Of a stretch of 64,000 nt of DNA, positions 1 to 64,000 are shown piece by piece; position 1 is the first letter of the stretch, and each line of letters begins with the position of its first letter. The stretch covers positions 2,144,001 to 2,208,000 of the forward strand of contig OZ253449.1 in NCBI GenBank assembly GCA_965261345.1, read 5' to 3'. The translations under genes were made by a program, and so were the position numbers. The notes beneath the pieces were generated by a model. It was given only the letters and a program-made list of their open reading frames with translations, did not search any database and was not told the DNA's origin. Source of the stretch: Chloroflexota bacterium (GTDB lineage: Bacteria > Chloroflexota > UBA11872 > VXNJ01).

Positions 1-1
1 T

Positions 2-493
2 GGCGACGTCAACCTGAGCACCGGTAATCTGCGGGCAAAGTTGGCGGCCGGCGACCTGGATGCGGTCGGCAGGATTACCGGCCGCCTGTACAGCTTGCAG
101 TCAAAGGTCGTAGTGGGCGCTGGGCGTGGTTCGCAACTGGGTTTTGCGACCGCCAACCTTGTACCTGACCCGGCGTTGCAACTGCCGCCCGACGGTGTTT
201 ACGCGGTAACTGCGCGATTGGCCGACCGACCGGAACTTTGGCCCGGGGTGGCCAATCTTGGCATCAGGCCCACCTTCGGCGGCGCGACGCAACTGCTGGA
301 AGTTCACCTTTTCGACTACGAGAACGACCTGCGCGGAGGCGACCTGCGGGTGTTTTTCAAAAAGCGACTCCGCTCGGAAAAGCGTTTTGCCGGATCGGCC
401 CAGCTGGTGGCCCAGATCAAGATCGATTGCGATCAGGCCCGGGCGATCCCCACCGGGAACCTGGATGGCTACCGACCGTGGGTGGCAGACTAG
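2..493 (+). CDS. ribF: Bifunctional riboflavin kinase/FAD synthetase, C-terminal part (5' truncated by window)
   Basis: Frame open from position 2; GRGxxLGFxTANL, DGVY, NLGxRPTF, EVHLFD and LRSEKRF kinase motifs. Confidence 0.93.
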   Translation, partial: GDVNLSTGNLRAKLAAGDLDAVGRITGRLYSLQSKVVVGAGRGSQLGFATANLVPDPALQLPPDGVYAVTARLADRPELWPGVANLGIRPTFGGATQLLEVHLFDYENDLRGGDLRVFFKKRLRSEKRFAGSAQLVAQIKIDCDQARAIPTGNLDGYRPWVAD

Positions 494-1284
494 CCCATCA
501 GGTCCTCGCCGCCGTCTACCCCGATCACGTTACCGGTGATCCAATGGGCGCGCCGGTCACAGAGCAGCGAAATTGCCTCGGCCAGGTCGCCCGGTGTCGT
601 GAGACGACCGCCCGGATTCAAGGCGGCCGAACGGGCCATCAGTTCCTGGTAGCCACGAATTTTTTCCAGTGCCGGGGTATGGGTTACACCTGCGCGCAAG
701 GCGTTGACGGTAATTTCAAGCGGTCCGCATTCGTAGGCGAGGCGGCGAACGTGGGCCTCCAGGGCTGCCTTGACCGGCCCGACCGTCCCATAGTGCGGCC
801 AGATCCGGGTGCTTCCGGCCGAAGTCATGGCAAATACCCGGCCCCCGCGGCCTAGCAGTTCTGCTTCAACCAGTCCGCGCGTCCAGTAGACGAGCGAGTG
901 GGCCATAACGTCGAAGGTCATCTCAAGCTGGCGGCTAGATATCTGGCGGCCGTCTTCGTCGGCAAAGTAGGGCAAGAGGTTGCCGAAAGCCAGTGAATGA
1001 AGCAGGACCTTGACCGGCGGGAGTGATCGTTCGGAGGCAATTTCGGACATTGCGGCGATAGCTTCAACCCGTACCGACTCGTCGGCCGCGTTGGCGTTGA
1101 AGAATTCGGCCCGCACTCCGCAATGAGTTATCGAATCGCGGATTTTTGCCACCGCCGGCATGGTGGCGCGGCGATCCAGGTGAAATCCGAATATGTTGTA
1201 CCCGTCGCTGGCCAGTTTTTGGGCGGCGGCGGCGCCGAAACCGGACGAGACGCCAAGGACTACTGCCCATTGCGGTTGGCTCAA
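490..1284 (-). CDS. Enoyl-ACP reductase (FabL/FabI-like SDR)
   Basis: GVSSGFG Rossmann motif, Y-x6-K catalytic spacing (YGTVGPVK), C-terminal WITGNVIGVDGG. Confidence 0.8.
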   Translation of the reverse strand: MSQPQWAVVLGVSSGFGAAAAQKLASDGYNIFGFHLDRRATMPAVAKIRDSITHCGVRAEFFNANAADESVRVEAIAAMSEIASERSLPPVKVLLHSLAFGNLLPYFADEDGRQISSRQLEMTFDVMAHSLVYWTRGLVEAELLGRGGRVFAMTSAGSTRIWPHYGTVGPVKAALEAHVRRLAYECGPLEITVNALRAGVTHTPALEKIRGYQELMARSAALNPGGRLTTPGDLAEAISLLCDRRAHWITGNVIGVDGGEDLMG

Positions 1285-1451
1285 CGATTGATCACTTAAT
1301 CTGTCGCCTTTAATTTGTGGTACCCGAGAATTCCGCGCGCCGTTTCGCCACTGCCGATGGCCGCCGGGCGCATTGGCACTTTACGCGATTGACCGCGTCG
1401 ATGGTTTCTGCTTTTAACTGCACCAGCGCGATCGGCCCAGGCCGATCGCGG

Positions 1452-1523
1452 AGCCGACGGTGGGAATCGAACCCACAACCTGAGCTTTACGAAAGCCCCG
1501 CTCTACCCTTGAGCCACGTCGGC
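1452..1523 (-). tRNA. tRNA-Thr(CGT)
   Basis: Reverse complement folds as a cloverleaf: GCCGACG acceptor, GGGCT-TTCGTAA-AGCTC anticodon arm, GGTTCGATTCC T-arm. Confidence 0.93.
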
Positions 1524-2432
1524 GCTTGAAGCAGTCGATTTTAGGGTTGGCTTGATGCCCCTCAGCCAGCGCTCGATCAACTCGGCCGCCCCGTCGCTCT
1601 CGGGGCCGGGGATTGCCCAATCAGCGGCTGCCAATACCCTGGAATTGCCCCCCGCGACGGCGATTCCGGTCCCGGCCCAGGTGATCATTTCCAGGTCGTT
1701 GACGTCGTCGCCGACCGCCGCTACTCGTTCGCGGGCAACCCCGAGGCGTTCGCAAAGCCAGGCCAGGGCCGAACCCTTGGAAGCGTCGGCGTTGACAAAT
1801 TCAAGCACCGCCCCGCGATAGCGTTCGCTGTTCCAGGTCATCGACCGGACGATGCCCGAAAGTCGTGAATCGATCCCTGCCTGCAAACTTTCAAGGGCCG
1901 ACGACTGGCCAAAACAGACCAGTTCCATTGCCTCGTCCAGATCGTCAAAATTGGCGTTTTCCACGAATGCCGACGGATTGGGGCGCGAATACAGTTCCAG
2001 CTGCGGATTCCCCGCAATCTCGCCGAAGACATAGAGCTTGCGGCTGCGCTCGGGAGTGTCATACCAAACCGGAATAACGCCGTGGGATATTGCGGCGCGA
2101 CTGACTGCCACCGCGGCCGAGTGGGCGATGTATCGTCGGTAAATTATTTCTCCAAAACACTCCGGCCGCAGGCTCCGCAGCGCCGCCCCGCTGCTCTGGA
2201 TGAGGTAATCGCCGGCGCCCAGCGGTTGCAGGACCACTTGGGCGGTCCGCCAACGCCGGCCGGTGGCGATAACCAAGGTGATGCCGGCCTTGCTGGCCGC
2301 GCGGATCGCGGCGATCATGCGCGCGGACAGCCGGCCGCCGCTGGGCATTAAGGTCCCGTCAATATCGAGCGCCAGTAATGCGGGCGGGGGTGCTTTGGCA
2401 GGCAGGCGGATGCGGCGGGCGAGCGGGATCAA
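1503..2432 (-). CDS. Cof-type HAD-IIB phosphatase
   Basis: DIDGTL, ATGR, KGSAL and GDDVND motifs; start uncertain; 3' end overlaps tRNA-Thr. Confidence 0.88.
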   Translation of the reverse strand: MIPLARRIRLPAKAPPPALLALDIDGTLMPSGGRLSARMIAAIRAASKAGITLVIATGRRWRTAQVVLQPLGAGDYLIQSSGAALRSLRPECFGEIIYRRYIAHSAAVAVSRAAISHGVIPVWYDTPERSRKLYVFGEIAGNPQLELYSRPNPSAFVENANFDDLDEAMELVCFGQSSALESLQAGIDSRLSGIVRSMTWNSERYRGAVLEFVNADASKGSALAWLCERLGVARERVAAVGDDVNDLEMITWAGTGIAVAGGNSRVLAAADWAIPGPESDGAAELIERWLRGIKPTLKSTASSADVAQG

Positions 2433-2543
2433 TTGCGTGGTCGAACGTTGAGCCCGCGATTATCGACCGGTTCCGGGGATGATGCCTAAATTGGCAAACT
2501 TGAATCTGGCGGAATGACAGGAATTGGACGCAAAGGACTTGCA

Positions 2544-4070
2544 ATGTATCTGGGCGTAGACATCGGAACCCAGGGGTCACGGGTAATCGCCATCAACGCG
2601 GCCGGTCACCTGCTGGGTTCGGCCGCCGGTGAACATGATCTGGCCACTCCCGCACCGGGTTGGACCGAACAGGATCCCGACCAGTGGTGGCACGCGGTGA
2701 AAACGGCGTTCGCCAAGCTAGGAGAACAGGTCGATTTGTCGGCAGTTACCGGTATTGGGCTAACCGGTCAGATGCACGGGTCGGTGTTTCTCGACGAATC
2801 GGGCCGGGTGATCCGGCCGGCCCTGCTCTGGAACGACCAGCGCACCGCGGCCCAGGCCGAACAGATGCAGGAGCTGGCCGGATCGCAATTGCTCGAAATC
2901 GCCCTCAGCCCGGCGATGACCGGGTTTCAGGCTCCCAAGATTCTTTGGCTCAGGGACCACGAACCAGAAAACTTTGCTCGCATTGCGACGGTCCTGCTGC
3001 CCAAGGACTACATCCGATTTCGCCTCAGCGGGAGGCGAGCGACCGACGTAGCCGATGCCTCGGGGGTTCTGCTCCTGGACGTTGCGCGCCGCCGGTGGTC
3101 AGAACAGCTGCTAACGGCCTTCGGAATTCCCCGGCAGTGGCTCCCCGAGGTCTTTGAGGGGCCGGCTGATACCGGGGCGATCGACGGTGCGGTCGCGCGC
3201 GAGCTGGGACTGCCCGAGGGCATTCCGATAGCCGCGGGCGGCGGCGACAACTCGGCGTCTGCGATCGGCACCGGAATTATCAAGCAGGGCGTGGTGTCGG
3301 TCAGCATCGGTTCCAGCGGGGTAGTGTTTGCCCATTCGCAACGCCCGATCGCCGACCCGGCCGGCCGCATCCACACGATGTGCCACTCAGTTCCGGGCGC
3401 GTTTCACTATATGGGCGTCATACTTTCCGCCGGCATGTCACTGCGCTGGCTGCGTGATCTGCTGCTGGACCCGGCATACGGTGGCAGGCCCCCGATCGCC
3501 GGCGATTCCTACGGACCGCTTACGGCCGCCGCCGGGAGCGCCCCGCCGGGCGGCGAGGGCTTGCTATTCCTGCCCTATCTGGCGGGAGAACGTACTCCAC
3601 ACCTTGATCCCGATGCCCGCGGCGCGCTGGTGGGATTGACCTTGCGTCACTCGCTGGGCCACGTTGCCCGGGCGGTAATCGAGGGGGTTACCTTCGCGCT
3701 GGCCGAAAGCCTGGACCTGATCGCCGAACTGGGAGTTGACACCGATCGGGTAATTGCGACCGGCGGCGGCGCGCGGTCAGATTTGTGGCTAAGGATCTTG
3801 GCCACGGTGCTGGATCGCCCGGTGCAAAGGGCCGCTGTCGAGGAGGGCCCGGCGTACGGGGCGGCCATTCTGGGGTCGGTTGTAGGGGGCGGCCACCACA
3901 GCGTCGAAGAGGCGGTGGCGGTCTGCGTGCGCTACGGCGAATCGATCGAGCCCGATCGGTCGCTGGCGCCCATCTACCACGACTACTACCGTGCGTACCG
4001 CGATCTCTACCGCGAGCACCTGCAAGCCCCCTCGCACCGGCTCGCCGGATTGGCGCGCGGCGATGGGTAG
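2544..4070 (+). CDS. xylB: Xylulokinase (FGGY family)
   Basis: YLGVDIGT, TGQMHG, LWNDQR, GGGDN and PYLAGERTP motifs; ATG 2544 follows AAGGA. Confidence 0.88.
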   Translation: MYLGVDIGTQGSRVIAINAAGHLLGSAAGEHDLATPAPGWTEQDPDQWWHAVKTAFAKLGEQVDLSAVTGIGLTGQMHGSVFLDESGRVIRPALLWNDQRTAAQAEQMQELAGSQLLEIALSPAMTGFQAPKILWLRDHEPENFARIATVLLPKDYIRFRLSGRRATDVADASGVLLLDVARRRWSEQLLTAFGIPRQWLPEVFEGPADTGAIDGAVARELGLPEGIPIAAGGGDNSASAIGTGIIKQGVVSVSIGSSGVVFAHSQRPIADPAGRIHTMCHSVPGAFHYMGVILSAGMSLRWLRDLLLDPAYGGRPPIAGDSYGPLTAAAGSAPPGGEGLLFLPYLAGERTPHLDPDARGALVGLTLRHSLGHVARAVIEGVTFALAESLDLIAELGVDTDRVIATGGGARSDLWLRILATVLDRPVQRAAVEEGPAYGAAILGSVVGGGHHSVEEAVAVCVRYGESIEPDRSLAPIYHDYYRAYRDLYREHLQAPSHRLAGLARGDG

Positions 4071-4521
4071 GCCGATCGAGGGTGAGTTGCCCGCCGTCGG
4101 AAACCTGATCCCGCAGCGCCCGCCCTTCCTTTTCATCGACCGGCTGGTGGAGCTGGATGCCCCGCGCCGGGTGGTGGCCGAATACCTGGTCCGCGGCGAC
4201 GAATTTTTCTTTGCCGGTCATTTCCCGGGCAACCCGGTCCTACCGGGCGTGATCATGGTCGAAGCGCTGGCCCAGACCGGAGCGTGCCTGGCCATGGCGA
4301 TTCCGGCTAACCGGGGCAAACTTGCGGTGTTTGCGGGAATCGACGGCATGCGGTTTAGGAGCCTTGTCCGGCCGCGCCAGCAATTGACGATGACGGTCAC
4401 GGTTGAGCGCCTGCGCTCGCGACTGGGCCGCGGCACCGGCCAGGTAATGGCCGATGGCAAACTGGCCTGTTCGGGACAACTCTCATTCGCCCTGGTGGAT
4501 GCCGCAACGGCCCGGGTTTGA
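4063..4521 (+). CDS. fabZ: 3-hydroxyacyl-ACP dehydratase
   Basis: IPQRPPFLFIDR and FFAGHFPGNPVLPGVIMVEALAQ hot-dog motifs. Confidence 0.92.
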   Translation: MGRPIEGELPAVGNLIPQRPPFLFIDRLVELDAPRRVVAEYLVRGDEFFFAGHFPGNPVLPGVIMVEALAQTGACLAMAIPANRGKLAVFAGIDGMRFRSLVRPRQQLTMTVTVERLRSRLGRGTGQVMADGKLACSGQLSFALVDAATARV

Positions 4522-5642
4522 TCGCCGGGAGGCGGCGCCGGGCCACCTCGGAATTGGCGGTTTCGCCGCTGTATAAGGCACTCGCGCCAGCCTTTGCCCG
4601 GGCCCGGCGACGGGTTCCGCCGGCTTTTGATCGGCCTGCCAGGTTGCTGGTGGTCAAGCCGGGCAGTCTCGGCGACCTGCTCCTCGCCGGTCCCTTCCTC
4701 GCCTCGCTGCGTGGGGCGTATCCGCATGCTCATATCGCCCTGGCGGTTGGAAGCTGGGCCCGCCCCGCCGCCATTGGTAACCCCAATCTCGACGAAATCA
4801 TCGATATCGGTCCGGTGGGGACCCCGGGGGCCTATGGCTGGCGCGAGGTGGCTTCCCTGGTCCGAAAAATCGCGCGCGTGGACTTTGGCGCTGCTTTCGT
4901 GCTGGATCGTTCGCCGATGATGGGCGCCCTGCCCTGGTTGGCCGGAATCCCGTTGCGGATTGGATTGGACAGCTCGGGTCGCGGCTTCAGCCACACGCAT
5001 AGGGTGGCCGTACCTCCCGGTCGCCATGAATCGGAGCTGTACCAGGACGTTGCCAGGCGCATCGGGATCACCGCTCAATGGCCGAGGCGCTGGTTTTTCC
5101 CTGACCCGGCGGTGCGCCGCCGGATGGTCGCGCGGTTGGGTAGGCCGGACCCGGATATTTCCGGATACCTGGTGGTGGCACCGGGCGGCGGCGTCAATCC
5201 AGGGGCCCGACGGACCGAAAAGCGGTGGCCCCCCAGCGGCTTTGCCCAGGTGGCCGGCGAGCTCGGCCGGAAGGCCGGGCTGTGCCCGGTGCTGGTTGGT
5301 GATGAAGCCGATTCCGATGCGGTATCGAGGGTCGCGCACCTCATCGACGGGCGGGCCGTTGATCTGTCGGGCAGGCTCGACTTTGGCGAATTGGCAGCCT
5401 TGCTCGAGCACTGTCGATTGTTCATCGCCAACGATTCGGCTACCGCCCACTTGGGCGCCGCGGTGGCGGCGGTCGGCACGGCGATATTTACGGTAACCGA
5501 TCCGCTCGTGTATGCCCCGCCGTCAACTGCGGTAGCCGTGATTGACGCACGCTCGGGCGGTCCGGTTGCCGAGCGTGCGATAGCCGCCCTGCTGGCTGGT
5601 TGGGGCGACGCAAAAGGGGCTGGGTTCCCGCGCCTCCTATAA
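4518..5642 (+). CDS. Glycosyltransferase family 9 (heptosyltransferase-like)
   Basis: SLGDLLL, KRWP and FIANDSATAHLGAA GT9 motifs. Confidence 0.85.
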   Translation: MIAGRRRRATSELAVSPLYKALAPAFARARRRVPPAFDRPARLLVVKPGSLGDLLLAGPFLASLRGAYPHAHIALAVGSWARPAAIGNPNLDEIIDIGPVGTPGAYGWREVASLVRKIARVDFGAAFVLDRSPMMGALPWLAGIPLRIGLDSSGRGFSHTHRVAVPPGRHESELYQDVARRIGITAQWPRRWFFPDPAVRRRMVARLGRPDPDISGYLVVAPGGGVNPGARRTEKRWPPSGFAQVAGELGRKAGLCPVLVGDEADSDAVSRVAHLIDGRAVDLSGRLDFGELAALLEHCRLFIANDSATAHLGAAVAAVGTAIFTVTDPLVYAPPSTAVAVIDARSGGPVAERAIAALLAGWGDAKGAGFPRLL

Positions 5643-5660
5643 TTTCGCGCTCCTTGATCT

Positions 5661-5744
5661 GGAGGGGTGGCCGAGTGGTTTAAGGCGGTGGTCTTGAAAA
5701 CCACTAACCGATGAGGTTCGTGGGTTCGAATCCCACCCCCTCCG
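5661..5744 (+). tRNA. tRNA-Ser(TGA)
   Basis: GGAGGGG/CCCCTCC acceptor, GTGGT-CTTGAAA-ACCAC anticodon arm, long variable arm, GGTTCGAATCC. Confidence 0.95.
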
Positions 5745-5761
5745 CCCTCCAGCGTCGGCAT

Positions 5762-5855
5762 GGAGGAGTCGCATAGTTGGTCTAGTGCGGCCGCCTGCTA
5801 AGCGGTTACCCGGCTTTTAACCGGGTCGCGGGTTCGAATCCCGCCTCCTCCGCCA
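5762..5855 (+). tRNA. tRNA-Ser(GCT)
   Basis: GGAGGAG/CTCCTCC acceptor, GCCGC-CTGCTAA-GCGGT anticodon arm, long variable arm, encoded CCA. Confidence 0.95.
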
Positions 5856-5959
5856 TCCCCGTCACGGTCGCGATCCGGGACGGGCACTAAGCGGCCGGGA
5901 AACCGCGCCCCGGCAATCGCCTTTCCGTCTTCTGCTAAATTGCCGGTTTCGCCGGTGGC

Positions 5960-7309
5960 CTAACCCGGCCCGCGAAATCGAATTCCAGAGGGCGATCGTT
6001 CCGGGACGCCGAGTGCCGGGCGCAGACGACCGCCGCCGGCAATTCCAGCCCAACCCGCGTAGCCGGCCTGATTTTCGAGCTGTTCGGCGATGCGAAGGAG
6101 CTGGTTGTATTTGGCGCCGCGCTCGGAACGGGCCAGCGAACCGATCTTTATCTGTCCGGCGCCGGTGGCCACGGCGATGTCGGCGATCGTGGAATCTTCG
6201 CTCTCACCGGAGCGGGCCGAAACGATCGTGGCCAGACCAGCCTGTTTGGCGCGCAGCAGCGTGACCAGGGCTTCGCTTAGGGTGCCAATCTGATTGATTT
6301 TTATCAGGATCGCGTTGGCCGCGCGCTCCTTTATCCCACGCTCGAGCCTTGCCAGATTGGTGGTGAACAGGTCGTCGCCCAAAATCTGCACCGATTTCCC
6401 CAGGGTGGCGTTCAGGGTGGTCCAGCCGGCCCAGTCATCTTCGGCCAGGCCGTCCTCTACTGATGCGATCGGGTACTGCTGGCAAAGCCGATCGATCAGG
6501 CTGACCATTTCGGGCGCGCTGAGGCGGCGTTTTTCGGCAGCCAGGACATATTTGCCGTCGGCGTAAAAATGCTGGGCGGCGATGTCTAAGCCGATCGCCA
6601 TCTGCCGGCCCGGAGTGAGCCCGGCGCTCTCGATGGCCTCAACTAGCAGCTCCAGGGCGGCCTCGTTGCTGGCCAGCCGTGGGCCGAATCCGCCCTCGTC
6701 GGCCAGCAGCAGCGAATGACCCCGGGCCTCGAGCAGATCGGCGACGGATGATCGCACCGCGGCAACCCATTCGAGGGCCTGGCCGATAGATTCGGCGCCG
6801 GCCGGGATCACCAGGTAATCCTGGAAATCGAGTTTTCGACCTGCGTGCAGACCACCGGAGATGATGTTGATCATCGGAGTAGGCAGTGACGGCGTAAACC
6901 CCATCAAGGCAAGATACTGGTGCAATTTGAGGCCGGCCGCCGCCGCCGCCGCACGGGCGGCGGCCAGCGAGACGCCAAGTAGCGCGTTGGCGCCGAGGCG
7001 GACCTTGTTGGGGGTGCCGTCGAGGTTTATCAGCGCCTGATCGATTTCGTCCTGTTCGGCGCAATCCATCCCGGTAAGGTGCTGGGCGATTTCGCCGTTT
7101 ACATTGGCGACTGCTTTTTGGACCCCGTAACCGCGGTAACGAGCTGGGTCGCCATCGCGCAGCTCGTGGGCTTCGTGCGTTCCGGTCGAGGCCCCTGAAG
7201 GCACGATTGCTCGCCCGAATCCCCCGTCGCAGGCCAGGTCGACCTCGACGGTAGGGTTGCCGCGCGAGTCGAGCACCTCACGGGCGCGCAGCGATCGAAT
7301 TAGCGGCAT
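5960..7309 (-). CDS. eno: Enolase-family protein (phosphopyruvate hydratase variant)
   Basis: LDSRGNPTVEV, PSGASTG, DEGG, GDDLF and KINQIG motifs; SHRSG is replaced by SARSG; ATG 7309 chosen by homology. Confidence 0.85.
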   Translation of the reverse strand: MPLIRSLRAREVLDSRGNPTVEVDLACDGGFGRAIVPSGASTGTHEAHELRDGDPARYRGYGVQKAVANVNGEIAQHLTGMDCAEQDEIDQALINLDGTPNKVRLGANALLGVSLAAARAAAAAAGLKLHQYLALMGFTPSLPTPMINIISGGLHAGRKLDFQDYLVIPAGAESIGQALEWVAAVRSSVADLLEARGHSLLLADEGGFGPRLASNEAALELLVEAIESAGLTPGRQMAIGLDIAAQHFYADGKYVLAAEKRRLSAPEMVSLIDRLCQQYPIASVEDGLAEDDWAGWTTLNATLGKSVQILGDDLFTTNLARLERGIKERAANAILIKINQIGTLSEALVTLLRAKQAGLATIVSARSGESEDSTIADIAVATGAGQIKIGSLARSERGAKYNQLLRIAEQLENQAGYAGWAGIAGGGRLRPALGVPERSPSGIRFRGPG

Positions 7310-7325
7310 TTGATTTGGACACCTT

Positions 7326-8336
7326 TCAGGTTGATGCGCATCTGGCCGATTGGCAGGCGCCAGCGACGGTGGCGATCCGGCCGGAAAGCAGGCAGTGACC
7401 CAGATCGAGTACCCGCTTGCGGGCAAGCGGGTCGACCAGGTATTCGACCGGCGATTTTCCGTCTAGGCGCGCCAGCAGCAGACCACCCAAGCAGCGGGTT
7501 GTGGCCAATTCCTGGCCGGGCATCGACCAGTCTCCCAGCCGCTTGCGATAGTTTTCCCAAAACCTTCGCGCCAAATCGACATAATCTCCGACCAAGTGGG
7601 GAAGGTGCTGCGATTTGATGAGCAGGTGGGCCAGCATGAATGCGGGATCAAAGGCAGGGTGCCCGTAGTGGGAAATCTCAAAATCGAGCAGAAATACATT
7701 TCCGGAACGATCCGACATCACATTCTTGGGCGAATAGTCGCCGTGGACCATGCAGACTCTGGTCGACCCCAGTTCGGTTGCCAGTGCGGCTATCTGCGCC
7801 GCCGCGCCAGGATGACGGGACCTCAACTGGGCACCCAGATACGGTTCGAGCCGGCCTTGCCGGAATGTGTCGTGGCTGGGAAAGCGGCGAGCGAGCCGTG
7901 GATATTGCGCGGACGATAATTGCCAATCGGCAAGCAATCTGCCGATCGCCTGGGCGACCGCCGGTTGGATGCTTCCGGCGAGAAGTCGAGTTTTCCAGTT
8001 CGTGTATCCGGGCGGCGCACAGGTCATTGTCAGAATGTAGTTGGTCTGATCGAGTTGCAGCACAGTCGGTACCCCGGTGCGGTCGACCCGCTCTTGCCAG
8101 AAACGCATGGCGTCGGCCTCGCGGCAGATGCGAACTCGATCGATTTCCCAATGCGCATCCACCCGGAGCCGGGCAAACGGCTGCTTTACCACGGCGCAAC
8201 CGCGATCGGATTCAACCCTGAAAACCGCGTTGGAAACCCCGCCGCCGGACAGGTCGTTGACTATCAATTGCCCGGAGTCGGATGGCAACCCGGCCGCGAT
8301 AGCCAGTCGCCCGGCGTTCGTTTCATTCAGCTGCAA
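7326..8336 (-). CDS. APH/methylthioribose-kinase-like phosphotransferase
   Basis: GGVSN, VVKQ, HGDYSPKN and LLDFE motifs of the protein-kinase-like small-molecule kinases. Confidence 0.82.
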   Translation of the reverse strand: MQLNETNAGRLAIAAGLPSDSGQLIVNDLSGGGVSNAVFRVESDRGCAVVKQPFARLRVDAHWEIDRVRICREADAMRFWQERVDRTGVPTVLQLDQTNYILTMTCAPPGYTNWKTRLLAGSIQPAVAQAIGRLLADWQLSSAQYPRLARRFPSHDTFRQGRLEPYLGAQLRSRHPGAAAQIAALATELGSTRVCMVHGDYSPKNVMSDRSGNVFLLDFEISHYGHPAFDPAFMLAHLLIKSQHLPHLVGDYVDLARRFWENYRKRLGDWSMPGQELATTRCLGGLLLARLDGKSPVEYLVDPLARKRVLDLGHCLLSGRIATVAGACQSARCAST

Positions 8337-8389
8337 CCCGGCCTCGATCCCAGGAATTTGAGGAATTGGCGATACGTATAAATTTTGGG

Positions 8390-10396
8390 TTGCGCGGCCT
8401 GCGGTCCCCGCTCCTGTGGCTCGCGCTGCTGCTGGCCTCCCTCGGTTGGATGCTGATTGCGGTGCCAGCGGCCAATGCCCAGGGCGAGGACTACGCTATC
8501 GAGGGCGGTTGGTTTTTCACTCAGACGGGGAGCGATTCTGCCAATCCACTCGACGGTTACGCGGTTGTCGACGACGACGATGCCCTGTTCTGGACGGCTT
8601 TTGAGTCCTATGGTGGGGTCGGCGCGGTTGGGTACCCGGTATCTCGCCGGTTCCTGTGGGACGGGTTCGTTACGCAGGTGATGCAAAAAGCCGTATTCCA
8701 GTGGCGTCCGGATCTGGGCGGCACCGCGTTTATCAACGTCTTTGATGACCTGCACAATCATGGTTTTGATCAGGAGCTGGTCGATCTCCTGGTGCCGGCG
8801 CCGGAGCAGTTCCTTGAATCCGGGCTTTCCTGGCCAGAGATTGTCTCAACGCGTACCGCCCTACTCGATCGAGATTCACGCCTGGCGGCAGCTTACGCGG
8901 CCGCTCCCGACCCGCTCCAGTTCTACGGACTGCCGACCTCGCGCGGACGGGACTTCGACGGGCTGCGGGCGATTCGCCTGCAGCGAGCGGTTCTCCAGGT
9001 CTGGACCAAAGATTTCCCCTGGGCGGCGGCCGGTACGGTAACCGTTGCCAACGGCGGCGATCTAGCTAAACAGCTGGGCCTGTTTCCGCGGCCCCCGCTG
9101 GAACCGCACCAACCCGAGGTCGTCCCACCGGTCTGGGGCGCGCCGGTGGAATCGCAATACTTGACCGGAAATTGGTTTGTCGATACCCCGGGATCAACCC
9201 TGATCGTCCGCCGACGTCCCTCGACCACCGCATCGGTCGTTGAGCGCCTAACCCATGGGACCGAGGTATTCCCGACCGGACTTACTATTCTGGCGGGCGG
9301 GCTTGATTGGGTCGAGTTGGGCCCCAACCGATGGGTTGCCGGCGAATTCCTGCGGCCCTACCGCCCGCACCCGGTCTCGAGCCCCACGCCCGAGCCGACC
9401 ATGGGAGTCGATTACACGTCTGGACAGTGGCGGGCTGATGTTCCGGGATCGTTCCTCAACATTCGGACCCGGCCGTCGTTGACGGCGCCGATCGCCGGTC
9501 GGGCGCCGCACGGTCAGGTCTTGGCCCTCTCGGGCAATCAGATCGAATCGGGCGGATCGCTGTGGTTGGAGTTGACCAACGGCAACTGGATCGCCGCCGA
9601 ATTCGTTTCGATGGCGGACCCGGATCCGATTGCGGTCGCGCCCGAGACCGCCGGCGAGATCCTTGATCGTGTCAATGGGTTGCGCCGCCAGTTGGGTCTT
9701 GACCCGCTCACAATTTCCAGCGCCCTGACTCAATCGGCCAGCCAGCACTCCAATTACTGGATACGCAATCGGGGCGACTTTCACAACGAGGTTCCGGGGC
9801 GCGAGTTCTTCAGCGGGATTACGATCTACGATCGCGCCAAAGCGGCTGGTTACGAGCTCAACTGGATCGACGAGGTGGCCGGGCTCCTGGACCCGCCCAG
9901 AACGCTCGAATGGGCGCTGGCCAGCGTTTACCACCGCTACATGTTTCTCCACCCCTCGGCGGTCCACTTGGGTTTTGGATCGGCTTCTGATGGCAACGTA
10001 ATACTGACGATCTTTAGCGTTGGCCTAAGAGTAGATACGTCGCCACCGAATCCGACCCCGACCATATTTCCGATACACCGGTCGACCGGAGTCAATCCGC
10101 GGTGGGATGGATTCGAGTCGCCCGACCCGGCACCCGGCATCGAGCGGCCCCTTGGGGCGCCCATTACCGCCCAGTTCCGCCTCGGCGATGACGTTAGCTG
10201 GGGAACCGCGACGCTGATTCGCACTTCCGATGCCACCGCGGTGCCGGCAACCGTGCAGGTGAGCCAATGGCGGCGATCGCTCTCGCTGGTTCCGCATTCG
10301 CCGCTAGACCCGGGTGAGCGTTATCGTTTTGACGTTGCCTGGACGGTCAACGGCCAACGTGGCAACACGGTCAGCACGTTTACCACCAGCGTCTAG
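8390..10396 (+). CDS. Secreted protein: N-terminal surface domain, two SH3b-like repeats, CAP (SCP) domain, Ig-like C-terminus
   Basis: Signal peptide ending ANA-Q; two LxxRxxPS...W...W(V/I)AxEF repeats; VNGLRRQLGLDPL...HS...YHRYM CAP motifs; start may be 8366. Confidence 0.75.
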   Translation: MRGLRSPLLWLALLLASLGWMLIAVPAANAQGEDYAIEGGWFFTQTGSDSANPLDGYAVVDDDDALFWTAFESYGGVGAVGYPVSRRFLWDGFVTQVMQKAVFQWRPDLGGTAFINVFDDLHNHGFDQELVDLLVPAPEQFLESGLSWPEIVSTRTALLDRDSRLAAAYAAAPDPLQFYGLPTSRGRDFDGLRAIRLQRAVLQVWTKDFPWAAAGTVTVANGGDLAKQLGLFPRPPLEPHQPEVVPPVWGAPVESQYLTGNWFVDTPGSTLIVRRRPSTTASVVERLTHGTEVFPTGLTILAGGLDWVELGPNRWVAGEFLRPYRPHPVSSPTPEPTMGVDYTSGQWRADVPGSFLNIRTRPSLTAPIAGRAPHGQVLALSGNQIESGGSLWLELTNGNWIAAEFVSMADPDPIAVAPETAGEILDRVNGLRRQLGLDPLTISSALTQSASQHSNYWIRNRGDFHNEVPGREFFSGITIYDRAKAAGYELNWIDEVAGLLDPPRTLEWALASVYHRYMFLHPSAVHLGFGSASDGNVILTIFSVGLRVDTSPPNPTPTIFPIHRSTGVNPRWDGFESPDPAPGIERPLGAPITAQFRLGDDVSWGTATLIRTSDATAVPATVQVSQWRRSLSLVPHSPLDPGERYRFDVAWTVNGQRGNTVSTFTTSV

Positions 10397-10657
10397 ATGG
10401 CATCCGCGCCGAACCCGAGGGTGCGCGCTGATTTGGCTGGGGGCATCTCGTCGCGTTCCCGCTAATGTCGTGGGCGTCGACAGTTTTTGCCCGGTGAACT
10501 GGCCAACGATCGGTCAGTCAGGTTCTTGGATCTCCTTGATCGAAACGCGATTGCGCCGACGCATTCTGCCCGCCGAGAGGTCAATAAAATGGTTATCGGG
10601 TCGGCGCGACAGTCTGCCGGTTCAGAGCCGAGTGCCGGCCGTGCTTTCGGTCCCATC

Positions 10658-10733
10658 GCCCACATAGCTCAGTAGGAAGAGCGCATTCTTGGTAAGAATG
10701 AGGTCTCCGGTTCAATTCCGGATGTGGGCTCCA
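10658..10733 (+). tRNA. tRNA-Thr(GGT)
   Basis: GCCCACA/TGTGGGC acceptor, CATTC-TTGGTAA-GAATG anticodon arm, encoded CCA. Confidence 0.96.
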
Positions 10734-10775
10734 AGAGCCAGAGCTAGCCAGACTGCTTAGTCAAAGGAAATCTCA

Positions 10776-11705
10776 ATGACTGCCGTACGGTTGGCCGATA
10801 AAGCTTTGGAAACCGCGCAAGTTGCCTTGGGTATCCGGATCTGGACGCTACGCAAAGCCCTGGAGCTGGACGGTGGCTATGTCTCGCAGGGTTTGTCCTC
10901 GGCCGAGATCCTGGCATCGCTCTACACCCGTCTGCTCAATATCGGGCCCAGCTTGGCGCCGCCGCTGCCGCTCCCGTTCGACGGAACCCCGTCGGCGCAC
11001 AATCCCGGACACCGCAGCGGGGACCTTTACAACGGCGCGCGCAGCAGCCATTTTGACCGGTTCATCTTCTCGCCCACCCACTATTCGCTGGCACTGTACG
11101 CGACCCTGGTCGAGGTCGGTCGGTTGGATCCGGCGGCAATGGATTTGGTCGAAGTCGATGGAGCGGTGATGGAGCGAATCGGGGCCGAGCATTCGCCCGG
11201 CATCGCAATTACCTCGGGCTCATTTGGGCAGTCGCTCTCACAAGCTGCCGGGATCGCATATGCACGCCGGGTCAATGGTGAAACCGGCCACACCTGGATA
11301 TTTATCTCTGATGGTGAATTGCAGGAGGGGCAGACCTGGGAGGCGGTGGCCGCCTGCGGCTTTCACAAGCTTGACAACCTGACGGTGATCATTGATGCCA
11401 ACGGTCAGCAGGTCGACGGCCCGATCAATGCGGGAATGCAGACCGAACCGATCGGCGATCGCCTCGAGGCGTTTGGCGCCAACGTCCTCGAAATCGACGG
11501 CCATGACCTCGACGCTCTGGCCAACGTTCCACACCACCGCAAGGCCGGCTCCACGTTATTCGTAATCGCCCGCACCGACCCGATGCGCGAAGTTCCCGAG
11601 CTGGCCCCGCGAATGCCCGAACTACATTACGTGATTATTTCCGACGAAGAGGAACGGGCCCGATTGACCGGGCGCCTGGCCAAGCTGCGGGAGCGCGTCG
11701 CATGA
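10776..11705 (+). CDS. Transketolase-like protein, N-terminal (ThDP-binding) subunit
   Basis: DRFIFS, TSGSFGQ and SDGELQEG...IIDAN ThDP motif. Confidence 0.85.
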   Translation: MTAVRLADKALETAQVALGIRIWTLRKALELDGGYVSQGLSSAEILASLYTRLLNIGPSLAPPLPLPFDGTPSAHNPGHRSGDLYNGARSSHFDRFIFSPTHYSLALYATLVEVGRLDPAAMDLVEVDGAVMERIGAEHSPGIAITSGSFGQSLSQAAGIAYARRVNGETGHTWIFISDGELQEGQTWEAVAACGFHKLDNLTVIIDANGQQVDGPINAGMQTEPIGDRLEAFGANVLEIDGHDLDALANVPHHRKAGSTLFVIARTDPMREVPELAPRMPELHYVIISDEEERARLTGRLAKLRERVA

Positions 11706-12721
11706 ACGAAACCGGCAACTACGTAGTGCGACCGCACCACTCCAATTTCCCGCGGTTTGCCGCCACCCGCCCCGATGTATTCGCTCTTACCGCCGATCTG
11801 ACCCGCCCCTGCGAGTTGGGGCTGTTCCGTGATCGCTTTCCCGAGCGCACAGTCTCGATGGGGATGGCCGAACAGAACATGATCGGCTTTGCCGGCGGCA
11901 TGGCGCGTGAGGGCCTGATTCCATTCGTCCATACGTTTGGCGTGTTTGCCACCCGACGGGTGATGGATCAGATCGAGATGGCCGTAGCCTACCCCAACCT
12001 ACCGGTCAAGATCCTTGGATTTTTGCCCGGGATCGTATCTCCGGGCGGGGCGACCCACCACGCAATCGACGATGTGGCACTGATGCGTTCGCTGCCCAAC
12101 ATGACCGTGCTGGATGCGGGCGACGCGACCGAAATCGAGACCGTTCTGGACGCGGCCTATGAGCATCCCGGACCGGTATTCGTCCGCATGAATCGCGGTC
12201 GCATCCGTCGTCTTTTTCCCCTGGAAGAACCGCTCCAGATTGACCGTGTGCGGAGTTTATCGACCGGTTCCGATCTGGCGGTGTTTTCATCCGGCATCCT
12301 TACCGAGCACGCGATAAGGGCGGCCGAGGCGCTGCAGAAACGCGGCCTGAGCATCGAACATGTCCACGTCTCGACCCTCAAGCCGTTTTCCGACCCGCAG
12401 ATTGCCGAATCGCTTGGGGCGGCGCGCCTGGGCGCGATTTCACTGGAAAACCATCTCACTGTCGGTGGCCTGGGTTCGGCATTGGCTGAAACGATCGCCG
12501 ATCACGGAATCGCCACCAAGCTGGTAAGACTGGGACTAAGGGATACGTACGCCCACGGCGCCAATCCCGAATATCTGTTGCGCCTGCACGAAATGGATGC
12601 CCTGGCGGTGGTGCGGGTGGCCGAAGACTTGGTTGGCGATCGCCTGGGGATAAGCGAACGGGATCTGGCGGCGGTCGAATTTGAGTCGACTCGGGCCAAC
12701 TATCGCTCCGACGCGCTTTGA
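11702..12721 (+). CDS. Transketolase-like protein, C-terminal subunit
   Basis: ADL, GMAEQNM, GATHH and ENHxxxGGLG motifs; ATGA overlap with the N-subunit. Confidence 0.88.
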   Translation: MNETGNYVVRPHHSNFPRFAATRPDVFALTADLTRPCELGLFRDRFPERTVSMGMAEQNMIGFAGGMAREGLIPFVHTFGVFATRRVMDQIEMAVAYPNLPVKILGFLPGIVSPGGATHHAIDDVALMRSLPNMTVLDAGDATEIETVLDAAYEHPGPVFVRMNRGRIRRLFPLEEPLQIDRVRSLSTGSDLAVFSSGILTEHAIRAAEALQKRGLSIEHVHVSTLKPFSDPQIAESLGAARLGAISLENHLTVGGLGSALAETIADHGIATKLVRLGLRDTYAHGANPEYLLRLHEMDALAVVRVAEDLVGDRLGISERDLAAVEFESTRANYRSDAL

Positions 12722-12765
12722 GAGTGGCGCCCGGCGCCCGGCGGGATTTTCTCGGATCGTAATCT

Positions 12766-12818
12766 TAGATAACATCTATACAAGTGAATAACTGTTGCCA
12801 ACCATAAATACAGGCAAC
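12766..12818 (+). promoter_or_regulatory. AT-rich promoter region with short inverted repeats upstream of the SBP gene
   Basis: TAGAT-aac-ATCTA (12766-12778) and GTTGCC-N13-GGCAAC (12794-12818) in an AT-rich tract before a GAGGAG RBS. Confidence 0.3.
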
Positions 12819-12836
12819 CTGTTTTGAGGAGTTCGA

Positions 12837-14315
12837 ATGCGCAAAATCAGCCGTAGAACCGCGCTGCGCTCAGCCGTAGCCGGGGCCGCCGGACTGGCCG
12901 CCACAGCCGCGCTGGCCGGTTGCGGTGACCCCGAAGTTGTCGAGGTTGAAAAGATCGTAACGGTCCAGGTCCCAGGCGCCACCGAAATTGTCGAGGTGGT
13001 AATCCCGGGTGAGACGACCGTGACCGAGCGCGTCGTAACGATCGAAGTTGAGGTGCAAGCGCCGGATCCGGTAACCCAGGTAACCAGCACCTGGTTTAAC
13101 CAGTCCAGCCAGCAGAAAAATTTCGAAGAGCATGTGGTCGGCCACTATCACCGCCAGCAGAGTGCCTACCGGCTAGATCCGATCCTGGTTCCCAACAACG
13201 AACTCAATGTCAAATTGACGACCGCTATCGCCTCGGGCACCCCGCCCGACGTGGTCCGGGTTGGTGGATCGATCCTGATAAACAACTTCTACCGCCGCGA
13301 AGTCATGCATGACCTCGACCAGTTCGACCCCGACTTGCAATCGGCAGATTTCGTCCCCTCGATTACCGAGTCGATCGTCTGGCGTGGCAAGATCTGGGCG
13401 ATGCCGGTCAACAGCGGTACGATGGCGCTCTACTACAACGCCGATCACTACCGCCAGGCTGGACTTGATCCCGATCAACCGCCGGCCACGACCGAGGATC
13501 TCTTTGAGAACGCCCAGCGGACCCACTCGCTCGGCGACGCGGTCACCGGGATGAATTTCTACACCAAGCCCAACCAGGGCACGGCCAACACCTCAACTGG
13601 TTGGTTTTTCCGCTACGCGGCCTACGGGGTTGACGAATCCGGCACCAAGGTGTTGCTCGATTCACCCGAGTTCACCGAGTACTGGAACTACGTCAAGCGG
13701 TACGTCGATGCGGAGATCCTGCAGTTCAAGTCGACCGACGAGACGTCGGCAACCAACGATTACGGCGCCGGTCTGTTGAGCCACTACGCAGCCTACCCGT
13801 CGCGACTGCAGAACGCGGTCCAGAATCTGGGCATTGAAGTTGGACGGGTAGCGGAGCTACCGGTCGGCCCGCTCTCGAACCTGAATCCGATCGGCTACGG
13901 CGCACTGCAGATTCCGGCTGGCGCCAAAAACCCCGAGGGTGGTTGGCACTTTACCAACTTCATCGGCAATGACCCCGAGAATGACTCGATCTGGTGTACC
14001 GCGTTCGGACAGATACCGCCGCGGTTCTCCTTCCGCGATTCGGTCGTCTACTCGGCCTACCGCCGATCGATTCCCGGCACCCAACCGTTCATTGATGGGC
14101 AGACAAATTCGTACGCGTTCTACTACGGCCCGGGCACCAGTGAAGTCTGGACGGTATTTGCCAGAATTCAGGAAGCTGTCATCCTGGCCAACGCCGATCC
14201 GGCGACCGTACAGGCCGAGCTGGTGGGCGAGGCCCAGGACGCTCTTGACCGCGCGTTGCAGGGCGACGCGCCAACCGAGCGCGTGTTCCCGGCGAACAAG
14301 GGCGGTTACCTATAG
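12837..14315 (+). CDS. Sugar ABC transporter substrate-binding lipoprotein (family 1), Tat-exported
   Basis: SRRTALR twin-arginine motif, LAGC lipobox, SGTPPDV, GKIWAMP and LYYN motifs. Confidence 0.85.
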   Translation: MRKISRRTALRSAVAGAAGLAATAALAGCGDPEVVEVEKIVTVQVPGATEIVEVVIPGETTVTERVVTIEVEVQAPDPVTQVTSTWFNQSSQQKNFEEHVVGHYHRQQSAYRLDPILVPNNELNVKLTTAIASGTPPDVVRVGGSILINNFYRREVMHDLDQFDPDLQSADFVPSITESIVWRGKIWAMPVNSGTMALYYNADHYRQAGLDPDQPPATTEDLFENAQRTHSLGDAVTGMNFYTKPNQGTANTSTGWFFRYAAYGVDESGTKVLLDSPEFTEYWNYVKRYVDAEILQFKSTDETSATNDYGAGLLSHYAAYPSRLQNAVQNLGIEVGRVAELPVGPLSNLNPIGYGALQIPAGAKNPEGGWHFTNFIGNDPENDSIWCTAFGQIPPRFSFRDSVVYSAYRRSIPGTQPFIDGQTNSYAFYYGPGTSEVWTVFARIQEAVILANADPATVQAELVGEAQDALDRALQGDAPTERVFPANKGGYL

Positions 14316-14340
14316 GTAATTCCGGGTAGACCCCGATCTG

Positions 14341-14380
14341 ACCGGGCCGCGCAAACACCAATGCGCGGCCCGGTTTTTGT
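14341..14380 (+). terminator. Rho-independent terminator
   Basis: ACCGGGCCGCGCA-N8-TGCGCGGCCCGGT followed by a T tract. Confidence 0.8.
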
Positions 14381-14438
14381 TATTGGTCTAACTTTTAATT
14401 GAGCCTGGGCACATGTGGGAATCGGGAAGGAGGCGGCG

Positions 14439-15197
14439 TTGCCGGGATGCATCACCCACCTCGGGCACGCGACCTGCCTGATCGAACTCGATCGGGCGAA
14501 AATACTCACCGATCCGTTGCTGCGCCGCAACCTGCTCACCCTCAAGCGGATTTGTCCAGCAGTTGATCCCGCCGACCTGCCGCCACTAGATCTGGTACTT
14601 GTCTCCCATCTGCACCACGACCACTGCGACCCGGCAACGCTCCGGCAACTGCCCGGCCGGCCGGAAATCGTGGCCCCGCACGGTGCGCGGGATTTCCTGC
14701 AGCGTCATCGCCTCGATCATGTAACTGAAGTGGGACCTGGCACCACGATTGCTCGTGCCGGGGTTGTGCTGTCGGCCTTGCGCGTGGATCATTCCGGTGA
14801 ACGCCTGCCGATGGGGCCGCACGCACCGGCCCTGGCGTTCGAAATCAGCGGTTCCAGACGGGTCTATTTTGCCGGTGATACTGGCTACTTTACCCCGATG
14901 CGGACCGATCCGACGAACTTGGATGTGGCCCTGCTGCCAGTCTCGGGCTGGGGTGCCCGGTTGGGCGCGGGGCACCTGGATCCGCAATCAGCCGCCCGAG
15001 CGGCCGCCCAACTGCGGCCGCGCTTTGCCGTGCCGATCCACTGGGGGGCTTACCGCCAATCGTGGACCTGGCGAATGGGCCGCAGGTCGAGCCCGGAAAA
15101 TCCCGCCCGAGAATTTGCAATCGCGCTGTCGCGGTTTGGCCCCGGGATCGAATCGGTAATTCTTAGCCCCGGGTCGGCGACCCGGTTGGAGTTTTAG
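14439..15197 (+). CDS. MBL-fold metallo-hydrolase
   Basis: SHLHHDH, YFAGDTG and PIHWG motifs; TTG 14439 follows AAGGAGG. Confidence 0.85.
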   Translation: MPGCITHLGHATCLIELDRAKILTDPLLRRNLLTLKRICPAVDPADLPPLDLVLVSHLHHDHCDPATLRQLPGRPEIVAPHGARDFLQRHRLDHVTEVGPGTTIARAGVVLSALRVDHSGERLPMGPHAPALAFEISGSRRVYFAGDTGYFTPMRTDPTNLDVALLPVSGWGARLGAGHLDPQSAARAAAQLRPRFAVPIHWGAYRQSWTWRMGRRSSPENPAREFAIALSRFGPGIESVILSPGSATRLEF

Positions 15198-17204
15198 ATG
15201 CCTCGCTTGGGCCGGGTACTCAGGCAGACCGCATTTGTGGTCGTCCTGCAATTGATCACCTTTCTGGTCCTTGACTGGCTGCTGGTCGGATTCGCGATAT
15301 CCAGCGTGGAATCGGCCCTTGCCCTGGCGCTGGCGGTGGTTGCCGGCAACATTTTTGTCCGCCCCCTGATTCTGCTGCTGACCCTGCCGCTGACGATCGT
15401 CAGTTTGGGGTTGTGGTCGCTGGTCCTCAATGCCGGCGTGATCTTTGCCGCCACCGCCCTGGTGCCAGGTGGGATGGCCGATGGCTTTGCCACCGCCCTG
15501 GTGCTGGCGACGGCCTTCGCGTTGGTCAATACCCTGGCCACCGCACTTTCGCTGATCCAGGACGAGGACACTTTCTACTACTACTTCGCCAATCGGGTAA
15601 CCGCCCGGTCCGAAGAGCATGAATTGGTAGGTTCGGGTCTGCTGGTTATCGAAATCGACGGTCTTGCCGAACCGATCCTGCGCGAGGCGATTGGATCTGG
15701 AAGGATGCCCAACCTGCGACGCTGGCTTCGAAGCAATCAGTTTGAATTGCGCCCTTGGTGGTGCCATCTACCCACCCAGACGTCCTCGGCACAGGCTGGG
15801 ATCCTCTATGGAAACGACCGCGATATCCCTGGGTTTCGCTGGTACGACAAGCGCGCCCGGCGGCTGATCGAATCTTCAAGCCTGGAGGCCGCAGCCGAAA
15901 TTGCCGCCGCCCGTGAACACCCGGCGGCGCTGCTTAGCGGGGGCGCCTCGATCTCCAACCTGCTCGACGGGGGCGCCAAGCTCCGCTTTGCCACCGCCAG
16001 CGCGGTCCGCAGTGATGCCAACGTTCAAAAACCGGCCCGGGACCTTTTCCTATTTTTCTACGACCCCTACAGCTTTTTCCGCGCCCTGCTGCTAATGCTC
16101 TACGAGCTGGTGGTGTCGTTTGCGTTTGAGTTGGGTCGATTGCGAAACGGTTCGGCACACATCAAATTCCCGTTCATGCGCGCCGTGTCCACCGTGCTGC
16201 TGGCCGAAGTTTCAACCTTTTTTGCCACCCGCGAACTATTTGATGCCACCCCGGCAATCTACCTCACTTTCGTCGGTTATGACGTCGTTGCCCACTACCG
16301 CGGGCCGCGCAGCCGTGATGCGATGCGCACGCTTAGGACCCTGGATACCCAAATCGGCCGCCTTCGGCGGGTGGCTCAATCGGCTCCGCGCGAGTACTCG
16401 GTGGTTGTGCTCTCCGACCATGGGCAAAGCGCTGCCACCCCCTTTAGGGTGCTGTATGGTTCGACCCTGGAGCAGTTGGTGGCATCGGCGGCGGCCCGGA
16501 CGCAACCGATCTGGATGGCATTGGGTGATTCGGAGCTAATGGGCCACTTCAGCTCGCTACTGACTGGTCCGGCCGAATCAGGTGGGGCCGGCGGGCGGGC
16601 GGCGCGCTCGCTGCTTGGAAGGGTTCGCCAGCGACAGGCCCGACTGGGCGCCCGGTCCGAGGAAGCGCCAGGCGACGGGCCTGACGCGGTCGTGGGCGAG
16701 ATCGTGGTTTGCCCATCGGGCAATCTGGCCAACGTCTATTTTTCCGCACAACCCGAACCGCTGACCGCGAGTGATATCGCGCGTGAATATCCGGCCTTGA
16801 TTCCGACCATTGCCAATCATCCCGGGATCGGTTTCGTGGTCGCCCGCTCGGGAACTGGCGGGGCGCTTATATCGGGTCGGGGTGGCGTCCTAGATCTCGA
16901 CAGCGGCGATCTGGTTGGGCGCGACCCGCTTGAAGGGTACCCGGGCGAACTGGTTGGTTCGATCCGGCGCCTGATTGAGTTTGAAAACGCCGGCGACCTG
17001 ATCATCAATGGAGCGATCTTGCCCGATGGCAAGGTCTGCGGATTCGAAAACCAGGTCTCGGTTCATGGCGGGGCGGGCGGCGAGCAGACCCACCCGTTCG
17101 TAATCGCTCCGACGGCCTTCCACATTGGGCCGGATCCGATCATTGGCGCCGAATCCATTTATGAAATACTGATCGAACACCGTCCACCCCCACCAGAAGA
17201 TTGA
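15198..17204 (+). CDS. Holin-like 4-TM domain fused to an alkaline phosphatase/nucleotide pyrophosphatase-family domain
   Basis: N-terminal RPLILLLTLPLTIVSLGL TM motif; EIDGL, PTQT, YDVVAH, SDHGQ and HGG metal motifs. Confidence 0.8.
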   Translation: MPRLGRVLRQTAFVVVLQLITFLVLDWLLVGFAISSVESALALALAVVAGNIFVRPLILLLTLPLTIVSLGLWSLVLNAGVIFAATALVPGGMADGFATALVLATAFALVNTLATALSLIQDEDTFYYYFANRVTARSEEHELVGSGLLVIEIDGLAEPILREAIGSGRMPNLRRWLRSNQFELRPWWCHLPTQTSSAQAGILYGNDRDIPGFRWYDKRARRLIESSSLEAAAEIAAAREHPAALLSGGASISNLLDGGAKLRFATASAVRSDANVQKPARDLFLFFYDPYSFFRALLLMLYELVVSFAFELGRLRNGSAHIKFPFMRAVSTVLLAEVSTFFATRELFDATPAIYLTFVGYDVVAHYRGPRSRDAMRTLRTLDTQIGRLRRVAQSAPREYSVVVLSDHGQSAATPFRVLYGSTLEQLVASAAARTQPIWMALGDSELMGHFSSLLTGPAESGGAGGRAARSLLGRVRQRQARLGARSEEAPGDGPDAVVGEIVVCPSGNLANVYFSAQPEPLTASDIAREYPALIPTIANHPGIGFVVARSGTGGALISGRGGVLDLDSGDLVGRDPLEGYPGELVGSIRRLIEFENAGDLIINGAILPDGKVCGFENQVSVHGGAGGEQTHPFVIAPTAFHIGPDPIIGAESIYEILIEHRPPPPED

Positions 17205-17264
17205 CCGGCGGCGGGCGGGCTCTAGTTGAAAATTGGCCAAGACCAGTGGTTGGAGCTAATTTTT

Positions 17265-18077
17265 ATGGCTGAAGGCAAATTTTCCGGAGCGGTGGCAGTA
17301 GTTACCGGCTCAACCCAGGGGGTGGGCGCCGAGGTCGCCCGGATGTTCGGGCGCGAGGGTTGCCGGGCAGTTGTTACCTGCGGGCGCAATGAGGCCAACG
17401 GCCGTGCGGTCGCCAATGAAATTTCCGGGTTCGGTTCGCAGGCCGAATTCATTGCCGCCGACCTGAGAGATCTGGCCAAGGTCCGCACCATCATTCCGGC
17501 CGCATTGAAGAAATTCGGGCGGGTTGACTACCTCGTCAACGCGGCGGCGATGTCTGACCGCGGGAACATTCTCGACACCAGTGAGGAGCTATACCAGTCA
17601 TCGCTTGAACTGAACTTGCGGGCGCCATTTTTCCTGATCCAGGATGCGGCCCGAGCGATGATCGAGCGCGGCGGCGGCGGCGCCATTGTCAACGTGCTAT
17701 CGGGGAATTCCTATGGCGGGGGATTGGAACTGGCGGCCTATTCCACCTCCAAGGGTGGCCTGTTGACCCTGACTAAGAACGCAGCCAATTTCCTAGTGGA
17801 GAATCGCATCCGTGTAAACGGGATCGCCCTGGGTTGGACCGACACTCCCAACGAGGATCGGATCCAGGTCAAATATCATGGGGCCGAATCCAACTGGCGT
17901 GAAACGGTCGAACCGCTGCTGCCCTTCGGGCGGATGCTAAAACCCTACGACGTTGCCAATACGGTGCGCTTCCTCTGTTCGGGCGACTCGGGCTTAATGA
18001 CCGGGGCGGTACTCGACCTGAGCTGGGACGTCGTCGGTACCCATGGCACCTCATTGGTCGAATCGCTGGAAGACTGA
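17265..18077 (+). CDS. SDR oxidoreductase (copy 1)
   Basis: TGSTQGVG, NAA and YSTSK motifs; ATG 17265 follows GGAG. Confidence 0.9.
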   Translation: MAEGKFSGAVAVVTGSTQGVGAEVARMFGREGCRAVVTCGRNEANGRAVANEISGFGSQAEFIAADLRDLAKVRTIIPAALKKFGRVDYLVNAAAMSDRGNILDTSEELYQSSLELNLRAPFFLIQDAARAMIERGGGGAIVNVLSGNSYGGGLELAAYSTSKGGLLTLTKNAANFLVENRIRVNGIALGWTDTPNEDRIQVKYHGAESNWRETVEPLLPFGRMLKPYDVANTVRFLCSGDSGLMTGAVLDLSWDVVGTHGTSLVESLED

Positions 18078-18487
18078 GCAACCCCAAAAGAGCTGGCGGA
18101 CAAACGCACTGGTCCCGCGCATAAGATCTCGGGGGTCACCGGCATGGGAATCGTCGTCCGAACAGCTATCCGGCAAATCGGACGGATCAATTAAGTGTCT
18201 TCCCCCCGTTGGATACGCCGGAACGGTCATCGACCGGGTGGTCCGACCGAACGGCAAGGGCCACCCGGTTTTGAAGTGAACATCCCGGTTCATGGCGCGG
18301 CGGCCAGGCACTTGCGGTACGCATGCACCAAGGCGCGGTCTCCTTGGGCCGGACCCGGTCGTTGGTGCTAAGGCCATCTACAAGATTGCCCGCACGCATC
18401 GTCTGCTGGCCGTTGGGGCGCCCAATTTTGCGCGCGCTCGGCCGGTAACTGAAACTTGAAACGAATCACGGTTGGAGTTGAGTATTA

Positions 18488-19300
18488 ATGGTTAAGAGCA
18501 AATTTTCCGGAGCGGTGGCGGTAGTTACCGGCTCAACTCAGGGGACGGGTGCCGAGGTCGCCCGGATGTTCGCGCGCGAGGGCGCCCGGGCGGTTGTTAT
18601 CTGCGGACGCAATTTGGCCAACGGGCAGGCGGTCGCCAGTGAGATTTCCAAGCTGGGTGCGCAAGCCGAATTCATTGTCGCCGACCTGACCGATCTGGCC
18701 AAGGTCCGCGCTATCATTCCGGCCGCCTTGGAAAAATTTGGCCGCGTCGACTACCTGGTAAACGTGGCCGGAATATCCGACCGCGGATCCATTCTCGAGA
18801 CCAGCGAGGAGCTCTACCGAGAAACTCTTGATCTGAATCTACGGGCGCCTTTTTTCTTAACTCAGGACGCGGCCCGGGCGATGATCGAGCGCGGCGGCGG
18901 CGGCGCGATCGTCAATGTGATCTCGGGCGCGGCCTACGGCGGCGGGGTGGTCTCGGCGGCTTATTCGGCGTCCAAGGGCGGCCTGTTGACTCTGACTAAG
19001 AACGCGGCCAATTTCCTGGTTGAGAATCGCATCCGCGTAAACGGGATCGCCCTGGGTTGGACCGACACTCCCAACGAGGATCGGATCCAGAAGCAATATC
19101 ACGGAGCCGGGCCCAAATGGCGTGAATCGATCGAGCCACGGCTGCCCTTCGGGCGGATGCTAAAGCCCTACGACATTGCCAATACGGTGCGCTATCTTTG
19201 CTCGGACGACTCGGGTCTGATGACCGGGGCGATACTCGATCTGAACTGGGAAGTCGTTGGTACCCATGGCACCTCGTTGGTCGAATCACTGGCAGAATGA
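18488..19300 (+). CDS. SDR oxidoreductase (copy 2, tandem paralog)
   Basis: TGSTQGTG and YSASK motifs; collinear with copy 1. Confidence 0.9.
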   Translation: MVKSKFSGAVAVVTGSTQGTGAEVARMFAREGARAVVICGRNLANGQAVASEISKLGAQAEFIVADLTDLAKVRAIIPAALEKFGRVDYLVNVAGISDRGSILETSEELYRETLDLNLRAPFFLTQDAARAMIERGGGGAIVNVISGAAYGGGVVSAAYSASKGGLLTLTKNAANFLVENRIRVNGIALGWTDTPNEDRIQKQYHGAGPKWRESIEPRLPFGRMLKPYDIANTVRYLCSDDSGLMTGAILDLNWEVVGTHGTSLVESLAE

Positions 19301-19330
19301 ACTATCTCAAAATAGCGAACGGACGGGCAC

Positions 19331-20104
19331 ATGGGGCTGCTAGATAAGTTTTCGCTGGCCGGCAAAGTCGCGCTGGTAACCGGTGGCGGGACCGGCATTG
19401 GGCGGGCGGTTGCCCGCGGATTGGCCGAGGCCGGGGCCGACATTGCCCTGGCCGGTCGCACGCCGGCGACCCTGGAGGAGAGCGCTTCGGCTATCGAAGC
19501 GCTGGGCCGCTCGGTGCTTACGGTCGAGTGCGACGTCACCGACGCGGCATCGGTCAATTTGATGGTCGAATCGGTCACTGAGCGGTTCGGGCAACTGGAC
19601 GTGGCCTTCAACAACGCCGGCGCGTTCGGTTGGATTTCCGGCTACGACGTGCCGGAGGCCGACTGGGACCGGATCGTCGATACCAACCTGAAGGGAGTTT
19701 TCCTGTGCATGCAGGCCGAGGCGCGCTGGATGCGGCTGCACGGTGGGGGTAAGATCATCAACAACGCCTCGATGTCGGGTTCGATCGCCAACCACCCGCA
19801 GCGCCAATCGACCTACAACGCCTCAAAGGCCGGTTGCATCCACCTGACCAAATCGCTGGCGGCCGAATGGATTTCCGACGGAATCTACTGCAACTGCATC
19901 TCGCCCGGTTACATCCTCACCGATCGCGCGGCCGAGAACGCCGATGCCAAAGCGGTGCGCGAATATTGGCATCAGATTACGCCAATTGGACGATCGGGCC
20001 AAATGGATGAAATGGCCGGCGCGGTCCTCTTCCTGGCCAGCCCGGCGTCGGACTTCGTGGTGGGCCTGGATTTGATCGCTGACGGCGGTTACAGCCTGTG
20101 GTAG
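19331..20104 (+). CDS. SDR oxidoreductase (polyol/ketose reductase-like)
   Basis: TGGGTGIG, NNAG, ASMSG and YNASK motifs. Confidence 0.88.
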   Translation: MGLLDKFSLAGKVALVTGGGTGIGRAVARGLAEAGADIALAGRTPATLEESASAIEALGRSVLTVECDVTDAASVNLMVESVTERFGQLDVAFNNAGAFGWISGYDVPEADWDRIVDTNLKGVFLCMQAEARWMRLHGGGKIINNASMSGSIANHPQRQSTYNASKAGCIHLTKSLAAEWISDGIYCNCISPGYILTDRAAENADAKAVREYWHQITPIGRSGQMDEMAGAVLFLASPASDFVVGLDLIADGGYSLW

Positions 20105-20251
20105 GCAGACCGGACTGGTCGGGATTGGGTGCTAGAATTTGCCCGATTGGCGCGGCGTAAAAGTCGCGCTTTTTTTGGACCGCAAAAGAGCAGGTTGCGT
20201 CGGGCAATATACGGCCGCAGCATCCGGCAATGCCTAGGCTGGGACGAATAG

Positions 20252-20485
20252 TTGGCCGCCAGACGAAGAACCACCCGCCGTACGGCGCGCAGTCAGAATG
20301 CAACTCCGGCCGCGTTCGCCCGTGAAACGGTGACTGAACTGCGGCGCGCCCATTGGCCGACCCGCGACGAGACGGTTCGCCTCACCGTTATCGTGCTCGG
20401 CGTGGTGATCGCCCTGGCCGTATTCCTGGGTTTCTTTGACTACGGTCTCTCAAAGCTTTCCGACCTAATTTTTATACAGGCTTAA
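20252..20485 (+). CDS. secE: Preprotein translocase subunit SecE
   Basis: ELRRAHWPTRDET plus a single TM helix; immediately upstream of nusG. Confidence 0.9.
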   Translation: MAARRRTTRRTARSQNATPAAFARETVTELRRAHWPTRDETVRLTVIVLGVVIALAVFLGFFDYGLSKLSDLIFIQA

Positions 20486-20488
20486 CTG

Positions 20489-21052
20489 ATGACTACCGAA
20501 ACCGGTCAACAGGGTGAATGGTACGTCGTCCAAACCTATTCCGGGTACGAGAATCGTTTTCGCGAAAATCTGCTCTCGCGGATACGGTCAATGGATGCCC
20601 AGGATGCGATTTTCGAGATCGTGATCCCGGAGAAAGACGTCGAGGAAGTTCGCAACGGCGAGCGCCAGACGGTCAAGCGCAAGATGTTCCAAGGTTACGT
20701 CCTGGTTCGCATGGACTACAACACGACCTCGGGCACGATCGTGCGCAATACTCCCGGCGTGGTCAACTTCGTCGGTGGCAGCCAGCGGGCGATGCCATTG
20801 CCCAAAGTTGAAGTGGAGCGGATATTCGAACAGATCCACGGCAAGGCGCCGCGCACCCAGGTGACTATGGCGGTGGGTGACACCGTCAAGATCGTCGATG
20901 GTCCGTTTACCGAATTCCTCGGCACCGTCGACGAGGTCAGCGTCGAGCGTGGACGGGTCCGCGTGATGGTCTCGTTCTTTGGACGCGACACCCCGGTCGA
21001 ACTCGATTTTCTGCAGGTCGAACGAGTCCGTTCGGGTGCGGCCGCCGGTTAG
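20489..21052 (+). CDS. nusG: Transcription termination/antitermination factor NusG
   Basis: WYVVQTYSGYE, FQGYVLV, TPGV and KOW GPF...FGRDTPVEL motifs. Confidence 0.97.
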   Translation: MTTETGQQGEWYVVQTYSGYENRFRENLLSRIRSMDAQDAIFEIVIPEKDVEEVRNGERQTVKRKMFQGYVLVRMDYNTTSGTIVRNTPGVVNFVGGSQRAMPLPKVEVERIFEQIHGKAPRTQVTMAVGDTVKIVDGPFTEFLGTVDEVSVERGRVRVMVSFFGRDTPVELDFLQVERVRSGAAAG

Positions 21053-21127
21053 TCGGCAACGCCCACCGCCTTTTGCTTACCTGACAACCTGACCACCGAA
21101 ATAATTACGAGTTTTTAGGAATATTTC

Positions 21128-21550
21128 TTGGCCCAGAAAGTGATCGCCGTAGTAAAGATGAAGCTCAACGCCGGGCAGGCCACAGTGGCCCCGCCGGTGG
21201 GGCCTTCGCTTGGACAGCACGGCGTCAACAGCGTTCAATTTGTCAAGGACTATAACGAGCGGACCCGCGATCAGAGCGGCAATATCATCCCGTGCGTGGT
21301 GACGGTATTTTCGGATCGCTCCTACTCTTTTATCACCAAGACTCCGCCGGCCAGCGACCTGCTGCGCAAGGCTGCTGGAGTCGAGTCCGGCGCCAATAAT
21401 CCCAGCCAGGAGGTCGTCGGCTCCATTACCGCCGAGCAGCTGGAAGAAATCGCCCGCATCAAGCTGCCAGATCTCAACACCAGCGACGTTGGGCAGGCCG
21501 CGAAAATTGTCGCCGGGACCGCCCGCAGCATGGGCATTCAAACGCCTTAA
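21128..21550 (+). CDS. rplK: 50S ribosomal protein L11
   Basis: APPVGPSLGQHG, KTPPAS and GTARSMG motifs. Confidence 0.97.
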   Translation: MAQKVIAVVKMKLNAGQATVAPPVGPSLGQHGVNSVQFVKDYNERTRDQSGNIIPCVVTVFSDRSYSFITKTPPASDLLRKAAGVESGANNPSQEVVGSITAEQLEEIARIKLPDLNTSDVGQAAKIVAGTARSMGIQTP

Positions 21551-21624
21551 TCCGGCCGGGATGCGACCTGCTGATACTTGGCATACCGTTTACAAAACAA
21601 CACAAATAAGGGTTGAACCAAAAA

Positions 21625-22338
21625 GTGCCCAAACACGGCAAGAAATTTCTGGCGGCCATCGAACTGGTCGAAACCGGCAAGGACTACGAGATCGATGAAG
21701 CGGTCGAATTGGCCCGTGCTGCCGATTTGACCAAATTCGATGCGACCGTGGAGCTGCATTCCAAGCTGGGGGTCGACACCCGTCACCAGGACCAGCAGGT
21801 CCGTGGCACCGTCGTACTCCCGCACGGGACCGGGCGCACTCGGCGGGTAATCGCCTTCGCCGCCGGCGATGCGGCGGCCGAGGCCCAGGCGGCCGGGGCC
21901 GAATATGTCGGCGCCGCCGACCTGGTCGAAAAGATTCGCGGCGGTTGGCTTGATTTTGATGCCGCGGTGGCCACCCCCGACATGATGCGTCTCGTCGGTC
22001 CGCTGGGTCGAATCCTGGGTCCGCGCGGCCTCATGCCCAATGCCCGGGCCGGCACCGTGAGTCCCCGGATCGGTGAAGTCGTCGAAGCTATCAGAGGTGG
22101 CCAGGTCGAATATCGCGCCGATCAGAGTGGCAACATCCACTTTGCGATCGGCAAGGTCTCGTTCGATGCCGAGCGGCTCAAGCAGAATCTATACACCGCC
22201 CTGAATGCGGTGGTAAACGCCCGCCCATCGGGCGCCCGCGGCACCTATGTGCGGTCTATTACCCTGTCCACTTCAATGGGGCCGGGGATACCACTTGACG
22301 TGGCCGGCGCAATTAACGAAGCTCGCTCGGTCGCTTAA
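21625..22338 (+). CDS. rplA: 50S ribosomal protein L1
   Basis: KFDATVE, RGTVVLPHGTG, LGPRGLMPN and STSMGPG motifs; start GTG 21625 or TTG 21613. Confidence 0.97.
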   Translation: MPKHGKKFLAAIELVETGKDYEIDEAVELARAADLTKFDATVELHSKLGVDTRHQDQQVRGTVVLPHGTGRTRRVIAFAAGDAAAEAQAAGAEYVGAADLVEKIRGGWLDFDAAVATPDMMRLVGPLGRILGPRGLMPNARAGTVSPRIGEVVEAIRGGQVEYRADQSGNIHFAIGKVSFDAERLKQNLYTALNAVVNARPSGARGTYVRSITLSTSMGPGIPLDVAGAINEARSVA

Positions 22339-22369
22339 ACTTTTTCGAGTAACCACCATTCTTAATATG

Positions 22370-22440
22370 AGCCCCAGACGGCCGGTGCCAGCGATTGGCT
22401 AATTCCCCGCTTATTGCGCGGGAGCCCGCCCAGGCGAAAT
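22370..22440 (+). promoter_or_regulatory. Probable ribosomal protein L10 leader RNA
   Basis: Lies between rplA and rplJ; AGACGGCCGGTG...TAAT...CCCGCCCAGG resembles the L10 leader layout; not tested with a covariance model. Confidence 0.5.
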
Positions 22441-22560
22441 ACTGGCTGTTAACGGCCTCAAACAGCGCCCCAGCGGCATTGTCGGAGCCGCGCCGGGGCA
22501 GATTTGAGCCTGGCGCGGTTTTATTTATTTTTCGACCGATTGATGGTCAAAGGAGACGAA

Positions 22561-23085
22561 TTGGCAACCAGGGCTGAAAAGATGGCCCGCGTTCAAGAGC
22601 TGGAAGCCCTTTTGGCGGCGTCGCCATCCTGGCTGGTTAGCTACTACCGCGGACTCTCGGTGCCGGCGATCGCCGAATTGCGCCGGGAATTGGCTGAAGT
22701 CGGCGCGCACTTTTACGTGGCCAAAAACACTCTCGTCCGCATCGCCGCGGCCAATCAGGGTTTGGGTGACCTTAGCGAACTGTTCGACGGCCCGATCGGA
22801 ATCACCGTTTGTGGCGCTGATCCCTCCGGGGCAGCCAAGATTTTGGCCAAATATGCAGTCCGGAACGAGGCTTACGCGCTGCGCGGCGGAAGGGTGGATG
22901 GCGAAATGATCGACCTTCCCTTGTTCCAGCGGCTGGCGGCAATCCCTTCGTTGGAACAGCTGACCGCCGAAGCCGTATTCGGCATCGCCGCGCCGCTCAC
23001 CGGGCTGGTCTACTCACTCTCTGGAATCTTGTCCGGGCTGGTAACGGCGCTGGACCAGATCCGCGAACAACGGGCCGAGGCATGA
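22561..23085 (+). CDS. rplJ: 50S ribosomal protein L10
   Basis: YRGLSV...LR and VAKNTL motifs; TTG 22561 follows AAGGAG. Confidence 0.95.
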   Translation: MATRAEKMARVQELEALLAASPSWLVSYYRGLSVPAIAELRRELAEVGAHFYVAKNTLVRIAAANQGLGDLSELFDGPIGITVCGADPSGAAKILAKYAVRNEAYALRGGRVDGEMIDLPLFQRLAAIPSLEQLTAEAVFGIAAPLTGLVYSLSGILSGLVTALDQIREQRAEA

Positions 23086-23145
23086 GCGCCAACCGCCCGA
23101 CAAACATTCCATCCATCGCAATTTTTCTTTTAGGAGATGCAACAC

Positions 23146-23532
23146 ATGGCTACTAGCAAAACCTCCGTATCCGACCTCATTGGCGCAATCGAGGCATTGA
23201 CCGTACTGGAACTGGCCGACCTGGTCGATCAGCTCAAGGAAAAATTCGGCGTTTCGGCGATGGCCGCGATGCCAATGGCGGCGGCCCCGGCCGCCAACGG
23301 CGAGGCGCAGGAGGCCGAGCAGACTGAATTCGACGTCGTCTTGGCCGAAATTGGGCCCAACAAGATTCCGGTAATTAAGGTTGTCCGCCAGATCACCGGG
23401 CTGGGTCTGAAGGAATCGAAGGCCATCGTTGACCAGGCGCCGAACGCGGTCAAGGAGGCGGTATCACGCGACGAGGCCGATGAGATTGCCAAGCAGCTTG
23501 AGGCTGAAGGCGCAACCGTCGAGATCAAGTAG
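23146..23532 (+). CDS. rplL: 50S ribosomal protein L7/L12
   Basis: [14 protein letters not shown] and KIPVIKVVR...GLGLKESK motifs. Confidence 0.97.
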
Positions 23533-23538
23533 GTAAGA

Positions 23539-23576
23539 ACGGCCACGGGGCCGATTCTGGCCCCGTGGCCGTGTTT
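23539..23576 (+). terminator. Terminator hairpin after rplL (convergent with cysK)
   Basis: ACGGCCACGGGGCC-gattct-GGCCCCGTGGCCGT 14-bp stem followed by GTTT. Confidence 0.75.
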
Positions 23577-23661
23577 GAACGGGAATCGCCAATTTCGTTA
23601 GCACGCGATTGAGTGCTGCGGATTATGTCGGTCCGGCCGGTTGGCGCGGCCTGCGGTAAAC

Positions 23662-24648
23662 CTAAACCGGCTTTAACAATTCGGCATTGTAGATAACCGA
23701 TTCGAACCCGGGGTGCGAGAGATAGCGCTCGCCGGTGTCGCAGAGCACGCAAACAATTAATTTGCCGCGATTCTCCAGGCGCTGGCCGACGGCCAGCGCC
23801 GCCGCCACCGAGGCGCCCGACGAAATTCCAACGAATATCCCATCGCTGGCGCAGAGCTTGCGCGCCATCTGCTCGGCCGCTTCGTCCTCAATCTGGATTA
23901 TCTCGTCGATAAGCTCTACTTCGAAGATCTTTGGAATAAAACCGGCCCCGATTCCCTGTATTCGGTGCGGTCCGGGCGGCCCGCCCGAAATCACCGCCGA
24001 ACGCGTCGGTTCGACTCCGATCACCTGGAGCGTGGGCTTGCGTGGCTTCAAGGCCCGCGCGCATCCGGTGGCCGTCCCGCCGGTGCCGACCGGCGAGACG
24101 ATGATGTCGACCTCGCCTTCGGTATCGCGCCAGATTTCTTCAGCGGTAGTGCGGAAATGGACATCGGGGTTGGCCGGGTTCTCAAATTGCTGCGGAATCC
24201 AACCATCGGGGATTGAATCCCGCAGGCGCACTGCCTGATCGATGGCTCCCTGCATTCCGCCGGCCGCAGACGTGAGCACCAGCTCGGCGCCGAACAGCAA
24301 CAGAGCCTGCCGCCGCTCCATGCTCATCGTCTCGGGCATGGTGATGACGCAGCGATATCCCTTGGCCGCGCAGGCCATGGCCAGAGCAATGCCGGTATTG
24401 CCGGAAGTGGGCTCGATGATCACCGTGCGGCCCGGTGTGATCTCTCCTTCCGCCTCGGCCGCCTCGAGCATTGCTAGCCCGGTCCGGTCCTTGACGCTCC
24501 CACCCGGATTGGCGGCCTCCAATTTGCCGGCGATCAATGCGCCCGACTCAGCCACCGAATTATTTATCCGCACCAGCGGGGTATTGCCGATTAGGTCGAT
24601 TACGCTGGACCCGATCTTCTCAAGCGCGCGGCCACGGATTTCTACCAT
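23662..24648 (-). CDS. cysK: Cysteine synthase A
   Basis: IGNTPLV, NPGGSVKDR (PLP Lys), PTSGNTG, GTGGT, IQGIGAG and DTGERYLS motifs. Confidence 0.95.
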   Translation of the reverse strand: MVEIRGRALEKIGSSVIDLIGNTPLVRINNSVAESGALIAGKLEAANPGGSVKDRTGLAMLEAAEAEGEITPGRTVIIEPTSGNTGIALAMACAAKGYRCVITMPETMSMERRQALLLFGAELVLTSAAGGMQGAIDQAVRLRDSIPDGWIPQQFENPANPDVHFRTTAEEIWRDTEGEVDIIVSPVGTGGTATGCARALKPRKPTLQVIGVEPTRSAVISGGPPGPHRIQGIGAGFIPKIFEVELIDEIIQIEDEAAEQMARKLCASDGIFVGISSGASVAAALAVGQRLENRGKLIVCVLCDTGERYLSHPGFESVIYNAELLKPV

Positions 24649-24743
24649 CGATTGATTCCATTTCGTGCAGGCAGGTATGACTTAATTGGACGGCTCCCCA
24701 ACTTGATTGCGACCCAAAGCAAAAGTATGCGCAAGTATTCCCG

Positions 24744-25547
24744 ATGAGATCGACGTCTTTGAGAAAAACTCCTCGTGCGCAGTGGCTGCGGATCGCCGGT
24801 ATCGGCCTCGGCGGCGGCATGTTCTCGGGCCTGGCTGGGATTGGTGGCGGCACATTCATGGTCCCGCTCATGGTATCGCTGCTTTCGGTTAGCCAGGTGG
24901 TGGCCCATGGGACTTCGCTGGCGATCGTGATCTTTACCGCGCTGGCCAGTCTGATCGGTTACAGCATTTCGATCGAGATCGATTGGTTGCTAGTCGTCTT
25001 TGCCACCGTCCCCTCGATCGCCACCGCCCCGCTTGGGGCAAAAGCTGCCGATTCGATGCCCGAACTCGGGTTGCGCCGAGTATTTGCGGGTTTCCTTTTG
25101 ATTGCCGCCCTGCTGCTGCTGCTGGCCGATCCCGAGCAACTGCTGCCGATCGCCGGGAGCGGCCGAGTCGTAGCCGCGGTCTTGGTCGGATTGGTGGCGG
25201 GGTTCGTCAGCGGTCTGCTGGGAGTGGGCGGCGGGATATTCGTCGTCCCGGCAGCGGTGTTTTTTCTCTCCTTTACGCAGCGAGACGCCCAGGCGTTCGC
25301 CCTGGCGATGATGATCCCCACCTCGATTGCCGGGGTGATCGCCCATACCCGGCTGGGCAACGTCGTCTGGCGCTGGGCGATCGCGATCGCCATCTTTTCA
25401 GTTCCCACCGGGTTGATCTTTGGGACGCTGGCCGGAGGGGCGATCGACCAGGCCATACTGCGCTACGTGTTTGTCGGCCTGCTCATCTATTTCTCGCTTC
25501 GCATGTTCGGAACGGTTGGCTACCTGGCTGCCAAGCTGGGCCGCTAG
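24744..25547 (+). CDS. Sulfite exporter TauE/SafE (TSUP) family protein
   Basis: Two SGLxG(I/V)GGG repeats, about 8 TM helices; divergent from cysK. Confidence 0.88.
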   Translation: MRSTSLRKTPRAQWLRIAGIGLGGGMFSGLAGIGGGTFMVPLMVSLLSVSQVVAHGTSLAIVIFTALASLIGYSISIEIDWLLVVFATVPSIATAPLGAKAADSMPELGLRRVFAGFLLIAALLLLLADPEQLLPIAGSGRVVAAVLVGLVAGFVSGLLGVGGGIFVVPAAVFFLSFTQRDAQAFALAMMIPTSIAGVIAHTRLGNVVWRWAIAIAIFSVPTGLIFGTLAGGAIDQAILRYVFVGLLIYFSLRMFGTVGYLAAKLGR

Positions 25548-25623
25548 CAGCCAGGGGTGCGAACCTGATGAACAGGTGATAATTGCCACTGGCGCTGCTG
25601 ACCCTCAAGCCCGGTCTCAATAG

Positions 25624-26484
25624 ATGATCTACCACCACACCGCCCATCTGGCCGAGTCGCTGCAGACCAACGTTTGGAACATTGATCCAACTGCCGCCGC
25701 CGGACTGATCATCCTCGCATTCGGCTATACGTACATGCTTGGACCGGTCCGCGCAAAATTCGCCCTGGGCCCGGATCCCGAATGGTGGCGCGCCCCGGCC
25801 TTTGGCCTGGGTCTGGTCTCATTTGGCCTGGCAATCTTCTCGCCGATCGACTATATCGGCGAGCACTACCTCTTTTCGGCCCACATGGTCCAACACTTGG
25901 TGATGTTCTTTATCACCCCGGTCGGACTTTTGCTGGGCACACCGGGCTGGATGATCGCGCTGTTGTTTCGCCCGCCCGGAGTTTTGCGCATCGTCCGGGT
26001 GCTGACCAATCCGGTGGTGGCGATCGGCGTATCGCAGGGGGTAGTGGCTCTCTGGCACGTCCCGACCTTCTACGAGGCTGCCCTGACCAACCCGTTTCTG
26101 CACGAACTAGAACACGGGTCCTACGTGGCGGTTTCACTGATGATGTGGTGGCCGATTCTTTCGCAGTCTGAGCAGCTGCCGCGCCTGGCGCCGGTCTACC
26201 AGATTTTTTATCTTTTCGTGCTGCCGGTTCCGCAATCGATTTTTGGGGCGATCCTGACCTTTTCGCAGGAGCCGGTGTACCAGGTTTACGCCGACGCGCC
26301 GCGGGTGTTTCCGATCAGCGCCGCCGACGATCAGCAATTGGGCGGCCTGCTGATGTGGACCCCGGGCAAGGTGCTTTTCTGGATCACCCTGGCGATCGTA
26401 TTCTTCCGCTGGTTCTCCCAGGAACGTCGCGACGCCAACCTGGCGCTGCGCAATCAGATTGAGCAGCGCCCCAGCTTAAATTAA
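25624..26484 (+). CDS. ctaG: Cytochrome c oxidase assembly protein, caa3-type CtaG
   Basis: FSAHMVQH, WHVP, HELEH and DQQLGGLLMW motifs. Confidence 0.88.
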   Translation: MIYHHTAHLAESLQTNVWNIDPTAAAGLIILAFGYTYMLGPVRAKFALGPDPEWWRAPAFGLGLVSFGLAIFSPIDYIGEHYLFSAHMVQHLVMFFITPVGLLLGTPGWMIALLFRPPGVLRIVRVLTNPVVAIGVSQGVVALWHVPTFYEAALTNPFLHELEHGSYVAVSLMMWWPILSQSEQLPRLAPVYQIFYLFVLPVPQSIFGAILTFSQEPVYQVYADAPRVFPISAADDQQLGGLLMWTPGKVLFWITLAIVFFRWFSQERRDANLALRNQIEQRPSLN

Positions 26485-28067
26485 GCGTCTCTGCCAGCCA
26501 ATTTCCTTGCGGTCAGGCGGCCGACAAGGAGATTCCAGATCCGGGCTGGTTCGTCTACCCGCAGCCAATGCAGCGTGGCCAGGTAAGCGATGGCGCTGGG
26601 CGGCAGCGCCAGCAGCAGCGATAACCATCCTGACGGCCCGCTTTCGACCCGCCCACCCAGCGAGAGGCCCAAGATCAAGGCCGCCGCCGCCGCGCCGGTG
26701 GCAAGCGTGACGGCACCCACGAACCTGACCGCCGCCCGACCCGGCCGGATCCGGCAGTACCCGAGGAAGAGTCCCAGCAGAACCAACCCGTGAAGCCCGT
26801 TTTGGACGGAGTTGGCCCAGACCAGCCCGTGGAATCCGAGCGCATCGACGGCAGGGAAGGCGATCGCCAAAAACACTATTGACCCCAGCACTCCAACCGC
26901 CGCCGGCAGCAGGGTATTGCGGCATGCGTAGAAGGCAAAAATCAGGAGTTGGTCAATCGCGATCAACGGCAGCGCGGCGGCGTAGATGGAAAGCGCCCGG
27001 GCGGTCGGTGCCACCGCCGCCTCGATGAACTCACCCCGGGCAAAAACTGCCCTAATCAGCGGTTCGCTGGCCAATACGAACACCATCGCGACCGGGGCGA
27101 TGCCGACCGCCAGGATTCGCGCGGCGGCCCAGAAAAGGCGTGTGAAAGCGTCGGTTCGGTTGAGTTGGGAGAGCGATTCTGGGGCGGTCCGCGCGAGTGC
27201 TGGGAGCATAGCCAACCCCACCGCGGCCACCACCGCGCCGAGGGGAAACTGCTGCAGCCGGGCGGCGAATCGCATCATCGCCAACGATCCCTCGCCGGCG
27301 CTGCTGGCAAGGCGGGTATCGACCAGGATCACTAGCTGGGTAACCAGCAACCCGGCGAGCACCGGCAGGTAAAGCACCGCGGCACGTCGCAGGTTGGGGT
27401 CGCGCCAGAGGTTGGGCCGCCGCCAGCGCCGATCGATACCCAGCAATCCAGGGAGCTGGATCAGTAGGTGCCCTCCGGCACCTAGTAGATAGCCCACCGC
27501 AACCGCAACCGCGCCTAGCAGTGGGGTCAGGGCCAGGATGGATACAATCAGCACGGCGTTGAGGGTGGAGACCGAAAAGGCCGGGCCGGCGAACTTTTGA
27601 GCTGCCAACAGGCGGGCGGTAACGACCGCTGACATTCCCAGCAAAAAGGCCGCCGGCATCGTGAATCGCAGCATTGCCGCCGCCAACGGTTTGCCGTCGC
27701 TGCCAAGATCGGGAGCGAGCAATTCGACGATCGGTTCGGCAAACAGCAGGCCCAACCCAACCAACGAGCCCAGCACCAGGGCGGTAACGGTCGTCGCATT
27801 GGCAAACAGGCGGGCGGCTGAAGGGGAGTCACCCAACCCGGCCAGCACCGGCACAAGTACTGCGGCGACCGCCCCGCCTATGGCAACTTCCAGGAAGGTA
27901 TTGGGCACGCGAGAGGCGATCTCGAAGGCATCCGCTTGGGCCGTGGCGCCAAATACCGAGGCGATTAACGGTTCGCGGGCAAATCCCAACAGGCGCGAGA
28001 GGATATTGCCGCCGGCGACCAGTCCGGCGGCGGCCAGAAGGCGCGAATAAGTGGAATCGGCTTCTAT
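26481..28067 (-). CDS. murJ: Lipid II flippase MurJ (start codon uncertain; ATA 28067 proposed)
   Basis: SRLLGFARE, DAFxxAxRVPN, RLQQFPLG and FYA motifs; frame open upstream of TTG 27989. Confidence 0.9.
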   Translation of the reverse strand: MEADSTYSRLLAAAGLVAGGNILSRLLGFAREPLIASVFGATAQADAFEIASRVPNTFLEVAIGGAVAAVLVPVLAGLGDSPSAARLFANATTVTALVLGSLVGLGLLFAEPIVELLAPDLGSDGKPLAAAMLRFTMPAAFLLGMSAVVTARLLAAQKFAGPAFSVSTLNAVLIVSILALTPLLGAVAVAVGYLLGAGGHLLIQLPGLLGIDRRWRRPNLWRDPNLRRAAVLYLPVLAGLLVTQLVILVDTRLASSAGEGSLAMMRFAARLQQFPLGAVVAAVGLAMLPALARTAPESLSQLNRTDAFTRLFWAAARILAVGIAPVAMVFVLASEPLIRAVFARGEFIEAAVAPTARALSIYAAALPLIAIDQLLIFAFYACRNTLLPAAVGVLGSIVFLAIAFPAVDALGFHGLVWANSVQNGLHGLVLLGLFLGYCRIRPGRAAVRFVGAVTLATGAAAAALILGLSLGGRVESGPSGWLSLLLALPPSAIAYLATLHWLRVDEPARIWNLLVGRLTARKLAGRDA

Positions 28068-28600
28068 CGGTCCGGGGATTTCGGAATTGCCAGGATGGAG
28101 GCGATCAACGCGCTAGTTGAGAGCCCAGGTGCCATTGCCAGAAACTGACAATCGGCGCCGACTGATGTGACGGCGGCGCGTTCGGGCAGCTGCCGGGCAC
28201 CGGGAACGGCCGGATCGTACTCGGCGCCCTTCACGTAAATGTCGGGGCGGATCAGATGGATCAGCTCGCTAGCGTCGTTTTCGGAAAATGGCACGAGGTG
28301 GTCGACCCACCGGATTGCAGCCAAGACCGCCAACCGGTCCGTAAGGGCTTGAATCGGACGGGGCGAACCCTTGAGTCGGGCAACGCTCTGGTCGTCATTG
28401 ACTCCCACCACCAGCAGGTCGCCCAGCATTGCACAATCTTCCAAAAACCGGGCATGCCCGCGATGGAGCAGATCAAATACGCCGTTGGTTAGGACCAGTC
28501 GAGCCGAACCCCGGTCGGCCAAGCTGGCGGCTGCGGCCAGGTCTAGGATCTGGGCTGGACGCCGGTTCAATTCAATTGCTTGCGGCCGCAGTGACCACAT
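28064..28600 (-). CDS. Heptose-1-phosphate nucleotidyltransferase (RfaE domain II/HldC-like)
   Basis: TNGVFDLLHRGH, VGVNDDxSVARLKG, RPDIYVKG and STS motifs. Confidence 0.85.
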   Translation of the reverse strand: MWSLRPQAIELNRRPAQILDLAAAASLADRGSARLVLTNGVFDLLHRGHARFLEDCAMLGDLLVVGVNDDQSVARLKGSPRPIQALTDRLAVLAAIRWVDHLVPFSENDASELIHLIRPDIYVKGAEYDPAVPGARQLPERAAVTSVGADCQFLAMAPGLSTSALIASILAIPKSPDR

Positions 28601-29624
28601 CCATTATTTGCCCACAGGTAACCGATGTCACCCCCAGTGTGGCGACCACTGCGGCCCCCGCGCAGTTGGCCAGTTCGGCGGCTTCCAGCGAAGATGCTCC
28701 AACGATCCGGGCGGTGGCAAAGACCGCCGCCACGCTGTCTCCGGCACCGGTCGAATCCGCTATCCCCCTGATCGGGACGGCCGGGATGTGGATTGCCGGA
28801 CGATCTCGCTCAAACAAGCACAATCCTTGGCCGCCCATGGTCAGGACGAGGTGTTGGCAGTCGAGCTCAGCGCGCATCGTCCCGCCGCAGGCTAGGGCGT
28901 CGGCGGGGCCGCTGAATCGCCGGTTGAGGTAGCTTTCGGCCTCTGGTTGATTGGGGGTTATCGTGCCGAATCCGCGGAAGCGCTCGAAACCGCCGTGGGA
29001 ATCGGCCAGCAGCATGATATTGGCGTTGCGGGCGCTCTTGATTCCGACCTCGACCACGCTGGGATCGACCACTCCGCCTTCGTAATCGGAAAAGATTAGC
29101 GCATCATGGTCGCCGATGGCGCGGTCGAGGCGACCGATTAGTTCCTCCAACTCGGTCGGCGCCAGTTCGCCGCCGGCCGGCACGTCCACCCGGGCGACCT
29201 GATAGTTATGCTCCTGACGATCGCCGCTGGCCCAAATCCGCAATTTGGACGGAGTTCGTTGTCCGGCGACCGCGAGAATGTCGCTCGTATCGGCGCCGCG
29301 GGCGGCGATCATTTCCACCAGCCGCTGTCCCAACTCATCTTGGCCAACGACCCCCAGGAGCGATGCCCTGGCGCCAATGGCACACAGATTCACGGTCAAA
29401 TTACCGGCCGCGCCGGGTAAAAAGAGCTCGCTCTCTTGTTCGATTATTGGTAACGGCGCCTCGCGCGAGAGCCTGGCTACGGTGCCAATTCGGTGTTCGT
29501 CGATTACCAGATCGCCGACCACCAGAACCTTGGCAGATGCGATGCGGCCCAGGATTTCGGCTGCGCGGGCAGGACTTATCGAAATTTTTCGCCTACTTTG
29601 ATGTTCGGGGGTTGGTTCACTCAA
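28572..29624 (-). CDS. Heptose-7-phosphate kinase (RfaE domain I/HldA-like, PfkB family)
   Basis: VVGDLVIDE...RLSREAP, SDYxGG, TPN and DSTGAGD motifs. Confidence 0.85.
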   Translation of the reverse strand: MSEPTPEHQSRRKISISPARAAEILGRIASAKVLVVGDLVIDEHRIGTVARLSREAPLPIIEQESELFLPGAAGNLTVNLCAIGARASLLGVVGQDELGQRLVEMIAARGADTSDILAVAGQRTPSKLRIWASGDRQEHNYQVARVDVPAGGELAPTELEELIGRLDRAIGDHDALIFSDYEGGVVDPSVVEVGIKSARNANIMLLADSHGGFERFRGFGTITPNQPEAESYLNRRFSGPADALACGGTMRAELDCQHLVLTMGGQGLCLFERDRPAIHIPAVPIRGIADSTGAGDSVAAVFATARIVGASSLEAAELANCAGAAVVATLGVTSVTCGQIMDVVTAAASN

Positions 29625-29706
29625 TTTTTGCTTTACGGCTTAGCGGTCCGGCAGCGCGGCTGATCGGGCCCGGTTGTCATGGTCGATCCCGATTGAGAAT
29701 TAAGGC

Positions 29707-30876
29707 ATGTCGCTGACCCTTTCCTCCCCGCTGGCGCCGGATCAGATCCTGCACCTGGCCGGGATCCTGATCGAGGGGAACAAACTACAGGTTGCGACCG
29801 AACTAATAGCCCTGGTTACCGATCCTTTTCCACAAAGCCTGCCGGGTCGATTGGTCGGGGCGGAGTTGGCTCTGGCCAAGGGTGAGCCAGGCGACGCTCT
29901 AGAAACTGTCCGCGATATCCTGCAGATCGATCCACTCAATCCGCGAGCGCACCTGCTGGCGATGCGGGCCGGCGACGCTCCGGATTTGCCCGAATACGAG
30001 CTGGGGCTGGCTATTTCACATTTGGCGGAATCCGATCGCGACTGCCAGGATATCCAGGCTCTGGCCAGGCAACTCGGATTGCGCCCCAAACGCTCGCTGG
30101 CGGCGGCGGGATTTATGTACCTGGCCCATGGCCGCCTACTGCTGGCCGAACGCTATCTGCAGGCGGCCATGCGGGTCTGGAACCGGCCGCAACTGGCATT
30201 GGCGATCGCCCAGATCCAGCTGGAAACGTTTCGCATGAATGGCGCATTGGAAACTTGCCGGGACCTTGGTGCGCACTTCCCGACCTGCCTTCCGGCCGAC
30301 CTGATCGCCGCCCAGGCCAATGCCGAACTGGGGATGCTGGATAAGGCCCGGTCCCTGCTTGACCGCACGTCCCGCCTAGACCCCGGATTTGAGCGCGCCC
30401 GACAGATTTATGCCCGCCTTCCGGTTTCGCGGATCGAACCGCCGCCCCCGCCACTCCTGGTAGTGCCGGAGATTCTGCTAAACAGCGTCCGGCGAATCCT
30501 CGAGCCGGACGAACGCCGGGTTGAGCTGGCCTCGCCACCGCCGGAGCCGAGCGCAGAATTTGTTCCGCCCAGTGAACGCTTTCTGCCCTTGGCGCCCGCC
30601 GCAAACAATGACGGCAATGTGAACCCGGACGCTGCGGACGATCAAATGCCCAAGCCCGCCTCGCTTCCGGCGTTGATCGCCGAGGGGGATTGGACCAAGG
30701 TATGGAGCGTGCTTGAATACACTCATGATCTCGTCGATGACCAATTGTTGGCGGCGGTACCCGCCGAACGGCTGCAGCGGCTTGGCGACGAACTTACCCG
30801 CCTGGGGCGCTCCGATCTGGCCGAGGCTGCCTATCGTCGCGGCCAGGCGGCCGCATCCGATTTGCCTAATACCTAA
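29707..30876 (+). CDS. Tetratricopeptide-repeat protein
   Basis: Helical repeats such as AELALAKGEPGDALET...DPLNPRA and AELGMLDKARSLL...DP; Pro-rich linker. Confidence 0.65.
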   Translation: MSLTLSSPLAPDQILHLAGILIEGNKLQVATELIALVTDPFPQSLPGRLVGAELALAKGEPGDALETVRDILQIDPLNPRAHLLAMRAGDAPDLPEYELGLAISHLAESDRDCQDIQALARQLGLRPKRSLAAAGFMYLAHGRLLLAERYLQAAMRVWNRPQLALAIAQIQLETFRMNGALETCRDLGAHFPTCLPADLIAAQANAELGMLDKARSLLDRTSRLDPGFERARQIYARLPVSRIEPPPPPLLVVPEILLNSVRRILEPDERRVELASPPPEPSAEFVPPSERFLPLAPAANNDGNVNPDAADDQMPKPASLPALIAEGDWTKVWSVLEYTHDLVDDQLLAAVPAERLQRLGDELTRLGRSDLAEAAYRRGQAAASDLPNT

Positions 30877-30953
30877 GGTCCAGGCCTGGCCGGTAGGCCA
30901 ACGGGGAAAATCAATTGTTCGATTTCAGCCCCCAGCCACCGAGGAAATTGCCC

Positions 30954-31421
30954 TTGCTCGAACAGACTTTCGTGTTGCTCAAACCAGATGCTTTACAGCG
31001 ATCGCTGGGAGGCGAGATCATCGCCCGTTTCGACCGCCGCGGCTACCGGTTGGTCGCGCTCAAGATGACCCGGCCGCAGAAAGCCCAGGCCGAGTCCCAC
31101 TACGCCGAACACGAGGGCAAATTCTTCTACAGCGGGCTGGTTGACCACCTTACATCGGGGCCGGCTATAGCGATGGTCCTGGAGGGTCCGTCGGCGGTGG
31201 CCTCGGTTCGGAAAATTGTCGGTGCGACCCGGCCGCCAGAGGCGGATGCCGGAACGATTCGTGGCGATTTCGGACAGTCGCCGCTACGCAACCTGGTGCA
31301 TGCGGCTGATTCGGTTGAAAATGCCGCACGCGAAGCGGCGATCTATTTTTCTCCGGCCGAATTGCTTGAATTTGAGCGCGCCGCAGACAACTGGATATTT
31401 GAACCGGCCGATATGGCCTAA
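30954..31421 (+). CDS. ndk: Nucleoside diphosphate kinase
   Basis: TFVLLKPDA, HYAEH, GTIRGDFG and RNLVHAAD motifs; TTG 30954 follows GAGGA. Confidence 0.95.
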   Translation: MLEQTFVLLKPDALQRSLGGEIIARFDRRGYRLVALKMTRPQKAQAESHYAEHEGKFFYSGLVDHLTSGPAIAMVLEGPSAVASVRKIVGATRPPEADAGTIRGDFGQSPLRNLVHAADSVENAAREAAIYFSPAELLEFERAADNWIFEPADMA

Positions 31422-33715
31422 GTGTTTCCGCCCGACTGCCGGCGGATGACGTTCAGGGCCGATCCGGCCCAGAGCCAGGCGATCTGTTCGTCGTTTAGGG
31501 TTTGGAGCAGCTCGATCTGTTCAGAGGCGCCATCGGGGTGACGAACGCTGGCCAAGACCGGTTGGCCGGGCTTTATCTCCCCCGGGTCAACGATCGTTAT
31601 CTGGTCGCGGCGGCCGATTAGCTCGTAGTCGGCGGGATCGGCGAAGGTGAGCGCCAGGACACCCTGTTTTTTGAGGTTGGACTCGTGGATGCGGGCAAAC
31701 GAACGACAAATTACCACCGCAGCCCCGAGCAGTCGCGGTGACATCGCGGCATGCTCGCGCGACGACCCCTCACCGTAATTTTGATCGCCGATGGCCACCC
31801 AGGTATTTCCAGCGGCGGCGAGCTCGCGGGCAATTTCCGGCAGCGACTGGTCAACTTGCCCGGTAAGTTGATTGAATCCGACCCCCGGCTTTGACCCGAA
31901 GGCATTGTTGGCGCCAATGAACATGTTGTCGGAAATATTGTTCAAATGGCCGCGGAAGCGGAGCCACGGGCCGGCGGCCGAAATGTGGTCGGTGGTGCAT
32001 TGGCCCACCGCCTTGAGCAGAACCGCCATGTCGGCAAATTCGCCCGTGGTGCGACTGGCAAACGGTTCTAGCAGTTGGAGCCGATCGCTGTCGGGCGCCA
32101 CCGCAATCGCAGTCTGACTTCCGTTGGGGGCCAGATATCCGGTACCTCGGGCCAGGAACCCATTGGCCGGCACCTCCGGCGCCGGTTCGGGCGGATTGAG
32201 CCGCACCCCGGCGGATCCCGCGATCGGATCGCGGCGCGGATCAAAGCCCAGCCGTCCGCCGATTGCCATGCTCACGGCAATCTCCGGGCTGGTGATGAAA
32301 TTCATGGTTTGGGGATTGCCGTCGTTGCGACGGGGAAAATTGCGGTTAAACGAGGTAACGATCGAATTACGGGCTGGGACCGGATTGTGAGGAGCGTCGG
32401 GATCGGCCCGCCGCCACTGACCGATGCACGGCCCGCAGGCGTTGGCCAGCACGGTAGCACCGATCGCTTCCAGATCGGCGATAAGTCCGTCGCGCTCCAG
32501 GGTGGCACGTACCATCTCCGAACCCGGGGTGACCAGCAGCGGCGTGGCCACCCGGAGATCGGCCGCCTGGGCCTGGCGGGCTACCTGGGCGGCCCGTGAG
32601 ATGTCCTCGTAGGAAGAGTTGGTGCAGCTACCAATGAGCACCGCCGACAGTTCCTCCGGAAAGCCTTCGGTGGCAATTTCGCTGGCCAGATCCGAGAGTG
32701 GGCGGGCCCGGTCGGGCCGATGGGGGCCAACCACGTGCGGCTCCAGCGCCGAAAGATCGATGTCAATGACCTGGTCGTAGTAGCGATCGGGGTCTGCCGC
32801 GGTTTCGGGGTCGGCAGTTAGGAATTCCGAATTGGCCAGCGCCAGATCGGCGGCGACCGAGCGTTCGGTGGACTGCAGATATGTAATCATCCGCCGGTCG
32901 AGCGGGAAGACCGAGGTGGTAGCGCCGATTTCGGCCCCCATGTTGGTGATGGTGGCCTTACCGGTGCAGGAAATGGATTCGCAGCCTGGCCCGAAGTACT
33001 CAATGATTCGGTTGGTACCGCCGCTGGTTGTTAGCAGGCCCGCCAATTTCAGGATTACGTCTTTGGGAGCCGACCAGCCGCTGAGCGATCCGCTCAGTCG
33101 CACCCCCAGGATCGATGGCGCGAGCAGCTCCCATGGAAAGCCCACCATCACGTCTACGGCGTCGGCGCCGCCGACTCCGATTGCCAGAGTGCCAAGCCCG
33201 CCGGCATTGGGTGTGTGCGAATCGGTACCAATGATCAGCGATCCAGGGACCGCGTAGTTTTCCAGCACTACCTGGTGAATGATCCCAGAACCCGGTTCCC
33301 AGAATCCCAGCCCCCACTGGGCCGACGCCGAGCGCAGGAATGTGAAAACCTCGTCATTTTCAAGCCGGGAACGGGCCAGGTCGGGCGTGGCGCCGATCTG
33401 GGCCCGAATCAGGTGGTCGCAGTGCACGGTAGTTGGGACCTGGGTACGCGCCTGCCCGGCAAGACGGAACTGCAGCAGGGCCATCTGGCCGGTTACGTCC
33501 TGGAGCGCCACCCGATCGGGCCGCAGCATGATCCAGGCTCCCGGTTCCAGCTCGATTGTCTCCGGGTCGTCGGCGTGCGCCCAGAGGATCTTCTCGGCCA
33601 GGGTCAAGGGTCGTCCCGCCCGCCGCCGGATTGTATCGAGGCGCCCGGTCAGCCGACCGTACATTGCCGAAAGGGCCTCGGGGTCGGCACCGGTTTGATT
33701 CATCGCCGCAGACAT
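31418..33715 (-). CDS. acnA: Aconitate hydratase (mitochondrial-like type)
   Basis: HCDH, DSHT, GSCTNSSYED, NACGPCIG, TTDHIS and GEGSSREHAA motifs. Confidence 0.95.
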   Translation of the reverse strand: MSAAMNQTGADPEALSAMYGRLTGRLDTIRRRAGRPLTLAEKILWAHADDPETIELEPGAWIMLRPDRVALQDVTGQMALLQFRLAGQARTQVPTTVHCDHLIRAQIGATPDLARSRLENDEVFTFLRSASAQWGLGFWEPGSGIIHQVVLENYAVPGSLIIGTDSHTPNAGGLGTLAIGVGGADAVDVMVGFPWELLAPSILGVRLSGSLSGWSAPKDVILKLAGLLTTSGGTNRIIEYFGPGCESISCTGKATITNMGAEIGATTSVFPLDRRMITYLQSTERSVAADLALANSEFLTADPETAADPDRYYDQVIDIDLSALEPHVVGPHRPDRARPLSDLASEIATEGFPEELSAVLIGSCTNSSYEDISRAAQVARQAQAADLRVATPLLVTPGSEMVRATLERDGLIADLEAIGATVLANACGPCIGQWRRADPDAPHNPVPARNSIVTSFNRNFPRRNDGNPQTMNFITSPEIAVSMAIGGRLGFDPRRDPIAGSAGVRLNPPEPAPEVPANGFLARGTGYLAPNGSQTAIAVAPDSDRLQLLEPFASRTTGEFADMAVLLKAVGQCTTDHISAAGPWLRFRGHLNNISDNMFIGANNAFGSKPGVGFNQLTGQVDQSLPEIARELAAAGNTWVAIGDQNYGEGSSREHAAMSPRLLGAAVVICRSFARIHESNLKKQGVLALTFADPADYELIGRRDQITIVDPGEIKPGQPVLASVRHPDGASEQIELLQTLNDEQIAWLWAGSALNVIRRQSGGNT

Positions 33716-33874
33716 TTTTGGATCGACATCTTTGTACTGATTAGTCCTCAGCGGATTCTAGATTCAACCGGGAATCGAGTCGACTGAGCCCGGCCGGGCG
33801 GGCGAGCTATCGATCCGACGGCGATAATAGACCGCCTGCCGCAAATCCCTCTTTACCGGGCCTCGCCAACCTCC

Positions 33875-35026
33875 TTGAAGCTGCACGAATACCAGTCCCG
33901 CGACCTGCTCGCCGGTCAGGCCATACCGCTGCCGCCGGCTCGATTGGTCGTAGACCCGGCCGGCGCGGCCGAGGCTGCCGCTGAGCTGGGCGGCCGGGTG
34001 GTGATAAAGGCCCAGGTCCTTTCGGGCGGTCGCGGCAAGGCCGGCGGGATCAAATTGGTTGGCGATCCAGCGGCTGCGGCCCGGTCTGCCGGCAACATCC
34101 TGGGGCGCACGATCGGGGGCCACCTGGTGCAAAAGGTTCTGGTGGCCAAGGCCGTCGATATCGCGGCCGAATATTACCTGGCGGTGCTGCCGGATCGCCG
34201 GTCGCGAAAACTGGTGGTTATGGCCTCGGCGGCTGGCGGCATCGACATCGAACTGACAGCGGCCGAAAACCCGGCGGCGATTCATCGCCGCCGCTGCCCG
34301 GCCGACGGCCAATTGGAGCCGTACCAAGGCCGCGAATTGGCGTTTGATCTCGGATTGCCCAAGGCGCTGGTGGGCCAGTTCGCCCAGATTGCCGCGTCAT
34401 TGGTCAAGTGCCTGCAAATCAACGACGCCTCGCTGGTCGAGGTCAACCCGTTGGTAATTAGCGGCGACCAACTGCTGGCGATCGATGCCAAGATCAGCAT
34501 CGACGATTCGGCACTCTTCCGCCAGCCGGGCATGGGCGCGCTGCGCAATCCGGAGGAAGAATCCGAATCGGAGGCGTTGGCCCGCGAGGCTGGAATCTCC
34601 TATGTGGAGTTGGATGGATCGCTGGGATGCATGGTCAACGGGGCCGGATTGGCGATGGCCTTGCTCGACGTAATAGTGGCTGAAGGCGGCCGCCCGGCGA
34701 ATTTCCTCGACATAGGTGGCGGAGCGGATGCCGACCAGGTTGCCCGGGCCATGCGGATCATCCTTTCCGACCCTTCGGTCCGAGCGGTGCTGGTCAATAT
34801 CTTCGGCGGAATTACCCGCTGCGACGACGTGGCCCGCGGCATCACCGCGGCCCTGGCTGAGATCGACAAGCCGCCGCCGCTAATTTCCCGCCTGGCGGGC
34901 ACCAATCAGGCGGAAGGGCTAGCGATCCTGCGGCAAGCTGGCATCAGCGCCCACCGTGACATGCTCGCGGCCGTGCGGGCGGCGGTGGCCCTGGCCCAGG
35001 GGCCGGCTGAGCGATGCACAACCTGA
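33875..35026 (+). CDS. sucC: Succinyl-CoA synthetase beta subunit
   Basis: KLHEYQ, KAQVLSGGRGKAGG, NGAGLAM and NIFGGITRCD motifs. Confidence 0.96.
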   Translation: MKLHEYQSRDLLAGQAIPLPPARLVVDPAGAAEAAAELGGRVVIKAQVLSGGRGKAGGIKLVGDPAAAARSAGNILGRTIGGHLVQKVLVAKAVDIAAEYYLAVLPDRRSRKLVVMASAAGGIDIELTAAENPAAIHRRRCPADGQLEPYQGRELAFDLGLPKALVGQFAQIAASLVKCLQINDASLVEVNPLVISGDQLLAIDAKISIDDSALFRQPGMGALRNPEEESESEALAREAGISYVELDGSLGCMVNGAGLAMALLDVIVAEGGRPANFLDIGGGADADQVARAMRIILSDPSVRAVLVNIFGGITRCDDVARGITAALAEIDKPPPLISRLAGTNQAEGLAILRQAGISAHRDMLAAVRAAVALAQGPAERCTT

Positions 35027-35883
35027 TGATCGATGCCTCCACCCCGGTCCTGGTACAGGGCATCAGCGGCCGCCAGGGGTCATTCCACACCAGGTTAATG
35101 CTCGAGTACGGCACTTCGGTGGTGGCCGGGGTGGTGCCCGGTCGTGGTGGTCAACGGGTTCACGGGGTCGAGGTTTTCGACACTGTAAACCAGGCAGTTG
35201 AGGCCAGTGGAGCAAGCGCCGGGGTGGTCTTCGTGCCCCCATTTGCGGCGGCCGATGCGGTGTGCGAACAGGCCGCCTCCGGAATAAAGACGATCGTTAC
35301 GATCACCGAGGGAATTCCGGTTCTGGATGCGGCCCGGATGATCAATTTTGCCAATCGCCGCGGCGCCCGCGTTATCGGACCCAATTGCCCGGGGTTGATA
35401 CTGCCGGGCCAGACCAAATTGGGCATCATCCCTGGATCGATCGCCCGTCCCGGCCGGGTCGGAATCGTCTCGCGATCGGGAACGCTCACCTATGAGGTGA
35501 TCCAAGCGCTCACCGATCGCGGGATCGGGCAGGCGCTCTGCCTGGGAATCGGCGGTGACCCGCTGATCGGCTTTACATTCGTGGACGCGCTCGCCGAATT
35601 TGAGGGCGATCCGGGCACCGATGCGATTGTGTTGATCGGCGAAATTGGCGGTCAAGACGAAGAAATCGCCGCCGCCTACATCCGCGAAAAAGTGTCCAAG
35701 CCGGTGGTCGGGTTCATCGCCGGACGCTCTGCCCCGCCCGAACGGCAAATGGGTCACGCCGGCGCCATCGTGGCCGGGGGAATGGGTGCGGCGGTCGATA
35801 AGATCGCGGCGCTGCAGGCCGTCGATGTGCCGGTGGCCCAGCACCCCGAACAAGTGGGCGACCTGGTCGCTACCCGGCTTTGA
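35014..35883 (+). CDS. sucD: Succinyl-CoA synthetase alpha subunit
   Basis: ITEGIP, GPNCPG, SRSGTLTYE and MGHAGA motifs. Confidence 0.96.
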   Translation: MHNLMIDASTPVLVQGISGRQGSFHTRLMLEYGTSVVAGVVPGRGGQRVHGVEVFDTVNQAVEASGASAGVVFVPPFAAADAVCEQAASGIKTIVTITEGIPVLDAARMINFANRRGARVIGPNCPGLILPGQTKLGIIPGSIARPGRVGIVSRSGTLTYEVIQALTDRGIGQALCLGIGGDPLIGFTFVDALAEFEGDPGTDAIVLIGEIGGQDEEIAAAYIREKVSKPVVGFIAGRSAPPERQMGHAGAIVAGGMGAAVDKIAALQAVDVPVAQHPEQVGDLVATRL

Positions 35884-36005
35884 AGCAGGCGATGGCAAAC
35901 TGCCCCGCGCGCTCGTTATGATCATTGGGGTGGGATCGATAGCCGCCAACGGCGTTCTGGATCCCGCTTCGTTCATTCGGGCAATCCCGGTTCAAGGCCC
36001 TGTCT

Positions 36006-37571
36006 TTGATTGAATACGAACTGGTTGTGGTGGGCGGCGGGATCGCCGGTCTCAGGGCCGCCATCGCCGCTGCCGAGGCCGACCTGCGGGTGGCGGTCAT
36101 TTCGCGCACCAACCCAATTGCCCATCAAGACGCAAATCTTCGTGAAGGGTTCAACGCGCCCGACGGCGACCGGCTCAAGAACGCTTTTGCAGCCGATTGT
36201 GTGGCTGCCGGTTGCGGCCTGGCCGATCCCTCAGCGATCGCGGCGGCCGCCGACCGGGCGGTCGGCGAGGCGATTGCGGTCGAACACATGGGGGCGACAT
36301 TTGCCCGATCCGCCGATGGCGGCCTGGACGCCTTTCGCCTGGCCGGCAACTCGGCTGCCTACAGCTTGCAGGCCGGTTGGTGGTCCGGTCGAGCGGTGCA
36401 GAACGCGCTAATCGATCAGGCCGCAGCGTATGCGATTGACATATTTAGCGAATGGCTCGCTCTCGCGGTTGTAACCGACGATGCCGGAGTCTGCGGCCTG
36501 ACCGCGCTCAATATCCGCTCCGGTCAGGTCCAGGCGTTTAGCGCTGGAAACGTCCTGCTCACTGAAGGATCGGTCGGCGGCATCTTCACGACCAGCGGCA
36601 ATCCGCGCTGCGCTATCGGCAGTGGCCAGGCCTTAGCCGCTGCCGTCGGGGCGCCGTTGGTCGATATGGAATTCGTCGAATATTGCGCCGGCCTAAATTC
36701 AACTTCGCCATCAATGAACGGGGCGCTGATAGGCGATGCCGCCACTGTCGCCGCGGCGGCATACACCGGATTGCGCTCCCAACCTGATCCAGCTACTCCG
36801 GGAGGCCTGGCCCGCGCGCTTGATCCGGGCGGATCGACCCGAATCGACTTTTCCGGCAACCGCGAGGAGATTGAGCTGTTCGCCGGCGAAATCGGTCTTT
36901 TGCTCGGATCCGAGCTGTCCACCGAGGTCATTCCATCGGTTGCCTACTGCGTCGGCGGGATTGCTCCCGATACCGCCATCGACGGGCTGTGGGCTGCCGG
37001 CGAGGCGGCCGTCTCGCCGTTGCTGGGAGCGGGTCTGCTCGCGGGCAATACCCTGCTCGACCTCGTTCAGTCTGCCACTGCGGCGGTGATGCAAATTACC
37101 CGGCGGTCAGGCGGGGTGCCCGCGTCGCTGCGCCTAAAAACCCAGGAAGAGATTCAACTCACCTTCAGCGGCGATCGCCAGATCGACACCGCCGTCCTCT
37201 GGGATCGCCTGCGCGCGGTAATGACCCAGTCGGCCGGCCTGGCCCGCGAACGTGATGGCCTTGAGCGTGCCCGCGGCCAGATAGATGAGATTGCCGCACT
37301 TGCGGCGCGGTCCGCACCGGCATTTCCGGGCGCACATTTCAACCTCGAGTTGGTGCGCCTATTGGAGTTGCGCCAAGGGCTGGTTACCGCGGCCGCCATC
37401 GTAGCCGGATCGAGCGCCCGGTTGGAGTCGCGTGGCCCACATCAGCGAGTCGATTTCCCGGGACAATCTGTTGATTTTGATGACCATACTGTTCTGCGCC
37501 GCGGCGATGCTGGTTTCAATGTGCAACGCGAGCTGCGGGTAGGCCGATCGCCGGCCGGAGTTGCCCGATGA
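36006..37571 (+). CDS. SdhA/FrdA-like flavoprotein lacking catalytic residues (putative pseudoenzyme)
   Basis: GGGIAG, DMEF, AAGE and RLESRGxHxRxDFP motifs retained; catalytic His/Glu/Arg positions substituted. Confidence 0.8.
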   Translation: MIEYELVVVGGGIAGLRAAIAAAEADLRVAVISRTNPIAHQDANLREGFNAPDGDRLKNAFAADCVAAGCGLADPSAIAAAADRAVGEAIAVEHMGATFARSADGGLDAFRLAGNSAAYSLQAGWWSGRAVQNALIDQAAAYAIDIFSEWLALAVVTDDAGVCGLTALNIRSGQVQAFSAGNVLLTEGSVGGIFTTSGNPRCAIGSGQALAAAVGAPLVDMEFVEYCAGLNSTSPSMNGALIGDAATVAAAAYTGLRSQPDPATPGGLARALDPGGSTRIDFSGNREEIELFAGEIGLLLGSELSTEVIPSVAYCVGGIAPDTAIDGLWAAGEAAVSPLLGAGLLAGNTLLDLVQSATAAVMQITRRSGGVPASLRLKTQEEIQLTFSGDRQIDTAVLWDRLRAVMTQSAGLARERDGLERARGQIDEIAALAARSAPAFPGAHFNLELVRLLELRQGLVTAAAIVAGSSARLESRGPHQRVDFPGQSVDFDDHTVLRRGDAGFNVQRELRVGRSPAGVAR

Positions 37572-38281
37572 TCGCGCAGCTGCACGTGAATGTTGCGCGC
37601 TACGATCCCGAAGTTGACCGGACGGTGCGCTGGCAAACGTTCCAGGTGCGGCACGAAGCGGGAATGATGGTTCAGGATGCGTTGATCCAGATTCGCGACG
37701 AGCAGGATGGGTCACTGCGTTTTCGCGAAGCCGAAGCGGGCGGATTCTCGGGCCTCGGCGCGGTCGCCTTGAACGGGCGTCCGGTGCTGGCAGTTCGCGA
37801 GGAACTTCCGTCAGATAACCGCGAAATCAGAATCGGCCCGCTCCCTAATCATGGAGTGATCGTCGACCTGGTGGTCGACCTAGAAGTCGGCGACCACCGC
37901 GCGGTGAGCCTTCGTCCCTGGTTGCAGCGGGTCAGCGGCGTTTCCGATGGGCACCCGTCGGCGATGACGCGTGAACAGCTGGACCGACTGCAGCGCAGCC
38001 AATTCTGCAACCGGTGCGGAATCTGTGATGGCGCCCTTCGTTCGACTGGTCCAGATTTTGTGGGTGCTGCGTTCCTGCTAAAGACCTATCGGCTGACGGC
38101 CGACGTGCGAGACGACTTCGACCGCGAGCGAATGATATTGGCGGTCGGCAAAAACGGGCTCTGGCGTGTGGATTCCTCACAATTGGCCGGAGACTGTTGC
38201 CCCTACGGCCTTGAACCATTTGCGCAGATTGATAAGCTCCGCCGCGCTGCCGCGTTAAACGGGTTCACCGACCCGGGCTAG
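37568..38281 (+). CDS. SdhB/FrdB-like protein retaining only the [4Fe-4S] ligands
   Basis: RYDP...DALxQIRDEQDGSLxFR, PLPN..VIVDLVVD, CxxCxxC and terminal CP; ATGA coupling with the upstream gene. Confidence 0.8.
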   Translation: MIAQLHVNVARYDPEVDRTVRWQTFQVRHEAGMMVQDALIQIRDEQDGSLRFREAEAGGFSGLGAVALNGRPVLAVREELPSDNREIRIGPLPNHGVIVDLVVDLEVGDHRAVSLRPWLQRVSGVSDGHPSAMTREQLDRLQRSQFCNRCGICDGALRSTGPDFVGAAFLLKTYRLTADVRDDFDRERMILAVGKNGLWRVDSSQLAGDCCPYGLEPFAQIDKLRRAAALNGFTDPG

Positions 38282-38344
38282 TCAATTTGGGCAATCCGGG
38301 TTCGTTGGTCTCTCATCCGACCCCCGCGCAAGATTGGAACCCCC

Positions 38345-39271
38345 ATGCGACCGAAAGTTACCGTTGTAGGCGCCGGTGCCACCGGCGGCTCCACCGCCCG
38401 GCGGGTTGCCGAGCGCGGCTACGCCGACGTGGTGCTAGTTGACATTGTGGCCGGGCTGCCACAGGGCAAAACCCTGGATCTCAACCATGCCGGGTCGCTG
38501 GGCGGGTATCCGCCCAACATCGTCGGCACCAATTCCTACGATCCCTCCGCCGGGTCCGACGTCTGCGTTATCACCTCGGGATTCCCACGCAAACCGGGCA
38601 TGAGCCGCGACGACCTGCTCCTTGCCAATAAAGCGATCGTCGAGCAGGTTACCACCGAGCTGGTGAGCCGATCCCCGGAAACGATCCTGGTCATCCTTTC
38701 CAACCCGATGGATGCCATGGCACAGCTGGCAATGCAGGTATCGGGACTTCCGCGCGAGCGCGTAATTGGGCAGGGTGGAATCTTAGATTCATCGCGCTAC
38801 CGGACCTTCCTGGCATGGGAACTGGGGGTGTCCCCGGCCGACATTACCGGGTTTGTCCTGGGAGGGCACGGCGACACGATGGTCCCGGTACCAAGCTATA
38901 CGACTGTGGCCGGTATGTCGGTTAAAGAGTTGATCGCGCCCGACCGGCTTGCGGCAATAGTTGATCGGACTCGCAACGGCGGCGGCGAGATCGTGGGCCT
39001 GATGAAAACGGGCGGGGCGTTCGAGGCTCCGGGCGAGGCCTGCGCGATGATGGTCGATGCGATCTTGCTCGATCAGAAGCGCCTCTACCCCTGTGCGGTA
39101 ATGCTCGACGGCCAGTACGGGATCGACGGTACGTTCGTCGGGGTTCTGGTCAAACTTGGCGCCGCCGGCGTCGAGCAGATCATGGACTTTCCGTTGAGCC
39201 AATCGGAGTTGGCCGAGCTGCAGCGATCGGCGGCATCGGTCGGCGAATTAGTGGAAATAATGGGAATTTAG
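38345..39271 (+). CDS. mdh: Malate dehydrogenase (LDH-like)
   Basis: VGAG, PRKPGMSRDDL, NPMD, LDSSR and GGHGD motifs. Confidence 0.96.
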   Translation: MRPKVTVVGAGATGGSTARRVAERGYADVVLVDIVAGLPQGKTLDLNHAGSLGGYPPNIVGTNSYDPSAGSDVCVITSGFPRKPGMSRDDLLLANKAIVEQVTTELVSRSPETILVILSNPMDAMAQLAMQVSGLPRERVIGQGGILDSSRYRTFLAWELGVSPADITGFVLGGHGDTMVPVPSYTTVAGMSVKELIAPDRLAAIVDRTRNGGGEIVGLMKTGGAFEAPGEACAMMVDAILLDQKRLYPCAVMLDGQYGIDGTFVGVLVKLGAAGVEQIMDFPLSQSELAELQRSAASVGELVEIMGI

Positions 39272-39713
39272 GCGCCCGATCAAGGCATGTGCCGAAAGCA
39301 TTGCAATTGGCTTTGGCGTCACCCAATCGAATTTGGTTCGACTTCTTTCGCTGAAATTTAAGCGGAAACGATTGGCTCCAGTTCTCTTCCGTTGATTCTT
39401 GACGAGGAAGGAAATATTCCGGTAGGAGTTGGCATCACTGTCACTTTGGTGCTGCTCCAGCGCAGGCGCCCAGATCAGGCGCCGGCAGCTCGCAAAACCC
39501 AAAAAGCTCCCGATCAACTGGGTCCGGCGCTAGGTTGATTGCCGCCTAGGGAGCGCCGATCGTTCTATCGAGGCCCGGCGACGGCGTCAGTCCAACTGCC
39601 CAGCGAATCCGTAGGTTAAGCGTTATTGCGTCGCCCTCAACCTGGTGATCATTCCCGATTAAATCTGGCCGCGCAGCGACTATTGATAAGTCCGGGACCC
39701 GAGCGCGGGGCGG

Positions 39714-41666
39714 TCAATGTGGAGTGTCGGTTTTAAAGCTCGCTGAATGGCGTCTATCCCACGCCAGCGCGCCCAGCCATCCCGCCAGCGCAACTGCCGC
39801 CAACGAACCGGCAACCCACCGGACACTGCCCACGAGATCTCCCGCCAAATCCTGAACCGCTCGCAGGACATAGTCCGCGGTCAACTGGCTCGTACCGGCG
39901 AACGGTCCGTCGGCGAGGTCGATCATTCCTTCCCGGGCCGCGGAAAATCCGGCCGCGGAGGCGGCTTCAAAGACCGGCCAGAGAAGAATTGTGAGCGTCA
40001 ACGCCGCAATGAACAAAACCGCTGATGCCCACGCAATCCTGCCGGGCCAGCTAACGCCACCTAATAACCCGATTACAACCAACATGCCCAGCGCCACCAG
40101 ATACGAAATCCACCCGTACTGGCGCACGGCCCTGGACGCATCGCCCAATGCCTGCAGCCCTGTCCCTATCGAATCCTTAGAAGCTTCGTCCTCCAAACTT
40201 CCAATCGAAAAGACATAACCGTCGGCAAAAAACGTACGGATGTCGTCAAAATCGGCCAGGTTTCCGCCCGCCGCGAGATCTTCCCGAAGATCTGTTTGGT
40301 CATATGAATACCCTTCGGCCAACAGCCGGCGCCATTCGTCCAAGGCTTTGAGCGCCCCTGGGCCGCCAGCGCTATTTACCACGTCCCGCAGGTGAGATTC
40401 CGAAAACACGACCGAGTCCGGAAGTGGGTCAAGGACCAGGGTCTGAACCAGGCTGGCGGTCCGGGCCGTAACCGAGTCCAGGAGCTGGCTTCTCAGGATT
40501 CCGGGAGGAAGGCAGGCGGGAAGGTCGGGATTTTCCAGCGTTAAGGTCAATTCGCCAAGATCGGGCCCGGATTCACAGTCGGGGAGGGAATTTACAACCG
40601 CTGTGACCTTTTGGTCGGCCAGTCCGGTCAGGCCCAACTGCGCCGCCTGTTTGTTGGGTTCAATCGAAATTTGGGTTGTGAAGCCATCCGACCGTCCCAG
40701 GAGATAGTCGCTGGCGTCCTCGATGAAAATTTCGGCTTGTCGATCGACCAGATCCGGCGGCGCGAACTCGAGCAGCGCGTCGGTGATTTCAGCGCTGGTT
40801 ATTACCTGTCCAAACGGAACCTCCACTCCGACACCCAGGATTGGCTCGATCGCTGGCGCAATAACGTATTGGCTCAGCAGGTCGATGGCGGCGTCGCCGC
40901 CCAGGATCGCCTTGAACTCGGCTGCGGTGGCATCCGTCAGCTCTTCGGTAATGCGGATCTGCACCTCGAAGCCGTCGGAATCGGCGATTAGATACGACGA
41001 AACCTGCCGCACGGAATGCTCGGTCAATCCCGCAATCCATTCAGGGGTGATCACCCGAACCGCGGACTCGGCCAACCGCTCGCTCGCGACCGCATTTCCC
41101 CCGAAGGAAAGGGTCGCAATGTTCGACGCCTCCGTGGAGCTGGCAAACGATTCAATCAATCGGTCGCGAACCAACGGGCGAATTTCGTTTCGGAGAAGCC
41201 ATTCATAAGTGCCCGCCTCACGCAGGAGCTCCAACGACCCGTCGACCATGCCCCGCACCGGCTCAGTGGCGTTGATCCGAATCGCCACCTGATCCTGTTC
41301 CCCGGCAATGATTTGACCGATCGCCAGCGCAATCGGCGCAACGATCGCCTCCAACTTTTGCGGCGAGAGGCCAAGATGCACGGCCTCCAAGATCTGTCGG
41401 TTCGTTAACCCGGATTCGGCAAGAACATTCCGTCGAACATCCACGCCAAGTTCGGCTGGATCGGCAGCACGCACGTCGTTGAGGACCGACGCCAACAAAT
41501 CAACCACCAGAAATTGATAAACACCGCGTTTTTCGAGCTGCTGCGGATAGAAGCTTGGCTTTAGAAATGTGTCGTTTAGTCCGAACACGAAAAGCGCAAC
41601 CATCAGGGTGGGAAGAAGGATCGTCCCCCCAAGGGCAGCTATGGAGCGACGGAATAGCAGCATCAC
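39714..41666 (-). CDS. Hypothetical membrane protein with a large repeat-containing soluble region
   Basis: 650-aa ORF; one N-terminal and about three C-terminal TM helices; internal repeat. Confidence 0.75.
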   Translation of the reverse strand: MMLLFRRSIAALGGTILLPTLMVALFVFGLNDTFLKPSFYPQQLEKRGVYQFLVVDLLASVLNDVRAADPAELGVDVRRNVLAESGLTNRQILEAVHLGLSPQKLEAIVAPIALAIGQIIAGEQDQVAIRINATEPVRGMVDGSLELLREAGTYEWLLRNEIRPLVRDRLIESFASSTEASNIATLSFGGNAVASERLAESAVRVITPEWIAGLTEHSVRQVSSYLIADSDGFEVQIRITEELTDATAAEFKAILGGDAAIDLLSQYVIAPAIEPILGVGVEVPFGQVITSAEITDALLEFAPPDLVDRQAEIFIEDASDYLLGRSDGFTTQISIEPNKQAAQLGLTGLADQKVTAVVNSLPDCESGPDLGELTLTLENPDLPACLPPGILRSQLLDSVTARTASLVQTLVLDPLPDSVVFSESHLRDVVNSAGGPGALKALDEWRRLLAEGYSYDQTDLREDLAAGGNLADFDDIRTFFADGYVFSIGSLEDEASKDSIGTGLQALGDASRAVRQYGWISYLVALGMLVVIGLLGGVSWPGRIAWASAVLFIAALTLTILLWPVFEAASAAGFSAAREGMIDLADGPFAGTSQLTADYVLRAVQDLAGDLVGSVRWVAGSLAAVALAGWLGALAWDRRHSASFKTDTPH

Positions 41667-42613
41667 CTAACCCTACGCCGAGCCTGCGCCGTTGGGCGGT
41701 GATGACCGACGACACTGGTTGGTGCCGGGTTCGCTGAGCAACAACAGGGTTCGCGTCCATTATTTTTACCCGGTTCAACCGGCTTTTTGCCCTCCATCAA
41801 CAGTTCAATCCGGTGACTGGGCACTGCAAATTTAAGTACTGGCACGCGGTGCGCGATGCGGTCCCTGACGGGTGCAGCAACCATCGGATTGGAATGGATC
41901 TTGCCCGAATGGAAAAGACCGGGCTTGGGGTGAATCCCCATTGGCGGTGTTAATAGCGCTCGGCAATCGGGGCGGAGAGGATCTCGGCCTCATCGGTTCC
42001 CTGAGGAAGACAACCCAGGTCGCAATTAATTGAGAATGTTGGCGTAGTCGAGCCTGCGCAGGACCCCCGGGGCAGCTCGAGGTCGCACTTTGCTGCCAGA
42101 AGGTCTAGGTCCCAAGCGGAAGGGCGCTGCAATCACGACTGACCGACCCGCTTCCACCAGCTATTGACCGATGGCGCGGAGGGCGCACGCTTTGCCGGTG
42201 CCGAGCAGGCCAAACGTTGGCGCGGCGGTGACGGTTCCGCCAGTAATTTCAGCCGAAACCCCGCAAAGCAGGGCCGGCACCATCTACATTGGCACCAACT
42301 GAAAATCTTGGCGCAAGCTGGGATTTGGGCCGCGCCCGCTGGAGACCGGGCGGGGCGAAACGCTCCAATCCGAAATGGGACCTTTGGAGCACGCAGGCCA
42401 ACGAGTGCCGTGGTAACCGGCAGCTACGAACGTCGGCCTATGCAATTTGGACACCCGCAACCGGTTGCGGTCCAGGTGGAAAAACTATGGCCCGGAAGCC
42501 CCAACTGCCCCTTCGTCGCGCAACCGGTCGCGCGGATATCGAAACAATTGTTCCGACCGGTCCCGATTCAATTCAACTTCCGGTTAGGGCCTTACCTGCC
42601 CGGTCCGTGCCCG

Positions 42614-43375
42614 CTAACGCCTGCCGCGAAATACCCGGCCAAGCAATCGCTGTAACGGATCATAGGCCTCATCGGCGACTCGTTCTTTGAGCGGGATTAT
42701 CGCGTTGTCGGTGATCTTAATCCCTTCCGGGCAGATGTCGGTGCAGCATTTGGTTATGTTGCAAAACCCCAACCCGTGGACTCGCTGCAACTCGTCGCGC
42801 CGATCGAGCGTGTCAAGTGGATGCATCTCGAGGGCGGCCGCATAGACCAACAGACGCGGCCCCACGAATTCTTCGTGCAAAGCGCTCGAACGAAGTACGT
42901 GGCATACGTCCTGACAGAGAAAGCACTCAATGCATTTCCTAAATTCCTGGACCCGGTCAATATCGCCCTGCTCCATGCGCCAACCGCCGGCGGCCTGTTC
43001 CTCGGTGGTCTGCGAGCGCGGTTCAAATTTGCGAATCGACTGTTTGGCGCGGTAATTCCAACTGACATCGGCGACCAGGTCGGTAAGGACCGGAAAGGCC
43101 TTCAGTGGAGTAACGTAGATTGGCGCTTCGATGTCCAGTTCGTGGAAACCGGTCATGCAGGCCAGCCGCGGGCGGCCGTTGATCTCCATCGAACAGGATC
43201 CGCATTTGCCGGCCTTGCAGTTCCAGCGACAGGCCAGCGAGGGGTCGGCGTTGGCCTGTATCCAATGCAGGGCGTCGAGGACCACCGTCCCCTCTTCGAG
43301 CGGCACCTGGAAATCCTCGAATCGGGTTTGACCGGCATCGCCGCGCTGGACCCGGAGGGTTGCTTGCTCAGACAT
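42614..43375 (-). CDS. sdhB: Succinate dehydrogenase iron-sulfur subunit (Sdh1-type)
   Basis: CKAGKCGSC...C, CIECFLCQDVC and CNITKCCTDICP motifs. Confidence 0.93.
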   Translation of the reverse strand: MSEQATLRVQRGDAGQTRFEDFQVPLEEGTVVLDALHWIQANADPSLACRWNCKAGKCGSCSMEINGRPRLACMTGFHELDIEAPIYVTPLKAFPVLTDLVADVSWNYRAKQSIRKFEPRSQTTEEQAAGGWRMEQGDIDRVQEFRKCIECFLCQDVCHVLRSSALHEEFVGPRLLVYAAALEMHPLDTLDRRDELQRVHGLGFCNITKCCTDICPEGIKITDNAIIPLKERVADEAYDPLQRLLGRVFRGRR

Positions 43376-43379
43376 GGTG

Positions 43380-45182
43380 CTAGGGCCCGTCGATGATGGC
43401 TTGGAGGTCGGCTGGCGGCTTGGGCAACGGTTCGGTGACCACGATCATTTCACCGCGCGAGTCCTGTTTGACGATTACCGACTTCTCGCTCCATTCGGGC
43501 AGGCTCGCGGGATAGTCGTCGCGGGTGTGGCCTCCACGACTTTCTTTGCGTTCCCGGCCGGCCAGCGCGCTGGCCCGGGCCAGGATCAGGACGTTATGAA
43601 AGTCGAGGGCTTGGTGCCAACCCACGTTGAAGGAGGAACCGCTGGGGATCGGCGCCCGGCTGGCCCAGCTGGCATATTGATCCAGTTCGCCGAGGGCCTC
43701 TTCGAGGTCGCTCGCGCGGCGGATTATTCCGACCTTGTTATCCATCATCGCCTGCAGGCTGCCCAGCAAAGCGAATGGGTTCTCCTTGCCGCGGGCTGAA
43801 AAAGGAGCCAACGCGTCGGCCTGGGCGGCGTCGATAGTCGATTGCGCCGGTTTTACCGGGTGCGGATTGGCCAGTGCCGCCCGGGCGGCGTATTCGCCGG
43901 CGCGCTTGCCAAATACCAGCAGATCGGTGAGCGAATTCCCGCCGAGGCGATTGGCGCCATGCATTCCTCCGGCAGCCTCCCCCGCGGCGAAGAGCCCCGG
44001 TATGCTGGCGGCCTGGGATTCGGACTCAACCCGGATCCCGCCCATGATGTAGTGGGCGGTGGGCCCCACCTCCATGGCGGTCTTGGTGATGTCGACCCTG
44101 GCCAGTTCGGAGAACTGGTGGTACATGGATGGAAGACGTGAGCGGATGTCCTGGGCCGATCGTTGCGAGGCAATATCGAGAAACACCCCACCGTGCGGTG
44201 ACCCCTCGCCGGCATCGACCTGGCGCAGGATTGCCCGCGCGACCTCGTCGCGGGTTAGCAGCTCGGGTGGACGACGGGCCTGTTTGTCGCCGGCCAGCCA
44301 ACGCCGGGTCTCGGCTTCGCCGTCGGCATATTCGCCCTGGAACATCTCGGGCACGTTGTCGAACATGAATCGCTGTCCGGATCGATTTCGCAACACCCCG
44401 CCCTCGCCGCGGACCGCTTCGGTGACCAGAATGCCGCGAACCGATGGTGGCCAGACCATGCCGGTCGGGTGGAACTGGATGAATTCCATGTCGATTAGTT
44501 CGGCCCCGGCCTTCCAGGCCAGGGCGTGACCGTCGCCGGTCCCTTCCCAGGAATTGGTGTTGATCGCCCACGCCCGGCAGGCCCCGCCGGTGGCAATTAC
44601 CACTGATTTGGCGGCGATTGCCAGCATTTTGCCGTCGGATCGCTGGTAGGCGAATACCCCGACAACTCCCGACTCCTCAACCAGCAGACTGGTCACCGCG
44701 CATTCCATGTGAACGGAAATTCCCTGGTGGATGCCGTGGTCTTGGAGGGTCCGGATCATCTCCAGGCCGGTGCGATCGCCAACGTGGGCCAGGCGCGGAT
44801 AGCGATGACCGCCGAAATTGCGCTGCAGGATCAGGCCGTCGGGGGTTCGGTCGAACACCGCTCCCCAGGCCTCCAATTCGCGGACCCGCGCGGGGGCCTC
44901 CTGCGCGTGGATCTGGGCCATCCGCCATTGCCCCAGGAGCTTGCCGCCGCGCATCGTATCGCGGAAATGGACTTCCCAGGAATCGCGCGGGTCGGTGTTG
45001 CGCAGAGCCGCGGCCATTCCGCCCTCAGCCATGACCGTGTGGGCCTTGCCAAGCAGCGATTTGCAGATTACCCCGACGCTGGCCCCCTCGGCGCGGGCGG
45101 CGATCGCCGCCCGCAGGCCGGCCCCGCCGGCCCCGACGATCAGGACGTCGTAGGCGAGTTGTTCGGGCGTCGGCGCATTCAT
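43380..45182 (-). CDS. sdhA: Succinate dehydrogenase flavoprotein subunit (Sdh1-type)
   Basis: KAHTVMAEGG, QFHPTG, TEAVRGEGG, TRDEVAR, PTAHYIMGG and HGANRLGGNSL all intact. Confidence 0.93.
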   Translation of the reverse strand: MNAPTPEQLAYDVLIVGAGGAGLRAAIAARAEGASVGVICKSLLGKAHTVMAEGGMAAALRNTDPRDSWEVHFRDTMRGGKLLGQWRMAQIHAQEAPARVRELEAWGAVFDRTPDGLILQRNFGGHRYPRLAHVGDRTGLEMIRTLQDHGIHQGISVHMECAVTSLLVEESGVVGVFAYQRSDGKMLAIAAKSVVIATGGACRAWAINTNSWEGTGDGHALAWKAGAELIDMEFIQFHPTGMVWPPSVRGILVTEAVRGEGGVLRNRSGQRFMFDNVPEMFQGEYADGEAETRRWLAGDKQARRPPELLTRDEVARAILRQVDAGEGSPHGGVFLDIASQRSAQDIRSRLPSMYHQFSELARVDITKTAMEVGPTAHYIMGGIRVESESQAASIPGLFAAGEAAGGMHGANRLGGNSLTDLLVFGKRAGEYAARAALANPHPVKPAQSTIDAAQADALAPFSARGKENPFALLGSLQAMMDNKVGIIRRASDLEEALGELDQYASWASRAPIPSGSSFNVGWHQALDFHNVLILARASALAGRERKESRGGHTRDDYPASLPEWSEKSVIVKQDSRGEMIVVTEPLPKPPADLQAIIDGP

Positions 45183-45961
45183 GCCGCGATCAAGATCAAG
45201 CGCGGGTCGATGACGGTCTCGGTGGCCACCAGGCGGACGTAGACATCGACCAGAGCGACCCAGATGAGCGAGAACCAGGCCCAGTTGCCGTGGCGCAGGT
45301 TAAAGAATGTCGCGATTTTCCAGAGTCGACCGCGGGTTCGATTCACCAGTGAACAGGAGAAGCAATCGACCCGCCCACCGACCAGGTGGCGGAGCGAGTG
45401 GCATCCCAGTACGTAGCCGCCCAGCGAGACCGCATTAACGACCATGAGCACCGTGCCCAGTCCCACTCCGAAGCCCTCGCTAAAGAAGAAGGCCAGTATT
45501 GCGTCGTAGACGAAGATCACCACCAGGGCCAGCGCGAATGGCAGGGCATAGCGGTGCAGGTTCTGCCAAATCAGCAGTCGGCGCTCGCCCGAATAAGGAA
45601 GGTTGAGGCGGCCGACCGCGCAAGCCGGCGGCGAAAGGAAGTAGGAGCGGTAGTAGGACCGGCGGTAGTAGTAGCAGGTGATGCGAAAGGACAGCGGGGC
45701 CCAGAGGATTAGCAGGGCCGGCGTGCGCAGCCATCCAGGCCACCAATCGGGCCAGACAAACCCGGAAAAATGAGGTGAATAAAAGGGTGATAAATAGGGC
45801 TCGGCGACGTGATGTTCGTTTTGGGCACCCTGCAATATGACCCAACCCGAATAGAGGATGAACGCGCCAAAAATAAGACCGAAACGCAACGGTTCGACCC
45901 ACCATCGGTCAACCCGCAGGGTCTGCCCAAGGCGCGCGTTGGCGGCCGGTATGCTAGCCAT
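45179..45961 (-). CDS. Succinate dehydrogenase membrane anchor (Rv0249c/Sdh1-like)
   Basis: YLSPFYSP, FRITCYYYR, QNLHRY, GCHSLRH and HxxWAWxSL motifs; first gene of the sdh operon. Confidence 0.88.
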   Translation of the reverse strand: MASIPAANARLGQTLRVDRWWVEPLRFGLIFGAFILYSGWVILQGAQNEHHVAEPYLSPFYSPHFSGFVWPDWWPGWLRTPALLILWAPLSFRITCYYYRRSYYRSYFLSPPACAVGRLNLPYSGERRLLIWQNLHRYALPFALALVVIFVYDAILAFFFSEGFGVGLGTVLMVVNAVSLGGYVLGCHSLRHLVGGRVDCFSCSLVNRTRGRLWKIATFFNLRHGNWAWFSLIWVALVDVYVRLVATETVIDPRLILIAA

Positions 45962-46081
45962 GGCGGAAATGCCCCACCTATCGCCTGGGAACGAATGCAC
46001 GAAATCTCCACTTAGGATAGTTTGTGCGGGCTTCCAGATTGGCCGCCGCCGCCCGGCACGGATAAGAAAATTGGGCTACCG

Positions 46082-46154
46082 GCCCCCGTAGCTCAGGGGA
46101 CAGAGCAGCTGCCTTCTAAGCAGCGGGCCGCGTGTTCGAATCACGCCGGGGGCA
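46082..46154 (+). tRNA. tRNA-Arg(TCT)
   Basis: GCCCCCG/CGGGGGC acceptor, GCTGC-CTTCTAA-GCAGC anticodon arm, TGTTCGAATC T-arm. Confidence 0.94.
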
Positions 46155-46185
46155 CCGAAGTTAGCGCTCGCATTACGAGGCGAAA

Positions 46186-46818
46186 TTGAACATGGTGGAG
46201 GGGCGCTCGCCGCTATCTGATCAGGACCGCGAGATGTTGGCCAGCTGCGGGGCGCTGCGGCTGCGCGGGGCGTTGCTGCCCGAGATTGGCGAGCTGGAGG
46301 CCGGTTTCGAACGGGCCTGGGGCGGACGCGAACGCCGCCGGGCGGATGGGCGCCAGGCGGCGGCCCAGTTCCTTGATCTTGACCCGAGCCTTGCCGGCCT
46401 GCGCACGCACGCCTTGATCAATCATCTCCAGGCTGAACTGGTGGCCGGGACCATGCTTGCCCAGGTCGCCAGCACCGGCAATCTGCACGCCGGCGATACG
46501 CCCTGGCACGTTGACGGGGTGGGGCGTGTCGGGCCACAGATCCGGATCAATATCTACCTTGATCCGGTACGACGCGGTAAGGGCTGTCTCCTGGTGATAC
46601 CGGGTTCGCACCGGTTCGCGGGCCTGCAGATTGCGGGGCGGGTTGACCGCCCGGCAATCCTGCCGCTACCGAACTGGTATGACGAATCTTCCGGCTCGAT
46701 CGCCCTCGAATCGGATCCGGGCGACCTGATAATCATTGATCGTCGCGTAATTCACGCCGCCCTTGGCGGCGGCCGTCGTCGCCGAATGTTTAATCTGGAC
46801 CTAGCGGAGGTCGGATAA
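46186..46818 (+). CDS. Phytanoyl-CoA dioxygenase (PhyH) family Fe(II)/2OG protein
   Basis: WHVD, YLD...GCLLVIPGSH, PGDLII..R..H and terminal RR motifs. Confidence 0.82.
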   Translation: MNMVEGRSPLSDQDREMLASCGALRLRGALLPEIGELEAGFERAWGGRERRRADGRQAAAQFLDLDPSLAGLRTHALINHLQAELVAGTMLAQVASTGNLHAGDTPWHVDGVGRVGPQIRINIYLDPVRRGKGCLLVIPGSHRFAGLQIAGRVDRPAILPLPNWYDESSGSIALESDPGDLIIIDRRVIHAALGGGRRRRMFNLDLAEVG

Positions 46819-46819
46819 A

Positions 46820-47716
46820 TTGCCATTGAATATAAAAGTTGCCAGCAGTCCGACATCCTGGGGTGTTTCCTTTGCCTCAGATCCGCGCCAGACGCCGTGG
46901 GAGCGGTTCCTGGTCGAGGTCGCGCGGTCGGGTTATCGCTGGATTGAATCCGGCGGCTATGGCTACCTGCCGACCGATCCGACCCGTCTGCGTCCGATCC
47001 TGGCCGAGCACGAACTGGCGATCTGCGGCGGCCGCGTCATGCGGCACTACCTCTTTGACGAAGAACTGCCTTCGATCCGGCTCGAGTGTTTTCAATCGGC
47101 CGAGTTGCTCGCGGCAGTCGGGGCCGAAGCGATCATCCTGATCGAGGGTCTCTATCGGGAAAAGGAAACTGGCAGGCTGATCGATCAGACCGACCTAGAC
47201 GAGGGGCGCTTCAAGCTGCTAGTGGAGCGGGTCGTCGATCTGGCCGGCCAGCTGCGCGAGCGCTTTGACCTAAAGACCTACTTTCACCCGCACGCCGAGA
47301 CCCACGTTCGGACCGAGGAACAGATGGATCGATTCTTCGAATTGGCCGCCGATCCGCAACTGGGCCAGGTCCTCGATACCGGTCATCACGCCTACTGCGG
47401 CGGCGACCCCAATTCCTACATGGCCCGCAATTTCGCCCGCATACCCTACGTCCACCTAAAAAACATCCAACCCCAGGTTCACGCCCGCTGCGAGGCTGAG
47501 GGCATCGGATTTTTGGACAGCGTTCGCGCCGGGGTATTTTGCGAGCCCGAGCACGGTCTCTTCAACCTGCGTGACTTCCACCGTGTGCTCTCCGAAATCA
47601 ACTATTCTGGATACGCGGTTGTCGAGCAGGACCTGTACCCGGTGGCCAATTTCGAGGTTCCCGAACCGATCGCCACTCGCACCCGGCGTTGGCTGGCGGT
47701 CAACGGGTTCGGTTAG
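46820..47716 (+). CDS. IolE/MocC-like TIM-barrel protein (inosose dehydratase-like)
   Basis: PTSWGV, GYGYLPTDP, FHPHAETH, LDTGH, HLK and VVEQD motifs; adjacent to iolD. Confidence 0.8.
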   Translation: MPLNIKVASSPTSWGVSFASDPRQTPWERFLVEVARSGYRWIESGGYGYLPTDPTRLRPILAEHELAICGGRVMRHYLFDEELPSIRLECFQSAELLAAVGAEAIILIEGLYREKETGRLIDQTDLDEGRFKLLVERVVDLAGQLRERFDLKTYFHPHAETHVRTEEQMDRFFELAADPQLGQVLDTGHHAYCGGDPNSYMARNFARIPYVHLKNIQPQVHARCEAEGIGFLDSVRAGVFCEPEHGLFNLRDFHRVLSEINYSGYAVVEQDLYPVANFEVPEPIATRTRRWLAVNGFG

Positions 47717-47734
47717 GCGGGGCGGCCCGCGCGC

Positions 47735-49633
47735 CTACCAGTAGTAGCGCTGGCGCGCCCGTCCGGCCTGGCTGTCGGCTGAGGTCTTGGCCACCACCGG
47801 GTCGTTGGTGACTTCGGCGGCGTAGACATCCCACCAGACGCCGGCCGGCGGCGCGGCGGCGTACTTGTCCATGTCCACCTCGATCAGGCAGGGCCGGCTT
47901 TCTTGCCGGGCTTCATCGAGGGCGGTGTCGAAATCTTCGGCGTTGGCCACCGCCCAGGTGGCCGCCCCCATGCCGGCGGCGATCTGGGCGAACGGGATCT
48001 CGACGAAGTCGCCCAATTCGAGGGTGTAGGACTCCGGATCGCGCCAGCGGAACTCATTGCCCAGGCTGCGGCCGACGGTTCGCCGCTGGAGCGCGTGAAT
48101 CGACTGGTACCCCAGGTTGCGAGTGATGATGACGGTTATCTTGGCCCGTTCCTGCAGGGCGGTTATCAACTCCGACGGGTGCATTAGGAATCCGCCGTCG
48201 CCGATCGAGACGAATACCTCGCCGGGCGGATCGCTCTTGCGGACCCCGATTGCCGCCGGAATTTCGTAGCCCATGCAGGAGTTCCCAAATTCGAGCATTA
48301 TCTTTCGTCCGCCGGTCCCGTTCCAGAGCTTGCACAGGTCACCCACCGGGGTTCCGGCGGCCGCGATCAGAATGTCGCCGGGTTGAGCATGCCGGTTGAG
48401 CACACCGATCATCTGGGTCTGGGTCAGCGGAGCGCCGTTGACCGGTTCTTGCATCGCGGCCACTTCACCAAGCCATTCGCGGCGCGCCAGGCCGGTTTCT
48501 GCCAGCCAGGCCTCCCGACGTCGCACGTCTGCTTGGCGGCAAGCCCGGGTGAGGGCCTCCAGGCTCAGGCGGGCATCGGCGACCACCGGATGGGCGCCCA
48601 GTTTGATGGAGTCGTGCGGGCACACGTTAAGCGAGATGAACCTGACTTCCCGGTTCTGGAAGATGGAATTGGATCCGGTGGTGTAGTCGGCCAGCCGGGT
48701 ACCGGCACAGATGACCAGGTCGGCCCGCTCGGCCGCCTGGGCAGATGCCCTGGTCCCGTTCATCCCGACCCCGCCCAGCAGCAGTTCGGAGTCGTCGTCG
48801 ATGACCGAGCGTCCGGCATAGGTCTCGGCCACCGGGATCCCGAACTCTCTGGAAAATTCGCCCAGCGCTGATTCGGCTTGCGAATAGCGAATCCCGCCGC
48901 CGGCGATGATCAGCGGCGCCTTGGCCGCGGCCAGCATCTGCGCGGCGACCCGGATTGACCGCTCGGTCGGCGGGCGACGTTCTATCACCCAGGTGTGTTC
49001 GCGGAAAAAATTGGTCGGGTAGTCGAACGCCCAATTCTGAATGTCCTGGGTCAGGGCAAGGCAGACTGCCCCGGTTTCGGCCGGATCGGTCAGGACCCGG
49101 AAGGCCTCGGGGAGCGAAAAAAGCAGTTGCTCGGGCCGGCTTATCCGGTCGAAAAACCTGACCACCGGCCGGAAGCAATCGGCGGCTGAAAAATCGTTGT
49201 TGACCGGGTGTTCGATGTCCTGGAGGATCTGGCCTTGGTGACGGGTCGCAAAGTAATCGGAGGGCAGCAGCAGCACCGGAATTCGGTCTATGGTCGCAGT
49301 GGCCGCTCCGGTGATCATGTTGGTGGCGCCCGGACCGATCGAGGTCGTGCAGGCCATCGTCGCCAGCCGTCGCTTGGCCTTGGCGAATCCGGCCGCGGCA
49401 TGTACCTGGGCCTGCTCGTTGAACGGTTGGTGATAGGGCAATCCGGGACCGCCGTATTCGTGGATCGCCTGGCTCAAGCCGGATACGTTGCCGTGCCCGA
49501 ATATCCCCCAGATCCCCTGGATGAAGCGTTGCCGCTGACCGTCGAATTCGCTGTGCTGGGCGTTGATGAATCTCACCACCGCCTGGGCCATCGTCAGCCG
49601 CACGGTCTCATGTGATTGGTAGGTCGTGTACAT
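47735..49633 (-). CDS. iolD: 3D-(3,5/4)-trihydroxycyclohexane-1,2-dione acylhydrolase
   Basis: RLTMAQA, GIFGHGNV, TSIGPGATNM, SCMGYEI, GDG and WWDV motifs. Confidence 0.93.
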   Translation of the reverse strand: MYTTYQSHETVRLTMAQAVVRFINAQHSEFDGQRQRFIQGIWGIFGHGNVSGLSQAIHEYGGPGLPYHQPFNEQAQVHAAAGFAKAKRRLATMACTTSIGPGATNMITGAATATIDRIPVLLLPSDYFATRHQGQILQDIEHPVNNDFSAADCFRPVVRFFDRISRPEQLLFSLPEAFRVLTDPAETGAVCLALTQDIQNWAFDYPTNFFREHTWVIERRPPTERSIRVAAQMLAAAKAPLIIAGGGIRYSQAESALGEFSREFGIPVAETYAGRSVIDDDSELLLGGVGMNGTRASAQAAERADLVICAGTRLADYTTGSNSIFQNREVRFISLNVCPHDSIKLGAHPVVADARLSLEALTRACRQADVRRREAWLAETGLARREWLGEVAAMQEPVNGAPLTQTQMIGVLNRHAQPGDILIAAAGTPVGDLCKLWNGTGGRKIMLEFGNSCMGYEIPAAIGVRKSDPPGEVFVSIGDGGFLMHPSELITALQERAKITVIITRNLGYQSIHALQRRTVGRSLGNEFRWRDPESYTLELGDFVEIPFAQIAAGMGAATWAVANAEDFDTALDEARQESRPCLIEVDMDKYAAAPPAGVWWDVYAAEVTNDPVVAKTSADSQAGRARQRYYW

Positions 49634-49705
49634 TTACGGTGCTCCCGCGCCGGGCTGACTACTAGGCCCTGCCTTTTTTACCTTGCCGGAGCGCCGATTT
49701 GGCGG

Positions 49706-50878
49706 TTAGATGCTGGCGGTCACCTTTTCCCAGGCCCGCGAATCCCAAGATCGGGCCATCGCCGCGTTGACCTGGGACACCCGAAGGGTCGATTCGAAGT
49801 CCGGCGCCTGCGATTTCCCAGCGGCGATCGCCGCTAAAAAATTGTGGGCGCCGATGATCTGCAGGGCGTCGTAGTCGATGCTGCCGCCCGAACCGGTTGC
49901 GAAGCGACCGTGGTTGGGATGATTGCTGGTGGCGTAGATGTTGGTGCTGCCGGCGCGTTGGGGGTCCACGGAAGGAGTATAGAGTTCGAGCTCGTTTAAT
50001 CGCCGAAACTGCCAGGATGCCAGCCCGGCGCTGCCGTAGATCGTAAATCCGAATTCATTGGTCGGGATCCGCAGTATCCGCGAGGCCTCCAGTGTGGCGG
50101 TGGCCCCGGATTCGAATACGGCCTGGGCAATTACGGTGTCATCGTTGGTGACCGGCAATTTCGGGTCATCGGCCCTACCCTGCATGTAGTGGTCGGCCCC
50201 CGGTGCCGGCGCGGGCCGCTCGCGATAGATGATCTGGCTGCGCGAACTAACCTCGCTGATTGGTCCGCCCACCATGATCGCCATGTCAACCACGTGGGAC
50301 ATGAGGTCGCCCAACACGCCGAAGCCCGACTGCTGCGAATCAAAACGCCAGGTTCGCAGCCCCAGCGGTGAGGACGCGTAGGCGGCCATGAACTGCCCGC
50401 GAAAATGCAGAATCCTGCCCAGGTCGCCGGAGGCTGCCAGCTGTGCAGCATGGGCGACCATCGGCACCCAGCGGTAACAGAATCCGACGAACGTGACCAC
50501 CCCGCTGCGCCGCGCGGCGGCGGCGATCGCGGCGGTATCGGCCGGGGTGCGCCCGACCGGTTTTTCGCAAAACACATGCTTGCCGGCCTCGGCCGCGGCG
50601 ATGGCGATCTGACGATGCGAGTCGTTGCGGGTGGCGATGCTGACGGCGTCAATCGCCGGGTCCGCAAGCAGTTCGCGCCAATCCTCGGTAGATTCGGCGA
50701 TACCCAGCCGTCGGGCTTGTTCGGCGGCCCGCCCCGGGAGGCTGTCGGCGCAGGATACCACCGCGGCCGAAATCCCGCTCTCCGGGAATCGTTCGCCGAC
50801 TTCGCGGTAGGCGCGGCAGTGCACCGATCCCATCCAGCCGGCGCCGATGATTCCGATTGCAAACTTTTTTTTGTCCAT
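49706..50878 (-). CDS. Gfo/Idh/MocA oxidoreductase (inositol-related)
   Basis: GAGWMG, CEKPVGR and GDLMSH motifs; start 50878 or 50902. Confidence 0.87.
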   Translation of the reverse strand: MDKKKFAIGIIGAGWMGSVHCRAYREVGERFPESGISAAVVSCADSLPGRAAEQARRLGIAESTEDWRELLADPAIDAVSIATRNDSHRQIAIAAAEAGKHVFCEKPVGRTPADTAAIAAAARRSGVVTFVGFCYRWVPMVAHAAQLAASGDLGRILHFRGQFMAAYASSPLGLRTWRFDSQQSGFGVLGDLMSHVVDMAIMVGGPISEVSSRSQIIYRERPAPAPGADHYMQGRADDPKLPVTNDDTVIAQAVFESGATATLEASRILRIPTNEFGFTIYGSAGLASWQFRRLNELELYTPSVDPQRAGSTNIYATSNHPNHGRFATGSGGSIDYDALQIIGAHNFLAAIAAGKSQAPDFESTLRVSQVNAAMARSWDSRAWEKVTASI

Positions 50879-51052
50879 TTGAACCGAGGCCAACGTCACC
50901 ATCCGGCCGGTTGGCCGGTTTGTCCGGCGCGGGCCAACCTCCTGGCTGTGGATGTGCTTGGTTAGGCGAATGCTAACGACCGACGCTGGGGGTTTAGGCT
51001 GAAAAACGCCGCGGATATTTAGCGCCCGGTCGGCGACCGGGAAGGCGGCGGC

Positions 51053-51772
51053 CTACATTGGGTTCTCTTTGGCCCAGGATTCGTATTCGGCCATCGTCTG
51101 GGCATCGGGTGGATAGGCCGTCGCCAGCGGGTAGTCGTGATGGAGCACGCGCTCGCGGATGAAAGTCTCTTTATGCTCGATCGCTGTCCCCTCGGCCGCA
51201 ATCTCGGCCGCCAGCGGAGGCGGGATCACGACCGCGCCGTCACTGTCGGCCACGATCCAGTCGCCGGGAAATACGCTGGTCCCGCAGCAACGCACCGGCA
51301 GGTCGCAGTCGATTGCCATGTAGGAGCGTTGCGATGCGGCCCCATGAATTCCCTTAACCAGACAGGGCAGGCCGACCAGTTCGCGGATCTGGACCCCGTC
51401 GCGCAGGCCGCCGTCCGATATCACCCCGACCCCGCCTTGGGCCTTGATCCGCGCCGCGATTATGTCGCCGATCGATCCGGCGGTGACCCCTCCGCCCGAG
51501 TCGATTACCAGAATGTCCCCGGGGTTGATGTTGTCGGCGACCTGTCGTTGTGGATTGGCACCAGATGCCACCATGGCGTCCGCGATGTCCTCGCGTTTGG
51601 GGATCAGGCGCAGGGTTCGGGCCCGTCCGACGACTACGCCGTCGAAGGGCACGACCGCGGAGAGCCCGGGCATGTAAGTGTTGGAGATTCCTTTCTGTTC
51701 GAGCAGATGGGTTGCCGTAGCCGGAGTGACTTTGGCCAGTTGGTCGGCCAGGGCCTGGGTGTTGCTGTCCAT
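51053..51772 (-). CDS. RraA/HMG-CHA aldolase family protein
   Basis: GRARTLR, GDII..R, DGGLRD and PGDWIVADSDG motifs. Confidence 0.85.
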   Translation of the reverse strand: MDSNTQALADQLAKVTPATATHLLEQKGISNTYMPGLSAVVPFDGVVVGRARTLRLIPKREDIADAMVASGANPQRQVADNINPGDILVIDSGGGVTAGSIGDIIAARIKAQGGVGVISDGGLRDGVQIRELVGLPCLVKGIHGAASQRSYMAIDCDLPVRCCGTSVFPGDWIVADSDGAVVIPPPLAAEIAAEGTAIEHKETFIRERVLHHDYPLATAYPPDAQTMAEYESWAKENPM

Positions 51773-51941
51773 TGGCGGTTTGCTCCGATAAGACTTTGGT
51801 CGGGCCTGCCCGCGGGACGTTTCCCGCAATCCACGGAGAATCTGTTCCCGTTCGGGCCGGGGCACCTCCAAGTTTGCCCGCAAATTGTCCCCGGTAGGGT
51901 GCTTCAAACCCAAAATAGGGCAAGCCCAAGGAGAACACTAC

Positions 51942-52355
51942 ATGCGCGGAAAAGTCCTCTCAGTTGATTCAATGGAGCCGATCTCGCGTGGCGGCGGGAT
52001 CAGAAGCTACCCGTTTTTTGGTAATTGGACCGGAGCTAAACAAATGGTCTCGGGAATGAGTATTTTTCCGCCCGGCACCGTAATCCTCGAACACACCCAT
52101 AATGTCGAGGAGATAGTGGTGGTGATCGAGGGGACTGGCAATGCCATCATCGATGGCTGCAAAAATCCGGTCAACCCCATCTCAACGACCTGGATCCCGG
52201 CCGAGGTCCCGCACTACTTTGAAAACACCGGCAGCTCGAACCTGACGATCCTCTGGTTCTACGGCGAGATTGAAGTGGTCCGCAAGATCCTTTCTACCGG
52301 CGAGGTCATCCCTCATCTCTCCGATCGCGACCGCTCGATCGCTGCCAGTCCCTAG
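51942..52355 (+). CDS. Cupin domain protein (paralog A)
   Basis: HTHNVEE and PAEVPH cupin motifs; ATG follows AAGGAG. Confidence 0.85.
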   Translation: MRGKVLSVDSMEPISRGGGIRSYPFFGNWTGAKQMVSGMSIFPPGTVILEHTHNVEEIVVVIEGTGNAIIDGCKNPVNPISTTWIPAEVPHYFENTGSSNLTILWFYGEIEVVRKILSTGEVIPHLSDRDRSIAASP

Positions 52356-52425
52356 CCGATCGCGCCCGCCGACTAACAAGCCCCCAGCTCCTCAACAGCC
52401 TCCCCGAACGCGAAAGTTCTCATCC

Positions 52426-53865
52426 ATGGCCAAGCCGCCCAATATCGTAATTTTTATGCCCGACCAGATGCGTTGGGACTGCACTTCGCAATCTGGCAAT
52501 TCCCTGCTGTCCATGCCCAACTTCGACCAGTTGGCCGATGACGGAGCCACGCTCTCCAATTTCTACGTAAACAACACCGTCTGCACACCCTCGCGCTGTG
52601 CGATGTTCACCGGCCAATACCCGCACGTTCGCGGCCACCGCTCACTCTGGTACCTGCTCCAAGATCACGAACCCAACGTTCTGCGCGAACTAAAGCAGGC
52701 GGGCTATCACGTCCACCTCACCGGTAAGAACCACCTCCTAACCGACACGGCGATTGAATCGAGCATCTCCAGCCGGACCCTCTCCGATCTGGGGGTTGAC
52801 CGACAGCGCCTCATGAACCCCCCCGACTGGCTCGATGAGCGCTACCGCTACACCCTCTATTACGGGGAGCGCCCCCAGGAGTTGGCCCGCGATTTTGATC
52901 GGGATTGGATCGATGGGGCGCTGGAGTTCTTGCGCTCTGGGCCGCCCGAACCGTTCTGCCTGGTGATCACCCTGTTCTTTCCCCACCCACCCTACTGGGT
53001 GGAAGAACCCTATTACTCGATGTACGACCGCAGCCAGGTACCGTTGCCGCGCCCGCCGCGCCAATCGGGGAGCCCAATCTACCACCGCGAAATTGCCGAA
53101 CGCTACGGTGTCGTTGATCTTTCCGAGGATGAACTGCGCGAGATCGTAGCCGTCTATTACGGCATGTGCACCCGAATCGATGACCAATTTGGCGAAGTTT
53201 GCGCCGCGCTTAAGGAACGTAACGTCTACGACGAGACGGCGATCGTATACCTCTCCGACCACGGCGACTACTGCGGCGACTGGTCGCTGACCGAAAAATG
53301 GCCGTCGGGGTTTGAGGACGTTCTATCCAATGTCCCGTTTGCCATCAAGGCGCCCGGGATCGTTGGCGGATCGCGCGTTGATCACCTGGCCGAGGCGGTC
53401 GACCTGACCGCGACCCTGCAGGACCTGGCCGGAATCGAATCGGGCCACGATCATTTCGGAAGGAGTCTGCTGCCGCTGCTCCGCGGCGAGGTCGCTTCAC
53501 ACAAGGACGCGGTTTTCTGCGAGGGTGGGCACCTGCCGCATGAAACCCAGGCCCTGGAGATGGTGACCGCCCACTCGAGCCTGCTCTGCTACCACCAGAA
53601 AGCGGCCATTCAAACCGACAACCGCGATTCGGTCTGCAAGTCGGTGATGGTGCGCAGCGGCCGTTGGAAATTCGTGATGCGGCTAACCGACCAGAGCGAG
53701 CTATACGATCTGGAAGCGGACCCGCGCGAGATGGTCAACCTGGCCGCCGATCCAGAGCACGCTGGAGTGGTTGCGGAGCTTTCCAACCGCATCGCCCGCT
53801 GGTACATTGAGACTGGTGACTACTTGCCGCGCCAAAAAGATGAGGCCGGCCGCCCGGTCCACTAA
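52426..53865 (+). CDS. Cys-type sulfatase-family hydrolase
   Basis: PNIVIFMPDQ, CTPSR, GKNH, PHPP, SDHG and ELYDL..DP motifs. Confidence 0.9.
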   Translation: MAKPPNIVIFMPDQMRWDCTSQSGNSLLSMPNFDQLADDGATLSNFYVNNTVCTPSRCAMFTGQYPHVRGHRSLWYLLQDHEPNVLRELKQAGYHVHLTGKNHLLTDTAIESSISSRTLSDLGVDRQRLMNPPDWLDERYRYTLYYGERPQELARDFDRDWIDGALEFLRSGPPEPFCLVITLFFPHPPYWVEEPYYSMYDRSQVPLPRPPRQSGSPIYHREIAERYGVVDLSEDELREIVAVYYGMCTRIDDQFGEVCAALKERNVYDETAIVYLSDHGDYCGDWSLTEKWPSGFEDVLSNVPFAIKAPGIVGGSRVDHLAEAVDLTATLQDLAGIESGHDHFGRSLLPLLRGEVASHKDAVFCEGGHLPHETQALEMVTAHSSLLCYHQKAAIQTDNRDSVCKSVMVRSGRWKFVMRLTDQSELYDLEADPREMVNLAADPEHAGVVAELSNRIARWYIETGDYLPRQKDEAGRPVH

Positions 53866-53880
53866 CTCAGCGCGGCCGCC

Positions 53881-54876
53881 TCAGGCTAAGCTGACCGCCA
53901 GTGTGCGGCCCTGGTGATGCGACTCGGTCGCGGCATCGGCCAGCAGGAGGGCGTTGAGCCCGTCGACGCCATCCGGGTTGCTCACTGACCCCCGCTCTAC
54001 GCCCTCGGCGAACAGTTCCAATTCACGCCGGTAAGACTCCCCGTAGCGGTCGATCGATGCATACGGGGGCGGGTCGAGGCGAGATCCGCTGGCGTCCGCC
54101 AGCCGCAGGCTGGTAGATAGTACGTTGTCGGCAAATAGCTTGGCTTTTGAGCCGTGGACCTCGATGCGCTGGTCATAGCCGGCAAGGTTGCGTCGTGAAC
54201 AGTTGATGTGGCAGAGCTTGCCCGATTCGGTTCGCATTACCACCATCGCGCTGTCCACGTCGCCGGCCTCGCCGATTTCCGGGTCGATTAGCACCGACCC
54301 TGTGGCAAAGACCTCCACCGGGTCCTCCCCGAGCACCCAGCGGGCCATATCAAAGTCATGAATCATCATGTCTCTAAAGAGGCCACCCGAGACCCTTACG
54401 TACGCCGGCCACGGGGGTTCGGGATCGTGGCTTACCAGCGAGACCATTTCAATATCGCCAGCCACCCCGTCGCGCAGCCGCCGCTTGAGCTCGGCAAAAT
54501 TTGGATCGAATCGCCGGTTAAACCCGATCGCCAGTTGCGCCTGTTCGGCTTCAACCGCCCGCAGGCAAGACCGCGCGCGGGCCGAATCCAGGTCGATCGG
54601 TTTCTCGCAGAAGATGAACTTGCCGGCACGGGCGGCGGCTTCGATTAGCTCGGCGTGGGTATTAGTCGATGAGGCGATCAGTACCGCGGCGATCGAATCG
54701 TCGGCAAAAATCTGGTCGCGCTCAAGCACCACGCAACCCAGTCGGTCGGCCAGCGCGCTGGCCGATTGGGCGACCGGATCGGAGATCCCGGCAAGGTCAA
54801 AACTCGAACTCCGAGCAAGGTTGGGTCCGTGAACGTGCCCTATCCGTCCGGCTCCAAACATCGCAATTCTTACCAT
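53881..54876 (-). CDS. iolG: Myo-inositol 2-dehydrogenase
   Basis: GAGRIG, CEKPID, GFNRRFD, GGLFRDMMIHDFD and GYDQRIEV motifs. Confidence 0.92.
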   Translation of the reverse strand: MVRIAMFGAGRIGHVHGPNLARSSSFDLAGISDPVAQSASALADRLGCVVLERDQIFADDSIAAVLIASSTNTHAELIEAAARAGKFIFCEKPIDLDSARARSCLRAVEAEQAQLAIGFNRRFDPNFAELKRRLRDGVAGDIEMVSLVSHDPEPPWPAYVRVSGGLFRDMMIHDFDMARWVLGEDPVEVFATGSVLIDPEIGEAGDVDSAMVVMRTESGKLCHINCSRRNLAGYDQRIEVHGSKAKLFADNVLSTSLRLADASGSRLDPPPYASIDRYGESYRRELELFAEGVERGSVSNPDGVDGLNALLLADAATESHHQGRTLAVSLA

Positions 54877-55006
54877 CGCGTTTCTCCATCCTGCACCAGC
54901 AATATCGCCAACTAATTTTTGAGCATGTTAGTCGAATTTTTTCAACTGTCGGCGCCGCGCCGGTTCGGGCGTTCGTGTGGTGCGCGGGCGATTGATCTGA
55001 TTCATT

Positions 55007-58000
55007 TCAGCTGGGCGACGATTCCGAATCGTTGTCACGGTAAAGCTGGGCGTGCGATCGAGCCAGGTAGTCGGCCAGGTTGGCCGGATCATCGTCTCCG
55101 GGCGCCCGCTGTTTGCCGGCCGCCTGTCGACGAAGGCGGCGGAGCGCGTCCAGCGCCTCCGGCAAGGCAAACTGCTCACCGGTCAGGCCGCCGACGAATC
55201 GCCCGCCGCGGACCTGGCCGCGCGCTTCCAGCCGGCGCAGCACCCGCAACAGCAACCGCCAGGGCAAGCGCCAGCGTTCGCGGGCGGCAATCTCGCGAAA
55301 CACGACCCCGTAGCGCTGCAGCAATACGTTGGCGATCCCTTCGAGCAGTTCGTCCTTGCTGGTCGTTGACGGGGCCGGGACGTCGATGGCCGCCCAGCGC
55401 CCCGGGGGCCAGGCATCGTTTAGCAGACCCTGCCGCCGTCCGGAATAGTTGTGGCGGCGCAGGCGCCGCGCCAGCGGTCGATTGGCCAGCGCCCGGATTG
55501 AGGCGAACCCGTCCGAGTTCACCAAACCGGCGGCGACCAGTTCGAGCAGTCGTCGCTCAACGTCTTCGGGCAGCCGCCCCGATCGGGCGATTAGATCCTC
55601 GAAAAAAAGCGCACCGTGCAGCCGCATCAGCGCCAGCAGTTCCAAAGTTCCGGCGGTAAGACCGGCGGCGGGATCGCCCTCGCCGCGGGCCGATGGCAAA
55701 AGCAGTGGTAGTTGGCGGCGCGGAAAAAGGGCGATTCGGGTTGCTCGATTGGCCGAGCGCCGCCGCGGGCCGTCGCCGAGATTGCCCGGCAGGCTCAGGC
55801 GCAGCCACATCGCCTCGCCGGAGAGACATAGTTCGTCCAGCCAGGCCGGCTGGTAATCGGACACCCGGGCCGGCAGGAGGCTTGACTCCCAGGATCGGGC
55901 GGGTGCTTCGTAACCCTGCAAACGCCCGATCGCCTGGCGCAGCCCGGCCCGCCCGCGAAGCTGGGTATTTAGGCCCATGTACTGCCAATCCAATAGGAAC
56001 CGCAGGTAGTCCTGGCGTGTGACCGGTTCTATTTCGGAACGGAGCCGGGCCCTGGTGCGGCGGTGAATCCTCGCCAGCAGCTGGCGATCGCAAAATTCTT
56101 CGGTATCTGGCCGGTCGGGCCGGAACCGGCCGCGCAGCAGATGGCCCTGGGCTTCCAGCTGGGCCAAGCCGATCCGGGCGTCGGCCGGACTGAATCCGGA
56201 GTGCTCGGCGACTTCGGTCGCGGTTACCGGCCCCCAGATTTCACTGTGGCCCCGAACCGCCCTGATGCGGGCCGCATCGGGGCTCTCGACATCAATCAGC
56301 GCTGCCGGCGGGATGCCGGCCAGATCAACCCGGGCTTCGGGGAACAGCGCCGCCACCAGCGCTCCGGCCTCGCTGGCGTGCCAGTAACAGATCCCATTTA
56401 ATTGCAGGCGGCGGGCCCGGTTCTGGGCGACCAGCGCGTCCATCAACTCGCCAAAGATTTCCAGTTCGCCGGCCCTTATGACCACCAGGCCGACGAGGAG
56501 CTCGTGCAACTCGTCGGGATTGGCCGGGCTTGGGGCGATTTCTTTGCAGACCTGTTCGATCGCCGCCGCATCCAGGGCTCCCAGGTCGCGCTGGTGGGCG
56601 GGCAGGACCTGGCGTAGTTGGACCGCCCGCGAGCGCCGTTCCTCCAGTGGGGCGTCGTCGAGGAACGTAAACGGGCGGCCGTTGATGATTTCATGGCTCA
56701 TCGGCGATGGTTCGGTCACATCGCGCGCGTGCAGGCGGATCCGGCCGCCCTCGATCTCCCGCAATATCGCTTCCAGCCCCTCGATGTCATGGGCTTCAAA
56801 AAGGCAGTCGTTGACTGTCTGCTCAACCAACACGTGATCGGGGATCTCCAGCGGTCCGGTGACGTTCTCCTGGCACCCCACCTGTTCGGGGAATACCGCG
56901 GCCAGTAGGTCGTCGGCCCGCATCCGCTGAATCGGCGGGGGCACCCGCCGCCCGTGCTGGAAGCGCCGCACGAAGAGCGCGCGGGTGGCGTTCCAGCGCC
57001 AGCGGGTCGGGAACAACGGCGTGTAGAGGATTGCCTGGCGCAGGGCCGGCCGGGCATTGGCGGCGGTCACATAGCCGAAGGATTCCTCGAGCGGGAACGA
57101 ATGCTGCGGACCGAGCGAGAGCAGGATGCAGTTATCGTTGGCGGCGGCCTGCAGTTCAAAGTCAAAGCGCACACAGAAGCGCTTGCGCAGAGCCAGGCCC
57201 CAGGCACGGGTGATGCGTTGACCAAAGGGCGCGTGAACCACCAGCTGCATCCCACCGGCCTCATCGAAGAAACGCTCAAAAACCACGTCGCGGTCGGTCG
57301 GCACCATTCCCAGGCCGTCGCAGGTTGCCCCGACATATTCGACCAAGAGGGTGAGTGCGGCTTCGGTCAGGCCGCATTCGGCCGCCAGCTGATGGCGCGC
57401 ACCCTGGTCGGCGTCGATCGCGGCCGCCAGGTCGGCCCGCAGACGCGAGACCTGATGTGAGAGTTCTGGGGTTCGGCCCAGCCCCTCACCCAGCCAGAAG
57501 GGAATCGTCGGCGCGGCGCCATGGGCGTCGGCCACCCGCACCCGGCCCGATTCGACCCGCAGGATCCGCCAGGAGTTGGTGCCCAGGATGAAGATGTCGC
57601 CGGCCATGCTCTCGATGGCAAAGTCTTCATTGACGCTGCCGATGACCGCCCCATCGGGTTCGGCCACCACCAGATAATCGCCCTGCTCGGGGATGGTTCC
57701 GGCGTTGGTAGCGGCCACCATCCGGGCCGCTCGGCGGCCGCGTATCGAGCCGTTGATCTGGTCGCGGTGAATGAGCGGATAGCCGCGTCCGCCGCCCTCG
57801 CCCAGGCCATCGGCAAGCATGGTTAGGACCCGGTCGAAATCGGACCGGTGAAGGTCGGCGAATCCGCCTGCGTCGGCAAAGAGCGCAAACAGTTCGTCCT
57901 CCTGCCAGGATTGCGCGGCGGTCTCGGCAACCACGTGCTGGGCCAGTACGTCCAGCGGATGGGCTGGTTGGACGATTCGATCCAGGGTGCCCTCGCCGAC

Positions 58001-59203
58001 GGCTCGCACGATCGCACCGCATTCGAGCACATCGTCGCGCGAAGTGGGCAACAGGCGTCCCTTGGGAACTAGGCCGATGGCGTGACCGGAGCGGCCGATG
58101 CGCTGCAGAAAGGTGGCGATCGAACGCGGCGATCCGATCTGTAGGACCAGGTCTATGTGCCCAATATCGATGCCCAACTCAAGCGAGGCGGTCGCCACCA
58201 GGGCGCGCAGCTGACCGTCCTTTAGTTGCTGCTCGACCCTGAGGCGGCGTTCCTTGGCCAACGAGCCGTGGTGACTGGCAACGACTTCCTCCCCCAGTCG
58301 CTGCGAAAGATTGAAGGCCACCCGTTCCGACAGCGACCGGGTATTTACAAAAACCAGAGTGGTGCGATGGGCAGAGACCAGGTCGGCCACCCGGGCGTAG
58401 AGGGCAGCCATGTATTCGCCGGAGGCAACTGCTCCAAGCTCGACATCCATCACCTCGACCGCCAGGTCGATCTCGCGTTGGTGGCCAAAGTCCAGGATCT
58501 GGCAGGGGTGCGGTTGGCCCCGGTGGTATCCGCTGAGAAAACGGGCGATCGCCGGTAACGGTTTCTGGGTGGCCGAAAGGCCGATCCGCTGGGGACGATA
58601 GCCCAAATGGGCGTCCAGGCGTGCCAGTGACAGCGCCAGGTGAGAGCCGCGACGGTCGCGGGCCAGGGCGTGGATCTCGTCCACGATTACCGATTGGACC
58701 CCGGCAAGGGCCTTGCGCCCGCGCACCGATCCAAGTAGAAGGTAGAGCGATTCAGGCGTAGTTACCAGGATGTGCGGCGGGCGGCGGTAGATCGCTTCGC
58801 GTTGCGATTGGGTCGAATCGCCGGTGCGCACGGCGACTCGGATCTCGCCCATGACACCGCCGAGTGGGTCGTCGCTGTCCCGCATTTCAGCCAGCGGCTG
58901 GCGCAGATTGCGCGAAATGTCATTGGATAGGGCTTTGAGCGGAGATACGTAGACGATCGCGATCGCGTCGTCGTCGTGGGTGCGCCGCGCCAGCGTGTCA
59001 ATCCCCCACAGAAATGCCGCCAGGGTTTTGCCGGACCCGGTCGGGGCAGCCAGCAGCACATCCGATCCCTTAGCAATGGCTGGCCAGGCGGCGGCCTGGC
59101 CGGGGGTGGGGCCGGCAAAATTGCGATCGAACCAGTCAATGACTGCCGGGTGCGAGAAGAATTGGGCAGCTTTGCCGGGGTTGCCGCCGCAGGTGTCGGC
59201 CAA
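55007..59203 (-). CDS. lhr: ATP-dependent Lhr family helicase
   Basis: APTGSGKT, SPLKAL, DEIH, SAT, HHGS, LELGID and QRIGRSGH motifs; C-terminal RGGRFV winged helix. Confidence 0.93.
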   Translation of the reverse strand: MADTCGGNPGKAAQFFSHPAVIDWFDRNFAGPTPGQAAAWPAIAKGSDVLLAAPTGSGKTLAAFLWGIDTLARRTHDDDAIAIVYVSPLKALSNDISRNLRQPLAEMRDSDDPLGGVMGEIRVAVRTGDSTQSQREAIYRRPPHILVTTPESLYLLLGSVRGRKALAGVQSVIVDEIHALARDRRGSHLALSLARLDAHLGYRPQRIGLSATQKPLPAIARFLSGYHRGQPHPCQILDFGHQREIDLAVEVMDVELGAVASGEYMAALYARVADLVSAHRTTLVFVNTRSLSERVAFNLSQRLGEEVVASHHGSLAKERRLRVEQQLKDGQLRALVATASLELGIDIGHIDLVLQIGSPRSIATFLQRIGRSGHAIGLVPKGRLLPTSRDDVLECGAIVRAVGEGTLDRIVQPAHPLDVLAQHVVAETAAQSWQEDELFALFADAGGFADLHRSDFDRVLTMLADGLGEGGGRGYPLIHRDQINGSIRGRRAARMVAATNAGTIPEQGDYLVVAEPDGAVIGSVNEDFAIESMAGDIFILGTNSWRILRVESGRVRVADAHGAAPTIPFWLGEGLGRTPELSHQVSRLRADLAAAIDADQGARHQLAAECGLTEAALTLLVEYVGATCDGLGMVPTDRDVVFERFFDEAGGMQLVVHAPFGQRITRAWGLALRKRFCVRFDFELQAAANDNCILLSLGPQHSFPLEESFGYVTAANARPALRQAILYTPLFPTRWRWNATRALFVRRFQHGRRVPPPIQRMRADDLLAAVFPEQVGCQENVTGPLEIPDHVLVEQTVNDCLFEAHDIEGLEAILREIEGGRIRLHARDVTEPSPMSHEIINGRPFTFLDDAPLEERRSRAVQLRQVLPAHQRDLGALDAAAIEQVCKEIAPSPANPDELHELLVGLVVIRAGELEIFGELMDALVAQNRARRLQLNGICYWHASEAGALVAALFPEARVDLAGIPPAALIDVESPDAARIRAVRGHSEIWGPVTATEVAEHSGFSPADARIGLAQLEAQGHLLRGRFRPDRPDTEEFCDRQLLARIHRRTRARLRSEIEPVTRQDYLRFLLDWQYMGLNTQLRGRAGLRQAIGRLQGYEAPARSWESSLLPARVSDYQPAWLDELCLSGEAMWLRLSLPGNLGDGPRRRSANRATRIALFPRRQLPLLLPSARGEGDPAAGLTAGTLELLALMRLHGALFFEDLIARSGRLPEDVERRLLELVAAGLVNSDGFASIRALANRPLARRLRRHNYSGRRQGLLNDAWPPGRWAAIDVPAPSTTSKDELLEGIANVLLQRYGVVFREIAARERWRLPWRLLLRVLRRLEARGQVRGGRFVGGLTGEQFALPEALDALRRLRRQAAGKQRAPGDDDPANLADYLARSHAQLYRDNDSESSPS

Positions 59204-59266
59204 GGTTGGCTACCTATTGCTGTTTGCTATATATACGATAACCTGCCGCCTAATACAGTTGCGACC

Positions 59267-60442
59267 CTAGCCAATCGAAATTTGGTTTTGGGAAATAAAG
59301 TCCTCGTTTAACTCCCAACCGAAACCGGGGCCATCACCAAGGGTGATGTAGCCGTCGACCGGCCGCGGTTCGTTGCGCAGGGCTCCCCAGATCAATGAAT
59401 TCCCGGTGAGCGGCTCGCGCTGCGGGAAGTACTCACCGATCGGGCAGCAGGTCTTGGCGGTAATGAGGTGATATGAATGCAGCCAACCCTGATGCGGACA
59501 GACCGCGCGCGAATGGGCCGCCGCCAGCGCGCAGATGCGCAGCATCTCGGTGTACCCGCCGACCCGGTTGGTGTCGGGTTGGAGGTAGTCCACTCCGGCG
59601 TCGATGAAGGCCTGGTAATCAAAACGGGTGCGGCCGTGTTCACCGGCCGCGATCGGGATCGGCCCGTAGTCAACCAGGCGGGCGTGGCCGTCGATATCGT
59701 CGGGGGTCAGCGGTTCTTCTAGCCAGGCAATATCGTAGCGGGCGATCGCATCGATCATCTTCTTGGCATAGGTCACGTCCCACTGCATGTGGGCATCAAC
59801 CATCAGCTGCACATCGGGGCCGATCGCGTTGCGGATCTCCTTGATGACCTCGACCTCGCGGCGAAAGCCCACCGATCCGTGCGCGGGCCCGAGCGAGCAG
59901 AAATATTTCATGGCTCTGTACCCGTCAGCCGCGTCGGCGCGGGCGCGCTCGATCGTCTTGGCCAACCCAAAGTTGTTGCGCAGCAGACTCATGTAAACCG
60001 GTACGCGTGCCTTACTCTTGCCGCCGATGAGGTTGTAGACCGGCTGGTTGCAGGCCTTGGCCAGGATGTCCCATAGGGCCAGGTCGATGCCCGACATCGC
60101 CATGATGACCGCTCCGCGGAGCCCGTACTGCTGGCTCTGGTGGTACATGTGGTCCCAGATCGCCTCGATTTGCAGCGGATCGCGGCCGATCAGCAGCGGA
60201 GCCAGATGGGCGGTTATGACCGGTTCGGCGGCGGTGTTGAATCCGCCGACGGTGCCGATCCCGGCGATGCCGGCATCGGTTTTGATCTCAACGACGGTTA
60301 GGGCGGCCGGTTCGGGGTGGGTAAACGACCCATCCCGGAACGGTCCGGTCCCACCCAGGGCGCTGGGCGGCGGCGGGTCATAGAGGGGTCGTGAACTTTC
60401 AGTCGTGCCGAGGGTCCGAGCTGAAATTGCGGTGATTTTCAT
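59267..60442 (-). CDS. Mandelate racemase/acid-sugar dehydratase family (L-rhamnonate dehydratase-like)
   Basis: SGIDLALWD, VDAH, EEP, GEH, QPD and EYFP motifs. Confidence 0.85.
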   Translation of the reverse strand: MKITAISARTLGTTESSRPLYDPPPPSALGGTGPFRDGSFTHPEPAALTVVEIKTDAGIAGIGTVGGFNTAAEPVITAHLAPLLIGRDPLQIEAIWDHMYHQSQQYGLRGAVIMAMSGIDLALWDILAKACNQPVYNLIGGKSKARVPVYMSLLRNNFGLAKTIERARADAADGYRAMKYFCSLGPAHGSVGFRREVEVIKEIRNAIGPDVQLMVDAHMQWDVTYAKKMIDAIARYDIAWLEEPLTPDDIDGHARLVDYGPIPIAAGEHGRTRFDYQAFIDAGVDYLQPDTNRVGGYTEMLRICALAAAHSRAVCPHQGWLHSYHLITAKTCCPIGEYFPQREPLTGNSLIWGALRNEPRPVDGYITLGDGPGFGWELNEDFISQNQISIG

Positions 60443-60454
60443 AGCGTCCGCCGC

Positions 60455-60868
60455 CTACTCGTTGCTGCCGGTCTGGCGGTCGCTGGCGGAGAGGTGCTTG
60501 AACGTTTTTCCGCTGTCGGCCACGGTCCGGGTCACGTCGGCGCTGCCATACATCCACAGGATCCGCATCTGCCCGACGCCGCTGTTGTAGAAGCGGTGCG
60601 GGACCCCGGCGGGAATCCAGGAAGTCGACCAGGTCCGCACCGGCAGTTCCTCGCTATCGATTACCGCGGTTCCCTCGCCCTCGATCACGGTCACGCATTC
60701 CTCAACGTTATGGGAGTGCATCACCACTCCACCACCCGGCGGAAACACGGTCATACCGGTGGCCATTTCCACGGCCCCAGACCAGTCGCCAAAGAAGGGC
60801 AGGGTTGTGATTCCGCCACCGCGGGTTACCGCGGCGACGTCGTCTGGATGGGTCAATTTGCCACGCAT
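60455..60868 (-). CDS. Cupin domain protein (paralog B)
   Basis: HSHNVEE and PAGVPH motifs. Confidence 0.85.
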   Translation of the reverse strand: MRGKLTHPDDVAAVTRGGGITTLPFFGDWSGAVEMATGMTVFPPGGGVVMHSHNVEECVTVIEGEGTAVIDSEELPVRTWSTSWIPAGVPHRFYNSGVGQMRILWMYGSADVTRTVADSGKTFKHLSASDRQTGSNE

Positions 60869-60934
60869 TGGCTTTGGTGATCCTTCGGATATGGAACTGA
60901 TTTGTTGCCGGACTATTACAGTTTGCCGGCCCGG

Positions 60935-61948
60935 CTAGGGTTTTTGCGGTGGCAAGCCCACCTTGCGTTCTTCGCGCGCCGACTCTCTAAGCGCGTCGAG
61001 CACCCGGGCCTGGGCGATCGCGTCGGCGTGGTCGAAGGGCAGGGCGGCAGTGCCCTGGATCGCGTCGGCCATCGCATCGAATTCGGCGCGATATACCAGG
61101 TCGGCGGGAAAGCGTTCTATCCGCTCGGTGTTACTGCCGTGACGGCGTAACCGAATGGCGCCCGGTTCGCGAGCCGAGACAACAAATTGGTCGATGAACA
61201 GGCTGCCTTCGGATCCCACCAATTCGATCTGCTGGGTGGCCGAGTCCTCGATTGAATAGGCGATCAGTCCGGTCGACCGATCGGGGAACTCAAGAATTCC
61301 AGATCCAGACATATCGACCTCAAATTCAGGGTCGTACTTCATCGAGGAAAGCACCGCGACCGGTTCCTGGCCGCTTAGGAACCGGCAGGCCGCAACCGTA
61401 TAGCAACCGGCATCAGCCAGCGCGCCGCCGGCAAGATCGGGGCGGTGGCGAATATTGCGCGGACTGCGCGGAATGTTGAACGAAAACGAGGCGGTGATTC
61501 GCCAGGGACGCCCGACCTCGCCGGCCGCGATCAGCTCGCGGGCGCGAAGATTGCGCTCGGCAAAGCGAAACATGAATGCCTCGCACAACAGCACATTTGC
61601 CTCGGCGCAGGTCGCTGCCATCGCGGCGGCCTGGTCGGCGTCGTCGCCGAGCGGCTTCTCGCAGAGGCTGTGCTTGCCCGCTGCGGCGGTCTTTACGACC
61701 CACTCGGCGTGCAGCCCGTTGGGCAGGGCGTTGTAGACGACGTCAATCTGGGGGTCCGCGAGCAACTCCTGATACGACCCGTAGGCGCGTGGAATCTGAT
61801 GTCGATCGGCGTAGGCGCGGGCGGCAGCCAGGCTGCGACTTGCCACGGCAACCGGCTCGACCTTCTCCGATCCCAGGATTTCCGGACTTACCCGGGTCGA
61901 ATAGTTAAGTGAGGTGGAAAGCACCCCAACGCGGATTTTTCGGGGCAT
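60935..61948 (-). CDS. Gfo/Idh/MocA oxidoreductase (aldose/xylose dehydrogenase-like)
   Basis: ASRS, LPNGLH, CEKP and GGALADAGCY motifs. Confidence 0.87.
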   Translation of the reverse strand: MPRKIRVGVLSTSLNYSTRVSPEILGSEKVEPVAVASRSLAAARAYADRHQIPRAYGSYQELLADPQIDVVYNALPNGLHAEWVVKTAAAGKHSLCEKPLGDDADQAAAMAATCAEANVLLCEAFMFRFAERNLRARELIAAGEVGRPWRITASFSFNIPRSPRNIRHRPDLAGGALADAGCYTVAACRFLSGQEPVAVLSSMKYDPEFEVDMSGSGILEFPDRSTGLIAYSIEDSATQQIELVGSEGSLFIDQFVVSAREPGAIRLRRHGSNTERIERFPADLVYRAEFDAMADAIQGTAALPFDHADAIAQARVLDALRESAREERKVGLPPQKP

Positions 61949-62141
61949 GGCGCCTCGCAGGGTAATTTTGGGAAACGTTTTTGGGCAAGCTCACTGCCCG
62001 GCCACATTTTTGCGCATGAGCCGCGGCAGTTCCATCATGTTTGGCCGGGATCGCCGGGCGGGCCGATGGCCGGCGGCCAATAAAATTGCGTTCGGGAGGG
62101 ATTTGCCCCTTCGACCGTCCGTATCGATTAAGGATGCCCGC

Positions 62142-63665
62142 TTGCAGATCATGGTCAGTTCGGGTGATATCACCAGATCGCCTGCCGACACCATCATCGT
62201 CAATCTCTTTGCCGGGGTAACCGATCCGGGCGGCGCAACCGGCGCGGTCGATCGCCGACTCGGCGGCCAGATCGCCAGCGTGATCGCGCTGGGAGATTTC
62301 AGCGGCCAAGCCAACAAGGTATTGACGCTGTATCCGGGAGCGCAGTTGGCGGCCGACCGAATCATCGTCGTGGGCCTCGGCGATCGCGAAAGGTATTCAG
62401 CCGAGATTGCCGCCCAAGCCGCCGCGGCCGGAGTTGGGGCGGCCGAAAGCGCCGGCGCCAAACGGATTGCCACTATCGCCTTCGGCGCCGGGACCGGCGG
62501 TTTCGGGGTTGCCGAAGCGGCTGAATCCACCGCCCTGGGCGCACGGCTGGCGACCTACCGCTTTGATAAATACAAGACGATCGCGAGCGATGACGATCCC
62601 AAAAACCGGATCGAACAGGTCGAACTGATCGAGGCTGATCCGGAAAAATTGGCTCAACTTGAATCCGGCGTGGCGATTGGCAATGCCTTGGCCGACGGGA
62701 TAATTCTGGCCCGAAATCTGCAAAACAGCCCGCCCAATCACATGACCCCGAGCGCGATCGCCGAAGCGGCGATCGAGATGTCGCGGCGCGAGGAGATCTC
62801 CTGCTCGACCCTAAACCAGGACCAGATGCGCGAAGCCGGGATGGGATCGCTGCTGGCGGTTGCCCAGGGATCAGACCAACCGCCCCACCTCATAACCATG
62901 GTCTACGAGCCAGCCGGCCCGGCGATCGGTACGCTGGCGGTGGTCGGCAAGGGTGTCTCGTTCGACACCGGGGGAATTTCGATAAAACCCAGCGCCCGGA
63001 TGGAGGAGATGAAATTCGACATGTCGGGGGCGGCTGCGGCGATCGGGACGATGCTGGCGGTCGCTCGCCTCAAGCCCGATCTCAAGGTCGTGGGTATCGT
63101 TCCCACGGTTGAAAACATGCCATCGGCACGGGCACTACGGCCTTCGGACGTTGTAACCGCCGCCAACGGCAAGACGGTGGAGGTCATATCGACCGACGCC
63201 GAGGGACGGATGATCCTGGCCGACGCGCTCTGTCATGCGCAGACGTTTGAGCCCGATGCGATCGTCGACCTGGCCACCCTGACCGGTGCCGTGATCATCG
63301 CCTTGGGACACTTTGCCACCGGCATGATGGTCACCAATCCGGAATTGGCCGATCGGCTCTCGGCGGCCGGCCTGAAAGTGGACGAGCGGGTCTGGGAGCT
63401 GCCATTGTGGGACGAATACGAGGAGAACATCAAGGCTAAGACTGGAGACCTGGACAACACCGGCGGCCGCGCGGCTGGGACGATTAACGGCGGAATGTTT
63501 CTCAAACACTTTGTCGGCGATTACCCGTTCGCGCATCTCGACATCGCTGGGACTGCCTGGGAGGGCAAGAAGACCCCGCTCTGGCAGGGCGGCGGTAAAG
63601 GCGTCGGGGTCCGTCTGATCACCCAGTTGGTGCGTGACTGGGCCGGACCGCTCGCGCGCGGCTAG
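62142..63665 (+). CDS. pepA: Leucyl aminopeptidase (M17)
   Basis: GKGVSFDTGG, MKFDM, TDAEGR and HLDIAG motifs; TTG 62142 follows AAGGA. Confidence 0.93.
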   Translation: MQIMVSSGDITRSPADTIIVNLFAGVTDPGGATGAVDRRLGGQIASVIALGDFSGQANKVLTLYPGAQLAADRIIVVGLGDRERYSAEIAAQAAAAGVGAAESAGAKRIATIAFGAGTGGFGVAEAAESTALGARLATYRFDKYKTIASDDDPKNRIEQVELIEADPEKLAQLESGVAIGNALADGIILARNLQNSPPNHMTPSAIAEAAIEMSRREEISCSTLNQDQMREAGMGSLLAVAQGSDQPPHLITMVYEPAGPAIGTLAVVGKGVSFDTGGISIKPSARMEEMKFDMSGAAAAIGTMLAVARLKPDLKVVGIVPTVENMPSARALRPSDVVTAANGKTVEVISTDAEGRMILADALCHAQTFEPDAIVDLATLTGAVIIALGHFATGMMVTNPELADRLSAAGLKVDERVWELPLWDEYEENIKAKTGDLDNTGGRAAGTINGGMFLKHFVGDYPFAHLDIAGTAWEGKKTPLWQGGGKGVGVRLITQLVRDWAGPLARG

Positions 63666-63682
63666 GTCCGGCCAGCCCACCG

Positions 63683-64000
63683 GTGAAATCGATTTCGGTC
63701 CAGTGGACGCCCGAGGTGACGATAACCGAGGCCCGGGCGGTCATCGAGGGTGTGGCCGACGCGCTTGAGCACGCCTTCCTACTGGCGGCCGACAGTGGGA
63801 TCGGGCTGGCCCGCCCGCACCTGCGTCCGCTCGGAACCTGGCACATTCCTTCAGTGGACCGCGACACTCCGTACTGGTCCACGCAGTATTACATCGAGCA
63901 GAGCCTGGACGAGATCTCGGGAATCATCGACGGACGCCGATTTATCGAAATCATCCGCCAGGAACCCTGGCAACAAATGGGTGCCCATTACGACCTGGCG
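63683..64000 (+). CDS. Hypothetical protein, N-terminal part (runs off window)
   Basis: GTG 63683 opens a stop-free frame with GC-rich third positions to the window end (MKSISVQW...EPWQQMGAHYDLA). Confidence 0.7.
   Translation, partial: MKSISVQWTPEVTITEARAVIEGVADALEHAFLLAADSGIGLARPHLRPLGTWHIPSVDRDTPYWSTQYYIEQSLDEISGIIDGRRFIEIIRQEPWQQMGAHYDLA

Follow-up and report, generated by a model that had tools for sequence, protein, structure and literature searches.

A Chloroflexota SdhA-SdhB homologue pair that retains only the [4Fe-4S] ligand set of complex II

The window, a 64,000-nucleotide stretch of Chloroflexota DNA, encodes a pair of succinate dehydrogenase/fumarate reductase homologues, designated here SdhA' and SdhB' (Table 1), in which SdhB' has kept all four ligands of the central [4Fe-4S] cluster and has lost the ligands of both other clusters. 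It is moderately probable, in our judgement, that SdhA'B' represents a soluble, retired head of complex II that purifying selection keeps for an accessory, non-respiratory role, its lone [4Fe-4S] being most likely structural. According to this explanation, the pair would be a two-subunit relic of the hydrophilic head that has lost both the interconversion of succinate and fumarate and the transfer of electrons to quinone. SdhA' would preserve its FAD-binding fold, its substrate clamp and proton-shuttle residues being gone, and the [4Fe-4S] site of SdhB' would most likely persist because the ferredoxin-like C-terminal domain of the protein folds around it; such a structural cluster could secondarily tie SdhB' stability to O2 or iron. 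Both proteins would be made together from genes with an overlapping stop and start, probably also with SucCD and Mdh, the working enzyme would be the intact sdhCAB approx. 4 kb away, and selection would act on a TCA-linked job of SdhA'B', e.g., scaffolding or regulation. We infer that SdhB' binds a [4Fe-4S] cluster, that SdhA' binds FAD, and that the two form a heterodimer, and we infer an accessory role of the pair in the TCA cycle.

Table 1. Genes and motifs of the sdhA'B' locus and of the intact sdh block (window positions).
Feature	Positions	Strand	Description
acn	31418-33715	-	Aconitase; divergent, upstream of sucC; TIGR01340, 958 bits (cut-off 825)
sucC	33875-35026	+	Succinyl-CoA ligase; upstream of sdhA'; 436.8 bits (NCBIfam equivalog cut-off 370)
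sucD	35014-35883	+	Succinyl-CoA ligase; 387.2 bits (NCBIfam equivalog cut-off 336)
sdhA'	36006-37571	+	521-aa SdhA/FrdA homologue (Pfam FAD_binding_2 and Succ_DH_flav_C)
sdhB'	37568-38281	+	237-aa SdhB/FrdB homologue; only the [4Fe-4S] ligand set left
Ex-[2Fe-2S] loop, residues 51-76	37718-37795	+	RFREAEAGGFSGLGAVALNGRPVLAV; Cys-free (translation)
Motif 1, residues 147-157	38006-38038	+	CNRCGICDGAL, C147-x2-C150-x2-C153-x3-L157
Motif 2 remnant, residues 199-212	38162-38203	+	WRVDSSQLAGDCCP; W199...C211-P212
mdh	38345-39271	+	Malate dehydrogenase, 63 nt 3' of sdhB'; TIGR01763, 408.2 bits (cut-off 351.85)
Intact sdhB	42614-43375	-	All 11 ligand Cys; NF009052, 371.5 bits (cut-off 256)
Intact sdhA	43380-45182	-	Every catalytic residue; NF005866, 897.5 bits (cut-off 819)
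Third ORF of intact sdh	45179-46000	-	273 aa; no match in Pfam and NCBIfam scans

SdhB' is, by alignment, a full-length member of the SdhB/FrdB sequence family that comprises both domains. It scores 137.4 bits against TIGR00384 (dhsB; cut-off 88) and 63.5 bits against Pfam Fer2_3, and the Fe-S subunits of complex II in the PDB match its residues 8-229 with E values down to 5e-27, the two-domain architecture agreeing over residues 4-229. All equivalog models fall far below their cut-offs, a Pfam scan gave no match to any Fer4 or 4Fe-4S dicluster model, and matches in the protein cluster atlas are confined to generic FrdB/SdhB clusters.

A sequence-only reading of this DNA had claimed that the [2Fe-2S] motif of SdhB' is free of cysteine, in contrast to the CKAGKCGSC...LAC of the intact SdhB, that motif 1 has lost its fourth Cys, and that motif 2 keeps its terminal Cys-Pro; each of these strings was found in place, those of SdhB' in its ORF and that of the intact protein in sdhB on the opposite strand. 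In particular, the four [2Fe-2S] ligand columns are now occupied by E56, S61, G64, and V76. Motif 1 retains its three [4Fe-4S] ligands, its [3Fe-4S] ligand has become an aliphatic residue, and the next Pro is absent, while the two [3Fe-4S] ligand columns of motif 2 hold V201 and A207. The complete [4Fe-4S] set thus consists of C147, C150, C153, and C211; C210 is an extra Cys present only in the window and in P0001. The Trp motif of the quinone site is also gone, the mitochondrial CPSYWW aligning to LRS..TGPD, and the residue that follows the first motif 2 Cys of mitochondrial SdhB, which belongs to the same site, is replaced as well. The assignment of ligands to clusters made in the earlier reading was correct, as it agrees with that given for Chloroflexus aurantiacus SDH in PMC12663545, where motif 1 supplies its first three Cys to the [4Fe-4S] and its fourth to the [3Fe-4S], and motif 2 contributes its last Cys to the [4Fe-4S] and its first two to the [3Fe-4S]. 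In the same paper, the redox centres of complex II lie in line, with approx. 9.8 Å between FAD and [2Fe-2S] and no hop longer than approx. 10.6 Å; removal of the [2Fe-2S] would therefore leave FAD and [4Fe-4S] about two hops apart, beyond the 14 Å limit stated there (PMC12663545). Random loss of seven of the 11 ligands would leave precisely the four of the [4Fe-4S] once in 330 cases (C(11,4)), a chance figure that covers one or a few evolutionary events and not 14.

The partner flavoprotein has diverged at its active site. SdhA' scores below every NCBIfam cut-off (205.7 versus 567.3 bits), and its gene is joined to sdhB' by an ATGA at 37568-37571, in which the sdhA' stop overlaps the sdhB' start. 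Alignment to E. coli FrdA demonstrated that the columns of H232, T244, E245, R248, R287, and R390 are replaced in all 15 SdhA' members, and that the H355 column is retained in 13 of them and is Ala in the window; H232, T244, E245, R287, H355, and R390 of FrdA are the residues that bind the dicarboxylate or shuttle protons. Loss of the catalytic residues leaves no electron source for any wire. The family retains GxGxxG, the Gly-Glu of AAGEAA, and ESRGxH, and the motifs that it has in common with canonical sequences are GxGxxG, the G188 region, G332-E333, N348, and ESRGxHxRxD. The column of the His that carries covalent FAD is variable (Gln in the window, Pro in P0201, missing in L006), and the capping region is shortened, the H232 and H355 columns being separated by 85 residues versus 97-138 in relatives. 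No other gene of the block evolves as fast as sdhA', with 51-60% identity for its product versus 80-83% for Mdh.

Conservation across the SdhB' family indicates that the ligand pattern is maintained. The sample comprised 14 distinct full-length members (the window, P0001-P0010, L002, L004, and L006), all from uncultured genomes and 46-95% identical, and aligned columns were counted in 11 sequences. All four [4Fe-4S] Cys occur in each of the 14 members, and six of 10 database members have no other cysteine. Scattered or inconsistent loss of Cys among orthologues had been set in advance as a test of the earlier reading, and it was not seen: all 11 aligned sequences have C147, C150, C153, C211, and P212, with the C-x2-C-x2-C...C-P spacing of the canonical set and its Pro. 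The [2Fe-2S] set has 0/4 Cys in 12 members and 1/4 (the third) in P0010 and L006, and its former positions are themselves fixed, E56 and S61 in 11/11 and G64 and V76 in 10/11 aligned sequences. Among the [3Fe-4S] columns, 157 is Leu, Val, Ile, or Glu, 207 is Ala, Val, or Ser, and 201 is Val, Leu, Ile, or Phe, a relic Cys at this first motif 2 position occurring only in P0008 (identical to L005). As aligned, the Cys pattern is thus not one of scattered decay. Positions 50-62, of which 10 of 13 are invariant, rank with the best-conserved parts of SdhB', which suggests that the former [2Fe-2S] loop has acquired a specific new function, a feature that a relic with a structural cluster would leave unexplained.

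Reading frames and substitution rates point in the same direction. Each of the 14 full-length members has an unbroken sdhB' ORF, and its length is constant at 236-237 aa. For four pairs with dS of 0.36-0.92, dN/dS was 0.093-0.124 for sdhB' and 0.141-0.186 for sdhA', compared with 0.101-0.128 for sucD, 0.081-0.114 for intact sdhB, and 0.063-0.100 for mdh, so that sdhB' lies in the range of these housekeeping genes; these values come from relatives and not from the window gene, because dS against the window sequence is saturated (>1.2). Taken together, the invariant Cys, the fixed former ligand columns, and the low dN/dS support selection for an SdhB' with a single ligand set and a wire cut on both sides, as had been proposed. 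The notion that sdhA'B' are pseudogenes decaying after the intact sdhCAB took over, which would account for the lost catalytic and ligand residues and the rapid evolution of SdhA', is very improbable, as it is contradicted by the intact frames, by dN/dS of 0.09-0.19, and by a gene order shared among lineages with only 46-48% SdhB' identity.

This gene order is a conserved feature of the locus. The arrangement acn / sucC-sucD-sdhA'-sdhB'-mdh, followed by the intact sdh block (42614-46000, minus strand, approx. 4 kb from sdhA'B'), was found in six of six full related loci, and no membrane-anchor gene was found between sucD and mdh among window ORFs or in the related loci. The sucD-sdhA' gap measures 122 nt, and a consensus scan revealed no terminator-like site in either this gap or the one between sdhB' and mdh; scanning against shuffled sequences gave two promoter-like sites (1.4 expected) and two terminator-like sites (5.5 expected), i.e., no signal above background. 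On the basis of short gaps and absent consensus terminators, sdhA'-sdhB' are probably co-transcribed with sucCD and mdh. Rfam and tRNA scans returned only five tRNAs, none of them within the locus.

No fumarase was found among the 38 ORFs scanned, out of 53 window ORFs of at least 200 aa. Hydratase-type clusters use three Cys. The idea that sdhA'B' substitutes for fumarase between sucCD and mdh is unsupported, as four Cys are kept and the pocket residues of the flavoprotein are gone.

The relatives of SdhB' provide a further clue to the retention of its [4Fe-4S] set. The SdhB' family is monophyletic (SH-aLRT 99), and its sister in both trees is a nine-member Chloroflexota family (P0041 and P0308-P0315, 247-255 aa; support 91, FastTree 97), which is also its nearest relative by score (212.7 bits, the next reaching at most 166.7). 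The [4Fe-4S] set is kept in this family, as are all four [2Fe-2S] Cys and one of three [3Fe-4S] Cys (eight of nine members); both families have an ADVRD stretch and a derived motif 1 that lacks its fourth Cys. Their comparison suggests that clusters were lost stepwise, first the [3Fe-4S] and then the [2Fe-2S]. Moreover, all 11 full-length SdhB relatives outside the family that show partial ligand loss keep the entire [4Fe-4S] set.

This last observation bears on the doubtful, though foremost, alternative, towards which the earlier reading inclined, that the lone [4Fe-4S] is itself the working part and that SdhA'B' acts as an O2-, NO-, or iron-sensing regulator in which the state of the cluster governs binding to the TCA enzymes encoded beside it, or their stability. 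Such a role would fit the preservation of one full ligand set where everything needed for electron transfer is gone, the placement of sdhA'B' within a TCA operon, flanked by sucCD and mdh, in all six loci, and the strong conservation of the surface loop that formerly held the [2Fe-2S]; [4Fe-4S] clusters also serve as stability or sensing elements in non-redox proteins. However, Pfam and NCBIfam scans revealed no DNA-binding or signalling domain, and four Cys ligands leave no open iron site. As retention of the [4Fe-4S] is a general rule among degenerate SdhB relatives, no special sensing explanation is needed, and a structural role accounts for the selectivity no less well. Furthermore, PMC12663545 places the canonical [4Fe-4S] between the other two clusters, buried and not obviously exposed. 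A related and rather unlikely variant is that SdhA'B' is an Fe-S gated pseudoenzyme that binds SucCD, Mdh, or the real Sdh and switches or stabilises them according to the state of the cluster, a logic like that of aconitase/IRP, although its origin would be a succinate dehydrogenase.

Equally unlikely is the possibility that SdhA' has become a flavoenzyme for another substrate and a soluble acceptor, with SdhB' as a merely structural subunit. The FAD-fold motifs are kept, 157 of 521 positions are invariant across the 15 SdhA' members, family-specific conserved motifs surround the former flavin site, and dN/dS is 0.14-0.19; invariance on this scale, together with H355 in 13 of 15 members, leaves room for a new active site. 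Nonetheless, the other known dicarboxylate-binding and protonating residues are all replaced, the capping region is reduced, and the covalent-FAD His column varies within the wider family. It is more improbable still that the four SdhB' Cys bind Zn, form disulfides, or serve folding only, with no Fe-S cluster: SdhB' is no longer recognised by the Pfam 4Fe-4S dicluster models, but the exact canonical spacing with its Pro is found in all 11 aligned members, and the P0041 family keeps the same set alongside a complete [2Fe-2S] set.

Regarded as a retired complex II head, SdhA'B' can be compared with several known systems. Canonical SdhB/FrdB proteins (1NEK_B, 1KF6_B, mitochondrial SDHB, and C. 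aurantiacus SdhB) have the same two-domain architecture and the same [4Fe-4S] set with Pro, and their genes likewise lie directly 3' of an SdhA-type gene; unlike them, SdhB' is devoid of [2Fe-2S] ligands, [3Fe-4S] ligands, quinone-site motifs, and an anchor gene, and it pairs with a flavoprotein that lacks catalytic residues. The P0041 family differs from SdhB' in that it retains four [2Fe-2S] Cys and one [3Fe-4S] Cys. In non-classical (type E) SdhB, a second [4Fe-4S] takes the place of the [3Fe-4S]; type E proteins and the long, C-terminally extended SdhB forms (L008-L019) also show that the clusters of SdhB vary in nature, but they still have three clusters and a functional flavoprotein, whereas SdhB' has two sites deleted. 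The split SdhB of Euglenozoa, whose two halves reportedly retain all clusters and function between them, resembles SdhB' in its unusual gene structure but has undergone no ligand loss. Yeast Tim18/Sdh3 of TIM22 is described in PMC10238741 as a complex II paralogue with a non-respiratory structural job and altered cofactor content; it is retained outside respiration, as SdhA'B' would be, but it concerns eukaryotic membrane subunits, whereas SdhA'B' is a bacterial hydrophilic head. In the literature collection searched, which was limited in extent, no SdhAB proteins that had undergone such cofactor loss were found to be described.

The SdhB' family and its sister suggest an ordered loss from a three-cluster wire, in which the central [4Fe-4S] is never lost and the flavoprotein active site decays alongside. 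They offer a natural experiment on cofactors kept for folding and those kept for function, and SdhB' would provide a scaffold whose only predicted cluster is a spectroscopically isolated [4Fe-4S] of low potential, which is hard to study alone in the normal enzyme. If the pair does serve the TCA cycle as a regulator or scaffold, SdhA'B' would constitute a new kind of bacterial pseudoenzyme. Annotation pipelines name the SdhA' member P0192 'FAD-binding protein' and the sister-family member P0311 '2Fe-2S iron-sulfur cluster-binding protein'; given such names and the passing of the generic SdhB model by SdhB', metabolic reconstructions could count a non-working second succinate dehydrogenase or fumarate reductase.

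SdhB', the iron-sulfur homologue that keeps a single cluster ligand set, is a full-length relative of the complex II iron-sulfur subunit: SdhB/FrdB chains in the PDB align with its residues 4-231 (E down to 5e-27), residues 7-106 match Pfam Fer2_3 (63.5 bits), and the protein scores 137.4 bits against NCBIfam TIGR00384 (cut-off 88). None of the Pfam 4Fe-4S dicluster models matches it, and it lies far under the cut-off of all NCBIfam equivalog models. The sequence-only reading had proposed that one complete cluster set survives while the other two are gone; all the motifs it quoted were found where it placed them, and the counts bear it out, with [4Fe-4S] ligands at 4/4, [2Fe-2S] at 0/4 and [3Fe-4S] at 0/3. 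Its ligand assignment is also right, agreeing with passages on the Chloroflexus aurantiacus enzyme in which the first three motif-1 Cys and the last motif-2 Cys bind the [4Fe-4S] cluster, and the fourth motif-1 Cys with the first two of motif 2 bind the [3Fe-4S] cluster (PMC12663545). The intact paralogue in the window has the full ligand set. If 7 of 11 ligands were lost randomly, exactly this outcome would have a probability of 1/330 by our own arithmetic.

Among 5.8 billion proteins, a word-indexed search gave 40 matches at E ≤1e-5; the top 10 (P0001-P0010) are 46-95% identical to SdhB', 236-237 aa long and carry Fer2_3 as sole domain. Scanning one genome per species gave 19 loci: six (L001-L006) encode full-length orthologues, 48-68% identical, and a contig end in L017 carries a 59-residue fragment, all in uncultured Chloroflexota on contigs of up to 2.1-2.4 Mb. 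The remaining 12 encode SdhB proteins with 11-13 Cys and ≤32% identity. Among 14 distinct full-length members (the window, ten database clusters, L002, L004 and L006), the scattered Cys loss that would speak against a selected ligand set was not seen, C147, C150, C153 and C211-P212 being kept in 14/14. Twelve of the 14 have E, S, G and V at the [2Fe-2S] positions, the third Cys still being present in P0010 and L006, and the [3Fe-4S] positions hold aliphatic or small residues, apart from one Cys in P0008 (identical to L005). Six of ten database members have no Cys beyond the four ligands. In an 11-sequence alignment of the family, 80 of 237 positions are invariant, as are 10 of 13 in the former [2Fe-2S] loop (positions 50-62). 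Eleven of the 19 loci (L008-L016, L018 and L019, match about 10001-10970) encode Dehalococcoidia/Poribacteria SdhB proteins of 317-322 aa with all clusters and about 80 additional, conserved residues at the C-terminus, directly downstream of an SdhA gene (about 555 aa); among those examined (L008, L011, L015, L018 and L019), the four compared showed no sucCD context.

Searched exhaustively with a profile, 1.84 billion representatives gave 3567 matches at E ≤0.001, of which only two belong to the SdhB' family (470 and 370 bits); P0041 follows at 212.7 bits, and all later matches score ≤166.7. The P0041 family (P0041, P0308-P0315) comprises nine Chloroflexota members of 247-255 aa, 61-100% identical, that have all four [2Fe-2S] Cys and the complete [4Fe-4S] set (three Cys of motif 1, the final one of motif 2); the fourth motif-1 Cys has become Val or Ala and the second motif-2 Cys Trp. 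Only one of the three [3Fe-4S] ligands is kept, and these proteins probably represent a soluble form with two clusters. In the trees, SdhB' sequences form a single clade (SH-aLRT 99), sister to the P0041 family (SH-aLRT 91 with IQ-TREE, 54 rows; 97 with FastTree, 102 rows, five two-stretch matches left out). By parsimony, this suggests that loss of the [3Fe-4S] cluster and quinone site preceded that of the [2Fe-2S] cluster. Ligand columns were tabulated for 189 sequences, as assigned by one MAFFT alignment: 143 have all 11 Cys, and in 15 the third [2Fe-2S] position holds Asp. Outside the SdhB' family, 11 full-length variants lack at least one [2Fe-2S] or [3Fe-4S] ligand, and all 11 keep the [4Fe-4S] set; the only sequences missing part of that set are short or match partially (P0037, P0039, P0040, P0117, P0155, P0180, P0185). 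Because the set persists generally in degenerate relatives, a structural role for the [4Fe-4S] site in the C-terminal domain is indicated. Ligand loss similar to that of the P0041 family also occurs in the scattered relatives P0085, P0112, P0120 and P0133.

The stop codon (TGA) of the partner flavoprotein gene, sdhA', overlaps the sdhB' ATG. SdhA' falls under every NCBIfam SdhA/FrdA/NadB cut-off (best 205.7 versus 567.3 bits), and its closest relatives with an intact catalytic site (P0203-P0210, about 540 aa) share only some 30% identity with it. Residue losses were read from alignment to E. coli FrdA and a 33-sequence alignment. In the SdhA' family (15 members: the window plus P0188-P0201), the H232, T244, E245, R248, R287 and R390 columns (FrdA numbering) are replaced in all; the H355 column is His in 13 and Ala in the window, and the covalent-FAD His column is His in 13, the alignment there being ambiguous by one residue. 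In FrdA/SdhA these residues serve succinate/fumarate binding, protonation and covalent FAD attachment. The capping domain (H232 to H355 columns) spans 84-85 residues versus 97-138 in catalytically intact relatives. T244, E245, R287, H355 and R390 are likewise absent from the partner in L006, which is more distant. FAD binding is plausible, since GxGxxG, the Gly-Glu of AAGEAA, GxN and ESRGxHxRxD are all retained.

Purifying selection clearly acts on sdhA' and on sdhB'. The Nei-Gojobori dN/dS ranges in the table derive from codon-aligned genes of L001-L006 and the window and cover four unsaturated pairs (dS 0.36-0.92), with certain ORF starts over-extended and gapped columns ignored; sdhB' pairs with the window itself give less reliable ratios of 0.14-0.21 at dS >1.2.

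Features of the window, with dN/dS ranges where calculated
Feature	Coordinates	Strand	Description	dN/dS
transketolase, N-terminal half	10776-11705	+	overlaps next ORF	
transketolase, C-terminal half	11702-12721	+		
short-chain dehydrogenases	17226-19300	+	two tandem paralogues	
sucC				0.158-0.261
sucD				0.101-0.128
sdhA'	36006-37571	+	521 aa; SdhA/FrdA homologue (Pfam FAD_binding_2, Succ_DH_flav_C)	0.141-0.186
sdhB'	37568-38281	+	237 aa	0.093-0.124
mdh				0.063-0.100
ORF	39714-41666	-	650 aa; no Pfam/NCBIfam match	
intact sdhCAB	42614-46000	-	third ORF 273 aa, no family match	
intact sdhB	42614-43375	-		0.081-0.114
inositol-catabolism-like cluster	46820-54876			
iolE-like	46820-47716			
iolD	47735-49633			
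sulfatase	52270-53865			
iolG	53881-54876			

All six full loci share the order acn (minus strand), sucC, sucD, sdhA', sdhB', mdh, then intact sdhB-sdhA on the opposite strand. In the window, SucC, SucD, Mdh and aconitase all exceed equivalog cut-offs, and the intact SDH exceeds those of NF009052 and NF005866. The sucD-sdhA' (122 nt) and sdhB'-mdh (63 nt) gaps contain no terminator-like site that we could find, and we infer that the block is co-transcribed. The intact SDH occupying this position in L006 (12583-15089) is of another type, 32-34% identical to that of the window; thus, the working enzyme varies between branches, while the A'B' pair is common to both. The 650-aa ORF between mdh and intact sdhB appears to be an insertion confined to the window's lineage, because these genes are only 18-34 nt apart in L002-L005 (about 1 kb in L001). 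In L004 (3841-6125, 12481-14347) and L017 (44-5991), aconitase, sdhA, sucC, sucD or sdhA' is split into two ORFs, through either assembly frameshift error or real decay, and these loci were used cautiously.

According to passages of PMC12663545, the complex II centres are collinear (FAD, [2Fe-2S], [4Fe-4S], [3Fe-4S]), with hops of at most about 10.6 Å and about 9.8 Å from FAD to [2Fe-2S]. Lacking [2Fe-2S], SdhA'B' would have roughly two hops between flavin and [4Fe-4S]; with [3Fe-4S] and the quinone motifs gone, electrons would have no exit from SdhB', and without the dicarboxylate residues no entry at SdhA'. Given this broken wire, the pair is probably unable to act as a succinate:quinone oxidoreductase, a task that the adjacent intact sdhCAB would perform. 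The favoured interpretation is that SdhA'B' has an accessory function, as scaffold or regulator, tied to the TCA enzymes encoded alongside. A dedicated Fe-S sensor, with which the invariant four-Cys set is compatible, is unlikely; a new flavoenzyme activity would draw on the retained FAD motifs, set beside the replaced dicarboxylate columns, and is rather doubtful. That SdhB' binds no cluster at all, despite four ligands kept in every full-length member, is improbable. Neither the accessory role nor any of these three alternatives accounts for how very strongly the former [2Fe-2S] loop is conserved.

No description of such a pair was found in the non-subscription full-text literature searched, nor does one appear in review passages on non-canonical complex II assemblies (PMC10238741). 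The closest conceptual precedent in those passages is the yeast SDHD paralogue Tim18, which works with SDHC in TIM22 (PMC10238741).

Elsewhere in the window, a sulfatase gene lies within the inositol-catabolism-like cluster, transketolase is encoded by two overlapping ORFs, and both short-chain dehydrogenase paralogues have NF004847 as best match, at about 330 bits each.

What the first reader, a model, noticed from the sequence alone, without database searches (positions are those of the whole stretch)
36006..38281. Intact but catalytically dead SdhAB-like pair embedded in the sucCD-mdh operon
Seen: two full-length, stop-free ORFs with ATGA coupling lie between sucD and mdh, with no membrane anchor gene. 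Compared with the intact SdhA at 43380-45182, every dicarboxylate-site motif is altered: QFHPT->EYCAG, TEAVRG->GDAATV, TRDEVAR->TPGGLAR, PTAHY->PSVAY, HGANRL->LGAGLL. The FAD-binding ATGG becomes TEGS and the covalent-FAD His region is disrupted, while the GxGxxG loop and C-terminal ESRGxHxR remain. Established: these His/Glu/Arg residues are required for succinate/fumarate turnover. Inference: a retained pseudoenzyme (scaffold, redox/Fe-S sensor, assembly factor or new activity) co-expressed with TCA genes, while a different Sdh does the catalysis.
Basis: partly seen in the sequence, partly recalled or inferred. Interest (0 to 1): 0.85.

Follow-up and report, generated by a model that had tools for sequence, protein, structure and literature searches.

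The report
Conserved dead succinate dehydrogenase gene pair
A small group of Chloroflexota keeps, inside its citric-acid-cycle gene cluster, a second copy of the two soluble succinate dehydrogenase subunits that has lost its substrate site and two of its three iron-sulfur clusters, yet is still preserved by selection, so it probably does a non-catalytic job.

Summary
Window 36006-37571 (A', 521 aa) and 37568-38281 (B', 237 aa) are intact SdhA-like and SdhB-like genes with a 4-nt overlap, lying between sucCD and mdh with no anchor gene.

- **A' losses.** It lacks the dicarboxylate-site His, Arg and Arg. In the window copy it also lacks the covalent-FAD His. It keeps GxGxxG, GEAA and ESRGxHxR.
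- **B' losses (new here).** It has lost all four [2Fe-2S] ligands and all three [3Fe-4S] ligands. It keeps exactly the four [4Fe-4S] cysteines in 17 of 17 family rows.
- **Not decay.** Five Chloroflexota species genomes show acn | sucC-sucD-A'-B'-mdh | sdhBAC. A deeper sixth keeps the core with a different Sdh type. dN/dS is 0.14-0.17 for A' and 0.09-0.16 for B', like the neighbouring genes.
- **Rarity.** The family has 15 A' and 11 B' clusters at 90% identity among 5.8 billion. Nine literature searches found no description.
- **Catalysis elsewhere.** An intact class-F Sdh (homologue of PDB 7D6V) sits 4 kb away.

Most likely this is a soluble A'B' pseudoenzyme that keeps its cofactors and has a regulatory or scaffolding role. 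A new enzymatic activity is not excluded, and the function is untested.

The parts
36006..37571 (+). A': SdhA/FrdA-like flavoprotein, 521 aa, TTG start. The FAD-binding fold is kept, the dicarboxylate site is stripped and the capping domain is shortened.
   Evidence: AF2 model pLDDT 82.1, pTM 0.88. Best Foldseek match is E. coli FrdA 5vpn_A, TMq 0.85. The TTG start is conserved in the window and L001-L005.
36033..36050 (+). A' GGGIAG dinucleotide-binding loop (residues 10-15), retained
   Evidence: G10 and G12 are invariant across A' and canonical sequences.
36117..36149 (+). A' loop IAHQDANLREG (residues 38-48). The covalent-FAD His column holds Q41 here. R46 is specific to the family and invariant.
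   Evidence: Residues 38-41 and 43-44 lie in the predicted A'-B' interface.
36678..36692 (+). A' EYCAG (residues 225-229) in place of QFHPT; the substrate His is lost
   Evidence: 0 of 15 family rows have His in this column.
36732..36749 (+). A' GDAATV (residues 243-248) in place of TEAVRG
   Evidence: Thr -> Gly in 15 of 15 rows, Glu -> Asp in 14 of 15.
36933..36947 (+). A' PSVAY (residues 310-314) in place of PTAHY. The His is lost only in the window protein and its 92% relative.
   Evidence: His is kept in 13 of 15 family rows.
37023..37040 (+). A' LGAGLL (residues 340-345) in place of HGANRL; the substrate- and flavinylation-Arg is lost
   Evidence: Leu in 15 of 15 rows. The role of this Arg is taken from passages of PMC9557727.
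37425..37448 (+). A' ESRGPHQR (residues 474-481), retained C-terminal motif
37568..38281 (+). B': SdhB/FrdB-like protein, 237 aa, with a 4-nt ATGA overlap onto A'
   Evidence: AF2 model pLDDT 77.7. Foldseek top matches are FrdB/SdhB chains, TMq about 0.8.
37715..37795 (+). B' former [2Fe-2S] loop (residues 50-76), with all four Cys ligands replaced. It is the most conserved stretch of B'.
   Evidence: 18 of 27 columns are invariant among 10 close family members. Residues 54-63 lie in the predicted interface with A'.
38006..38026 (+). B' C147-x2-C150-x2-C153, the three retained ligands of the [4Fe-4S] centre. The fourth Cys of the motif (a [3Fe-4S] ligand) is Leu.
38195..38203 (+). B' C210-C211-P212. 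C211 is the fourth [4Fe-4S] ligand. The two preceding [3Fe-4S] ligand columns are not Cys.
33875..35026 (+). sucC (succinate--CoA ligase beta), first gene of the co-directional cluster
   Evidence: NF001913, 436.8 bits against cut-off 370.
35014..35883 (+). sucD (succinate--CoA ligase alpha)
   Evidence: NF004230, 387.2 bits against cut-off 336.
38345..39271 (+). mdh (malate dehydrogenase), 63 nt downstream of B'
   Evidence: TIGR01763, 408.2 bits against cut-off 351.85.
31418..33715 (-). Aconitate hydratase, divergent neighbour, conserved in the synteny block
42614..46000 (-). Intact class-F-type succinate dehydrogenase: sdhB 42614-43375, sdhA 43380-45182, membrane anchor 45179-46000
   Evidence: NF005866 897.5 bits against 819; NF009052 371.5 against 256; 7d6v_C at 1.6e-46 and 7d6v_A at 2.7e-213. 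All 13 Cys of SdhB and all catalytic residues of SdhA are present.

Best explanation
A'B' is a derivative of the soluble head of respiratory complex II. It has no membrane anchor, it is kept by selection, and it can no longer interconvert succinate and fumarate.

**Shown**
- A' keeps the FAD-binding scaffold but lacks the substrate His, the proton-shuttle Arg and the flavin-proximal Arg. Its capping domain is about 55 residues shorter.
- B' keeps only the four cysteines that ligate the [4Fe-4S] centre in canonical SdhB.
- Both genes are under purifying selection.
- Both are fixed between sucCD and mdh in a small Chloroflexota clade.
- Every full locus also carries an intact Sdh next door.

**Inferred**
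- The two proteins form a soluble heterodimer through a remodelled version of the canonical interface. The former [2Fe-2S] loop now serves as a protein-protein contact.
- FAD is bound non-covalently, and the single [4Fe-4S] is kept as a structural or sensing cofactor.
- Electrons cannot pass from flavin to cluster because the [2Fe-2S] relay is gone. They cannot pass to quinone because the [3Fe-4S], the quinone-site residues and the anchor are gone.
- The dimer therefore acts non-catalytically, as a regulatory or scaffolding partner of the TCA enzymes it is probably co-transcribed with (SucCD, Mdh) or of the adjacent Sdh.

My confidence that the pair is dead for succinate/fumarate and maintained by selection is about 0.9. 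The figure given below is for the whole statement, including the non-catalytic role.
For: **Residue losses in A' (15 family rows).** His242-equivalent 0 of 15; Thr254 -> Gly 15 of 15; Glu255 -> Asp 14 of 15; the Arg286 column is a gap in 15 of 15; Arg399 -> Leu 15 of 15. The His242 column varies (C, V, L, I, A). The two remaining His vary within the family: covalent His 13 of 15 and His354 13 of 15, and the window lineage has lost both. Vestigial, unconstrained positions would behave this way. Passages of PMC9557727 give Arg286 as the proton shuttle and Arg399 as required for the flavinylation intermediate.

**Cofactor scaffold kept.** G10, G12, G48, G188, E333, N348 and the ESRGxHxR residues are invariant across A' and canonical sequences.

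**B' cysteines.** The four [4Fe-4S] ligand columns are Cys in 17 of 17 family rows. At the other seven ligand columns there is no Cys, apart from single exceptions in 4 rows (one [2Fe-2S] column in P0134 and L006_B; one [3Fe-4S] column in P0132 and L005_B). Nine of the 17 rows have only 4 Cys in the whole protein.

**Selection.** For the three least saturated pairs (L002, L003, L004; dS 0.33-0.62), dN/dS is 0.14-0.17 for A' and 0.09-0.16 for B'. The comparison values are sucC 0.16-0.26, sucD 0.10-0.13, mdh 0.06-0.08 and sdhB 0.08-0.11.

**Synteny and coupling.** The gene order sucC-sucD-A'-B'-mdh holds in 6 of 6 full loci. The 4-nt A'/B' overlap is kept in the window plus 6 loci. No terminator-like site lies in either intergenic gap.

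**Folds.** A' matches complex II flavoproteins with TMq 0.80-0.87. B' matches iron-sulfur subunits with TMq about 0.8.

**Predicted A'-B' binding.**
- Score: median 0.94; best of 3 controls 0.00.
- Calibration: the mark was reached by 58 of 80 solved complexes and 2 of 110 mismatched pairs.
- Consistency: runs agree in at least 94% of contacts; partner pLDDT is at least 86.
- Caveat: this is a textbook pair, so the pass may reflect likeness to solved complex II structures.

**Interface signal.** 21 of 92 family-specific conserved A' positions lie in the predicted interface, against 50 of 429 other positions (odds ratio 2.24, Fisher p = 0.007). The former [2Fe-2S] loop is the most conserved part of B'.

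**Catalysis elsewhere.** An intact class-F Sdh is present.
Against: - No expression, cofactor or activity data exist; all members come from uncultured genomes.
- Keeping the FAD scaffold and a complete [4Fe-4S] ligand set fits equally well with a redox function.
- The family has 92 conserved positions of its own. One is an invariant Arg (R46) at the position aligned to FrdA Glu49 (this name is recalled; PDB 2b76 is titled 'FrdA E49Q'). Others are the polar residues D42 and N44 in the same loop. A remodelled active site could look like this.
- Mean conservation at the predicted interface is only slightly higher than elsewhere (0.83 against 0.80).
- FAD and cluster placement were not scored by the complex prediction.
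- No partner other than B' was tested.
- Co-transcription is inferred only from spacing and the absence of consensus terminators.
Confidence: 0.5

Rival explanations
1. Neofunctionalised flavoenzyme. A' uses FAD on a substrate that is not a dicarboxylate, passing electrons to O2 or a soluble acceptor. B' serves as a structural subunit whose [4Fe-4S] only stabilises the fold.
For: - The FAD-binding core is retained.
- There are 92 family-specific conserved positions, including invariant R46, D42 and N44 near the former flavin-His loop and W125/W126.
- dN/dS is as low as for real enzymes.
- By my count from the table, 31 of 59 nearest SdhA-like cluster representatives also differ in at least one of five catalytic columns. 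Diversified active sites are therefore common in this superfamily. Stand-alone homologues with other reactions exist, such as L-aspartate oxidase and soluble fumarate reductases (passages of PMC10238741).
Against: - The former active-site positions are filled by Gly, Ala, Leu and Val. The His242 column varies among C, V, L, I and A, which is unlike a catalytic residue.
- The two remaining His are dispensable in some members.
- The capping domain, which closes over substrate, is shortened and is the least conserved internal region (0.75).
- Several of the conserved polar residues (H40, N44, W126, R129, N133) fall in the predicted A'-B' interface rather than in a pocket.
- No hint of a substrate comes from the gene neighbourhood beyond TCA enzymes.
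Confidence: 0.3
2. Alternative or decoy head for the membrane anchor. A'B' docks on the class-F SdhC encoded 4 kb away, or joins the Sdh oligomer. This would modulate how many active heads are assembled, or aid assembly.
For: - An intact sdhBAC sits next to the cluster in the window and in L001-L005.
- The B' C-terminal domain is well conserved (0.86) and keeps the SdhB fold.
- The conserved TTG start of A' could keep its amount low. This is inference.
Against: - B' has lost the [3Fe-4S] ligands and the following CP(S/V)(Y/F)WW-type segment that faces the anchor and quinone site in canonical enzymes (the role of that segment is recalled, not tested).
- L006 keeps the pair next to a different Sdh type: its SdhA is 34% and its SdhB 32% identical to the window's. 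That argues against co-adaptation to one anchor.
Confidence: 0.12
3. Ordinary gene decay. The pair is a pseudogenised duplicate on its way to loss.
For: - Catalytic residues and most Fe-S ligands are lost.
- A' and B' evolve about twice as fast at non-synonymous sites as the resident SdhA and SdhB. For window against L001, dN is 0.35 against 0.16 for the A subunits and 0.24 against 0.15 for the B subunits.
Against: - There are no stops or frameshifts in the window or in 6 of 6 full loci, although dS exceeds 1 between lineages.
- Lengths are fixed: 13 of 15 A' clusters have 519-521 aa and 9 of 9 close B' clusters have 237 aa.
- dN/dS is 0.09-0.20.
- 80 of 237 B' columns are invariant across 11 members, including one at 46% identity.
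- L017 is the only locus with a split A'. Its acn, sucC and sucD are also split, which looks like an assembly-quality problem.
Confidence: 0.02

Closest known systems
Complex II soluble head: SdhA/SdhB and FrdA/FrdB (E. coli QFR 1KF6/5VPN; M. smegmatis Sdh1 7D6V)
   Same: - Same two-gene order and translational coupling.
- Same folds: A' TMq 0.80-0.87 and B' about 0.8.
- Same predicted A-B interface region.
- FAD-binding core, ESRGxHxR motif and [4Fe-4S] ligands are retained.
   Different: - No anchor gene.
- Dicarboxylate-site His, Arg and Arg are absent.
- The capping domain is about 55 residues shorter.
- [2Fe-2S] and [3Fe-4S] ligands are absent.
- A' scores far below all curated cut-offs.
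- It sits on a long branch (stem 1.33 changes per site), away from the resident SdhA in a 51-row tree (quick method).
The L006 / P0165 / P0134 / P0314 lineage (marine Chloroflexota MAG records), the deeper sister of the family
   Same: - Same position between sucD and mdh.
- B is 237 aa with the same four retained Cys.
- A shares Gly-Asp at the Thr254/Glu255 columns and Leu at Arg399, and lacks the covalent His.
- It groups with the A' family in the tree at 95% SH-aLRT.
   Different: - A is longer (547-559 aa) with a fuller capping domain, and still has the His242-equivalent.
- B keeps one extra Cys in the former [2Fe-2S] loop.
- Identity to the window is only 32-38% for A and 46-49% for B.
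Stand-alone SdhA homologues: L-aspartate oxidase NadB and soluble fumarate reductases
   Same: - Anchor-less members of the same flavoprotein superfamily with non-covalent FAD (passages of PMC10238741).
- Similar length: NadB models align over most of A'.
   Different: - Those enzymes keep the catalytic His and Arg set and have no SdhB partner.
- A' scores 161.7 bits against cut-off 452.75 for TIGR00551 and is paired with B'.
Pseudoenzyme subunits of metabolic complexes: HisZ with HisG, inactive dihydroorotase with Pseudomonas ATCase, Core1/Core2 of cytochrome bc1 (all recalled, not tested here)
   Same: The concept matches. An enzyme paralogue loses its catalytic residues and is kept under selection beside, or within, an active metabolic machine.
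   Different: - No partner or non-catalytic function has been shown for A'B'.
- Here a two-subunit, cofactor-bearing redox module is affected as a unit. My nine searches found no description of this for complex II.

Membership tests
SdhA/FrdA flavoprotein subunit of complex II | FAD_binding_2 plus Succ_DH_flav_C domain architecture and fold | tested here: met
   Pfam PF00890 (3.5e-30, residues 6-225 only) and PF02910 (1.4e-14). Foldseek top matches are FrdA and SdhA chains.
SdhA/FrdA flavoprotein subunit of complex II | Score above a curated NCBIfam family cut-off | tested here: not met
   Best is TIGR01812, 205.7 bits against 567.3. All 25 listed models are below their cut-offs.
SdhA/FrdA flavoprotein subunit of complex II | Dicarboxylate-site residues (E. 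coli SdhA His242, Thr254, Glu255, Arg286, His354, Arg399) | tested here: not met
   Window protein: Cys, Gly, Asp, gap, Ala, Leu. Family: His242 0 of 15, Arg286 0 of 15, Arg399 0 of 15. Residue roles are from passages of PMC9557727 and from recall.
SdhA/FrdA flavoprotein subunit of complex II | Histidine for the 8-alpha covalent FAD link | tested here: not met
   Gln41 in the window protein. His in 13 of 15 family rows.
SdhA/FrdA flavoprotein subunit of complex II | Membrane anchor subunit encoded with it | tested here: not met
   Only A' and B' lie between sucD and mdh, in the window and in 6 of 6 full loci.
SdhB/FrdB iron-sulfur subunit | Fer2_3 N-terminal domain and a curated subfamily score | tested here: met
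   PF13085, 63.5 bits. TIGR00384, 137.4 bits against cut-off 88. All equivalog-level models are below their cut-offs.
SdhB/FrdB iron-sulfur subunit | Eleven Cys (or Asp) ligands for [2Fe-2S], [4Fe-4S] and [3Fe-4S] | tested here: not met
   Only the four [4Fe-4S] ligand columns are Cys. No Fer4 Pfam domain is detected, unlike the resident SdhB.
L-aspartate oxidase (NadB) | Curated score, catalytic His and Arg set, stand-alone gene | tested here: not met
   TIGR00551, 161.7 bits against 452.75. Catalytic columns are lost. The gene is translationally coupled to B'.
Pseudoenzyme (operational definition) | Homologue of an enzyme that lacks residues essential for the ancestral reaction | tested here: met
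Pseudoenzyme (operational definition) | Maintained by purifying selection across species | tested here: met
Pseudoenzyme (operational definition) | No catalytic activity of any kind, plus a demonstrated non-catalytic role | not testable with these tools
   This needs purified protein and partner identification.

The most novel reading that the evidence does not exclude
A'B' is the first 'dead complex II head'. It would be a soluble module that keeps FAD and a single, now solvent-exposed [4Fe-4S] cluster, and uses the integrity of that cluster to sense oxygen, oxidants or iron. It would bind and tune the TCA enzymes encoded around it (SucCD, Mdh or the class-F Sdh). A respiratory enzyme would thus have been converted into a metabolic regulator or metabolon organiser.
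Probability: 0.2. Interest if true: 0.8.

Novelty: new variant of a known kind. Interest (0 to 1): 0.62.

Why it matters
Complex II is among the best-studied respiratory enzymes. Its soluble homologues are all described as active oxidoreductases. The 2023 review PMC10238741 contains neither 'pseudoenzyme' nor 'noncatalytic'.

Here both head subunits have been stripped together of substrate site, electron relay and quinone link, yet are conserved for longer than synonymous sites take to saturate. That would be a natural experiment on three questions:
- what the SdhA-SdhB scaffold can do besides catalysis;
- whether the [4Fe-4S] centre is structurally indispensable;
- how TCA enzymes are organised in Chloroflexota.

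In practice, B' passes the TIGR00384 cut-off. Such genomes may therefore be credited with two succinate dehydrogenases in metabolic reconstructions. About half of the nearest SdhA-like cluster representatives also have non-canonical catalytic columns. That points to a wider, unexplored diversification of this superfamily.

Tried and rejected
- **Gene decay.** Rejected on dN/dS and synteny.
- **Recent duplication of the resident SdhA.** Rejected. A' is 25-27% identical to P0003 and far from it in the tree.
- **Regulatory RNA or terminator around the pair.** Rfam at gathering thresholds found only 5 tRNAs in the window. No terminator-like site lies in the intergenic gaps. Folds of the two gaps are no better than shuffles, z = -0.70 and +0.15.
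- **The 15-nt motif flanking the pair.** It has no exact copy in any of the 19 loci. Upstream of A' it is only partly conserved, and upstream of mdh it is not recognisable.
- **ESM Atlas search with B'.** It returned only generic SdhB/FrdB clusters.
- **The listing of cluster members.** This would have shown how public records name the relatives.
- **[4Fe-4S]-dependent fumarase idea.** Dropped. All four cluster ligands are Cys, so no iron is left open, and A' has no carboxylate-binding residues (reasoning).
- **Literature.** Nine searches found no description of such a pair. One further search failed on term syntax.
- **Not checked.**
The complete relatives' chromosomes could therefore not be searched for fumarase, SdhE or other partners.
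  - Paper supplements were not consulted.
Full report
**1. What is there**

The window is ordinary chromosomal DNA with about 62% G+C and no compositional break at the locus. Around the finding, the + strand carries five genes in a row:

| Gene | Coordinates | Note |
|---|---|---|
| sucC | 33875-35026 | |
| sucD | 35014-35883 | |
| A' | 36006-37571 | 521 aa, TTG start |
| B' | 37568-38281 | 237 aa |
| mdh | 38345-39271 | |

- An aconitase gene lies divergently upstream (31418-33715).
- A' and B' overlap by ATGA.
- The gaps to sucD and mdh are 122 and 63 nt, with no terminator-like site in either.
- Four kilobases downstream, on the other strand, lie sdhB, sdhA and a 273-aa anchor (42614-46000).
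- SdhA and SdhB exceed the NCBIfam equivalog cut-offs. SdhA and the anchor match PDB 7D6V chains A and C at 2.7e-213 and 1.6e-46.
- The review PMC10238741 (passages) describes 7D6V as the class-F complex II of Mycobacterium smegmatis.

**2. The flavoprotein A'**

Pfam finds FAD_binding_2 only over residues 6-225, plus the C-terminal Succ_DH_flav_C domain. Every NCBIfam SdhA, FrdA and NadB model scores far below its cut-off; the best is 205.7 bits against 567.3.

Residue names below use E. coli SdhA numbering. The roles of Arg286, Arg399 and His45 come from passages of PMC9557727; the others are recalled. Over 15 family rows:

| Position | State in the A' family |
|---|---|
| His242 | Absent in 15 of 15; the column varies among C, V, L, I, A |
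| Thr254 | Gly in 15 of 15 |
| Glu255 | Asp in 14 of 15 |
| Arg286 | Gap in 15 of 15 |
| Arg399 | Leu in 15 of 15 |
| Covalent-FAD His | His in 13 of 15; Gln in the window protein, Pro in P0018 |
| His354 | His in 13 of 15; Ala in the window protein and its 92% relative |

- The window protein is therefore the most eroded member of its family.
- The two surviving His residues behave as unconstrained relics.
- Because the flavinylation Arg is gone, I infer that any FAD is bound non-covalently.
- Retained across A' and canonical proteins are the GxGxxG loop, G48, G188, the GEAA motif, N348 and ESRGxHxR.
- The stretch between the former QFHPT and PTAHY motifs is 83 residues, against about 137 in the resident SdhA. 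The capping domain is thus truncated. It is also the least conserved internal region.
- The AF2 model is confident (pLDDT 82.1, pTM 0.88). It matches complex II flavoproteins with TMq 0.80-0.87.

**3.

I aligned the 17 family rows with canonical SdhB sequences.

- All four [2Fe-2S] ligand columns have lost Cys, and so have all three [3Fe-4S] ligand columns. The only exceptions are single columns in four rows.
- C147, C150, C153 and C211 are Cys in 17 of 17 rows. In the standard CxxCxxCxxxCP...CxxxxxCxxxCP arrangement, these four ligate the [4Fe-4S] centre. That assignment is established knowledge and was not tested here.
- Nine of the 17 rows have no other cysteine at all.
- Pfam sees only Fer2_3 and no Fer4 domain, unlike the resident SdhB.
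- B' still passes the subfamily model TIGR00384 (137.4 bits against cut-off 88).
- The former [2Fe-2S] loop (residues 50-76) is the most conserved part of the protein, with 18 of 27 columns invariant.
- The model (pLDDT 77.7) matches FrdB and SdhB chains at TMq about 0.8.

**4. It is a conserved family, not decay**

Word-indexed searches of 5.8 billion clusters gave these results:
- **A'.** 15 clusters at 51-92% identity, 13 of them with 519-521 aa. The next hit falls to 32%.
- **B'.** 9 clusters at 66-95% identity, all 237 aa, plus one at 46%.
- **B' profile search.** It added one more deep member. Bit scores then fall from 350 to 168.
- **Exhaustive scan at 50% clustering.** The whole A' family collapses to one representative at 1024 bits. 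The next is P0165 at 224 bits.

A scan of 185,579 species genomes returned 19 loci. Seven carry the family. All are titled Chloroflexota or Chloroflexi MAGs.
- **L001-L005 and the window.** The order is acn | sucC-sucD-A'-B'-mdh | sdhB-sdhA-sdhC.
- **L006.** A deeper lineage that keeps sucCD-A-B-mdh beside a different Sdh type.
- **L017.** A partial locus in which acn, sucC, sucD and A' are all fragmented, which I attribute to assembly quality.
- **Coupling.** The 4-nt A'/B' overlap is kept in all six full loci. The TTG start of A' is kept in L001-L005.

| Gene | dN/dS, least saturated pairs (L002, L003, L004; dS 0.33-0.62) |
|---|---|
| A' | 0.14-0.17 |
| B' | 0.09-0.16 |
| sucC | 0.16-0.26 |
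| sucD | 0.10-0.13 |
| mdh | 0.06-0.08 |
| sdhB | 0.08-0.11 |

- Against the window, dS exceeds 1. Those ratios (A' 0.19-0.27, B' 0.14-0.17) are less reliable.
- A' and B' accumulate non-synonymous change about twice as fast as the resident SdhA and SdhB.
- Their dS is also higher than that of the neighbouring genes in most pairs. I read this as possibly weaker codon selection, which is inference only.

**5. Origin**

In a 51-row tree (IQ-TREE quick mode, SH-aLRT support only):
- The A' family is a 100% clade on a very long stem of 1.33 changes per site.
- It is sister, at 95%, to L006_A plus P0165.
- It is remote from the resident SdhA.

Long branches make this placement fragile. The shared position between sucD and mdh supports it independently. 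L006_A and P0165 already have Gly-Asp at the Thr254/Glu255 columns, Leu at Arg399 and no covalent His. They still have the His242-equivalent and a fuller capping domain. The loss was therefore stepwise and old.

By my count from the table, 31 of the 59 other nearest cluster representatives differ from the canonical residue in at least one of five catalytic columns. Two caveats apply. Alignment errors are possible, and a degenerate query may preferentially recover degenerate relatives.

**6. How it probably works**

*Shown:* the residue losses, the retained cofactor-binding elements, selection and synteny.

*Inferred:*
- A' and B' still form the canonical heterodimer.
- The complex prediction used FAD and a 4Fe-4S cluster riding along unscored.
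  - Score: median 0.94 against a best control of 0.00.
  - Calibration: the mark was reached by 58 of 80 solved complexes and 2 of 110 mismatched pairs.
  - Consistency: runs agree in at least 94% of contacts, and partner pLDDT is at least 86.
  - Caveat: SdhA-SdhB is a textbook pair, so the pass may only reflect likeness to solved structures.
- The predicted interface includes the former [2Fe-2S] loop of B' (residues 54-63). On A' it includes the former flavin-His loop (38-44), a family-specific insertion (232-241) and W126, R129 and N133.
- Family-specific conserved A' positions are enriched in that interface: 21 of 92 against 50 of 429 (odds ratio 2.24, p = 0.007).
- Without the [2Fe-2S] relay, the flavin and the [4Fe-4S] would be too far apart for physiological electron transfer. 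This rests on canonical complex II geometry, which is recalled.
- Without the [3Fe-4S], the quinone-site segment and an anchor, there is no route to quinone.

I therefore favour a soluble, non-catalytic heterodimer that keeps its cofactors and serves the TCA module it is embedded in. The [4Fe-4S] would be structural or a sensor. Which partner it acts on is unknown.

**7. Rivals**

- **New flavin-dependent activity (about 0.3).** This is the serious alternative. The family has its own invariant polar residues (R46, D42, N44) and is as constrained as real enzymes.
- **Decoy or alternative head for the class-F anchor (about 0.12).** This is possible but disfavoured. The anchor-facing elements are lost, and L006 keeps the pair beside a different Sdh type.
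- **Plain decay (about 0.02).** Effectively excluded.

**8. Known or new**

Nine full-text searches found no description of a catalytically dead SdhAB pair. In the 2023 review of non-canonical complex II forms I saw passages only; a term search found no occurrence of 'pseudoenzyme' or 'noncatalytic'. One relative (P0009) is named only 'FAD-binding protein' by its source. I could not retrieve names for the others.

I class the pair as a new variant of a known kind. It clearly derives from complex II, fails the defining functional features of SdhA and SdhB, and has an untested role.

**9. Limits**

- Everything is computational, and all members are uncultured.
- FAD and cluster binding, dimerisation, expression and function are all untested.
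- Gene neighbourhoods of metagenome-only relatives could not be examined.
- The rest of the relatives' genomes could not be examined either.

Noticed in passing
window 35979-35993 and 38289-38303: The 15-nt motif GGGCAATCC[C/G]GGTTC occurs exactly twice in the window, in the two intergenic gaps flanking A'B'. It ends 12 nt before the A' start and 41 nt before the mdh start. It has no exact copy in the 19 fetched loci. Upstream of A' it is only partly conserved in relatives, and the gaps have no significant RNA fold. Its meaning is unknown.
   Followed up: partly
window 39714-42655: About 3.3 kb lies between mdh and sdhB. It holds a 650-aa ORF (39714-41666, -) with no Pfam or NCBIfam hit, a 92-aa ORF (41663-41941, -) and an ORF at 42164-42655 (+). 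In L002-L005, mdh is followed directly by sdhB. This looks like a lineage-specific insertion into the TCA island.
   Followed up: no
proteins P0165-P0225 (one search hits): By my count from the table, 31 of the 59 nearest SdhA-like cluster representatives differ from the canonical residue in at least one of five catalytic columns. This suggests many uncharacterised, diversified or dead SdhA paralogues in metagenomes.
   Followed up: partly
L008 8339-10954 (also L009, L010, L012-L014) and L015/L016: Dehalococcoidia MAGs carry an sdhA-sdhB pair in which SdhA has QFAPT or QYAPT (substrate His -> Ala). In L008 it also has Thr-Ala in place of Thr-Glu and no proton-shuttle Arg. The 318-333-aa SdhB partner keeps nearly all Fe-S cysteines. 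This is another non-canonical complex II head.
   Followed up: partly
proteins P0020-P0025, P0171, P0173: A group of SdhA-like proteins of about 540 aa keeps all substrate residues. It has Asn at the covalent-FAD His column and Leu at the Arg of TEAxRGEGG. These are probably active enzymes with non-covalent flavin. Their gene context could not be fetched.
   Followed up: no
L017 and L004: In L017, acn, sucC, sucD and A' are all split into pieces. In L004, acn and sdhA are split while A' and B' are intact. This pattern looks like assembly or sequencing errors rather than biology.
   Followed up: no
window 42614-46000: The resident succinate dehydrogenase is of the mycobacterial Sdh1 (class F, PDB 7D6V) type, with a single 273-aa anchor that has no Pfam hit. 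A tRNA gene follows at 46082-46154.
   Followed up: partly
window 36006; L001-L005 about 8439-8442: A' starts with TTG in the window and in all five close relatives. sucC in the window is also listed with a TTG start. Whether this limits A' translation is unknown.
   Followed up: no
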